A stretch of DNA of 61,969 nt, filler included, from Hausera hauseri (Eukaryota), in assembly GCA_046269625.1 (NCBI GenBank). It is 11 parts of 11 records of this genome, joined end to end, with 100 filler letters (N's around TTAATTAATTAA, not from the genome) between each part and the next. Parts side by side here need not be neighbours in the genome. Positions count along the whole stretch, not along the records: positions 45,093 to 51,218 come from JBJURY010136983.1; 10 more parts are not named here. The stretch is one strand, 5' to 3'. This document shows, piece after piece, positions 1-61,969 of the stretch. A model generated the notes under the pieces. It searched no databases. It was not told where the DNA came from and worked only from the letters and a program-made list of their open reading frames with translations. Both the position numbers and the translations under genes were made by a program. Within the stretch, counting starts at the first letter, position 1, and each line of letters begins with the position of its first letter.

Positions 1-2272
1 CCCATGGCGATTTTGATCTCCAAACGATACCATATTTTTCGAGTTCGTTAAACTCTGATTCCACTGCTTTTCGTCTATGAAGAGATAATGGTCCAATCTT
101 TGGTCTGATATATCTTTGATGATGGGTCTTTGAATGACCACCACAACTATGTGGTGATAATTTGTGGATGAAAGCTTAAAGCTAGAATCCTTTTTGAGTG
201 CGCGGAAACAAGACGGAATGATGTAGGATTTGAGATTGGAGTCCAAAGAAAATGACTGAGGCATATCATCAGAGGAGACAGTGACTGTTATTGGCGAAGA
301 ACGACAGACATCACCACCATCAACATTCGGTTTATTCCATTGTTTTAAAATCGACTTAGATACGATAGATGTAATTGAAAAAATGGATAAATTACTAAAT
401 GTATCGTTATCAGCTGACGAAAAATCTGACAAATTCACACATGAGTTAGCAGTCGAAAACAACGGTGTTCCTACTAGGCTGCTTGGTAGGTATTTGTCAG
501 TATCCGCGATTGCCTTTCTGAGTAATAGACAGCCATACTTGCATTCAACTAGCAGATCGTGTGAGGCTAGAAAATCTGAGCCAAATATGGGGAATTTAAT
601 ATTGGCTACGTGGAATTACCAGAAAAACTTGCCTGGCAAGTTGGAGAATGTGAAAACCAGTTCCGTGGTACCTTTGTGCGCAAAGGTTGACCGCTGGCAA
701 TGAAGAGCGGTGGAGAAGAAACTGTAGTAGATGCAGGAGGGAAAGATAATGGAAAAAGCGAAAAAGCAGTTCCTGAATCGATAAGGAAGTTGATATGTGA
801 AATATCGCTAGAGAACAATGCAACTTTTAGCAGAAAAACTGCAGAGGCGGTATTAAGACAGCCAGAAGACTGATCGGTATTGCTTATACCGGAATGTGCC
901 GTGGCATCTGGAGGCATTATTAGATTTTTGAGGATTGTTGGGAAAAGAAAGAAAAGAAGAACAAGGGGGAGAAGATGGAGAAAAATTGAAGTTATTTTTA
1001 TGTTTGCATCCCGGCACACATGACTTAGCCTAAGATTGATATTCTGTGAGATAAACACAGATAGGGCTGTCTACCGCATAACGTTCGTCGTAAAATTGGC
1101 AGCCCAAGACACTTCCTTGCATCCCTGCGGAATTTATTATGATAAACGCAAATCATTCGTCCATCTCGAGATTTGGATCGAAATGAATGCCTGGAAAGGC
1201 TACGATCGCGCGAAACACGGGTCTCACTTCGTCGAAGCGTAGATACATTATTTAGTTGGGCGTGATGGCAGAAATTGAATGTTGTAGTGTCATATTTTTT
1301 CTGGATTAATTGCAGTTGTTGTGCAAAAACAGTTGTATCTAATTGCGTTAAAGCATGCATGGTTGCCGCAGCTACGGGTTGTGAGTTATTAGTTTGTAGA
1401 ATTTCGAAGCTTTTATCAGCCAGTTCGGCAAGTTTTTCAATCGCCATCGAGTCGTCGACAACAGTAAGGAGTGCCCTGATAGAAGTGGGCAAGGAAGAAA
1501 GGAAATACTGACGAAGAAAGTTGGGATTGTTTTCTAAGTTACGCCTAAAGCGCTTAATTGAGTGATAGCAGTTTGTAGAAAGTCGTGTGGCTTTTGAGTG
1601 CCTATAGCGTGCTTGTTAAAGTATTTCTGTATAATGTTATCGATCGACGTGTCGGTAATGTGCAGGACAGATTCATAGAGCATATCGTATGGTGTAAAAA
1701 AGGTTAGTATATCAGCAAGATTTGTGATTTGTTGTTTCATATTTGATGGAAGAAGGAGAAACAGAATGTTAGCGCGCAAGGAGTCTGTTATATGGTTAGC
1801 TTTAAGCCATTGCAAATGAATTTGTAGCCAGGTACGGATAAAATTAGTCTTATCTAGAAAAAAGACTGAGCAAGGAAGGTTCGGAGAAACATGTGGTAAA
1901 GCGCCTGCAATACGAAAGACGGATCTGGTATTAGTGGATTTTTCATCAGAAGTAGGATTGGGGTCAGATCCACCGCGAATGAGAAAATGGAGGGTAAGGT
2001 GAATGATCGGAAAAGTGAAGGAAGAAAGTTGGTCATAAACATTAAGGATAGAGCCATGACGTGATAGATAAGTATGAGGTATGAAGTAAGAATGATAAAG
2101 GTGTATCAAGAGATTGTGCAGTCTCTCTGTGTATCGCACTTATCGTAGTAACGTGTTGGTTATTTATGACAACAAAAAATAAAGGTGGTTGTAGGGTAAT
2201 GCCAGGAGAATGTTGGGGTGCGTGGACTGTAGGCGCACCGAGGTTCCCGGCCAGGTGATATTTGGGCTGCAT
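1..2272 (-). mobile_element. Ty3/Gypsy LTR retrotransposon (CsRn1/Kabuki-like), copy A: UBL-gag-protease-start of RT, decayed
   Basis: Gag ORFs 1534-2139 and 1025-1492 (WLQIHLQWLKANHITD, GTQKPHDFL, IRALLTVVDD, CVYHNKFRRDARKC); aspartic protease FLIDSGTAFSLFP in ORF 606-1058; RT N-terminus near 1-140; homologous to copies at 22.4, 39.3 and 50 kb; stops and frameshifts present. Confidence 0.9.
1969..2190 (-). other. Ubiquitin-like domain ending in di-glycine, fused to Gag N-terminus (copy A)
   Basis: LFFVVINNQHVTTISA...TAQSL (ORF 2042-2272), frameshift, then YLSRHGSILN...IIHLTLHFLIRGG|SDPNP in frame with gag; IRGG at 1980-1969. Confidence 0.7.
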
Positions 2273-3090
2273 GGCCGGGAGAAAATGGCCAAAGCCGATG
2301 CCCGGTGGCCAATGTTCGATAATAAATCGTTGTCGAAACTTTTGATGGCGTGTTGCATTTGAGGTACAACATCATTCGGTGATGAAGGAAGGGACATTTT
2401 ATTACATTCGGGTTCTTTAAGCTGACTGTGAGCAAATCGATTTTCTTTGTTGAATCGTATAATATAGACCTGCGACAGATGTTCAATTGTTTTAACTTAT
2501 TTATCAGTTCCTCTATTTCGTGCACAGATAGTCTTTTGTATATCGTCGACCAATTAATCAAGTAGTATACGCCATCTTTGCGTCGCACTAACACATTGCA
2601 CGAATTTCCAATGGCACAGTCGACATTTGGAATATTAGCATTAATATATATTTCGATTTTTGACGCAAACAGTATAAAGATTATGTTGCATTGGGTCCAT
2701 AACGTCATGGCCAGTATGTGCGGTCAAATTGGTGCAACTAGATCCGGAACTGCAAACGCTTTCATCAAAAGTCCGACGCATGTCTTTTGGGTTTGACGTT
2801 TGACTTGGCCGACGAAAAGAAAGATTAGCGACATATTCGATAAACTTTATTCGTTTTTTGGAATCGCAAATAAACATGTTTTCGATCAGATTCTGGGAAC
2901 CTTCGTAATTTCGTTTTGCGTGACTTGGATGATTAAGGCATCGACCGTATAGAAATCCGTAATCAACGCCCAAAATATTCCTCAACAACCTCTGACCAGG
3001 ATTCACATAAATGTTCTTTTTAATCGCCGCAGCACAGTTCATTTTAGGTTTAAACAGATTATCTGTCGTCTTATCAAAAATCGAAGCCAC
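2160..3090 (-). CDS. Unknown ORF pair upstream of the UBL-gag of copy A (probable frameshifted cargo region)
   Basis: Overlapping 149-aa and 182-aa ORFs on the same strand directly 5' of the UBL; no recognised domain. Confidence 0.3.
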
Positions 3091-4176
3091 AAGATTAAAA
3101 TTATTTCTGGTTCTTCTGATTGGTTCTGACTATGATCAACATTCAGCTTGTCATCCTAATCAACGTCGCTGGAAATTTGATTTATAGTTCCGTTCAATAC
3201 TATCTCGACATCATTTTCATGGTTTTCATACGCTATTTTACAAGCCTCTATGTAACTCTCTGTGAGGAAGAATTGAAACGGATATTTACATTTAAATTTA
3301 ATTCCAAGGTAATTCAGTAAACAGCCAACAGAAAGTCAGGAAATTCAGAAAAGAAGGAAAATAAGCATCATATCCCGAGTGAAGGAAATAAATGTTATAT
3401 AAAACTTTTATAATAAATCTCTTATGGACAATTCTATTTTACAATCTTCAAGTGACGTGGAGGTTGGGATGGTAGAGACTAGATCTATTAACACTCTCGA
3501 TTTCCCGATCATTGACCATATAATCTTCATTTAACAATAGATCACACATATGTATTTGTTGAAAATTAATTTTCAACTCTGTCTTTACTGTGATTTATAT
3601 GTATACAGAAAGTTTTATTCAAATTGTCACTATAATCCAAATGTGATATTTGAAAATTTCGAAAAGAAAAGTACTGAACTGTTGTAAGTACCTTTTGGAA
3701 TTGAAGGATGGAAAGCAAACAAACACAAGATTACAGTTATTCACATGGTTGTCCTTTACATACTGGCGACTAACGCCACATGATAAAAAATCGGATACTT
3801 TGATGCTATGATCTATAAGATAAAATGATGTTTTATGCCAAATGCAATTTGATAATTTTTTATAATACGTGTCAAAAGGTGCAGCCAGTCCAGTGCATAT
3901 TATGACCGCTTGTTCGTTGACATTAATGTTTTTAGACTATACAATTTGCGTCGGCAATTGAACCACACATAACACTCCTGGAATCCATGACCAAAATACC
4001 TGTATTTTCATTAGCTCTATTACAGCATCCGGTAAATGGATTGCTCCGTGATTAATTCCATTAATAATACAGATTTTACCACATACAATATTATGGTCCA
4101 CAACCATACTTGATAAGTCTCTGAAACAATTAGACTTCGAATTCAGTTTCAGGAATATAAACCTTGGTGTAATATT

Positions 4177-4276
4177 NNNNNNNNNNNNNNNNNNNNNNNN
4201 NNNNNNNNNNNNNNNNNNNNTTAATTAATTAANNNNNNNNNNNNNNNNNNNNNNNNNNNNNNNNNNNNNNNNNNNN
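4177..4276. other. Artificial contig-joining spacer (N44-TTAATTAATTAA-N44); same at 11615-11714, 15758-15857, 20644-20743, 24720-24819, 36288-36387, 40511-40610, 44993-45092, 51219-51318, 55838-55937
   Basis: Identical 100-bp structure ten times; the 12-mer puts stops in all six frames. Confidence 0.99.
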
Positions 4277-5282
4277 GAGAATGTTACTTCAATTGGAAAA
4301 TTCTATGGTCTTATAGAAACTATTTTAAAACTATCCCCAGTAAAAAATTAGAAATTCAAATATTACATGCTAATTCCGAATACGAACAATTCATACTGAC
4401 TCACCGCAATACCATTGGTATTTAAATTCATTTAAATAAAAAAGTATTCAATAATTAGAAGAATCGAACGTCCAAAAATTTTTTAAAAAAGTGTACTCTA
4501 AACAAACTGGTAAAGAATGTTCTTATTTCACCAATCAGTAGATAAGAAGTTCTTCAAACTCATTGAACATATGTAAACAGTTGTTCAACGTACAAAACGT
4601 ACGTTTAAATTATTGAAGAAGAAAACCGACTATTTGTCAGCTCTGGTACCAAACGGATGTTGCCATACATATTATAAATTAACATCGGACCAGGTGATAT
4701 CAAATAAATACTAACTTTCAATCGTTGGATCTCCTGCTGGTGCTCTGATTTTATTCGTCACAAACTTTCTCATATTCTGACTGAATAATTTTTAATTCTA
4801 CAGAAAGTTGGTATTTTAACTCTGTGGTATAACTCAAATGAAAATTTCATTGGGAAAAGCAACTACAATTTCAAACAAGAATTATGAATTCATGGACATT
4901 TAATACAGTATTGACTTAACGACTTACGACTAAAATATTATAAAGTCGCTGGGAAAAGATGAGCATTTAATTCCTTAAAATGAGACCTCGAAAATGGTGT
5001 AAAGTCAATTCCTTCACACGGTGAATCATTTCCGAAATTTGACTATACATTAAAACTTAAAGTTTATCGAACGTCTCCACAAACCGTTCTGAATCTTTTG
5101 ATAGCTTATTTTATTGCTGATATCATTTTGCTTCCTTTGAACTCACCTAAATGCGTATCATCAAAATGGTTGTTAAGTTTCTTAGAATAGATATTATTGA
5201 ATGAATTTTGGAATTTGAAAAATAAAACGTTTGTTTTAAGATTATTATGTTCTGTTATTAGCTTTGATATTTTTACTGTGGT

Positions 5283-5307
5283 ATTACAATGGTTTCAGAA
5301 GTGGGAT
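5283..5307 (+). promoter_or_regulatory. Relic LTR end plus tRNA-Leu-type primer-binding site
   Basis: ATTACA-A-TGGTTTCAGAAGTGGGAT, one mismatch to the common Gypsy Leu PBS TGGTGTCAGAAGTGGGAT; no intact ORF follows. Confidence 0.55.
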
Positions 5308-5860
5308 TCTAATCTCAAAAGCTGGGATTTCGAAGGGTAAACATCTCAACGTAAATATGCCGTACATAGTGTAAAAGATACCGATGATGTATGGATTCGG
5401 GTTATTCCATGTGACAAAAAGAGCAAAACCTTGCTTCCTTTATTGATGGGTCAATCTGTTAAGCCACAGGCTAAACCCGACAAACCTTCCCCAGTAACAA
5501 ATCTGAGGATACAACATAAGGATTTAAGACTTTCTGCACGTCTACACCTCTAATCAAAGGTGCTTGTGAAGCTGTAAAATGGATCCATGATTCTTTAGTA
5601 GTTATGATCCCGATCAAAACTACAGACGATAAGATAGGTTCAATCGTTTTCAGTCTACTTAAACCTGTAACAAATGACTATGTTGTACCTGATTATTATC
5701 TGGAATTACTAAATCGACGGAACAAGAATTGTCCCTTATTAAATTAATTAAAACAGATACGTCTACAACAGTGTCCGACAAAATTAACAACTTGCAGTCT
5801 GAAAGTCTTTATCGTTAGCGACCACTAGATGTAAACTGGAAATATTATCTCAACAAATAA

Positions 5861-8800
5861 GCTGTTATTTTACCAAAATGTACACAATTTCTTTGGTGGG
5901 ACTATTACCATACTGTTACTAATCAATCACATAAAGGTGATGTTGATATTGAATGGATACCACACGATAAAATTGACTCAGTTCCAAGAGAATATATTAT
6001 ATATGAAAGAGAAGGTCCCAATCTTGATTGGAAAGAGTTAGATAGATTTAGGAAACCAGTCAGTAGAATAACAGTATCCGACAAATCTCCAGACAAACAA
6101 TATTACTACGGTATAGCTGAAATCTCTGGAGATAGAATAGGTAATATAGTAAGTACTCCAGAACCAGTTGTTTTTGCAAGTCCAAAATTCGATAAACAGT
6201 ATGAATACCCTTTACAAATTAAGCTGAAAGATAATTACATGAAACCACGGGAAATAACTTGGGAACCGTCGTTTGATTTTGATTTTACTAAACGTTACTT
6301 TGTTGATATCCAGCCATCGAACAAAGATTATTGGTACAGCATTGGAGAAGTTATTCCAGGAATGACAAGTTTCGCTATTCCACATTATTATGATGACAAA
6401 AATATTAAAGCACGAATTCAAGTTCAGGAAGATATTGGAAAATACAGCCCAATAAGTCGGGATTTAGTGATTCCATCAACGAATTATGAGAATTTCAAAA
6501 TTTATCCCCATAGACTTTTACCGACTAGTTATTCATATATCCCTGTTGAAGACGAAGTATATATTCCCAGACAAAATCTTAACTACTATGTACCAGAAAG
6601 ATTTGATAACATATTCAGTAAGCCTGTTGACCGTGTGAAGATTCCAGATATTTCTACAATTGATTCAATAATTCCATTAACAAATTACGTTTGTCCATCA
6701 GCCCCTATCGGATCAATAAATATTATTCCACAAACAGACTCAAAGATCCGATTGATGTGGCAGCCATACACAGTCACACGAACCGAACATGTTTCACCAA
6801 GTTTTATATTAGAATCTCGACCAGTTGGTATGGACGACCTTTGGAAATTTGAAGCAGATATTGAACCATTTGCCAAACATTTTGAGCTTCCGAAACCATC
6901 AGTGGATACAATGTATCGCATTAGAGCAAGAGTAGGAGATATATACAGTGCTCCGATAAGTGGATTGTACAAAGTTAGAGATATCGACTATGAATATCCA
7001 AAGTACGTTGAACCATTATCTAAACCTGATGTTTCGTACATTCCTGATATCAGTGGTTTTGAAATTAAATGGATCTCAATGCCAACTGCAAAAATATCAG
7101 ATTATCCGATAGATTACGTTGTTCAACTAAAAATAAACAATTTACCAATTTGGGATACCATTGCAACAGTTCCAGCGTCCATAACAAAAATGCATTATTA
7201 CGACATTAAACCAGAAATAATTTATCAGTTCCGAGTTATTCCAAGATTCAGAACAGCGTTTATTCCAGAATATGGCGTTACCACTGACTACATTAGTATA
7301 CCACAATCTGATAGTTACGAAAGAAGGCACAGTTTGAAATCTAAGCCCTATGATAAAATAGAGAACCTGTACAATTTACCTAATGTTGAAGAAAGGGATT
7401 CTCATAGAAATGAATGGATCAAACTGCAGCGTAAAAAAGTGAAACGACCAGATATTGACGAATCAGAAGGCTTCATTTACTATCGTTCATACAGCGATGA
7501 ACAACCAACGAAAATTATGAAGTATTTCTCAGTTCCAGAAAGTAAAGGTAAATTTTCAAACAATATTAACATATTTATTGTCAATTTTTTATTTAGTCCA
7601 AATAAAACCACTTCAACCAATATCTTTAATGGCATCCAGAATGCCTATATCCGATCAAGTAATATTGAATTGGATTCCAGCGATACATACAGATACTCAT
7701 GGTGCACCGACGAGTTATCTAATTGAATACCGTCCTCAAAAAGAACGAAATTGGAAATATTTAATGGAAGTTGATTCATCGAATGTCAGATATGTACATA
7801 CTGGATTAAAGCCTGACGTGGAATACGAATTTCGAATAATCAGTCAAAATGCTTATGGAAGAAGTGAACCTTTGGAAACTTTGATGTCTGTTCATGGTAC
7901 GTAAGCATTTATGATTTTTGTAATATTGACAATAACTCGGTTTATTAATTTTACTTTGTGTTACATTTATTTTACTAACGCTGAATCAATTTGTCTTATT
8001 TTATTATACTTTATAAAAGTCATAATTTCCATCATTTCACTTATAGTCAGTATTGGATTTGACTTATTAGCGCCCAGTGTAAAGCTTTTTTGATGCCCCT
8101 TTTTACTTTTCCGTTATCGACATTTTCTGATTTTTCGAAAAGTATGAATCAATTCTTTTCTGTGACTTAGTCTCCTTTAATTTGTCTTGAACCGTTTTTT
8201 GGCGGAGTCAACAAATAACAAAAATGTTATAAGTTCATGTTGTGTGTACCTATGTCTAGCTTCTGTTTTACCAGTATGGAGATTTCGAAATAATGTAAAA
8301 TAGAGAAATCAGTTATTGATGAAACTTTACAAAATTTCACATTATTAATTTTTACAGTTTTCATTGTACAGCTGATTTTCTATTTGTGNNNNNNNNNNTG
8401 TGACAGCCATAGCGTAGACGGGAAGCAATTTGAAACCTATGTTTGTAGGAACCGTTTATCCATTTCATGTTTGGCATATGTTGCTGGTGTATCCGGTAGA
8501 ATGCGAAGGTTTAATCGCGAAGATAATGTTCCTACCTTTAGAAAACGTTATTTCTAAGATGTGTACGACTGGTACTGAATAGGAGTCATACGTTAAAATG
8601 GTTACGAGTTAAGAAATATCTATTGATGGTAAAATGAATTTTGATATAAACAATTATTATGAAACATACATTTGTACAATATAATCAAACTGATTTCAAT
8701 GAGTAAATTCTAATGACAGTATATTTGGTTTCTATTGTATTGGATGGCCGAAAGTTGTTGCATTGGAACGAAATTTGTTTTAGTAATTATCTATAGCTGT

Positions 8801-11614
8801 TCAAACATGTAAAAGTACTTTGATTTGTATTTCATTCACATTTCCGTAAGCTTTTGGGAATTAATTTATTTTATGTGCGTTACCTTCCGTAAAAACGGTT
8901 AATGATAATAGCATTATTAAGAGTCATTTCGCTGAGTCTTTTCGACTTTTAAAGCTTTTCAATTACAAAATAAAATATGATCCATATGTATTTGCCATTT
9001 CCCATTTTTACGTATTACTGTATTTTTATATTACTTGATGTTTGAAATTAATCGACTACTTCAATCTTTATATTTGAATTCTTTGTTCTTTTTATATTTG
9101 CATTGACGTTTATCTTATTGTTGTTATATTTATTAATGATTTTCTAACGATTTAGAACCAATAGATGTAAAGATTCCCCAAGATTCGATCAGGTTACTAC
9201 CTATAGCACCGGACAGGTACAAAATCAAATGGGAACCAATTGAAGAAACTAAAGTTCCTCTGGCTGGTTATCGAATAGAAATGTTCGATGTTGATAAGGA
9301 TTATCAATGGAGACTTTTAGATACAGTTCCATACTATGAAACAGATTACTTAATTACGTCATTAAAGCCATCATCGCATTACAAATTCAGGGTCTCGCCA
9401 GTATTCTATGATAAGATTGGAATTCCTTCTGAGTATTCAAAAGTGTTCCGAACAGATGTTATTAAGTCTTTCGAAATTCCGTCCGTAACTAATTTGATTT
9501 ATACTAAATTTAAAAACCGTTTATTAAAATTGAAATGGGAATCAGATATGTCTCCATCCAGCATTGATACAGTTGAATATATAATTGATCTTAAACGTCG
9601 CGGCGAATATTCCTGGACGAATGTTGGTTATGTTTCCAATATCTCAGAAACCAGTATTCCATTAGACTATGTTAGACAGTTAAAACCTTCACACATACGT
9701 ATAACGGCGTCCACATCAAGAGGCTATTCAACTCCTTTTGTTATCGAAATACCTGAAGATGTGTATTTGATCAAAGAGACCACGTATGACTATTATCCAA
9801 TCGATGTAAAATACTCTCGATTGACACCAGCATCGTTGAGATTAGATTGGAAATTACCTAGCCATATTACGCGTGAAGGATTGATGGAATACTACACAAT
9901 AGAAGTCAAGGATGTTTATTCTCATTTGTGGAAGCCTATAGTTTCGGTTAAAGCAAGTCAAGGGTTTTTTTTCGTTGACAATCTAATCCCAATTATGGAT
10001 TATGAATTTCGAATAAGACCAAAACTTCGAGAAATAGATTCTGTTAGTTTTAAAACATTAATTGTTCCAAAATATCAATACGATGAATATGAGTCTTTAC
10101 CAGTATCACCAAAATCTTTGACGATTAAACCATTGTTTAGTGTAGTTCTTTTGAAATGGAGCTATGATGAATGGCAGCCAGGAGTACGATACATTGTTGA
10201 AAGATCGTTAAAAAGTGAAGGTTTCTCAAAATGGGTACCAGTTAAAATGGAATATATTGACGATTTTCAACTATATATTCCTGACATCGATAATTCGCTC
10301 TATGAATTTCGATTTATTGCAGTAAATTCTAGAGACGAAAGAAGTAATCCTACATACATGGAACGAACATTAGTTACTATTGATGATTATATTCAAAGTT
10401 CGGTAAAGAAACGACCAAACATAAAAATTGATGAAAGTGAGGTGACTTATCGTGAAGGTTTTCCTGCAATTTTCACAACTTATTTTGAAAAGGATTCCGA
10501 TACTTGGGTTCAATGGCTACATAATGGAACCCTCGTTCGATCAGGTCATAAATACCAAATAATTGAGGAAAATGATCGAAGTATTTTGAAGATCTTCAGT
10601 GTGTCTCTTGCAGATACTGGTCTTGTTTCGTGTCAAATATATTCTGGAGTCGATTATGAAATAAGAACGTGTCTATTAATTGTTGAAAGAATTCCAAAAT
10701 TCATCAAACGCTCAACATTGTTCCAAGACTATATATTAAACGTTGGTGAAGAATTTTTATTCAAAATTCCAATTGGATATTCAACTTTACCGTTAATTGA
10801 AGTGTATAAAAACGATTGTTTGTTAGTGGACACAACAAGAATAACATGGAAAATCGTTGAAAATTTCTTGATAATTAAAATCACTGAAGTAACTGTTGAC
10901 GATCATGGACATTACAGAATTGTCATGCGCAATAAAATGGGTTCTGATTATTTAACATTCTTCTTGATAATCAATGGCAAACCGCGAAAACCTCTCTATC
11001 AACCTCAAGTGAGTGAACACGATTGTGTCATTATCGTTGATTGGGAATATGAGTGGAAAGACAGCGTTATTTACTATGAAATTGAATACAAACACGAAGA
11101 TGGTGAATGGATTTTCTTAGCAAGATCTGTTGCCAATAAGTACGTTATAAACATATTCTCAGATATTTTCCGTGATGTTGGATGGTATCAATTCCGCTAC
11201 CGTGCTGTGAATCGACACGGAACCAGCGACCCATCCCCATTGTCTGAAGGGATAATCATACGTGATAGAAAATTCGCCTATGACTATTCAGTATTGGATA
11301 GAAAGTCCTCGAATATAATCAAAACGGACTTTGAAACGGATTATGAAGTTATAGAAGAGTTATTACGTACTCCGACATCGTCCATTAATAAAGCTCGTCA
11401 TAGAATCACCGGTGATTATGCACTAAGTGAAATAATGGAACCAACTGTATATGATCAGTACGATGAATACATAAAGAAACATCGTCGATTGGTCGATGAG
11501 AGTAAAGTGCGACTTAATGTTCAAAAAACAAATTTTGTTGACCATAAAGTGATGAAAAACATGTATGACCAAACATCTGTCAATGAAACTTTAACTAAAC
11601 ATCGAATTTCGGGA
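5861..11614 (+). CDS. Titin/twitchin/projectin-like giant muscle protein, partial (FN3 repeats, 2 Ig domains, FN3, start of kinase-like domain); exons ~5861-7547, 7597-7896, 9156->11614
   Basis: Repeated FN3 signatures (W..P, Y.IE, LKP...YEFRI, YQFRYRAVNRHGTSDPS); Ig signatures (WLHNG...DTGLVSC; DDHGHYRIVMRNKMG); GT-AG introns 7548-7596 (49 bp) and 7897-9155 join the three ORFs in phase. Confidence 0.85.
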
Positions 11615-12638
11615 NNNNNNNNNNNNNNNNNNNNNNNNNNNNNNNNNNNNNNNNNNNNTTAATTAATTAANNNNNNNNNNNNNNNNNNNNNNNNNNNNNN
11701 NNNNNNNNNNNNNNGCATTAACTATTTCAGCAGGAGAATGAACGAGTCCATCTGAATTAGTTACATGGCAATGTTGCTTGAAACAAATCCTATCTGTTGA
11801 CTGCCACGTTGAAATGTTGGAATCACAACCTTTGACAAAATCTTCCACAAACCGCATTTGACGTGGATTGTCATCCAAGGACTCCAATCTCCGATAAGTG
11901 CGAAAAATCTGGCCGAATATCGTGTCCATGTCACCAACAAACTGCTTCATATGTCGTAGATAAGGTTCTCGTGCACTGGAATTTTCTTCAGCACGCTGGA
12001 GTATTTATTCGGGCGAACAGTATCGTGCATCGTGTAAAGGTCGATCAAGATCGTAAAGGTGACTCTGCAGACAGTCGAACGAGTGACATAAACGAATGAG
12101 TTCTCTTAAATTGGATATGTCATAATGTCATACCGTAAAGAAGCACAAGTATTTATATTGAAATGTAACAAATAAATTATATTAATTCACGAAAACAAGC
12201 ATATCAAAATAATATATATTTGTGATTAAATACGGTCAATCAGTTTTTTCAATACAATACAAAACGAAGCAGTAAATACAAGTCCAATGAGGAAATTAAT
12301 ACGTCGTTGTCGTTTTCGTCTCATTTCATCCTCGGTACATTTTACGAAGAGAGATCTGACTCAATTCAATATACTCTAGCCTGCTCAGTATTCTCGTTTC
12401 TGTGAGCTCACATAAAAACTGTACATCAAACATATGTCCGGTCAAAATGTCATCGGTTAATCTCTGAATTTCACTTTCAATATACTCTTCCATTTGATTT
12501 ATACAAATTAAGTGGTGAGAATTGTAAATGTTTATAGCTGAGTAAGTTAAGTCTTGAGACCACAACAACAACCACCACCACTACCATAGAAGGAGCGGTA
12601 TAAGGTACGATTTAAGTGAATTTTAATTTAAATTATAA

Positions 12639-13414
12639 ATGCGTATATATATTTGTATGACATTTAACATTTACTTTAATTTGTTTCTCATTCAGAAATG
12701 CAAGCAATATCTCATGTATTGCGTCTCTCGCATACATGAGGTGGATCAGTGCTATCAAGAGATGGTGAAGTACTACAAAATTGGCACGGACACGTATGTG
12801 TGTCCAACGTGTGATGTTACAACCCACTGTCCTTATCCCGATTTTTATGAGGTGCACAAGCATCATCTTGGGCCGTTGTGCATTGCCCCACGTACCCGCG
12901 ATACTATAGTAATAGAGTGCATGACGTTGATGCTTGCCATAGTGTAATGGAACAGTACTATGGTGCTACAACGGTGCACGGTAAACGGACCTGCCTTTGC
13001 CCCGGTTGTTGTTCTATAGCTGATGAAATCAACCATGAAAAATTTTATAATCTACGCAAAGGCCACTTAAACCAGTTTAAGCGGTCGAATAAACAACTAG
13101 CTATAGACTCAACCAGTAGCAGCAGTAGCAGCCGCTCAATAACCAGTAGGAAACGTCAGACTTCAGCAAGTCTTGACGACTTAATTAGAAACAGTACCGA
13201 GCAACAGTATCAACAAAAACAAGAGCAACAACAACAAGAACAGGAGCAACAGAATGCCAATCTGCCCAATATTACAGTCACGTACGATCTGTTCAGATCG
13301 TACGTGGACATAAATAGCGAACATATCTGCGAAAACAACAACAACAACAATGCAGATGAGACATGTTCCGCAAAATATGCGCAACGGTTTGGAATCAGAA
13401 GTGGAGAAATTTGA
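12639..13414 (+). CDS. Cys/His-rich tandem-motif ORF(s) upstream of pPolB (Polinton-like element)
   Basis: Two similar units: RIHEVDQCYQEMVKYY..CPTC..FYEVHKHHL and RVHDVDACHSVMEQYY..CPGC..FYNLRKGHL, in frameshifted ORFs. Confidence 0.45.
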
Positions 13415-15757
13415 ACACCAACACTGCAAAGTGCAATATTATGCACTTCAAAATTTGAAAACGTTGAAGGTGACAGGAAACAATGGTACCTGTTACATCG
13501 AACTATACCATATGCCAATGATTTTATTACCGACGTAGACGAAATGCTTTAGAAGAAAATGGCCAACTACACGGAAAAGAGTAGTGGGTGGCGAATTATA
13601 CGAACTGTCTCCCTCGGCTTTATCATAACAAAGTCGAGTGACATAATATATTTATCTGGACGATCATTCATACCGACACCTGCAGCTCTGAAGCAGTCTG
13701 CGGCGGTAGTAAATGTAAAAAATACTAACGATAAATACTGTTTTCTTTACAGTATTCTGATGGTGTTAAAACATGATAAAGTGATAAGAAAACATGCTAG
13801 TAGTCCAAGTCAGTATCGGCCGTATTTTTGCGGATTGGATTTTGATGGAATCTTGATGCCGATGAAATTAAAAACCATACCAGCCTTCGAACGGCTTAAC
13901 TCGACACTAGAAACCAACGTTTTCCCGTACAACTCAATAGTAGAAATACCGGGAGATGAAGAAATCTATATGAATCCCCGTGTGGATATAATTTATCGTA
14001 GTCGCAACCCAAATGGCCGCCAAGTAAATATGTTGCTATTGGAACAAAAATAAAAGTACCATTACGTTGTAGTGAAAAATCTGGAGAGACTGCTGAACAT
14101 AGAACATGACCACTTCAAAAAACGGATACAGCGTAAATGGTGTCCCGTATGTCTGCACGGATTCAGATCAGAAACAATGTTGGAGAAACATGTAACTCTA
14201 TGCAGACAAAATTCGTCAGGAGCCACAATGTATGTCATGCCCGTCAAAAAGGAACTCAAGTTCACAGATCGGTCAAATACAGACAGTCTAGCATACGTAG
14301 TATATGCCGATATTGAAGCTATCTTACCAAGGCACAACGTATATGACCAAAAACATGTTCCAATCACGTCGGTATGTTGTTTGTCTCAATAAAAGCCACA
14401 GGTCAATCTCAGTACTATGTTTTCCACGAATGGAATTGTGTACGCGATTTCTTGCAGCAGTTTCAAGCCATAGTGGAAACTGAAATCGCACCCAGGTATA
14501 GTAGAAATAGCAACAAACCCTTGATGTGGACAGATGAATATGAATACCTGACGTTTGCAGTCACAGACGAATGTTACCTGTGCCACAAAATATTACCGTT
14601 TGACGCACTGGAATGGCTCGTACAGGATCACAATCATTTTTCTGGTAGATATCTCGGAGCAGCATGTAATTCATACAATTTTCCATGGCGTGTGCGGCCA
14701 TTTTTATCGATGGTATTTCATAACTTTAAGGGTTACGATTGTCACCATATTTTTAAATGGGCAATAAGCGGATTTCCGCATTGGAAACTATCTGTAATTC
14801 CGACTACAATAGAGAAATAACTGTCACTGTCTGCACATATTAACCGGTTCCAAGTACGATTCTTTGATTCACTGCCATTCCTCAATGAATCTCTGGTCGT
14901 ATGAGCGGCTCCAGACGCAAACGAATTACCATCGCAAAGGCCCGGTATCAAAAAAGATCACAGAAAATGAATATCACAGAGCGCAGTCGTTTTTGACAGA
15001 GCTCGGCTGTAGAAACCTGTTGTAGTACATGCTTCACTATCTGAAATAGAATGTATACCTGTTAGCCAATGTGTTTCAGACATTTTGAGCTAAAGCGTTG
15101 GCAGAAGATAGGTTGGAGCCACTCAACTTTTGCTCAATACCCGGAATGAGTTAGGCGTCAGCTCTGATGCTACTGAATCCGGATATCGAGCTATTGCAAG
15201 ACCCGAAAATGTACCTAATGTTTGATGTTGGTATTCGTGGTGGCATGACATTTGTCAGCAAGCATCACGTAATCAGTGATGATACCATATCACTATTGTA
15301 TATCGACATTAATAACCTGTACGGCTGGGAACTTTCGCAACCACTGCCGTACGGTTCATTCGAATAAGTGGTTGACAAACAGGACATGGACGCATTACTG
15401 GAAAATCTGCAGAGAGAAAACACGACAGAAAACAGCTCAATCGGATACCTGATGGAAGTCGATCTCGTGATACCAGATGAGCTGCATGACTTACTGGATG
15501 AACTACCGGTAACACCAATCAGCCAATATCTGCCGGGCTGGAAGGTGAAGAAGGTGATTATGACTCATGAATCCAAGCAAAATTATATAGTTCATTGGCG
15601 TCTGTTGCAATTTTACATATACTCGTCACACAGCTGCATTGTGCAATCCGATTAGCACGGGCACTGATATTCAAGCCGTATATCAGTCAGAATTCGGAAA
15701 ACGAGCTGCAGCATGTGCGAAGTTTGAAAAGGACTGCAGCAAACTGAAAAAAATATA
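13350..15757 (+). pseudogene. Protein-primed DNA polymerase B (pPolB) of a Polinton/Maverick/adintovirus-like element, frameshifted
   Basis: SGW...GRSFIPTP..VNVKN..CFLYSI; C2H2 CPVCLHGF..LEKHVTLC; ExoI VYADIEAIL; endonuclease-VII-like CYLC..VQDHNHFSGRYLGAACNSYN; ExoII FHNFKGYD; IRGGMTFV; motif A LYIDINNLYG. Confidence 0.9.
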
Positions 15758-15857
15758 NNNNNNNNNNNNNNNNNNNNNNNNNNNNNNNNNNNNNNNNNNN
15801 NTTAATTAATTAANNNNNNNNNNNNNNNNNNNNNNNNNNNNNNNNNNNNNNNNNNNN

Positions 15858-18800
15858 GTGGCTAAAAACGAATATGAGCACAAATTACGACTAATGGAAG
15901 TTTACCACGGTCTGCGCGAACCAGAGACGGCATATAAACGCTGTATTGCACCGCCAAGACTTACTGATATGGCAGGGAAAAAAAACCTTCCTACAATAAA
16001 TAAAAAGTTGGATGAAATAGAAAAGCCTGAAACTCCAGGCGAAGTAGATTCGGATGTAGAACCAAAATATACTTTAAAAATAATAACTAAGGAAGCAGAG
16101 GTCGACGAAAAAGAAGAATTTCTTAAACCACTTTTACTTAAAATTACCAAGAATAGATGCCGCAGCCCATCACTGAGACGACAACGTAAAGGCCGTTTGA
16201 GATCCCCAATGATTAAGGAGAAGCCGAACACAAGGAGAGAAACCGAAATCGCGTTAGAAAGCGACACAGAGTGTGCATCGAGTATTCTGGGAATTAATTT
16301 AGTTACGCCAAGCAGAATGGATGAGTCGACGAAATCTATAAACGAGATAAACGACATATATCCTTTACCAACTAGCGAAGAGGAAACGGAACAAGAGGAG
16401 AAATTTGATCCTAAAAAGTGGAAAATCAGACGCTCGTGAAAAATGCAGAGTAGTTAAAAAGAATGCGGATGAATTGTCGCAACCCACAGGTATTACGACA
16501 GAACCTAGAGAAGCTCAAAGCAATGAGCGAACAAGTGGATATTTCTGGTAAGGAACAGCAGTTTGTAGAAAGACTGTATAAAAATATGAAATTATGTATT
16601 GATGGGAAACTAAGTGAAGCTATAGACTTGAATGAGCCAGAAGAAGTGGCAATAAAAACACTAATCCAGTGGAAACGCAAATTAGAACGCTGGACGAAAG
16701 GTGAGATGAAAATTCCGGAGACGTGGGATAAAACTACCCAAAACATTGAAACTAGGATCAACCAGGCTCAGTCTTTATTAGCTACATTAGAAGCCAACCC
16801 GAAATTAAAAAGAGTAGTACGTAATTTGAAGCGTGTCATGGACGAAATTAGATTCATCATAGTCGAGCAACTAAAAAAAAACCCGGTCTAAGAACGAGAG
16901 GCAAACGAATTAGAGATGTTGGACATAGATCCCATAGATATTCCACCTTAACGGAAATGATAAAGATCGCTTCGACGGCCTCCAAGCAATATACAAATCT
17001 GGAGAATCGAATTAAAATTGAAGCCGAAAAACGGTTCCAGATATATGGTCTAAGGAACAGAATTATGCAACCAACTAATAATAAGACACAAGAAATAATT
17101 CTGGCTTGTATCCTCGAATTTGACGAATATAAAGACGAGTTCGGTTATGCCTGTCGGGTTATTGATTTCATCAAAGGTCCATACGATGAGATAAAAGACG
17201 CCCGTAAATTGTTAGATAAAGCGATATTGGCAAAGCCAGAAATGACTAATCATTTGAACGAATGGTCCAAGTAATAACAAGGTTGAGTGAATTGATAAGC
17301 AGTCGAAAAAACGAATTTTGGGAGAGCAAGCTCACAGTGAAAAAGCAATTAGAGGAAGACGCCCGGAATCTAGATACAATGAAAGCAAAAATTTATATCC
17401 GAACCCAATTCGAGACGCTGCGTCAATTAGATTTTATGGAAAGGAAACAAGAGATTCTGATACTAGAGGATATATATAAGATGATCAAAGAAACAAACTT
17501 CATGCGGAAATGGAATGCGACTTGCGATTTCTATCCGAGATTGACAGATGTCCGCTTAAAAGAGATACGGTATTTGACGGCCAAGCCTATCGAAGAAATC
17601 TCTATCCGAGATTTTAAAACCTTGGACTTTTGTCCCGAATATCGGTCGATCGCTGAAGAAGCGGTGACATTCTTACATCAACTACAGGAAAGGATGGCTG
17701 GAACTGATCAAAGATACCATACCGAACTAACTAAAATAAGGAATGACCAACATCTTAATTTCGAAGAGGCTAAGTTCCTTAAAAGGTTACTCGACGAAAT
17801 AAATCCAGACTCAAAAATTATCAATGAGATGTATGAATTAGTACTACTGATGGTAGAAATGGCAGAAATTAGCGACGAGAAACTAAGGCAACTGTTAAAG
17901 CAGATACAGCAAGTCGAAGAAACTTGCGTTAAGACGAAACAGAGCGATGATATTAGACGAACTGACTAGAGAACTCGAAGTCTATAAAAGCAAATGCGCC
18001 CTTACAGAAGCCGAAAAAGCTGATACGTCACAATTCATTCAAAGATGGCAAAGAGATGTCACGTCTGAGCTAACAAAATATCAAGGAAAAGGGCTAATTT
18101 CACCCGAAGAATTATGTTCGTTGTTAACATTGCTCCACCAAACGTCCGCTAATAGACGGTGTTTCCGAACGACGAAAATGGTTCAAATGCGATAGAAACT
18201 ACAAGAACTCAGAGCAACTACATGGCCCCCAGGTGTAGACAGGCCAACCGATATACCGTCGAGGAGCTATCAAATGCCAGATAAAGACAATGAACCAGAT
18301 TGGGAGGCCTATTTAGACGCAATGATTGCCGAGAATCCGAAAACCCCATTACAATTGGAGGAAATGGAGGTATATTCTCCGGATTAAGGGTTCAACGTCG
18401 AAATGCTCCTGGACCCAGCACAAACGGAAAAAGATTTAACTCAGTTGATCGAGGTAAATCTCACTGAAATTTAATTAAGACGGTTAGTCCCCACTCTAAC
18501 TAAATTAGCTAGCGAAGGTATGATCTTCAATACACAACCTAAGCTTTTACTCAAGGAATATGCCAAAATTCTAAAAGCAAAAGCGGAAGAGTCGATTCTA
18601 ATAAAAATAGCATCAGACTGGATGGACGAGAAGGAACAAGAGTTCACTACGTGCTCCCTTGTAAAGGATGTATTACCGTGGATAAAGAATAACGGATACG
18701 CCCATGAGCTGAGCCATAGACTTTATTTCCGAGGAAGGATACTAGACGAGATGGAATTATTAATAGAAGTCGGAATTATTCCGGGTAAAGTGAACCGGTT

Positions 18801-19500
18801 AGTGGTAACCACCACTATCGACGAAACAAAGGAGGAGGCTATGAGGAAGGCTAAAGCAGAACAGCAGGTAGGACGAATTATAGGAGTCCGAGATACAGCA
18901 GTATATTTTGAGTACCTACAAACGGATAGAGATAATCAGCAATACGACAAAAATTTAGTAGCGATCGATGGCAGTGCACCTGCTATAACCATACAAAAGC
19001 CTCATGTCGGCAGACCACGGAAAATGCGGGAGAAGATTGACTATAATGGAGACTTAATCAGGGAATTGAGGCCAATGTCTATACCAACGGTTAGCGCGGA
19101 TAATGAGGAACTGAACGAACTGATGAAAGATTTGATACGAGTAGTAAACCACTCTAGCCTCAGCGGTGATATATTGGATGAGAAAGAGAAGGCCATATTA
19201 AATGCCGCCAAGGCCATAAAAAGCCTCTGGTGTAAATTATCCAGAAGTACATTAAGCGATGAAATGATAATTGAGAAAATTATGGTGGAAAATACCACAG
19301 AAGAATTAAGAAAAGTACTGCTATATCTGGCCATCAAAACTAACCCAAATTGAGAAAATAAATTTAACAAGGCTATTAGTTTGGAGAGAAAGGCTGCTAG
19401 AAAAATACCTCGAAAGGTGAACTGGTCTAAATTATTTGAAAAAGAGGAAGTACATCAGAGTGGATTCTTCTTTGATAACACAGATTCGGACACCTGCTAC
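15858..19500 (+). pseudogene. Long helical/coiled-coil accessory polyprotein region of an env-bearing LTR element, broken into several ORFs
   Basis: Consecutive same-strand ORFs 15858-19353; start (NEYEHKLRLMEVYHGLREPET...LLLKITKNR...EINDIYP..FDPKK) is homologous to the region directly after gag at 55295-55837. Confidence 0.65.
18595..18810 (+). other. Internal ubiquitin-like domain (no terminal GG) in ORF 18520-19353
   Basis: ILIKIA...VKDVLPWI...HRLYFRGRILDEMELLIEVGI...NRLVV aligns without gaps to ubiquitin MQIFVK...IENVKAKI...[21 protein letters not shown]...LHLVL. Confidence 0.7.
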
Positions 19501-19536
19501 GAAATGTAACTGGAAATCGCAGAGAAAACGAATCGA

Positions 19537-20643
19537 ATTGGCTAATAAACTTTCTGACCATGATGATGTTGATATGACAAATGGGAGCAGTCAGTGTATG
19601 ACTGTGACAAAAATATTCGTTAATGGACTTGGAAATGTGCGACGATGCGAGGCCCAACAGATTAAAAACAAAAGAGAAAAGTAATATATTATATCAACAA
19701 CGCGAACTAGTTACCTTGGATGGAGTAGAATGTATGTTGCGGCGATCTCGTAGCATTTTCCATTGTGGACTGGTACATGGGCACTTGTCAATAATTAAGC
19801 CAACAACACCACTAATTCCGATAAATTTGGAGAGACAGCATTGTAAGCAAGCTAGAGAAACGGGAAGAATAAAATGGGACGGTATGGAAATGGAAATGCA
19901 GCAAGGTAAAATAATTAGGGTGTACAAAGTGGCAGCAGGCAGACTAGATATGCACACCGGACATTGTCAAGATGCAGAATACGATGCTGGAAAGGGATTA
20001 GAGTCAAACGTCGTGGTAGTAAACTTTTACGAAACCGAAATGCGTATTCAGAAAGTGATGTTTCATAGTGTTACTAAATTTTACACTGAAAATCACAAGT
20101 GCCATATTCAGGATGGCACATGCCCGTTCCGAAGTTCCGTAGTAATTTGGGAACCTCCAGCCAAGACCGATTGCAACTTTATCAGAAATAAAGAACTTAA
20201 GTTCAACGAGACGACAGGAAAACGATATATAAGTAGCATGGAAACTAACTCTAAAACACGAGAAGATGTAGCTGAACAGTCTACACCCACTATACTGATT
20301 TCTGATACTCAAGGATTAAAATTTGTAAAGAAAGCTGTGCTCACCAGATGCGACGTCGTAATGTATGCCACCAACTACGAAGCATTTTTCGTAGCCGAGC
20401 CAGAAATAAACGCCAGAACGTTCAAACTCAAGACTCAGGACATCCGGATCGAAGACTATTTGAAGAACAGAGATGACTATTTCTACTATAAATGACAAGC
20501 CGGAATAGCCGAATTGTATTATAAGATGATAATAAACGACTGCAAATTGGATTTGGAAATCATGAAAACTAAACTAGCTCTAATATATGCAAATTCCGAG
20601 TTGGCATCACCAATAATTCCGATGAAGGAAGGTGTTTTTGGAC
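19537..20643 (+). pseudogene. Chuvirus-like (class III/gB-type) envelope glycoprotein, N-terminal half, copy 1
   Basis: Hydrophobic signal-like WLINFLTMMMLI, then VYDC (19594-19605), ECMLRRSRSIFHCGLVHGH, CKQARETG, CHIQDGTC..VIWE, NDCKLDLEIMKTKLALIYAN; cut by contig end. Confidence 0.75.
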
Positions 20644-21051
20644 NNNNNNNNNNNNNNNNNNNNNNNNNNNNNNNNNNNNNNNNNNNNTTAATTAATTAAN
20701 NNNNNNNNNNNNNNNNNNNNNNNNNNNNNNNNNNNNNNNNNNNGACAGACCGCAGGCCAGGGCTCTGAGCTCCAGCCCAGACGAGGTTCCAGTACCGCGC
20801 CGTCGACGCCGGTTGGAGCCAATACTACTCGAATCAACACCGACGGACTCCAGTTCGGACGACTCTCCGACCCGTCCATGTCGTGCAGCCAGGAACGACC
20901 CGGCACTCTCATCAGCCGACGATTCGTACGCCTCGGCGGACGAAATAATTATTAAACAAAATAAATGTTCGAAATTCTATTTGTTCTTTATTTTGTTCAT
21001 TTTTCTTACGTGTTTTATTTCAATAACCTTGTAAAACACACTCACTAAAGC

Positions 21052-21770
21052 AGGGATCTCGAAAAAGGTTTTGAGAATGAACTCAGTGGAAACCTTTTTA
21101 AAATATGTAAAGCATTGTGCCTGACATGCGCAGATTACGATGCTTCTGAATTACGAGCTGCCACGAAAGGTTTGGGAACAGATGAAGATTCGCTCATTGA
21201 AATCACCTGTACAAGAACGAACGCCCAAATAAAATCCTTCAAACAAGCATATAAACGATGGTATCCAACTCGCGAGTTGGAAAAGGATATTCAGAGTGAA
21301 ACGTCACGTGACTTCAAAAGGTTACTTATTTCATTGCTTCAAAGAACTTGAGACGAAAGCAAAACTTTTGATCCAAATGCGGCAACCCAAGATGCAAAGG
21401 AATTGTATGATTCTGGAGAAAAGAAATGGGTACCGATGAGTCAAAATTCAATCAAATTATTCCAAATCGTTCCAATCCGCATTTACGGGCTGTATTTGAA
21501 GAATACGAAAATTTAAGTAAGAAAACATTGGAAGAAGCTATTAAATCTGAAATGAGTGGTGATGTGAAAAATGCTTATATTACATTTGTCCGATGTGTAC
21601 AAAATAAACCCCGATATTTTGCTTTGGCTCTTCAAAAATCAATGAAAGGACTTGGTACAGACGGTAGAACGTTGTTGAGAATTGTTATAACGCGATGTGA
21701 AATTGACATGGTTCAGATAAAAGCGGCATTTTTATCAGAATTTAATCAAACACTTGGGCGATGGACCAAA
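21052..21770 (+). pseudogene. Annexin fragment (repeats 1-4, intronless, with stop and frameshift)
   Basis: [48 protein letters not shown]; TGA at 21349 and frameshift near 21426. Confidence 0.9.
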
Positions 21771-22379
21771 GGCCTCATTGAGAATATTATCAGTAGCCAA
21801 GTCAAAATCGTTCATTTGAAGCTTATTAGCCCAATTATTCGTCTTTTGAGTTTTTGTCATGATAACAGACATAAATTTCGACAATTTCTTAAGACAAAAG
21901 GAGTGGTTCAAATAATTCTGAAAGAATTATTAGATTCTAAAGCATCAATTCACAAGAAATTAAAATTGTGAATTGAAAAAGATTCCTAATCAGACAGAAG
22001 TTTCTCTGAGATCGTTGACGAAGATGGAGCCGTCGAATTGGAAAACGACGTCTTTCTTTCACAGTTCCAACTGACAGATGCACATAAAGGTAATCCAATA
22101 GTTGTTGCAACATATATTAAACGGTATATGGAAGCTCTAATGACATTTGTCTATACAGATCATTTAGTTTGCCCTCGATTGTTGCACTCATTCGCAAACA
22201 TGCCTGGTGAAACCAGCAACGCGTCTTTGGAACGGCAAACTACGACGAACAGCCAGAGAGACCATCGGCCACCTTGCATTTTCGTGCTCGCCGTGCCGGG
22301 GCGGAGGTCCCGACCGCCAACCCTGCGCCGGTCGATCGGACGGCGCCTTCGGCGTCGGCCCACATTACGCCTTCAGGCG

Positions 22380-24719
22380 CACCACTTCCACTTCCATTTT
22401 CTTTTTTTTTCACCAGTCTACATATCTACACCCTCAATACATCATACCCACACATCCCAACCCTTCGTACCTCTATTTCACTTTAATCAATTCTTCTGAT
22501 CTTTATTTCACCATAACGGCGCTATCATAACTCTCAACGGACCCCTACCATTTTTCTGAAGCCACATTTGCCTGCACATACATCTTCGTATCCGTGGTGG
22601 CATGAACTCATCGCCAACTATTGACACCACGGATAAAACCACCACAAAATCCATACCTGTCATACTACTCCAAAAGCCCACTCCTAACTCTGCCAACTAC
22701 CTCTCACCTATTACCTCTTCAGCTCCTTTCCCCAACTTCATCGAGCTTTTCATCGACAACTAAGGTTCTAGAAAAACTTCGCTGCAATTTCACCAACTTT
22801 GGCCGCAAGCAAATAATATCACCAACTTTTTAACTAGAGCCCATAACCTTCTTTTCCTACTGCCTAACAGTATAAAAACCCGCATCCACAACATCATTGA
22901 AATCTTTGAACTTTCTGATCCATATACCCAACTTTCTAACGCAGTTCTTAAAATCACCGTGCCTTCCCTGGACACGATCATACAGCGTTTCTTCCACGAC
23001 AACGTTATAGGCACCAAACGGCCATCAGAATTCTTACGTACATCCTTAGCGCACGTACATACTCTCGGCGTCACTAAAGAGCACAACCCAGAACTACTGC
23101 GCCACTATTTTCTTAATGCGGTACCTATCCAAATTCGGGCCCTACTTACCGTGGTGGGGAACTCCACGCCGCTTGATAAATTGGCCGAATTAACCGATAG
23201 GGCACATGATGTCCTACAAATAAATTCTCCACCAATCGTTTCAGCAGCAGTTGCCGCTAATGATAATACATCCATAGAACAACAACTTAATCAGCTACGT
23301 GCTGAAAACATTGCACTACATGCAACAATCAACAACATCAATAATAAATTGAACGAATTGTCTCTGTCCCGACGAGGGGGTTTTGCCGTTAACAGCGCCC
23401 GTTCTGTATCCAGAAACCGTACACCATCGCCTGCGCGTTCGTCGATCTGCTATTATCACAGCAGATTCAACACTAATGCTCAGAAGTGCTGCCTAGGGTG
23501 CAAGTTTTACAACAAGAATTTTTTTTCGGACACCGTTGTTTGCATCTACCATGCAAGGTTAAACATCAAGATCGTAAATGCCTTCCAGGTTGCGCTTTCA
23601 AATCCAATACGAACGACGGACGTACTGCCTTCCCTTGTAATAGTCGTCCTAATTCACCCTTTCAAAAAAACTAAGTTCGCCGCCAGAAGTCACGGCAAAC
23701 CCTGGCAATGGCAATCCTTTACATTCTGAACGCCGACACGTCTCTTTTGCTGTCTTTACTCTAAAGGCTGCAATCACTGCTCCTACAACACAATTTGTTG
23801 ACTTTCTCATCGATATAGGTGCAGCGATTTCTCTATTGTCACAAACCTTTCCTACACAAAATACTCCATTCAAGATCAAATCCTTATACACTGCTTCAGG
23901 CCAACTGCTGCACATTTCTGGCACAGCAACATTATCTTTCACTTTACCAAATTTCTCCTCACCTTTCCACTGGACGTTCACAGTCGCTAACGTCCTGTCG
24001 GCAACTCTAGGATCTGACTTTCACTCACATTATAATCTACTGGTTGACTGCAGTCAGCTATGTTTGAGGAACGGCACCACTGGCGACATTTCTGGACATG
24101 TAAATAGCGTTTCGACTACCGCGCAGTCGATCGGAATGCGGAAGTCAATCTTAAAAAATTCAACGAATGATTCGATTTTGTATAACAATAATTCCATTTG
24201 TAAATTTTTAAATAATAATACTGACATTCGATCGAAGTTCAATGTCGATAATTGTGGTACTGCCACCAACGCTATCTCATTCGACAAAAATACCTCAGCC
24301 AACATCATTTTCAATTCAACCATCTTACACCAAATACCACTTGACTGCACATCACCAAACAACTTACACATTGCATCTGCAACTACTCAAGCCGTTTCAC
24401 CACATTCACCGAATCTCTCACAGTTACCTACAACTCTACAACAGTTCGTCAATACATCATACCCACACGTACTTAAAAAAGACCGTACCTTTACTCCCGC
24501 AAACAGCACTTTATACCACATACTCACACAACACCAACATCCAATATGCTAAAGAGTACGGCCTCTGTTACCTTGTCGCAGACAAGCAGTAGTAGCCGAA
24601 TTTCTCGAATCAGAACATTCCGGCATAGTACGCCGTTCCAAATCTCCTTGGTCATTACCTTTAAACGTTGTACAAAAAGGACGGTACCTTTAGACCATGC
24701 GGTGACTAACGACAGCTAA
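22380..24719 (+). mobile_element. Ty3/Gypsy CsRn1-like copy B: UBL-gag (two CHCC motifs)-frameshift-protease-RT start
   Basis: HIHLRIRGG|MNSSPT at 22575-22619 in frame with gag ORF 22959; CYYHSRFNTNAQKCCLGC; slippery AAAAAAAC 23664-23671 before TAA; FLIDIGAAISLL protease; IVRRSKSPW..RPCGD RT. Confidence 0.9.
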
Positions 24720-27700
24720 NNNNNNNNNNNNNNNNNNNNNNNNNNNNNNNNNNNNNNNNNNNNTTAATTAATTAANNNNNNNNNNNNNNNNNNNNNNNNN
24801 NNNNNNNNNNNNNNNNNNNTGGGTGTCACTGTATTGATACACTGATCAAATGATTAAGGACTCAGTTGCATTGAGGCAAAACATCATCATATGCCTGATG
24901 TGGATCAATAACATATCACATCATATCACATCATATTGATCTCAGACTTGTGAATTGCATTGAATCAAATCTTATAATGACAGACTTTGTGACATTAAAA
25001 AAACATTGTGTTGTCATCCAACAAATGGATATAATATCATATTGTGATAAAACTGCTGATAGTTCACACAGTCTATAGATGCGCAAATGACAATAGTCAG
25101 GGTGGAACGATTCATGAAATTTTATATAAAAATACCACCCATCAGTAATAGATCATCCACTTTTTAAATCTGCTAGTCTTAATTCATCTGTCTAGTCTTG
25201 TCTTAGACAGATGTATTTTAAGCCATGACTTTTTGATCATTCTCATTTTATTTATCATCATTTAAAAGCAACAAAGGCACATGCTAAATAAATTATAATT
25301 AACTCATAGTGCAGGATTACTTCTGATGTTATCCCAAATTCAATCTTAGATAAATTCAATTTATATAAGTTACAATGCAATGTAACTTATATAAAATCAA
25401 TAGGTCATGTCATTATAAAAATATTTTGTATGTTTTAGTCAGAATAACAATACAACAGTTGGAATTTAATATCATACTCAGATTTTTCCTGATTGATTAT
25501 TTTAATTACTATTCGATAATTAAATATTATAAGTAATTTTGTAATTAAATTTCCGATTATATTCAGCTATTTTACAAAAATGTATGTGATATACTATTTT
25601 ATTGAATGTTCAAAAAGGATATTTGGTGAATTTACATCTTTTATACATAATAAATTGGTTACAATATTATTTTTACATCGTACAGCTTTACTTTTACACG
25701 ATCGGCTTATTTTCTTCACACGTAATGCTTTCATTATAACGTGAGTTATAATCATTTTCTTATCCCGAATTTTTTCCTTCACCATATTACCCCTCAACCC
25801 ATTTCCTACACGTCTCAGCTTATAAACTCCTTCTATCCTCCCAATTCCCATTACAAATATATAATAATATAAAAACATTTAATTTAATTTTGCAATCATA
25901 CCTAGCCATTGTTAACGCGGTGCTTCTCCGCGGAGAAATTTTTTCACCTTTAATTAATTGGGTTAAATCAGTCACACCGATTTTAGCAGACATTTCAACA
26001 TAATTCATGTCAGCAATCAAGGGAAAGAAGTAACACGAACAATAATAACGAATGTATTCATATGTACCTTCAACGACAAACTATAGATGTCAAACCTATT
26101 TGAGAAATTTTCATCATCGTATACTTCCTCGTTCTGACCCAAAATTTCTTTATTCTCTGGTTCTAACAACGAATCTTGTACTCTAACGACATCAAATTCA
26201 TAATTCTCTTTTTTTACATTACTATTTTCAACCGTTACATAACAATCAGGTAGCTGAGGTTTCCAAGATCCTCGATTTTGATTGTTATACTTCCCTGATC
26301 TATCATCAACTGAATTTGCTTGACATAAAGACGTTTTGATCTTCACGATTTGATTTTGGTACTCTTGTAAATTTATTTGAACCATTACGTTTATACTTTG
26401 GTCCTTTTCTTGAACTACGTTTTCACAAAGATGTGTTGAGTTAAATCCAATTCTCAACATTATAATTAGTTCAGAAGAAATGTATTTCTCTTCCATCTTC
26501 AATACTTCCAATATTTGTTTATTATCAATAATTTTATGACGATATTTCTTGTTTTGGGGATCAATATGAAATTTCGTTTTCCATTGAAAGTCAAATTTGA
26601 TTGGACGTCAATTTGAAATAGCTGAAAACAAAATTTATGGTAAACAACATTTTGTAAATGTAAAATTTGCAATTTCCAAACAATTTAGGTGTATCTTAGC
26701 CCAAAAATCTTGTGAGCCATGACATTTGTCTGTGTTTGCATGCAATAATTCCGTAACAGAATTGTAATGTGTTTCTATAATTAGATATCAAATTCAACGA
26801 GATGTATGTAGTAGGGTGAACAAAATGTATTTTCCTTGTACATAAATAAACATTGTAAAAATCCTATTACAATCTGTCATGTTTTTTCATTTTTGCCCAT
26901 AATTTCTTAATGAGATTGAAACTACCATATATAGTTATATAAAAATTGTGACTTACAAAATTGTCAGGAACAGGTTCATAAAATTCAATTTCCATGGTAT
27001 ACGAAGCCAGAAGCCGGTATTATGTTTTCTGAATCTATACCAAACAGAACAGTCCTTGAAAAGAGCGGATTTCATACCAATTTCAGCTGAAATATCATTT
27101 AGAATTAAAATAATTTTTTCAATTTTAAATTACCTAAAAATGTTGAAATTGATTTTCAAGTAAATTAAATTTATTGTCATACGATAAACACTCATTAGGG
27201 AGACTAGACAAAATTAGACTAGATTCTAAAGTCATTGTGTTCCATTACAATTGAGTGAAACACAATTAAAGTTTCCAGTGGCATCGGATATTGCGATATT
27301 TTCAAATATTTAATTTAAAAATCAAAGTCAATTATTTAGGATGGATCGATGTCTAAGATTTTGTTTAAATTCTGCTTCTGTGAAGGACATTTCTGATTTG
27401 CATTGATAAAATACAAGTTTTGAACTTTTACAAAATTTTCATTACATTTTTCCAACTAATCTGCCACGAATATTGGATATTATTAATTGGTCTGACAATT
27501 TTCTTATCATTTCGTGTTAATAAAACTATTATAAGTGCTACTTCAATTTTATTATAAGAAACAACATTTCTTATGACCATGACACTACGTACCGCTGACT
27601 CGTGTACGTCTCTTTGTTATGTATATTCACTTATTTTTGATTTTGTCTATCTTAATATATTTAATATAATAGTTTATTAAGTTTTCTTCCTTATTGCTTT

Positions 27701-27785
27701 GATTGTTGTATAATTACATAATCACCTAATTTGTCAAATTAAGTATCTTAATTAAACATGGCTGTATAAAAGTCTGTCACTCAGG

Positions 27786-27993
27786 TGTAACGGTGTTAAT
27801 AAACCATTTGTTTTAAAATTCTATAAATAAGGGTCTTCGATCAGTATACTTCCTGTATCGGAACTTAACATAGAATTAACTAAGTGGCGGCAACCCACAG
27901 ATTACTGTATAAGTAAATAAAGTTTAGGTTTGAGGTCGAATGACACAAACCATCCTCGATCTCTAAAACGTAACACTGGTGTCTCAAGTGAGG
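27786..27993 (+). repeat. Short LTR (27786-27975) plus PBS of a second Gypsy family
   Basis: TGTAACG...CGTAACA near-inverted ends, internal AATAAA, then TGGTGTCTCAAGTGAG (Leu-like PBS) and a gag relic. Confidence 0.55.
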
Positions 27994-28138
27994 AGGCCCT
28001 CTGGCGTATCATCTACGAAGTAGAAAGAACACTATTAAGACAAATTCAGCAAGAAGCCCATCCGATCCTGGAACAAAAATTCCCCAAATGTCCAGTTCTG
28101 CTTTAGATGCTAGCTTAGATTATAACCTAAGTGGCACA

Positions 28139-28750
28139 ATGGCTTTCCTATAGACAAGTTCAAAGGAAAACCAAATCGGGATTACAGTGAGTTTCTGATT
28201 CAATGCGAGATGTATTTTGAAAGTTTTGAATGTACAAATGATCTAAGGATAAAGCGTCTTCCATTTTATCTCAAAAAATATCCCTCAGTGCTTACGCTCA
28301 AGCTGAATATGAGAACAAAGCTGATTGGGCTAACCTTAAAGAGGCCCTGAAAGAAAGGCTCTTAGTAGATCCATCAGGAAAAGGTCTAATTGAAGAATTC
28401 AACAAGAGCCGTAAAGCAAAGGTAAAACATTGCAAGAGTATGTATGTGCCCTTCAGGAACTGGATTAGAGAGCTTTTGTAGATGATGACGTAAAAGATGA
28501 TGCTCTCCTAGCTCAATTATATTACGACGTTAAGAGATAAATTCAAAATTATATTACCGTTGCTGATTCTGACACTTTTAAAGAAGTTGTCAAAAAAACT
28601 AGAAAGATAGAAGTTAATTATGAAAGGCTTGAAAATGCAGACAAACTTCCCAGCAATGATGAGAAGAAACAGAACAAATTTCAACAGAAGAAAAATCTTC
28701 AAAAACCGTTTCAAAAATTCCAAGAATCATCCAGAACAACAGCAGAGGAA
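28139..28750 (+). pseudogene. Gypsy gag relic
   Basis: FPIDKFKGKPNRDYSEFLIQCEMYF...IKRLPFYLK, DWANLKEALKERL, EYVCALQELG; frameshifted. Confidence 0.6.
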
Positions 28751-28759
28751 TGGAATTTT

Positions 28760-30760
28760 TCAGCACCAACTTCAAAACTCTTCAATGAGGAAGCCAATGG
28801 AACGTCATAGATCGTACTTGTCGACATTCAATTTTAAAATGGCACATATTGCAGGCACTTACAATCGTGTTGCCGATTTGTGTCAAGATCAGTTAACATC
28901 ATTATAGTTACTCAGATTCTTTCATGAACAGTGCTTCAGCAAAAAGTACCAGCACAGGATATTCTTAAATCCCTTAAATCACACCAAATCATCGACGAAA
29001 TTGCATATGACACTTCTAAACCCGGTAATTATAAACCCATACTATCTTCCTCTTTGCAGAAAACGGCATTTTATAGTTTGTATTCTCTTCATCATCCGGG
29101 TGCTAAAGCAACTTTCCGTCTCTTGCAACGAATCGTCATATGACCGTCGATGAGATCAGACGTATACGCGTGGATTAGGGCGTATGTCACATGCCAAAAG
29201 TTTAAAATTAACAAACATCTAAAGCCACCACTTTATCATTTCCCCTGTACGTCGTGTTTCAAATGCGTACATATTGACCTAGTCGGCTCTCTTCGTCCAG
29301 ATAACGGTCGTCAATTCATACGGCCATCAACGGCCACCGTGCTTCTCGATGACCAGAGACCATTCCAATGCGCTCCACCAACACAGACACAATCACTGAG
29401 GTCTTTATCAAAACTTGGATTAGCAGATTTGACTCACCTCTCTTCATATTCACGGACCATGGTCAACAGTTAAAGTAAAGTTTTTCTAAATCCTTATTCA
29501 ATCGCTTGAGGATTAAGCACATACACATTTTTCCATATCATCCCCAAGTTAACGGCTTACTAGAAAGATTTCATCGCGCAATGAAGACCTCACTGAAAAT
29601 CCTTGCTGAATCACACAGCAACTGGACAACTCTATTAACTCTTGTCCTGCTGAGCTAACGAAACACACCCTCCACCATTACGGGTTGTGCATCAGCTGAG
29701 GCATTGTTTGGGACACCTATTCGGGCACTTTATGACTTAACTGATTTAGACGACACACCAACAGATGAGTTAATTCGAAATGCCCAAAATCACTTCGTTG
29801 CATTAAACAGGAACTCATTTTGCAAAATTGTAAATAATAACAAATCAAATATACCAGATCATTTATACGCCGCTAAATTTGTCTGGCTTGATAATCCTTC
29901 ACACCGTGGTTTTTAACCGCAATACATTGCACCGTTCAAACTACTCTCTTTACCCTCTCATACGGCAACGATTCTTAAAAATGGCAACAAACAGACTATA
30001 CATCGAACAAACATAAAACCTGCTTTCTTTGTTGATTATCTTTCTGAAGACACACGATCCAACACCAACACTACTGGCACTTTTCCTGATGCCTTTGCCG
30101 CTAATTAACTTTTAACCAATTTAACTATTCACACACCACCTCCATTTGAAGGCAAAGTTTCTCTCGATTCTTCGATTTCAAATTCTCAATTGCCTTCAAA
30201 TATTCAACCTTCTTCAAGTACCTGCCTTTCAGACTCGGCTCCTCTCCATATCCTCCATAAACTTTCTTCATATGCCGGATCTCCCACCAAGCCTCAATTC
30301 TTCGCACCTTCTCCACATTTTCTATCTTCATCACCCTTGGCTGACTTTGCTTTGCAAATTTCATTTTCCACAACTAAAACAAATTCCATGGTAAATTCAG
30401 ATACTTATTTCTCAACTTACACCTCTGCAAGCAAACTCAAAATACGCAAGCAAAACACGCAGAGTTACCTTTATTAAGTACAGTGGAGAACAAAATTTCG
30501 ACAAAGTACAACGTCTGATGTAGACTGAAACCGAGTAGGACACAAACATTTTTCTTGTTTTGCGGATTTTGTTTTTCATTGCTTTTCGCTTTACAGTTTT
30601 CACTTTGCAACGGGGAAGTGATGTGGTGCCAACATGATGTATTGCCCCGTGTCCCATTTTGGCCGGATGCAACCAGGTGAGACGCTTTTGCGCGATGTCG
30701 TCAATGGCTCTTGAATTTCATCTTCCGTCGCGGACTCATGCCGTAAGACGGTATGTACAA
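28760..30760 (+). mobile_element. CsRn1-like RNase H end-integrase-PPT-start of 3' LTR, decayed
   Basis: HIAGTYNRVAD; HHPGAKAT..CQKFK; VHIDLVG; PYHPQVNGLLERFHR; PPT GGGGAAGTGA 30612-30621 then TGTGGTG; homologous to 45093-46446. Confidence 0.8.
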
Positions 30761-30784
30761 AATTACTGTTTTATAATTGCAAAT

Positions 30785-31507
30785 AACGTGCAAATTAATG
30801 AAGTGATTGAGCAGATAGGAATGAAAATTAATGTGCTGCCACCGGTCGTTGAATCAGAGAAGATAAAAGATGTAATAATTGATCATAAATATCATAGTCG
30901 GTTGATAGGTGCTAATGGAACTAGAATTCGTAATATTCGTCAACAATATCCAGATGTAATGATAACATTTACAGAATTATCATTGAATAGTGATATTGTA
31001 CAATTACGTGGACCACGATAACAAGTTGACAATGTTACTAAATCACTGAAGAAAATTTATCAAGAATTTGTGGATAATAATTATACAAGTTATGTACGGA
31101 CATTTAAACAATTCCATCGGAATATTGTTGGGAAAGAAGGGCAAAATATTAGTAAATTACGTGAGGAATTATCAATTCGAATTGATTTACAAAATGAACA
31201 ATCAGATAGTGACTTGATACGTTTAATTGGTAAACAACAATCTGTTGATGAAACTGTAACACAAATTAAACAAATACAGTCAGAATTAATTTCTATTCGT
31301 GAAGATTCGGTGACAATTTCTCATAATCTTCATGAATTATTAATTGGTCAATATGAACAAATAATTCGATCTATACAACAAGAATGTGGTGGAGTTATTA
31401 TACAATTTCCATTATCAGGAAATGTTATTAAAATTCGTGGACCTGATAATGATGTTGAAAATGCTAAACAGCGATTAATGGAATTAGCAAATGAAATAAT
31501 TTGTTAA
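30785..31507 (+). pseudogene. Vigilin (HDLBP)-like KH-domain fragment, intronless, in-frame stop
   Basis: Three KH repeats: HSRLIGANGTRIRNIRQQY, FHRNIVGKEGQNISKLREE, HELLIG..IRSIQQECGGVIIQFP..IRGP; TAA at 31019. Confidence 0.8.
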
Positions 31508-31899
31508 TTTGTCATAAATTTATATCAGATAAAAATGCATAAGTGCCGGAATTTCAGATTGGACCACACCCGCCAATCTGGTATTGTCTTAATGCAAAGA
31601 AACTTTTTTGTTTTAAAGTTTTAAAAACAATAAAAAATTTTTTGAATTTCGTGCTGCCATTTTTAGTCAAAAAATTATTAAATTTTTTATTCAGTTTCTG
31701 TATAGATTGTGGATTTTTTTGAAGCAATGTTCTGGTTCGGAGAAATTAACGATTTTAGTTATTCCCCTTGAGCATTTTTGTAGAAACTCTTGGAAATTCA
31801 TAATTTTTTGGGGGGTAGGTTAGAACTGCCTACAAATGCGGGTAATCTTCTGGTATTATTCAAATCTAATTTGACTCAGAGATAATTGGAGAGGTCAAC

Positions 31900-33655
31900 C
31901 AAGTCCTATAGATAGATATTAGTATTCATTGCAACTATCAGAAAAATGGCAACACTGTGGTATATATAGTCATACGTCGGAAATTAGTCTGTTCACACCA
32001 TTTAGGCAATTGAAACATTGCCAAGAAGCAATAAATTATGGACGATATGTATAGGATGAATCAACTATAGACATTCAAGTTGGCGATTTACGAACATTCT
32101 TAAAGTATAAAGAAGGCACTATAGATGCATCAGGAAACTCTGCGGCAAGCGATGGAGGAAGAGGAAAAAATACATATTCAAAGATTTATTGCCAAACTAA
32201 AAGTTGCTAAGTTTATTTTTGATAGCACCACTAATACAATGGTAGATGCTCCATTCTTCATATATACAGCAGAATCGTGTCGAGTTAAGACAGAATTATT
32301 ATATTGGACAACCAATCAAAAACAAAGTGACTGTCAATTAGCTTTAATCACAAAAGGCATATTCAATGTTACAACAGGATATCGGTAACACAAAGGCATG
32401 AATAAGATTTTAACAGACGCATCAGTAAGAAAAATACCAGAAATAACTATATCCATAGTATATTGGTCCAGTAATGTATCTGAAGGAATGAAATTTATTA
32501 GACAAGAAGCAGTTGTAATGTGTGATACAACATTACGGAGAACAAATTATCCAATCTTCTTTATCTCTCAAGATTCTGCAAAGCAGGTGAAACTTTTGAA
32601 GATAAGATTCAATATTTAGATCTTTAGTCATATATCATAAATTGTGATTATTATTTATATTTTATTACTACAAAAAATGTACATGAAATGTACTCGGAAG
32701 TAATCGAGAATGATTGCAGATTAAACTAAGAAATACTGGAAACAAAGCTAGCATTAATAAAATTAAATCCAGATGTGATGACACCAGCATTACCATTATT
32801 GGAAGGAATGTTAGGAAGAGTTAATGGAGAAATTCTACAACATTCAAATGCGAAAAAATAAAAGCAAACTTAGCAGTAGATAGGAAAATAGTGAGTACTT
32901 GTACGGCTGAAATACCAGTAACAATTAATGGCGAAACAAAATATGCGTCACCAAGAACGCGAATCTTACTACCAAAGCAAACTAAACTAACCATCATTCA
33001 GAACTGCACAGGTTTAGTAAGGCCAATAATAAAATTCAACAATGAAGGACAATGGGTACAACTACCATATGGTACTATAGTAACCACATCAAATAAGATA
33101 ACAATGACAGCATTACAATATGCAGTTGATGTATATCTGTTTCAAGATACGTCGCAAGTTGGATTGTACGGACCGACAGATGTAAGTGCCTTTATTAAGC
33201 AAATATTGTTCCATATAATGAGAAAACAAGAATTTAATCGAGTTGGACATGATGTTCTAATGAGTAAATCTCAAAATAGAGATTATAGTCAACGATAGCA
33301 AACAGTACTGAACCCCAACTAACATGAAGAAGCAGCTAAATGAGTCTTTAAAAAATTATTTGAAAGTTTTCAATGGTTTCGAAATACAGGTACAGGTGTA
33401 TTAGCTATCTACTACATATTAATGTGGATAAAAATAGGACTTACGTCTTGTATCCATGCTTATGGTATACACACGATAACGGGTTGTACAGGGAAAATGG
33501 CAACAGCAACATTTAGACCAATAGGAAAAATCCTTATGGTACATCAAGAACATAAATGTAGAGAAAGAATAGAAAAGCATGTAAATTATGTCCCACCCCA
33601 CAGAAAAAATAAAAAGCCTCCAAAACCTCCAAAAAAGAGCATCAGAATCAGTTAG
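31900..33655 (+). pseudogene. Chuvirus-like envelope glycoprotein, near full length, copy 2
   Basis: HCGIYSH..HCQEAINYG; NDCRLN*EILETKLALIKLNP..GRVNGEI; CTAEIPV..YASPRTRIL..CTG..P..W; C-terminal TM GVLAIYYILMWIKIGLTSCIHAYGIH..G; colinear with copy 1. Confidence 0.8.
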
Positions 33656-33779
33656 AGTTAGTTTAAAAATATGCATCTAATAATCAAGACGAACAATATG
33701 ATAAATACTATGTGTTACTGATAAAAATGACATGATTACCAACGACCCTTTTAACCAATCTTAAAACCTTTAAAACATA

Positions 33780-36287
33780 AATGTATGGATAGAACAATCC
33801 TGGTTGAGATGGAATAAACGAATTGGAAAAGTGATAGCTTCTGTTACAGAACCCAAAGGAGAACCGCCTAAACCAGAAGAATATGTCCTTTTACCAAAAA
33901 TAAGATACACATACTTGAATTTAGACGAATGCGCTGAATTTGGTCTTATGTTACTAAAATACGAATATATATTTGCCAAAAATAAAGATGATTTAGGAAA
34001 ATTGAAAAATTTCCATGCTGAAATAAGGCTAAAAGGGATCCAGAAACAGGATATGAATTAGATTTGGCAGACCAATCTCAATCAAAATATTACCTGCGAC
34101 CAGGGGCAGTTTGACAAGATTTGAATGAAGAAATCAAGAGATTTTTAAGACTAAAAATAATTGAGAAAACCAGTGCTCCGTGGGTATCTCCAACCTTATT
34201 GGTTCCAAAAAATAACTCATCCAAAAACGTTTGTAAATCGATTTTAGACATATAAATAATTTCATAATAAGCAACAGCTTTTCACTACCAAAAATAAGGG
34301 AAATAATCGAGAAGTTGAAAAACACTGACTACTACATAACAATTGATTTTCAATGTGGTTTTTGGCATGTCAAAATCGCCAAAGAAGACAGGTACAAAAC
34401 TGCATTTCGAGTATCACAAGGAATCTATCAATTTAATAAAATGCCTTTCGGGTTAAAAATAGCCCTCTCAGTATTTTAAAGGCTAATGACTCAAATCTCA
34501 ATTGCGGAAAAAATCCCGGTGCAGAAATAACTAACAATAACAATGAAGGAGATATGGTATGTATTAATCGTCTTGTTTTAACCATCCCATAAAATGTAAA
34601 TGGTTTAAGCGTAAAATAACTTACCTTAGATTCAAAATCTCGAAGGAAGGAATAGCCAATATTGATGATATTATACAAAAAATCATAGACTACCCTATAC
34701 TATCAAGTTGGCTTTTACGCAGACTTTGTAGAAAACTATGCACAAATAAACTCACCATTATATCGATTGTTGAGAGCAAAAGTCAAATGGAAATGGACTG
34801 AAGAATGCCAAGAGGCCTTAGATGAAATAAAAAAACGATTAATTTCAGCACCAATAATTTAATATCTAGATTATGACTTACCATTCATTATCAAAACATG
34901 TGCCAGCGGAAAGGGATTAAGTTATATTTTAGCCCAATAGACACTAAAATAAAGAACAGAACATTTTATAGAATATTGAAGTAGATCACTAAAGCCCGCT
35001 GAAACACGTTATGCTGCAATAGAACTTGAATTACTGGCGGTTAGAGGCTATAAAACATTTTTATTACTATATCTACGGTCAAAGAATTATATTGTATACT
35101 GACTACATAGCCTTGCTAAATAAAAAAATCGATAAAGAATTAAATAAACGAATGAACAAATGGTTTGCGTATGTTAAAGATTTCGATATAGAATTTAGAT
35201 TGAGGCTTGGTAAAAGTAATAATGATGTTAACGCATTGTCTAGGATTTATGAATATATTTCATCTTTAGATGAAGAAGCGCATCTATTTAACAAACTCTT
35301 AAAACAACATAGAGAAATAAACACGAGCGGTACAATGGAAAAACAACTAGAAGATCAGCAAACTAGAAGATCAATTATGTAAGAACACGAAAATTTCTAC
35401 CTCATGAGAAATTAACAAGATATCTTAAAAAGAAGGTCAAAGGTTCTTATTACACGAAAATGTCCATCCTCAAGAAAAACCAAGAAACGAATAAGCCAGA
35501 AATACTATTGGCCCACGATTGAAAAAGATGTTAAAGATTGGGTATATGGTTGCAAAATGTGTGCAACAATGAAAAATAAAGGTAAACGTTACAGGCCAGG
35601 ATTAAAATCGTTACCAGAACCAAGTAGTCCAATGGAATTATGCGCCATGGATTTCTCTGGACCTATCCCAACCACACCAAAAGGAAACAAATACATATTA
35701 TTATATACAGATTATATAACGAGCTATCCTATATTAATCCTAACAAAGGATTTATTAGCCACAACAGTAGCAAAGAAGTTCATTAATAATATTATTTGTC
35801 AGTTTGGTGCACCAAGGAGCACCAAACTTCGGAAGTGAATTACTAAAGGAAATAACAGATATATGTCAGACCAGTAGATGGCTAACAACCGCATATCACC
35901 CCAAATGTAATGGAAAGGTTGAAAGATTGAATTATGCAGTACAATGTATATTATCAGTCATCACAGATAGGACTTAAAAGTCTGAGATATTTATTTAAAA
36001 ATTGTACAATTCGCAGTAGCAAGTACGCCAACAAGTTTATCAGGATATACGCCATTTTAATTAATGCATGGTAGAAAACCATTATTACCAATGGACAGTC
36101 AATTATTACCAGAAAAAGAAATACGCGTGGATCAAACCGATGAAAATATACATGTAAGTTTTGTAAATAGTTTAGAAAATTGTTGGAAAAAAGGCAAACA
36201 AGCTATCAAATAATATATACAAGATTACGAAGAATATTACAACAGAAAGCCTAATCCTCATAAATTCCAACCAGGAGATAAAGTAAT
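33780..36287 (+). pseudogene. Ty3/Gypsy pol (RT-RNase H-integrase), heavily decayed
   Basis: SAPWVSPTLLVPK, IDFQCGFWHV, KTAF..YQFNKMPFGL; RH YAAIELE..YTDY; IN WP..DVKDWVYGCKMC, MDFSGP, AYHPKCNGKVERLN, FQPGDKV. Confidence 0.9.
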
Positions 36288-36499
36288 NNNNNNNNNNNNN
36301 NNNNNNNNNNNNNNNNNNNNNNNNNNNNNNNTTAATTAATTAANNNNNNNNNNNNNNNNNNNNNNNNNNNNNNNNNNNNNNNNNNNNACAGGAAACTACA
36401 TTGGTGTAAGAGGTGGGATTGGATTCATTCTGTGAATAATACCATTTCTAATTCCTCAAAAAATGATTTGAAACGATTTCACCTTATGATTATCAACAG

Positions 36500-38401
36500 T
36501 TTCAACAAATCCGCAAATTGAATAAATTATCCGGTCTGTGTTTTGCCAATTGTACTTTCTGTTACAAAAGTTAGATGATAATGACAATGGAAAAATGTAT
36601 AGTATTGTACTCGAGGAAATTACCAATTTTATCCAAAACTCTTCCAAAGCGAAATCCGATAATTCGGTTGAACATGATTTCAATTCACTGGATATTCATT
36701 TGACTAATGACATTGTGAAATTGATGGATATTCTTTTATTAAGCAGCAATAAGACAGAAATGGACAAATTATTTTATGCACCACCGATTTTGCTTTCCAT
36801 GGACTGTTAATTTCGTTCTCATTGCACTGTACCGAATCTACATTAGAAAAAGAAAACCAGAAATTTGCCCTTTCTTATTTCATCTCATTTGTTGATTACG
36901 ACGTTGACTGTATTGACAAGAAAGCAAATTTTGTCGTTAACTTTGCACCAGGTATTTTTCAGTCATTAACGAAAATCATCACTGCAGATCGGAAAATTGG
37001 ATCTGTTGTCAAAAGCCGAGCGCTGCAATGCGTGGCCAAACTTACGATTTTGCTATACGGTGATGCGTCATTTGCTGGTGGACAAAATCGGCTTATTATT
37101 GATGGATCTTCTCAAGAAAATAACGAACTGGGGAAAATTATCACTACAAGAAATAACGATTGGAAAAACCGATCGTGGCCGTCTGGATTGAAAATTGTGT
37201 TACTGGCGAAAAGTTGTGTAATTGGACCTAGTGATGAAGAACATTGGACGGTGCGCAAAGAATTGTTGAACGGTTTTTCGTTAATTTTATAGCATTGCTC
37301 GAGTGTAGGTCCATCTATAGATGCCTCCATCGACTGTATTATTATGCTCATAGCGGATTACAACATCCGTGTTAGAGTAGCTGCAATGGACTCCATTCAG
37401 TTGGTATCTCAGATGGAATTTTTCATTCCAGTATATCTTGATCCGACGAAGAAAGAGTCGCACATCACTCAGCCAGGGTCATTATTATTGACAACAGCTG
37501 TTTGTAGGAATCTCGACAAGATTTTTTTTGACATGAAGACTGTTTGCAGTAGTTTGACAGACGAATGCAAGTGTCAAATGCTCCAATCGTTGGATTCGTA
37601 CTTCACCGTATTCGTGAATAGAGGTATCGGTCGGTTGAACTACTGCCAAATGAAGCAGACATTAATCTGTTTGATAAAATTGTATTCTCTTGACCATATG
37701 CGTGTAGGCCTGTCGCAAATTACTCCTGTGAATTCTTCAATAACAGATTCAATCATTTCCACATGGACAATGTGTACAGTGCAGTGAAACCAGTAATGGT
37801 GAACCTCTGTAAATTGGCATTTCCATTATCTGTCGTATCATTACTGCGGTTAGAAACCGCTGATATCCCTAACACTTCTAATGTAGTCCTTCTCATGAAA
37901 TTGGCGGAATTGGGAGTAGTAGAAAATGATTCAATTTCATCGGTCGACAAATGCAGCATGTGCCAGATTATTCTGTCGGAATGTTTCCAATGTGACTACG
38001 TGGATTTATCGACATTTCTCAATACGAATGAGTCAGATAAACTCAGTTCACATCCGGCTGCTGGTGCAGTGGCATCAATCGAATACCGTACATCTGCAAT
38101 ACAGCAGCCAATTGTCACAGATACTCAATTGAGTCTTGCAGTAATGAAGAGTAACTCATTAATCATTTCATTGATTATGGAATTGAGTGCATAATGTAGT
38201 TTGTGTATAAGAGGATACATTCCTGACAATGACACCGATAATGTTGACGAGTGCTGGGTAATAGGAACGTGCCTATTTGAAGTAATGAGCAAAGCGTATC
38301 AATCTCCAGAATTCGTCAGTCATGCAGCATTAAGTTGTTTAAAAGTTCTGTCAAGTATTCATCAAAAATACGAGAAATCTATTTATAAACTTGCGGATTA
38401 A
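36500..38401 (+). pseudogene. TTI1: TELO2-interacting protein 1-like, intronless and disrupted
   Basis: FAPGIFQSLTKIITADRKIG and HWTVRKELL match TTI1 FLPGI..LT..ITGD.K.G and HWKVRLELV; several stops and frameshifts across ORFs 36538-38401. Confidence 0.65.
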
Positions 38402-39309
38402 TTCAGACAATAATATGGATGCCAATTGCGATGAGAAATCAGGCAAAAGGAAAATATATTTGAGTAACTTGAAATTTATTATCAAAGGTAGCCTAGGACA
38501 TGCCTATACAGGTACTATGTGTAATTACTTTGAAAATAAGCATTTTTGACAATTTTTGTTTCAGAGTTGTGAAACACACAATAATGCTAATCAGCTTAAT
38601 AAAACTTAAGAAGCATCTACCTATATCTCTCTGTACTTGGAAGTATCATAGCCATGCATAACAAATCAATAAATGGTTTGCCACGAGCACCAAACATTTA
38701 TATTCGAACGACGGAAAATAGTGCTTTCATCAGCTGGAAATTTCGTGGTACAACTGAATGTACGGCACCAAGAATCGGGATTATGTTGAACGGGGCTGAT
38801 CGATTGCAATATGAATCGCTGGAAGATGATGAAAGGGCATGCGCTTCCTGCAAGGCGATGAAGTTAATGCCAAGCAAATTGAATTTAGCAGAAACACATT
38901 TGTCCGTCCGTCCAATCGACGCTCACTTTTACGTGTTGGACTTCGAACTTTCTGGATCAGAGCATCGTAATGATTTAATGGACGTACTGCGAGTCAACAG
39001 CAACCTCACCGATCGGCCGGCAGACGTTCCAGCATCAGAGGCATCCAATCACAAGATGAAGTTCTTTTTGTTGATTCACGCCCGCCAGTGCGACCATTTT
39101 TTGTGCATATACAAATCATTTATGGCCAACACCAATTTTCGTTTTAAAGGGTTTTTAAATTCAATAACTGGATATTCCTTTATCACAATTCTCATTTGCT
39201 ACTATTTCCGCGGCTTTATATCCGAACCTCTACTCAACCGAGAAGGAAACCGTCCAAGCCCCTCATGCATTTCAACGTTTTCCTGGGATTACTCCGCTGC
39301 AACTCCTTC

Positions 39310-40510
39310 CTGGTCTTCAGAAACAATCAACATACGAAAACAATAAGAGCCCCACTCAACGGCACAGCCCAGTTCTTATACAACTCTATCCTCCTCACTC
39401 AACATTTCTGACTTCTATTTTACACATCGAGGTATCACTGTACATCGTGTCAACTCCCTTTGTCTTTCGCATGCCACGAACGTCCAGTCATCCTTCTCAT
39501 GCTCCATTTTCGCTTTGGGGTGGATCGGACTTAAATCCATCTTTCTCGGATGATAAATCCACAAATACATACAATATCTATCGTGTACCAAACTGTCAAC
39601 AAACATGAGCTTGGTTAAATCTACCTTGCGTGGATTTTTTTCTTAATAAAAACAACTCCAGCAAACTATGGTTCCAATTCCATCAACAGTGGCTAAAATC
39701 CAATAACATCACCGACTCCTTTGTGCGAGCCAATAGTCTTTTGATACTTCTGCCTGCCAACATCAAGCAAAAGATCAGTAACATCTCCGAACTGCCCCAA
39801 TTATCGACACCATACGAAACACTGTGAGGCTGTACTTCATATCACGATCCCTCGATAGATCACATTATACGAAAATACTTTAACGATCATGCTATAGGAA
39901 AGCAAAAGCCATCCAATTTTTTCCAAACGGCCATTCTGCAGCATAGCGCTTTAGGAGTAACACCTACGAACAACGCCGATTTAATTTGCCGTTATTTTTG
40001 TCATCTTTGCCTACCTCAATCAGAGCCTTTCTCACCGTTGTCGACGAGTCCACTGCTATCAAAAAAACTGGCCATAATGGCCGACAAATCCTTTAAGATT
40101 CTCCATACCAATAATTCTCTCCCAATTGCGGCTGCAACCACATGTGTTCCAACTACAGACACAACATTATTCACTCAACAATTGTAAATGATGCAGAAAC
40201 AGTTTGACAAGTTACAGCAGTCAATTTCGGCTATTACTACCCAACTAAACAATCTCAATGGGCTCTGATGAAGTAACACCCAATCTTCAAGGCCCCGAAG
40301 CACTTTAAAATACTCGACTCGATCAATTTCACCTGCCGGACGTATGACTCACTTCTTTCACACATTTTCAAAAGGATTCAAGGAAATGCTTTTTGCGCTA
40401 TCGATTCTATAGCGAGCGATACGCTGTGAACAACCCTATTTGCATATACCACAACAAATATCAGTCACAGGCCAGGTCATGTGTGCCTGGTTGTAAACAC
40501 TAAAAAGATA
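39310..40510 (+). mobile_element. Ty3/Gypsy CsRn1-like copy C: UBL-gag, decayed
   Basis: FLVFRNNQHTKTIRA..TAQFLY; ISDFYFTHRG; VILLMLHFR(fs)GGSDLNP (GGSD 39519-39530); FFLNKNNSSKLWFQFHQQWLKSNNITDS; CIYHNKYQSQARSCVPGC. Confidence 0.85.
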
Positions 40511-40682
40511 NNNNNNNNNNNNNNNNNNNNNNNNNNNNNNNNNNNNNNNNNNNNTTAATTAATTAANNNNNNNNNNNNNNNNNNNNNNNNNNNNNNNNNN
40601 NNNNNNNNNNTACCCCATGCACATCTTTTGTATCCAGACAGTAATATTGCCAACAGAACAACATCCAATAAATTTACAGTAC

Positions 40683-40877
40683 CTGTTTTTCCCCTAACAA
40701 ACATTCTTTGTAGTCAGAATTTTCCTTGAAACAATCATACTCGCGAGCCCTAACATTGCCAACTCTGCTTGCACACCTCATATAATCCATATAAAGTGCT
40801 CCACAAGGTCCATTCTGTGTTCCATCCCATTTAGCTATGACCTTTGTAATTGGGGTGTAAATTACTGGGACAGGCAT
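40683..40877 (-). CDS. NDUFS5: NADH dehydrogenase 15-kDa subunit-like, first coding exon
   Basis: MPVPVIYTP...CGALYMDYMRC...CFKENSDYKEC twin CX9C; acceptor CAG just before ATG (40886-40884) and donor CAG|GTA at 40683/40682. Confidence 0.7.
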
Positions 40878-41056
40878 TTTTCTCTGTTTGATAGAAGAAA
40901 TAATTATTAACATCTTTGGCGCCATGCATTAATTAGTATTTTTCTTTCAAGCAAGAAAACACTGTTAGTTAAGATACCGAGAAGTGATAATGTTAACAAA
41001 CGCAATCAAAACAAAGAGTCAATGCAAAACAAATTCCCGTCTGGAGCAACAATAAC

Positions 41057-41765
41057 ATGAATTGTAATAAAACTTCACACGGAAATGAGTGTACGCTTAC
41101 ATTAAATACTGAAAGACAGTTTACTTTAGAATCATATTTTAAAATAGCCATAATTACAACTATTGGAATGTTTGGCGTGGTCTCCAATCTACTAACTTCT
41201 GTTGTTTTCTTCAGACAAGGAATTAAAGACTGTATGAGCATGTGTCTAATGTGTCTCTCCGTGTCTGATTCCGCGTCTATGCTGTTCGGACTTTTGACCG
41301 TGACCTTCAACGTTATGAGGCGCATATATCTAAACATAGATCTTCGACCGTATTACTATGGCATGTACCGGGCATGTGGTATGTTTTACACGGTGTCAGT
41401 ACTAACTACCACATGTATCTCTGTCGAGAGGTGCCTTTGTGTAGCATTTCCGTTTAAATTCAAGAAATCTATGGGGTTTCGAAGAGCCATTCTTGTCAAT
41501 GTCGCCATATATTTATACTCGGTAGGTTCTTCGTTACCATTGTTTATTTCAAGTGGTATACAAACTAAATATGTTCCTTTGGAGAATTCAACGACCATAA
41601 ATTCGTGGAACACTCCAGAAAGATCAGATATGGGACATTTCATCGTGACTGCCTTTCAGTACACAGTAGAACCAGTATGCCTGATTGTCATTCTCATTAG
41701 CGCACACATCATGGTCCTTTGTCTAAGGCGGTCCACACGATTGAGAAGAGAAACTTCTTGCATGA
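41057..41765 (+). pseudogene. Rhodopsin-like (chemosensory/peptide-type) GPCR, TM1-TM5 only
   Basis: GMFGVVSNLL, LSVSD, ISVERCLCVAFP, TM5 PVCLIVILISAHIMV; single exon; TM6-7 replaced by transposon sequence. Confidence 0.85.
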
Positions 41766-43948
41766 AGTTCGACAAGAATCTGGCAAATATAGTTAATCGT
41801 AAACGAAAACGTCAGGATATGGAAGAAAAGACAGTCAGAAAAGATTAAGAAACGAGCTTTAATTTCTACTAGCAGTATACAATTGAACAAATCAGATGAG
41901 GAAAGGGAAATCGATGCTGACATGGATAGCAATGATGACGAGTGTGATGTGAGGGCAAGTGCTTCTCAGCAAAAGAGAAGTCACCTCGAAAAACGCGTGT
42001 AGGAACGGCAGCATTCATTCCTCCAGATATTTTAAAGCGATCCAGACTTGTTTCATTGGTTACGAGGCTAAAGATATCAGCAGCAGATCAAGCATGTTTT
42101 ACAGCAGTTGTAGTAGAAGAAGCTGGAGGAGACATATCGAAAATTTTTTCTGCTGCTAGATCACGTCTTAAAGTTGTTGAACAAATTGATAGCAAATATA
42201 AAGAGTTGACCCCTCCAAGGCTTGCAACGTTACACTGGGACTCGAAAATAATGAATAGTTTAAGTAACAGAAATGTAACAGAAGAGCGGTTTGTTGTTAT
42301 GGTTGGCGATGTAGACAATTTACAGTTACTGGGAATCCCTTACTGTCCAATTGGTGGTAGTGGCTCTTCTTGAAACATTTTCAAACTTGAGCTGCAACTT
42401 GTTCACTTCTAGGCGTTGCAGTGATTCTATTGTAAACATGACTTTCGATACCACTGCGTCTAACACGGGACACATCAACTTCCTGTGTTTGTATTGAGAT
42501 TGAGTTAAAGAAATCTCTTTGGTCTGCTTTTAGACATCATGTTGGGGAAGTGCAGCTGTCACACGTTTTTGCTGATCGCAATATTGAAGCGTCTAGATTC
42601 CCGGATATTCAAAATTTTAGCAGATTTTGTAAGCACTTTCACAAACTACCACAATTGTACAAACTATCGCAACTGGCAAGATTTGACGTGCAAATGCACA
42701 GCGATGAAGCTCGGCAATTGCTGGAACAATGTCGGCTGAAAGTTTTTGAGACTTTAAGTCAGGTGTTACAGTTCAAAAGAGATAACTGCAAAGAGTTCAT
42801 AGAGCTATGTTATGTGTTCTTGAACGCAGCAAGTGATAAATTTGTCACCTTCAAAAGACCCGGAGCAATCCACAGAGCAAGGCGAATGTCAAAGATGTCA
42901 TATTCAATTAAGATGTGCTTGTTGTAAGAAGAATTATAGAAAGAAGCAAACAGCACCATTGTAACCCAGCAACAAATAAAGAATCTCAAAGAATTTGTTT
43001 TGTTTACAACTGTCATTTACAGCTGGTGGTGGCTGATATGCGGTTCTGCTGCTGATGCTACTTGGAATGATTTACAGCTTCACCACCAAATTTTGAGGTA
43101 TGAAGCGACCAACTCCAAGGTGTCAAAGAGTACATTTCGTGCCCTTAGTCGACATCGATGTTATTTCACTGAGGAAATGATTCCACTTGTAGTATTTAGC
43201 ACTCGTGTATCGGCTATGGATAAACACCAGTTGGCTGATAAACTTCTAGCCTTGAAACCAGAATTTCATGACAAAATGCCGCATAAACGTTTTGGTTCTG
43301 GTTACGGAAAACCGAAGTTTCCTCATGAAGTATCAATATCAACAACACTTGCAGATTTAGCAGGCGACGATTCCCGGTTCACATTTAGTTGCTCGCATCT
43401 AGAGCCTAGATGCTTGACCCAGCTCAGAGGCCTATCAAGAATCGTTTGCAAGTCTGCAAGCTACAAACGTTGTAAATGATGAGGCCGAACAAGACGTGAA
43501 GCTGAGTGATGACTGTGTTCAAGGCCCTAAGGAAGAATATTACCAGAACATTCTGCAAGTTATAGACGCAAGTCGCAAGCAAGATCCTTGTTTTCGAAAG
43601 AGAAAGCAACGCGGCACTCAGTTAAAAATCTGGTACACGTTTGATTTACTACATGAAGCTGGTCTAATAAACATCGCACTTGTGTTTTTTAAATTATTTC
43701 TGCATTTTTAATTAAACGTCTGTAGTACAGTTACAGAAAAAATGTTTCGTGTCATGACTTGTATTATGATAAGCTTATTTTCCATGCTGAATACAGATGC
43801 AAAACTTTGACTTCGAAGTGGACCCATTAAACTGTGAAATAAATTTGAAAAACTTTAGTCAGATGTTTAGTACAATAAAAGTAAGAAATCAAATTTGAGG
43901 ACATGCGGGTTCCAAAAAATATTTTCAGTGGGCGTTTGATGCACCCTA
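41765..43948 (+). mobile_element. hAT-superfamily-like (hATm-type) DNA transposon, 5'-truncated and decayed
   Basis: LHWDSK..ERFVV..LLGIP, TFDTTASNTG, AFRHH, RPGAIHRARRMSK, YFTEEMIPL; right terminus CACCCTA at 43942-43948 (reverse complement of TAGGGTG). Confidence 0.75.
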
Positions 43949-45092
43949 CTATATGCCGAATATCAAAGTTTGCATTACCGATGTTCTCACCCCTCAATAT
44001 TTTGCATACATATGCAAGTGATTAGCGTGCAAAAATATTTAGTGATATCTTCATATTTAGAGGTGGCTCAAGGCGTCTGAAATCTGTGTTTATATGGAAT
44101 AGAATAACATGTGTTTTTTACAGCGTAATTGTTTATTACAAGCGTTACAACATACAGTCAGCTTACTTTCTAGATTGATCTAGGTCATGTTTAGAATAGG
44201 TTAGTCAGCTTCGTCCATTTCATACTGAACTAGTGTCTGTTTTCGAAAATCAGGAAACAATTTTCTACGTTCCTGGACAACCTGAAGGAAGCACTATTTC
44301 TGGCTTTCTTTCTTGGTCATGAGGCTGTTGTATTCATCAATAAGGGCTACAGTTCTCTCTCTATCTCTACGTTATCATTCACTACTTCAAATCCTTTCAC
44401 TAACCTTAGTTTATATTGATAATCACTTCTTTGATGCCACATATCAGGATCAGGCTGAACAAAATCCATTGAAATGTTTGCGTGCTGGAAAAATTTGTGC
44501 AAGGAAAAACTTCCCTAACAATCCTTGCACTTTCATGAACGGTCTGATGGACATTATTATGTTGATACATGATGTTGTGACCATTGTTAATCTGATAAAC
44601 TGATAAAATGGATTCACTTCACTGTGTATAAGGAACAAAATGACCGAGGCGTTAATGCCAATAGTTTACTACTAAGTGTACAACAGACGCATTTCAAAAT
44701 GAACTGCTACTAAGAAGTAAGTATGACTAAGCCAGTTGTTTACATTTAGGTTTTGATGATGACGCCAACCAAGAACATGACAACAGTTCTGTTTTAGTAT
44801 TTTTAAGTGTGTTATAGCATTGCAGTTTATTAACTAACCCTATGCCTGACTAGCTACGGACTACTGTACATTTTTATCTCCAAGTACGTAGTATGACCTT
44901 TTTCCGCGATTCAGCCACCTCTAAATAATGTAATAATGAGCTGATATTTAAAGAAAATATCACATGATAATGTGTGCACACAAGTGGGGGGTNNNNNNNN
45001 NNNNNNNNNNNNNNNNNNNNNNNNNNNNNNNNNNNNTTAATTAATTAANNNNNNNNNNNNNNNNNNNNNNNNNNNNNNNNNNNNNNNNNNNN

Positions 45093-46446
45093 CTACGGAG
45101 CACAAATACTGACACGATAGCTGATACTTTTATTCGTACGTGGATTAGTAGATTCGGATCCCCTCGTTACATCATCTCGGATCAAGGTTCTCAATTCGAA
45201 TCAAATCTGTTTGAATCTCTAGTGAACCGATTAGGTATAAATCATACTCATACTACACCCTATCATCCTCAATCAAATGGCCTACTCGAACGTTTCCACC
45301 GAACCTTGAAAACATCACTTCGGATCCATGCGCAGTCAAACACCAATTGGACAACACTTCTACCGTTTGTCCTGCTCGGTAGGCGAAACACTGCGTCCGC
45401 TTCCACAGGATGCTCGCCTACCGAAACCTTATTTGGAACACCTGTTCGCTCCTTGTTCGAATTAACCACACTAGATAATACACCTACAAACGAAAAGATC
45501 AAAGCAGCACATGACCATTTCATTGAAGTCTGTAAAGACTCATTCTGTAGAATACTACACAACAATGAAACATATTTACATGACGACTTGTATTCTGCAC
45601 AGTTCGTTTACCTACGAAATCAAACACCGTTTGGTTTTCAACCGCAGTATCTAGGGCCATATAAGCTAATTCCTCTGCATTCTCACAACGCGATAATCCT
45701 TAAGGAGGGAAAGGAATTACCAGTTCTTATAAATAATGTAAAACCCGACTTTTTTGTAGATCACACCTCTCCCACCGAAACTTCGACAAATTTTCTGGCT
45801 CCTACATCTCCTTCTGTTCCTGCTGCTGACTCTACACCTACACCGTTACTAGAATTTACTCCTCAAACTTCTTCCACTAATCTCCCAATTTTTCCTCCTC
45901 TTTCTGCTACATTTTCACTTATAGCCCCTTCTTCGTCTCTGAACGATATACCAAATTCAACGACGAAATCTGACAGTTTTGCCTCCACCAACTTGTCAAC
46001 CAGATTTAACAATACAAAAAAATACAAATCGGTCACGTTCAGTACCTATAGTAGAGTTCTCAATACTTATGGAATACAACGACTTGTACATACGAGGACC
46101 ACATAGCTCAAACTATTTCGTTCTACGTTCGCTTACTATTTCTTTTATCCTCAGAGTTCCCAATTCAGCCACGGGGGGTATTGTAGTGCCATCATCTTTT
46201 TCATTTATTATCGTCGTATACTCTGATGTCATAATCTTCACATTCATTACTGCACATTTTCGTTCTTTTGTTCTGATAAACCTGACTATGAAATTGTCGA
46301 AATTTACCACCGGCCTATTTCTACGCCTTCTGTTCCGTTCACTGCCGACATGCAGAAATAATTTGCATATAATCAAGAATATTTATAGTTCGACCATACT
46401 CCAATAACTTAGTAACTGTTTCGGTAAATTACCCTCGGATATTACA
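45093..46446 (+). mobile_element. CsRn1-like integrase (45093-46106), PPT and 3' LTR (46182-46446)
   Basis: WISRFGSP..SDQGSQFES, TTPYHPQSNGLLERFHRTLK, PQYLGPY; PPT GGGGGG at 46173-46178; LTR TGTAGT...ATTACA. Confidence 0.85.
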
Positions 46447-47448
46447 ACCTCGCCTTCTTTTTGCGATCGAAATTTATTGACTCGCAAAATTCCTTTAACA
46501 AAATCACCGAACAATTTTTATAGCTTTCTATACAGTTTTCTGTTGTGAAGCTGAATGTATCTCAATGACGATAGTGAAACAGTAAATCCAACATTTTCAA
46601 TAAAATCCAAAAAACTTCATAAAAATTAACCAAAACGGATGTATCAATGATTAACAAGCCAGATACTTTTCAGGAATTTTTTTAAACCTAAAAAATCACT
46701 GTTACAACCAAATATGCAATATACTTTGCATGGAACATTTTTGACATATCTTGACACATTCTTTAGTTTTCCAACTCCATAATTTATCTGAATATTAATG
46801 ACCTTTGATTCCTCGATTTCTGGTTTGCCTGTCACTTGAAAAAAACGGTTTTATCATACTAAACAGTATTGAATTCGAAAACGATAATTAACATGTATAC
46901 TATTTAAAAAAAAGAAATATTCCAATTTCTGTAGTGTTAGGCATAAACTTTCGGCCTTGGTCAAAATTGCTATAGATTGCAGTTTATATAAATTTTTTTA
47001 ATCCGATTTAAAATATATATATGTGAAATGGCTATGGCAATGCAAAGTATTTCATAAACAGTCATCGGGGGGTTTTGGAATGATTGCCGAATTGTGACAA
47101 ATAAATAGCTGAATGTTGTTTTAATATTCAGCAGATAACAACGTCCACACTTTTAAATTGAACATTTTAAAAACTTAAAAAATATTGATTAGTGATTTGT
47201 TTCCATTCATGATTGCAATTTGAATTGTTTTTTTGAATATAAAATTTTATCATTCTCCGAAATTTATGGACTGCATGTATATGTATCTACTGGAGACGTA
47301 TAAATCCCCTTTTATTGTAGCAATACTGGAGTGCTATATATCGTTCACAGGGGTCGATTGACGCACTCCGAATACCCTGGTATTAATTCAAAATTATATC
47401 TGTTTAATTTCTATCAGATACACCAAAGACTAAATCGTTCGAACAGCA

Positions 47449-47928
47449 GTGACAATTACGTATCCCATATACAAGAATTATATGGTGCTTTGGGATCGAT
47501 TACTATACACAACAATTATGGACTATGATGATTTAGCTGTTGCACTACAAGAAATATCACAAGATTCTTACGCTGACATTTTATTGGGCTATTTAAATCA
47601 TAAAATGCCCGAGGTTAAAATGGAAGCAGTTGTTCTTATCGGAAAATTTTTTGAATATGTAAAATTGGATTCTTCCAACGAAGAAACCTTGAGTCAGTTT
47701 CTTAAAGAACTTGACAAACTTCGCAAAGATGATCCTTTGAATGTTCAAAACGTTATACGTACTGCTATTGAAGCTGCACTGAGATGTTTTCAGAATAGCT
47801 TTACGAATTTTTATCTCGAAAATCTCGATTCACACAGTAAGAGTAAAATCGTTATTAAGAAAACACGAAAAGTAAAATTTCCGCTTCTTCTGAAACACCA
47901 CGTTCAGTGGTTGCAAACTAAAGGTTAA
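47449..47928 (+). CDS. HEAT/TOG-repeat-like fragment
   Basis: LLGYLNHKMPEVKMEAVVLIGKFF...LDKLRKDDPLNVQNVIRTAI resembles TOG-domain HEAT repeats; isolated fragment. Confidence 0.35.
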   Translation: MTITYPIYKNYMVLWDRLLYTTIMDYDDLAVALQEISQDSYADILLGYLNHKMPEVKMEAVVLIGKFFEYVKLDSSNEETLSQFLKELDKLRKDDPLNVQNVIRTAIEAALRCFQNSFTNFYLENLDSHSKSKIVIKKTRKVKFPLLLKHHVQWLQTKG

Positions 47929-48026
47929 AAGGAAGAGATATCCACAGAGCCATACAAAAAAAAGTTCAATCGAATGATATTAATTATAGTACGGAGTATT
48001 GTGATTTTATTCGAACAGGAAACGAA

Positions 48027-51000
48027 ATGAATACGGAAAATGTAGGATCCATAATGGCTATGGAATTAGAACATGCCGAAATATCGACTGCAAGGTTGAA
48101 TAAGACGAAAAATCAACCTTATCTTCGAACGTTGGAAAATATTCCAACTGCCATGATCAAAAATATAACGAACAGTAAAAAAATTGATAAATCTCCATTC
48201 AAGGAATTTGATACGTATATAACAAACGATGGTCACTCAGTTGCTAATCCTTTCGGTCCAGGAACAATAATGGGAGCCAGGGTTACTTCGGATAGTTCGG
48301 GAATGTTTCGTGTGCATTATCTAAATTTGAACTGTGTGATACAGTCGAGTTATTCTTTGAGTAACAATGTGTATTACAAATTTTTATTTTTCAACGTCAA
48401 AACAACGTTTTATAATCTGGAACCAGTGTCGTTTGGTTTGTCCAGAAAAATATATTCATCGGAACGTTTCCTTCCAAACAATTTTGTTAATATATCAAGT
48501 CCTAGAATAGTCATTAGCAAGGGTAAGATAGCATGCAATAATCGATTCAGTTATCAATTAGCACTATCTTTTAAGAAGTTGAAGACAGAAATTTCTGTTG
48601 GATTGTATCTTTATGATACTAGTTTCATGGAGATTTTTGTGGATAAAATTAGTGTTGGACGAGTCGTATTAGAATTTAACCAAAATAGTTATCTGTTGGT
48701 AAATCTCAGAAGTTGGTACAATACGATTTTGGTTGAAGAAATGTCACCGAGACCCCCCATTTGTTGTAGCCTGGCTCTGTTAAGATGTACATTACCTAAA
48801 CGGCACAGTGATATGGTACCCTTTGACGATGACAATTCAACTCACATTTTGAGGTTACATAGTAATTCTGATAATTTACAACGACCTGATAACGCACATT
48901 ACCTGTCATTAGAATCAACCACATTACGTCCATCCGTCAACATAAATTCTAATCGCACATGTTACCAATGTAACAAACCCGGCCATGGTGTGCGGAACTG
49001 TATAGGAAAACGCACAGCGATGAACGCCAGACAACGGTCACAGCGTTTCTCATCGTTATCTTGGCCATTGCATTACAAACCATCCGTCATACTGAACACT
49101 GCCTATCTTCATCCTGAACCAAATATCGACCCGTCATCGAAAGTCAATGATGGATATCTTAACATGAAGTCGTTCAATGCCTACGTCGATGACTTGTCCA
49201 TCAAGCCCATTTATATAGTATCCGGTGACCAGACAGTCATTATTTCCATGTGCGTTATGAAGGGCGACAAAATTGTCGTGAAACTTGATCATTTGTTCAA
49301 GAACGGTCCGAGGGATGACCTTTACGGATTTCTCACGGACCAAATGGCCGCGAACTTCATTCATGCGTACGAGTCGTCAGTGGTGACATCGCATAATAAT
49401 CGACGGTGGAAACAGAATTCGACACCAGTCACCAATATCTACGCCGGAGTAATGGGAATAGAGCCTAACCAAAGTCCGGTTATCGTAGTTTCTATTTGCT
49501 ATTACAATTTGGTTGCATTTGTTACTCGTCCCTCTTGGCAGTATAACTTTCGCCATTTGCCTTTTATGATTCCATACACTTTCTGTTGCCTAAGACTTTT
49601 AATATACAATCAATATCCAACGAAGGCGTTCGTTGCTGATACATTTTGCACTTATTTCGACACGACTTTCACCTCCGTTGCGATTCTAGATCATTTGAGC
49701 AAAACACTTCTTTTCTTTAATCCTCAGATGACAAATTTCGTCTATTCCATTCAAACGTTCTTTCTCTTTATTCCTTGTCCACGACATAGTTTCTCGAGAT
49801 ATCTCGCACTCGCAATATTTTTTGAACTTCATAGTGATCACATAGATATTAAGGAAGTGGTCCAGGCATCTCATTTTCTTGAGTTGCAAACAATCCATGG
49901 CATAATAAACCAATCAACCTTCTGTACTACATCAATGAGTCCCACGCCATGGTGTGTTTCTTCACCACACCAACCACTTGAGTTTACACCGACTATATCT
50001 TTTTCATTCTTTCTAAACAATCACCATTTACTGACGCATAGAATGACAAATTCGATAGATGCATCCTACCTACATAACTACGTACTACACGTCGCCAACC
50101 TCTCCGATTTTTATCTTACGTACAATAATCTACCAATAACTAACACCAATCTCAATAGCTTTTCTGTACCTTCAACCCATTGCATCGTCATTCACATACA
50201 CATTCGCTTACGTGGTGGAATGGAATCATCACCTACCATTAACACTACTGACCGAAATACCTCCAAAACATCACATTTGGCGTTCAACCAAAAATCGTCG
50301 ATCGTTACCACGCCATCTTCTTTCAGTAGTTATGCTTCTACAACCTCGCCAGTCAAACACACTTCTCAATGCACAGAGTACTTTATTGACCACGAACAGT
50401 CTAACAAAACGTGGCTTAGCTTCCACAAACTCTGGCTGCAATCAAACAATATTACTGATCCGGTAACCAAGGCCCATAACTTGCTTTGTCTTCTTCCAAC
50501 AACGGTAAAATCGGCAATTCACGATTTTCTCGATATCTTCCAGAAACCTGATCCATACACGCATCTTTAAAACGCAGTTTTGAAATTTACGGAACCATCT
50601 ATGGAATCAATAATTCACCGTTTCTTCAACGACAATGCAATGGGGGAGCAGAAACCATCTGATTTTATAAGAACGTCACTCGTGCAACTCCAAACATTTG
50701 GCGTGACGAAACAACATAACGCCGACCTTTTGCGACGTTACTTCCTGAATGCATTGCACATACAAATTAGGGCCTTACTTACTGTCGTTGAAGAGTCGAC
50801 AATATTAGATAAATTAGCCGAACTGGCGTATAAAACATATGACGTTTTGAACGTACACACTCAACCAGTTATTTCTGCAGCAGTTACTACCAAAAATGTT
50901 TCACTCGAACAACAGTTAAACGAATTACGCGCCGCAAATGCTGCACTCCATAACACTATCAACTCTATCAATGATAAATCGAATAATCTTTCTTTACAGC

Positions 51001-51218
51001 GTAGTAATGTACTTTCGTCTAATCGAACACGTTCTTATTCCAGAAATCAAACACCTTCACCTACGAGGTCACTCGTATGCTATTACCACACCAAATTTAG
51101 TAGCAACGCAAATAAGTGTTGCTTAGGGTGTAAATATTATCCGCCAAATCTAGATTCAAGTAATATAATTTGCGTCTATCATTCAAAATTCGGTCCTAAT
51201 GCTAGGAGTTGTATTACT
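48027..51218 (+). mobile_element. Ty3/Gypsy CsRn1-like copy D: long polyprotein [unknown-CCHC-BTB-like?-UBL-GG|Gag], one in-frame stop at 50568
   Basis: 847-aa ORF and ORF 50580 share a frame; CYQCNKPGHGVRNC 48960-49001; RLRGG|ME 50205-50225; gag with CYYHTKFSSNANKCCLGC and CVYHSKFGPNARSC. Confidence 0.85.
49992..50219 (+). other. Ubiquitin-like domain with RLRGG terminus (copy D, uninterrupted)
   Basis: 76 aa TISFSFFL-NNHHLLTHRM-TNSIDASYLHNYVLHV-ANLSDFYLTYNNLPI-...-VIHIHIRLRGG; beta-beta-alpha-beta-beta-beta pattern and exact ubiquitin C-terminal RLRGG. Confidence 0.75.
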
Positions 51219-51318
51219 NNNNNNNNNNNNNNNNNNNNNNNNNNNNNNNNNNNNNNNNNNNNTTAATTAATTAANNNNNNNNNNNNNNNNNNNNNNNNNN
51301 NNNNNNNNNNNNNNNNNN

Positions 51319-61861: not shown

Positions 61862-61969
61862 AACTGGAAAGCCAGTCTTCTTTGGGCCATTCCAGCATTT
61901 CTGGGCAAAATCTCGCACTTTACAAATTTTGGAAAATGCCCAGAACCTGGATGAGTCACGGGGCCATAC

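Follow-up and report, generated by a model that had tools for sequence, protein, structure and literature searches.

A broken CsRn1-like gypsy Gag of Hausera hauseri is preceded in frame by a putative ubiquitin-like domain and a mosaic leader with a decayed DPAGT1 fragment

The window (the whole stretch of 61,969 nucleotides analyzed here) consists of 11 contigs of invertebrate DNA joined by N-padded TTAATTAATTAA linkers, and its domain content is animal-like (FN3/Ig, annexin, TTI1, KH, and GPCR). It contains four related Gag copies, A to D, each on its own contig, with copy A on the minus strand. Stops or frameshifts are present in all four, and none has a linked reverse transcriptase (RT). 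The proteins of copies B and D are 55% identical. Protease-like ORFs were found downstream of Gag in copies A and B, and weak DUF7041 scores were obtained for the public relative P0001 (E 0.012) and for copy B (E 0.083). No contig in the window carries both ends of one element. The features of copy D, which is located on contig 9 (45093-51218), and of the regions upstream of copies B and C are listed in Table 1.

Table 1. Features of copy D and its contig and of the regions upstream of copies B and C (window positions)
Feature	Position	Strand	Remarks
Annexin coding piece, copy B leader	21049..21770	+	Uninterrupted; one stop, one frameshift; 3' half (from 21411) in Gag frame
NCKAP1-like piece, copy B leader (tentative)	22035..22214	+	Gag frame; PDB E 0.02; Pfam Nckap1 E 0.07
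ACTACA (LTR-end-like), then 18-nt PBS-like site	36388..36419	+	Start of copy C's contig
TTI1 pseudogene, 5' of copy C	36420..38420	+	Several stops and frameshifts; ends read by eye
247-codon ORF, copy C leader	38603..39346	+	Frame of copy C's UBL body, one stop between
3' end of a comparably C-rich gypsy element	45093..46447	+	Integrase, purine tract 46173-46181, LTR-like stretch TGTAGT from 46182; end near 46447 guessed; no PBS after
164-codon ORF, HEAT-repeat character	47434..47928	+	Pfam HEAT-type E 0.004-0.07; abuts the long ORF in a different frame; host-like composition
Uninterrupted 882-codon frame (stop to stop)	47922..50570	+	Earliest ATG at 48027; spans the mosaic leader, the putative UBL, and N-terminal Gag
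Leader 5' block, 311 open codons	48027..48959	+	Host-like composition, GC3 0.32, no C-skew; weak SPRY/NHR-domain lead only
CCHC zinc knuckle CX2CX4HX4C	48960..49001	+	Type differs from the element's own CHCC knuckles
Weak alpha-actinin C-terminal EF-hand resemblance	49143..49319	+	PDB phmmer E 1.2; no Pfam match; lead only
DPAGT1/ALG7 fragment of host	49425..49802	+	Decayed but in frame; truncated on both sides; matches human residues 183-308
S/T/P-rich linker	49803..49994	+	Contains ATG 49935
Putative ubiquitin-like domain (UBL), 75 aa	49995..50219	+	Ends RLRGG (50205-50219)
Gag	50220..51218	+	CX2HX9CX3C knuckle 51078-51131; second knuckle 51171-51212 cut by contig end

Copy D encodes a gypsy Gag of the CsRn1-like type, broken by one in-frame stop. 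Its first knuckle has the CX2HX9CX3C (CHCC) pattern, which the accessible part of PMC2582038 gives as the signature of CsRn1-like gypsy Gag. The original prediction, that the frame upstream of the UBL is open for 655 codons (48027-49991), was borne out: the Gag frame has no stop in this stretch versus 44 and 55 in the other plus-strand frames, and 40.7 stops would be expected (P about 5e-19). The polyprotein, on the other hand, is not intact in copy D, in which Gag is broken by an in-frame TAA (50568-50570) and the contig ends at 51218. Beyond this TAA, Gag is open and conserved for a further 216 codons. The same aligned Gag codon is a stop in copy C (about 39828). The ATG at 49935 is a possible alternative start, from which UBL-Gag could be translated without the leader.

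Two Gag relatives were found among 2431 candidates. None with a long leader was present among 8000 long candidates, which is weak evidence. No relatives were detected in bacterial or archaeal genomes, where only the bacterial half of the public protein P0002 matched.

In copy D, the C-terminal di-glycine of the putative UBL lies in an RxRGG-like context. Gag is preceded by R(L/I)RGG, RLLGG, or LIRGG in copies D, B, and A and in P0001, and by WGG in copy C. An AlphaFold model based on a six-row alignment (pLDDT 65) has strands E3-9 and E12-19, helix H25-36, strands E41-45 and E48-50, and helix H52-58, with the last strand unplaced. This strand-strand-helix-strand-strand-helix order and its spacing fit those of ubiquitin. 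The putative UBL had no match in Pfam or PDB sequences, and the domain of P0001 had none in the Atlas. Fold searches with the model lacking the last strand yielded nothing significant, with no ubiquitin among the matches listed. When the UBL bodies were compared in 15 pairs, only 2 scored better than shuffles. Judged from the modeled topology and the RLRGG end, a ubiquitin-like fold of the 75-aa domain is plausible.

The stretch upstream of the copy D UBL is a mosaic rather than a single gene. The composition of the leader fits a mosaic, since it shifts stepwise (GC3 0.32, 0.53, and 0.39). The stretch had been described as AT-rich, but its GC content of 0.39 equals that of UBL-Gag, and only the 5' block (the first 311 codons) is lower, at 0.35. 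For residues 35-320 of copy D, the Atlas provided a SPRY/NHR-like lead (score 0.90-0.91; 139-152 shared features), which we treat as a lead only. Residues 35-340 had no match among 1098 short candidate proteins, and nothing useful was found for them in PDB, Pfam, NCBIfam, PHROGs, or plasmids. A single-sequence fold of this segment had a pLDDT of 29 and was left unused. The extra CCHC knuckle located before Gag was confirmed at exactly the predicted position (Pfam zf-CCHC E 9e-4 on a 25-aa piece); a CX2CX4HX4C-type motif arose in 9 of 20000 shuffles. The word YVDD at residues 419-422 could have been an RT motif, but this idea was abandoned because no profile supported it.

One block of the copy D leader was firmly identified. 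A protein search against 1.84 billion representatives (E up to 0.001) gave 466 matches, of which 150 were listed. All 150 fall on residues about 500-630 of copy D, and one of four that were examined is named DPAGT1-like. In PDB, this region matched human DPAGT1 residues 183-308 at E 2.6e-26. Residues 20-480 had no similar protein among short proteins or the 150 matches listed (of 466). Since its flanks failed to match the DPAGT1 profile, the piece is cut at both ends, and it comprises 126 aa versus about 400 aa in the full enzyme.

For comparison with homologs, we aligned the 73 of the 150 listed proteins that are 330-520 aa long; 77 were excluded by length. The fragment has kept 24 of the 37 columns conserved at 90%, whereas the homologs have a median of 36 and a minimum of 29 (n = 73). 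At a threshold of 97%, it keeps 20 of 26 columns, and one homolog is equally low. Its profile score is 125 bits versus a minimum of 197 for the homologs, which are themselves part of that profile. Furthermore, it is the longest tip in the DPAGT1 tree (1.17, the next being 0.62). Part of this divergence may reflect the rate of the host, because the host's own DPAGT1 is absent from the comparison. A real exon was also considered and rejected, since the piece has lost conserved residues and its end lacks a good donor site.

The base composition of the fragment resembles that of the element. Its GC skew is -0.25 and that of Gag is -0.24, while -0.01 +/- 0.05 would be expected for the homolog proteins under host codon use, which was taken from titin-like exons in the window. 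It has 2 Gly residues versus a homolog mean of 8.9. The element-like skew suggests long residence in a replicating element. We also simulated neutral change, with substitutions only and no frameshifts. For the DPAGT1 piece alone, the probability of retaining no stop was 0.08-0.24, a weak test on its own; for all 655 codons, it was at most 0.016 at an assumed change of at least 10%.

The piece thus shows homology to the family and is neither full length nor in possession of the full set of conserved residues expected of a functional enzyme. The original prediction spoke of accessory genes; the one firmly identified piece of copy D instead derives from a housekeeping membrane enzyme and is both truncated and decayed. 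That a functional protein is released from the N terminus and serves the element is highly improbable. Such a role would suit the 311 open 5' codons, the intact CCHC knuckle, and the SPRY/NHR-like Atlas lead, but not the enzyme fragment, nor the finding that no leader sequence is common to the copies. Adoption by the host as a chimeric gene in the style of maize Bs1, with leader, UBL, and N-terminal Gag expressed and the stop at 50568 as the new end, is highly improbable. It would account for the 882 open codons and for the host-like composition of the 5' block; against it stand the open, conserved Gag past that stop, the loss of conserved enzyme residues, and residues 20-480, for which the above searches gave no similar protein.

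The other copies have different leaders. As predicted, the regions 5' of copies A, B, C, and D are mutually dissimilar (best tblastx E 0.33). The annexin piece of copy B comprises about 240 codons, and the UBL-Gag frame of this copy can be followed upstream as far as 21411; over these 324 codons it has 2 stops, versus 18 and 26 in the other frames. This stop density resembles that of its own UBL-Gag (3 stops in 392 codons). Upstream of copy C, TTI1 was recognized by Pfam TPR_TTI1_N (E 2e-12 at 36753-37289). None of the searches identified the leader ORF of copy A or that of copy C. In three of the four copies (B, C, and D), the UBL frame is open over the 250 codons that lead up to the UBL body, with 2, 3, and 0 stops, respectively, versus 10-19 in the other frames; copy A is frameshifted too heavily for its leader frame to be judged.

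The host pieces named beside elements in the window (DPAGT1, annexin, NCKAP1-like, TTI1, and vigilin) are sense to the element in 5 of 5 cases. No intron splits the annexin, DPAGT1, or vigilin piece, whereas GT-AG introns are present in a host-type gene of the window. The degree of interruption differs: stops and frameshifts are absent from the DPAGT1 fragment, occur once each in the annexin piece, and occur several times in TTI1. Of the swappable cargo that had been proposed upstream of the UBL, different host-derived sense coding pieces were thus found, and the label of accessory genes was not upheld. On the reading favored here, the leader pieces look like passengers acquired separately by each lineage, not like working accessory genes.

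Joining of unrelated coding fragments in contigs, by assembly or amplification, is quite unlikely to explain these leaders. The contigs are short and the mosaics abrupt, and false joins do occur: in P0002 (L001, 6001-6597), the N-half is of the Bacteroidota DUF5777 type (82% to a Cyclobacteriaceae MAG) and is joined in frame at mid-Gag to the C-half of this Gag, and P0002 is probably an assembly chimera. False joining, however, would explain neither why three copies are biased toward sense, in-frame pieces nor why the DPAGT1 piece has lost conserved residues and has an element-like skew.

We also searched for LTR ends and primer binding sites (PBS). An LTR or PBS just upstream of the UBL, which would make the upstream ORFs flanking DNA or assembly chimeras, was found at no copy. 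The broader statement that a 5' LTR/PBS is lacking at every copy held for D, B, and A; copy C has an LTR-end/PBS-like site 3 kb upstream of its UBL and not adjacent to it. This motif is not a chance match, since a second site is present at 5290 (3 mismatches; 0.04 expected). The site at 5290, on contig 2, lies before a titin-like gene that has introns, and on contig 6 a similar site precedes a different gag. The motif upstream of copy C looks like the tRNA-Leu type. According to the accessible part of PMC2582038, CsRn1-like elements have a tRNA-Trp PBS, so the site of copy C may belong to another family. Leu and Ser PBS are described for Mag elements in the accessible part of PMC3286476.

Two further PBS candidates, TGGTGAC at 49381 and TGGTGA at about 22206, were rejected, because the match is short, no LTR end precedes it, and it lies inside coding sequence. 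The contig of copy A starts with ATATTACA (4168-4176, minus strand), which resembles the LTR-end candidates, with no PBS after it. On contig 9, integrase occupies 45093-46106, and comparison of the LTR-like stretch at 46182 with the tested regions gave nothing above shuffles (best score 79, shuffle maximum 78).

The PBS-like sites bear on another explanation, in which an LTR family with a Leu-type PBS copied host mRNAs together with this Gag RNA into a chimera. UBL-Gag itself would then be a passenger, and the shared frame would be due to luck and to the choice of the longest ORF in the original prediction. We consider this unlikely. PBS-like sites do precede TTI1 on contig 7 and the titin-like gene on contig 2, and on contig 6 one precedes an unrelated gag that runs into an integrase of the same type and vigilin. 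Sense multi-gene chimeras are on record in PMC5131818. Such copying leaves unexplained, however, why a heavily decayed, composition-shifted DPAGT1 piece has no stop or frameshift. The annexin and NCKAP1-like pieces of copy B and the ORF of copy C are in frame too, for which the chance is about (1/3)^3 given sense orientation.

The window also contains other elements and genes. At 5278-5860, TGTGGTATTACA and a PBS-like 18-mer are followed by frameshifted FN3-like sequence leading into the open, intron-containing titin-like gene (5861-11614). The region 27787-31504 is a one-strand mosaic. It has an LTR-like stretch of about 190 bp (TGTAAC...GTAACA) and a PBS-like site, followed by a decayed gag from a different family, an integrase piece that shares 66% identity with the one of contig 9, and a vigilin KH fragment with one stop. 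Related elements with gag-like ORFs and DNA matches of 67-77% are located at 15858-20643 and 51319-55837. On contig 4, 19608-20495 is a glycoprotein/env-like ORF, and another of this kind was recognized by eye at 32825-33298. Decayed ORFs at 13553-14820 resemble a Polinton-type DNA polymerase B region, as judged by eye. An uninterrupted ORF for a rhodopsin-type GPCR (40997-41848; Pfam 7tm_1, E 1e-9) is followed by decayed transposase-like ORFs (41948-43479, by eye). On the minus strand, 55938-61969 is a non-LTR element with ORFs of 375 and 1132 aa and poly(A) at its 3' junction, flanked by partial U2 snRNA matches (61785-61861 and 55933-56041). It resembles a U2-targeting element of the Keno kind.

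For copy D, we consider it on balance probable that ORF1 took up pieces of host mRNA, which stayed open only so that Gag could be translated, as passengers ahead of a predicted cleavable UBL. Co-packaged host mRNAs would have been copied into the element by template switching of the reverse transcriptase. Insertions in ORF1 would persist in a replicating lineage only when the frame reaches Gag. The predicted UBL, if cut after RLRGG by host deubiquitinases, would give Gag a normal N terminus whatever precedes it, and the passenger would then be purged of stops but otherwise free to drift, both in sequence and in composition. For the DPAGT1 piece, host mRNA as the source and selection on the frame only are likely, and a position inside the LTRs is presumed. 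The piece was likely tolerated, since the predicted UBL between it and Gag would allow its removal. A broader version, in which a fixed, host-cleaved UBL makes the start of ORF1 a landing pad for serial host mRNA pieces in this gypsy lineage, is possible and rather doubtful. In that case, older pieces would lie nearest the UBL and would be carried in frame over many replication cycles with Gag unharmed.

Maize Bs1 is reportedly a single family, in contrast to the different cargo of each copy here; its host pieces reportedly follow Gag, and we know of no processing signal in it. PMC7264820 cites Bs1 as an LTR element into which sequences of several host genes have been taken up. That LTR elements capture host genes is already known (PMC5131818; Bs1 cited in PMC7264820). 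In animals, LTR-mediated retrocopies arise by template switching and consist of partial sense host mRNA pieces, sometimes of several genes, within LTR-element sequence (PMC5131818); multi-gene cases that are in frame are a precedent for the present leaders. As far as that part of Tan et al. 2016 (PMC5131818) describes them, such retrocopies replace part of the ORFs, whereas here the pieces precede an otherwise complete Gag, in frame. Sense, partial mRNA pieces joined to LTR-element sequence are what we found here as well.

Ubiquitin inserts of pestiviruses are cut by host hydrolases, which leaves the protein behind them with its usual N terminus, as proposed here for Gag. The accessible part of PMC2850149 places ubiquitin or UBL inserts of cytopathic pestiviruses before NS3. 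The elements described here share with them a ubiquitin-like unit (putative here) at the N terminus of a viral protein. The pestivirus inserts differ in that they concern an RNA virus and are recent, recognizable host ubiquitin, whereas the putative domain described here is a fixed feature of the family and has diverged strongly.

CsRn1, PwRn1, and AgCR, as far as the accessible part of PMC2582038 describes them, share with our copies the CHCC Gag knuckle and a protease-like ORF after Gag, as in copies A and B; the weak DUF7041 scores are a further point of agreement. The present copies differ from CsRn1-like elements in that the knuckle is doubled and that a long leader and an RGG-ended domain precede Gag. 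A tRNA-Trp PBS was looked for without success, and no convincing PBS was found at copies D, A, and B. The elements are CsRn1-like, yet we do not file them as members of the CsRn1 clade. In the literature covered, which took in subscription papers and repeat databases thinly, we found no report of a ubiquitin-like domain on a retrotransposon Gag, nor of in-frame, copy-specific cargo before an RGG domain and Gag.

Gene capture by LTR elements is usually crippling. A processing signal before Gag would permit translated host fragments and element function together and would be a route to accessory genes and to chimeric host genes. If the pieces are passengers, selection on the reading frame and none on the amino acids is predicted. 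If the start of ORF1 is truly a landing pad, the element would act as a mobile device for exon shuffling, and the N-terminal products that it releases would be open to recruitment by the element or the host.

What the first reader, a model, noticed from the sequence alone, without database searches (positions are those of the whole stretch)
49992..50570. Gypsy family with a ubiquitin-like domain ending RLRGG fused to Gag: possible deubiquitinase-processed Gag
Seen: four diverged copies on four separate contigs put a ubiquitin-type C-terminus right before Gag. Copy D has HIHIRLRGG|ME (50205-50225), copy B HIHLRIRGG|MN (22575-22607), copy A LHFLIRGG|SD (1980-1963, minus) and copy C LHFR(fs)GG|SD (39519). 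In copy D the preceding 76 aa follow the beta-grasp pattern, and D(F/L)Y(L/F)T recurs in B, C and D. The di-glycine survives while flanks diverge, which points to selection. Copies A and C have Ser, not Met, after GG, so this is not just a chance motif in front of a gag start codon. Established: ubiquitin-ribosomal protein fusions and SDE2 are cleaved after GG by host DUBs, and cytopathic pestiviruses use captured ubiquitin as a polyprotein cleavage signal. I know of no UBL in CsRn1/Kabuki/Boudicca Gags. Inference: the element uses host DUBs to generate the Gag N-terminus (Met or Ser, both cleavable and N-end-rule stabilising) and may release a free, possibly conjugatable, UBL.
Basis: partly seen in the sequence, partly recalled or inferred. 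Interest (0 to 1): 0.9.

Follow-up and report, generated by a model that had tools for sequence, protein, structure and literature searches.

The report
Ubiquitin-tail motif before a retrotransposon Gag
A flatworm-type (CsRn1-like) Gypsy retrotransposon copy carries the ubiquitin tail RLRGG right before the methionine where its Gag should begin, at the end of a long in-frame extension that includes a piece of the host DPAGT1 gene, but no test here showed the 76 residues before the tail to be a ubiquitin-like domain.

Summary
The motif is real. RLRGG sits at 50205-50219 and Met-Glu at 50220-50225. That Met lies 286 residues before a perfect CsRn1-type CHCC box (51078-51131), which is about where Gag should start.

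The claimed ubiquitin-like domain is not established:
- Pfam gave nothing, and PDB matched only the last 13 residues, with no significance.
- AlphaFold without an alignment gave pLDDT 33 and 49.
- Foldseek found nothing below E 1.5, and the independent aligner listed no ubiquitin-like fold in its top 50.
- A language-model hint of ubiquitin (0.87, below threshold) disappeared once the tail was removed.

The motif is not at the start of a protein. Frame 0 is open from 47922 to a single TAA at 50568. The 765 upstream codons hold a classical CCHC knuckle and a 128-residue fragment of host DPAGT1 (hhalign E 4e-29). Contig depth puts that fragment at roughly 70-100 copies.

I read this as a mosaic extension built from captured sequences, ending in a short tail like the junction of two polyubiquitin repeats. 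Cleavage after GG is possible but untested, and cellular enzymes normally need a whole ubiquitin. No other copy could be retrieved, so conservation of GG is unchecked.

The parts
45093..46106 (+). C-terminal part of an integrase (end of pol) from an upstream Gypsy-type copy, cut by the piece's edge. It is not part of the Gag unit downstream.
   Evidence: Pfam rve 2.7e-07 and rve_3 8.3e-07. Contig depth is 7,000-10,800. At 45611 nearly all other contigs read G, which makes TAG, so most copies may end pol there.
47449..47928 (+). A 159-aa ORF in frame 1 with a faint HEAT-repeat look, in the low-copy part of the piece. It might join frame 0 through a 41-nt GT..AG interval at 47924-47964. That is my own reading and is untested.
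   Evidence: ORF list. Weak Pfam HEAT and RRP12_HEAT hits at E 0.013-0.2. Depth is 25-45, from 2-4 contigs.
48027..50570 (+). An 847-aa ORF. Its frame is open from 47922, and it ends at a single TAA at 50568-50570 inside Gag. It holds the extension, the tail motif and the first 116 aa of Gag.
   Evidence: Frame 0 has no stop between 47922 and 50568, while the other two + frames have about 50 and 65 stops over 48027-50568.
48960..49001 (+). A classical CX2CX4HX4C zinc knuckle inside the extension.
   Evidence: Regex coordinates. Pfam zf-CCHC E 0.077-0.13, below threshold. PDB matches to RBBP6 and retroviral nucleocapsid knuckles at E 0.057-8.
49091..49963 (+). An 873-nt (291-codon, in-frame) block that two contigs of run X1 lack. 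It contains the DPAGT1 fragment.
   Evidence: Joint 49090->49964, skipping 873 nt, in 2 contigs. The shorter flank is only 22 nt, so this is weak.
49422..49805 (+). Captured fragment of host DPAGT1 (GlcNAc-1-phosphate transferase, Glycos_transf_4). It matches about residues 178-307 of a 409-aa enzyme and is repeated in the genome.
   Evidence: The best 150 of 468 hits (all that were listed) align to ORF residues 464-668, best E 1.2e-23. All ten hits scanned carry PF00953. hhalign probability 99.8, E 4e-29, 41% identity. Depth is 700-1,150 against 11-12 per single contig. Invariant positions N188, G250, R302 and P304 are changed.
49992..50219 (+). The fold is not established.
   Evidence: No Pfam hit. 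No DPAGT1 relation. AF2 pLDDT 49 and pTM 0.35, with strand/helix order E4-11, E24-26, H27-37, E42-47, E59-61, E68-75. Foldseek best E 1.5, with several ubiquitin-like chains at TM 0.32-0.42. VIA best Z 5.2, to MinE. The Atlas's nearest named clusters are ubiquitin at 0.87, and this is lost without the tail.
50205..50219 (+). RLRGG, identical to the last five residues of ubiquitin. It is preceded by alternating hydrophobic and His residues and followed by Met.
50220..51218 (+). Gag of a CsRn1-clade Gypsy element, broken by TAA at 50568-50570 and cut by the piece's edge. The first ~50 aa are Ser/Thr-rich, and the helical, highly repeated core starts near 50410-50480.
   Evidence: Depth jumps from about 3,000 to 13,000-15,000 at 50419 in X1, and likewise in X2 and X3. 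Helices are predicted from about 50409 at low confidence. No Pfam or PDB Gag match.
51078..51131 (+). CHCC signature CX2HX9CX3C, diagnostic of CsRn1-clade Gag. A second CX2HX9C follows at 51171-51212.
   Evidence: Regex. The signature is defined in PMC2582038.

Best explanation
The piece holds the 5' half of a CsRn1-clade Gypsy retrotransposon variant. Its Gag is not encoded alone. It sits at the end of a long reading frame of at least 730 codons whose upstream part is a mosaic of acquired sequences: a segment with a classical CCHC knuckle and a 128-residue fragment of the host DPAGT1 gene. This mosaic has been amplified together with the element.

The last 13 residues of the extension resemble the end of one ubiquitin repeat running into the next (hydrophobic/His alternation, then RLRGG, then Met), and they abut the canonical Gag methionine. 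I read this as a short ubiquitin-derived tail, picked up in the same way as the DPAGT1 piece, probably by template switching onto an abundant polyubiquitin mRNA. I do not read it as a complete ubiquitin-like domain.

Shown: the motif, its position, the open frame, the DPAGT1 fragment and its multi-copy status. Inferred: the ubiquitin origin of the tail. Any use of the tail as a cleavage site that frees Gag from the extension is speculative. I give it about one chance in four.
For: - RLRGG|M lies exactly 286 aa ahead of the CHCC box. PwRn1 encodes Gag plus Pol in 1194 aa, so a Gag of about 300 aa is my inference of the family-typical size.
- From this ORF's amino-acid composition, the chance of RLRGG at one given position is about 1e-7.
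- Frame 0 is open for 2.6 kb while the other frames are full of stops.
- The DPAGT1 fragment is secure and multi-copy, so this family does carry host mRNA pieces in frame ahead of Gag.
- The only PDB sequences matched by the segment are polyubiquitins, and only at the tail and repeat junction.
- The body shows no ubiquitin signal, while the DPAGT1 piece, which I assume was captured at a similar time, is still 41% identical to its family. That fits capture of a short tail better than capture of a whole ubiquitin.
- Planarian Gypsy elements with host-derived domains inside a giant ORF1 are a precedent for mosaic extensions in flatworms (PMC6431247).
Against: - The tail match has no statistical weight as a sequence alignment (2.8 bits per stretch). 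The ubiquitin origin rests on motif plus position only.
- No LTR, primer-binding site or target duplication was found, so the unit's 5' end is undefined.
- The first 100 codons or so of the open frame (47922-48218) lie in near single-copy DNA. Part of the 'extension' may therefore be flanking host sequence or a rare variant.
- The G-poor, C-rich composition of 49893-50219 resembles the element's own tails rather than the host-like DPAGT1 block. That speaks against recent capture.
- No second copy was seen, so nothing is known here about conservation.
- This copy is itself broken by a TAA inside Gag.
Confidence: 0.45

Rival explanations
1. The 76 aa are a complete but highly diverged ubiquitin-like beta-grasp domain. 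Host deubiquitinases (or a dedicated ubiquitin-like-protein protease) cut after GG, which releases Gag with a Met N-terminus and a free ubiquitin-like module or extension.
For: - Position of the tail.
- The need for some cleavage, given the in-frame extension.
- The AF2 model of the isolated segment has an element order that can be laid on ubiquitin's (strand, helix, strands, and a final strand ending just before the RGG), by my own comparison.
- About 10 of the top 50 Foldseek rows are beta-grasp proteins: ThiS, ISG15, ubiquitin, SUMO-3 and MoaD.
- The only named neighbours in the ESM Atlas are ubiquitin and Rad60-SLD clusters.
- Several X1 contigs stop matching upstream of about 49932-49964. 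The block shared by the most copies therefore begins only about 10-20 codons before the proposed domain.
Against: - No Pfam ubiquitin hit at E 10.
- Identity to ubiquitin outside the tail is at random level (hand alignment from memory).
- AF2 confidence is low (pLDDT 33 and 49).
- Foldseek E is 1.5 or worse, and TM to ubiquitin-like chains is only 0.32-0.42.
- VIA-align lists no ubiquitin-like fold in its top 50.
- The Atlas score of 0.87 is below its 0.9 line, and recognition collapses from 2469 to 1024 when the last 13 residues are removed.
- Cellular hydrolases generally need a complete ubiquitin (PMC5381556).
Confidence: 0.2
2. This is a chance motif. RLRGG arose by drift in a poorly constrained Ser/Thr/Asn/His-rich region ahead of Gag. 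It has no ubiquitin ancestry and no role. If Gag is freed from the extension at all, the element's own aspartic protease does it.
For: - There is no significant similarity to ubiquitin by any search.
- The scan that produced the finding looked at very many windows, so rare motifs will turn up.
- The G-rich patch at the motif is not exceptional for the region.
- LTR elements normally process Gag with their own protease.
Against: - The chance of exact RLRGG at the single position before the predicted Gag Met is about 1e-7.
- The flanks (His68-like His, alternating hydrophobic residues, Met after GG) also agree with the polyubiquitin junction.
Confidence: 0.3
3. The open frame upstream of Gag is not translated with Gag. 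The region is leader or LTR, or an assembly chimera of different repeats, and Gag starts at the Met at 50220 on its own.
For: - Depth rises stepwise towards Gag.
- Composition changes near 48750.
- The contig is short and lies in repeat-rich DNA.
- The 873-nt block is absent from some contigs.
Against: - A 2.6-kb frame without a stop, against about 50 and 65 stops in the other frames over the ORF, cannot be accidental.
- No primer-binding site for tRNA-Trp better than chance lies near the Gag Met.
- No LTR-like repeat is present in the piece.
Confidence: 0.05

Closest known systems
[quoted passage not shown]
   Same: Captured host sequence sits in frame in a polyprotein. Gly-Gly lies directly before the first residue of the protein that must be freed. 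The residue after GG is not Pro. Short C-terminal ubiquitin fragments (14 aa) also occur in such insertions.
   Different: In pestiviruses at least one complete, essentially unchanged 76-aa ubiquitin is normally present and is needed for efficient cleavage. Here only the last ~13 residues resemble ubiquitin. The host is a retrotransposon of a flatworm-type lineage, not an RNA virus. No cleavage has been shown.
Natural ubiquitin fusion genes (polyubiquitin, ubiquitin-ribosomal protein fusions); from general knowledge
   Same: RLRGG followed directly by Met, as at the junction between polyubiquitin repeats.
   Different: No recognisable ubiquitin body on either side, and what follows is Gag rather than a further ubiquitin repeat.
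CsRn1 / PwRn1 / AgCR clade of Ty3/Gypsy elements (PMC2582038)
   Same: A perfect CHCC signature CX2HX9CX3C near the C-terminal end of Gag. The Gag length from the Met at 50220 fits. Copy number is very high.
   Different: Described members are about 5 kb, with gag-pol alone and a tRNA-Trp primer-binding site. This unit has at least 730 extra in-frame codons ahead of Gag, and no recognisable primer-binding site or LTR in the piece.
Burro giant Gypsy elements of planarians, with host-like domains inside a huge ORF1 (PMC6431247)
   Same: A flatworm Gypsy-type element whose polyprotein carries extra, host-derived or zinc-knuckle segments.
   Different: Burro is far larger and its domains are different (BIR, MATH, ankyrin, Smc). 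No ubiquitin tail or DPAGT1 piece is reported there.
Ddi1/Ddi2 (ubiquitin-like domain followed by a retropepsin-like domain); from general knowledge and PMC7072860 as listed
   Same: A ubiquitin-type element is linked to retroelement-derived protein.
   Different: Ddi1 is a host gene. Its ubiquitin-like domain is a clear beta-grasp, is not cleaved off and precedes a protease, not Gag.

Membership tests
Ubiquitin / ubiquitin-like beta-grasp domain (Pfam PF00240 and relatives) | Significant sequence or profile similarity over the domain | tested here: not met
   No Pfam family at E up to 10 for 76-, 97- and 167-aa cuts. PDB phmmer matches only the 13-residue tail, at 2.8 bits per stretch.
Ubiquitin / ubiquitin-like beta-grasp domain (Pfam PF00240 and relatives) | Beta-grasp fold | tested here: inconclusive
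   AF2 without an alignment gave pLDDT 33 and 49. Foldseek's best E was 1.5, with ubiquitin-like chains at TM 0.32-0.42. VIA-align's best was Z 5.2 to MinE, with no ubiquitin-like fold in the top 50. The Atlas score was 0.87 for ubiquitin clusters, and this was lost without the tail.
Ubiquitin / ubiquitin-like beta-grasp domain (Pfam PF00240 and relatives) | C-terminal Leu-Arg-Gly-Gly type tail at the end of the domain | tested here: met
   RLRGG at 50205-50219, the only GG in the frame.
Ubiquitin / ubiquitin-like beta-grasp domain (Pfam PF00240 and relatives) | Cleavage after GG by a deubiquitinase or ubiquitin-like-protein protease | not testable with these tools
   This needs an expression or enzyme assay.
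Pestivirus-type ubiquitin processing cassette | At least one complete ubiquitin monomer directly upstream of the protein to be released | tested here: not met
   No ubiquitin body is detectable. The requirement is stated in PMC5381556.
CsRn1 clade of Ty3/Gypsy retrotransposons | Gag with CHCC signature CX2HX9CX3C | tested here: met
   51078-51131 matches exactly. The definition is in PMC2582038.
CsRn1 clade of Ty3/Gypsy retrotransposons | Primer-binding site complementary to tRNA-Trp (TGGTGA[G/C]CCCG[T/A]) after the 5' LTR | tested here: not met
   Only 3-mismatch matches were found: 5 against 6.5 expected by chance, and none sits just upstream of Gag. The 5' LTR may lie outside the piece.
CsRn1 clade of Ty3/Gypsy retrotransposons | Flanking LTRs and 4-bp target duplication | tested here: not met
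   No long direct repeat in the piece. The piece holds only the 5' part of the unit, so this is uninformative.
CsRn1 clade of Ty3/Gypsy retrotransposons | Sequence similarity of Gag and Pol to clade members | not testable with these tools
   Protein and locus searches with the Gag core returned nothing.
DPAGT1 / GPT (Glycos_transf_4), for the fragment at 49422-49805 | Profile similarity to the family | tested here: met
   phmmer E 1.2e-23. hhalign probability 99.8, E 4e-29.
DPAGT1 / GPT (Glycos_transf_4), for the fragment at 49422-49805 | Full-length multi-pass enzyme with the invariant catalytic positions | tested here: not met
   Only columns 183-314 of 421 are present. Invariant N188, G250, R302 and P304 are replaced. 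It is a fragment, not an enzyme.

The most novel reading that the evidence does not exclude
An LTR retrotransposon family has recruited a ubiquitin-type tail, with or without a diverged beta-grasp body, as a host-operated cutting site. Cellular deubiquitinase-type proteases would then release authentic Gag from a variable, host-derived N-terminal cargo. This would be the retrotransposon counterpart of the ubiquitin insertions of cytopathic pestiviruses, and it would let the element tolerate and carry captured host sequences in frame ahead of Gag.
Probability: 0.2. Interest if true: 0.8.

Novelty: new variant of a known kind. Interest (0 to 1): 0.45.

Why it matters
If the tail is used, this would be the first retrotransposon found to hand a step of Gag maturation to the host ubiquitin-processing machinery. 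It would also explain how an element can carry foreign coding sequence in frame ahead of Gag without disabling particle assembly. Three literature searches here found no such case.

Even if the tail is inert, the unit is a clear example of a CsRn1-clade element that has captured a fragment of an essential host gene (DPAGT1) and amplified it inside its own reading frame. That is relevant to how retroelements shuffle host exons in flatworm-type genomes. As it stands, the evidence supports only the motif and the mosaic, not the mechanism.

Tried and rejected
1. Is the 76-aa segment the diverged C-terminal end of the captured DPAGT1? Rejected. hhalign of 49806-50240 against a 40-sequence DPAGT1 alignment gave probability 0.2, and the secure homology stops at 49805.
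2. Finding other copies all failed:
   - Three word-index protein searches (206 aa, 97 aa, Gag core) found nothing.
   - Metagenome and viral contig scans found nothing.
   - Exact look-up of seven ORF variants found nothing in the collection.
Weaker hits to the tail or Gag part, if any, were not shown.
GG conservation could not be read from it.
4. Those 39 listed differences are mostly non-synonymous even in pol, so they reflect this copy's private changes and say nothing about selection.
5. A codon-usage frame test was uninformative because the training set was too small.
6. The G-rich patch at the motif is not unusual.
7. Searches for an LTR shared between the 3' end of the upstream element and the region ahead of Gag found nothing. 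A shared LEFTP peptide is not significant, E 0.23.
8. No Rfam family or tRNA was found in the piece.
9. Complex prediction was not used, because the report claims no specific protein pair.
10. No comparison with a typed ubiquitin sequence was run. The hand alignment quoted rests on my memory of ubiquitin.
11. The frame was never read through the TAA at 50568.
Full report
**What the piece contains**

Only 45093-51218 of the window is genome; the rest reads N. The piece opens with the C-terminal part of an integrase (45093-46106; Pfam rve 2.7e-07, rve_3 8.3e-07). An AT-rich stretch with many stops follows.

From 47922 a single frame stays open to a lone TAA at 50568-50570, and then runs on to the edge of the piece. 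Over the 847-codon ORF (48027-50570) the other two + frames carry about 50 and 65 stops. The openness of this frame is therefore not accidental.

**Is it a Gag, and of which kind?**

The far end of the frame carries CX2HX9CX3C at 51078-51131 and a second CX2HX9C at 51171-51212. This is exactly the CHCC signature that defines Gag of the CsRn1 clade of Ty3/Gypsy elements in trematodes and insects (PMC2582038).

No Pfam, PDB or database protein matched the Gag pieces. The paper notes that this Gag has no detectable relatives outside the clade.

**The motif**

RLRGG is at 50205-50219, preceded by V-I-H-I-H-I and followed by M-E. It is the only Gly-Gly in the 1099 codons of the frame.

The Met at 50220 is 286 residues before the CHCC box. 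PwRn1 encodes Gag plus Pol in 1194 aa, so a Gag of about 300 aa is what I would expect (inference). No other in-frame Met would give that size. The first ~50 residues after the Met are Ser/Thr-rich. Predicted helices (low confidence) and the jump in contig depth both place the conserved Gag core from about 50410-50480.

The tail therefore sits exactly at the predicted Gag start. From this ORF's composition, the chance of RLRGG at one given position is about 1e-7.

**Is the preceding 76 aa a ubiquitin-like domain?**

I tested this in six ways.
1. Pfam: no family at E up to 10 for three different cuts.
2. phmmer against all PDB sequences: the only hits are tetra-ubiquitin and polyubiquitin-C, and only over the last 13 residues. 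Each stretch scores 2.8 bits, and the whole-sequence E of 0.84 comes from the match repeating four times. Laid on ubiquitin without gaps (ubiquitin from my memory, aligned by hand), the 71 residues before the tail share about four identities, which is random level.
3. AlphaFold2 on 206 aa without an alignment: pLDDT 33.
4. AlphaFold2 on the isolated 79 aa: pLDDT 49, pTM 0.35. The elements are E4-11, E24-26, H27-37, E42-47, E59-61 and E68-75. By my own comparison this order can be laid on ubiquitin's, but the model is not trustworthy.
5. Foldseek of that model against the PDB: nothing below E 1.5. About ten of the top fifty rows are beta-grasp proteins (ThiS, ISG15, ubiquitin, SUMO-3, MoaD) at TM 0.32-0.42. 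The independent VIA-align search of 48,161 chains put MinE first (Z 5.2) and listed no ubiquitin-like fold in fifty rows.
6. ESM Atlas: the only named clusters among the thirty nearest were ubiquitin and Rad60-SLD, at 0.85-0.87, under the tool's 0.9 line. With the last 13 residues removed, recognition fell from 2469 to 1024 and no hit remained.

Together these tests give faint hints that depend on the tail, and no support for the body. All predictions lacked an alignment, so the fold is not excluded either.

**What lies upstream**

The whole-library phmmer search with the 847-aa ORF returned 468 hits. The 150 listed all align to ORF residues 464-668, with a best E of 1.2e-23. All ten that I scanned carry Glycosyl transferase family 4, and one also the DPAGT1 insertion domain. 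These are the UDP-GlcNAc:dolichyl-phosphate GlcNAc-1-phosphate transferases.

hhalign against a 40-sequence alignment fixes the homology at 49422-49805, matching columns 183-314 of 421 (probability 99.8, E 4e-29, 41% identity). It is a fragment, and four positions that are invariant in the family are replaced. The stretch after it, including the 76 aa, is not DPAGT1-derived.

Further upstream sits a classical CX2CX4HX4C knuckle at 48960-49001.

**Copy number**

Contigs of three public runs were laid on the piece at 80% likeness. In run X1, single contigs in the quiet part carry depth of about 11-12.

| Region | Summed depth (X1) |
|---|---|
| 47219-48018 | 25-45 |
| 48219-49418 | 126-850 |
| DPAGT1 fragment | 720-1,150 |
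| 50019-50418 (end of the 76 aa plus start of Gag) | about 3,000 |
| Gag core | 13,000-15,000 |

The DPAGT1 piece and the tail region are therefore part of a repeated unit, roughly 70-100 and about 200 copy-equivalents by my division. Depth from contigs is a rough guide only.

Two X1 contigs join 49090 to 49964, skipping 873 nt (291 codons, in frame) that include the DPAGT1 piece. The shorter flank is only 22 nt, so this is weak evidence. Contigs at 85-95% identity over parts of 49841-50143 also occur in runs X2 and X3, which are labelled as other organisms.

**Boundaries not found**

The piece holds no LTR-like direct repeat. No tRNA-Trp primer-binding site better than chance is present. There is no tRNA or Rfam family. 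Composition switches near 48750 from host-like to the G-poor, C-rich style of the element, and the 76-aa region has the most extreme skew.

**Reading**

The family clearly tolerates and amplifies foreign coding sequence in frame ahead of Gag.

The simplest account of the tail is that a short piece spanning the junction of two polyubiquitin repeats was acquired in the same way. A whole ubiquitin of similar age to the DPAGT1 piece, which is still 41% identical to its family, would be easy to recognise, and none is there.

Whether the tail works as a cutting site is open. Pestivirus work shows that cellular hydrolases normally need a complete ubiquitin. However, inefficient cutting survived loss of up to 32 N-terminal residues, and Pro after GG blocks cutting (PMC5381556). 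Here the residue after GG is Met.

My estimates:

| Reading | Probability |
|---|---|
| Ubiquitin-derived tail in a mosaic extension | 0.45 |
| Pure chance motif | 0.30 |
| Untranslated or chimeric region | 0.05 |

**Known or new**

Literature searches on retrotransposons combined with ubiquitin-like domains, CsRn1, gene capture, ubiquitin fusion and LRGG found no retrotransposon with a ubiquitin tail at Gag. The nearest precedents are the pestivirus insertions and mosaic ORF1 polyproteins of planarian Burro elements.

**Limits**

Conservation of GG, the key argument for selection, is untested.
- I built no consensus and no mended frame. The TAA at 50568 is reported only as a break, and the two Gag pieces were searched separately.

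Noticed in passing
window 49422-49805: A 128-residue fragment of host DPAGT1 (GlcNAc-1-phosphate transferase) lies in frame inside the retrotransposon's upstream ORF. It is present at roughly 70-100 copy-equivalents in run X1, and four family-invariant residues are replaced. This is a captured and amplified host gene fragment.
   Followed up: yes
window 48960-49001: A classical CCHC zinc knuckle (CX2CX4HX4C) lies upstream of a Gag that itself uses the unusual CHCC box. It may be a remnant of a second, different Gag/nucleocapsid or of a host knuckle protein.
   Followed up: partly
window 49091-49963: Two contigs of run X1 join 49090 directly to 49964, an in-frame skip of 873 nt that removes the DPAGT1 block. 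Long and short forms of the extension therefore seem to coexist. The supporting flank is only 22 nt.
   Followed up: no
window 45611: Nearly all other contigs (depth 7,673 of 7,682 in X1) read G instead of C here, which turns TAC into TAG. Most copies of the upstream element may therefore end pol at 45611-45613. This copy reads on for 164 more stop-free codons of Ser/Thr/Pro-rich sequence, to 46106.
   Followed up: partly
window 47449-47964: A 159-aa ORF with a faint HEAT-repeat look lies in near single-copy DNA. A 41-nt GT..AG interval (47924-47964) would splice it in frame onto the long ORF. If that is real, a host-like exon is fused to the retroelement frame. This is my own reading and is untested.
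   Followed up: no
window 50568-50570: A single TAA interrupts Gag inside its most conserved, most repeated part, and the frame continues unchanged behind it. The read-laying output did not show whether other copies share it.
   Followed up: no
window 48027-48750: The first ~240 residues of the long ORF look beta-rich, have host-like composition (positive GC skew) and match no family. Copy number rises stepwise across this stretch, with one high-depth X1 contig diverging upstream of about 48345.
   Followed up: no
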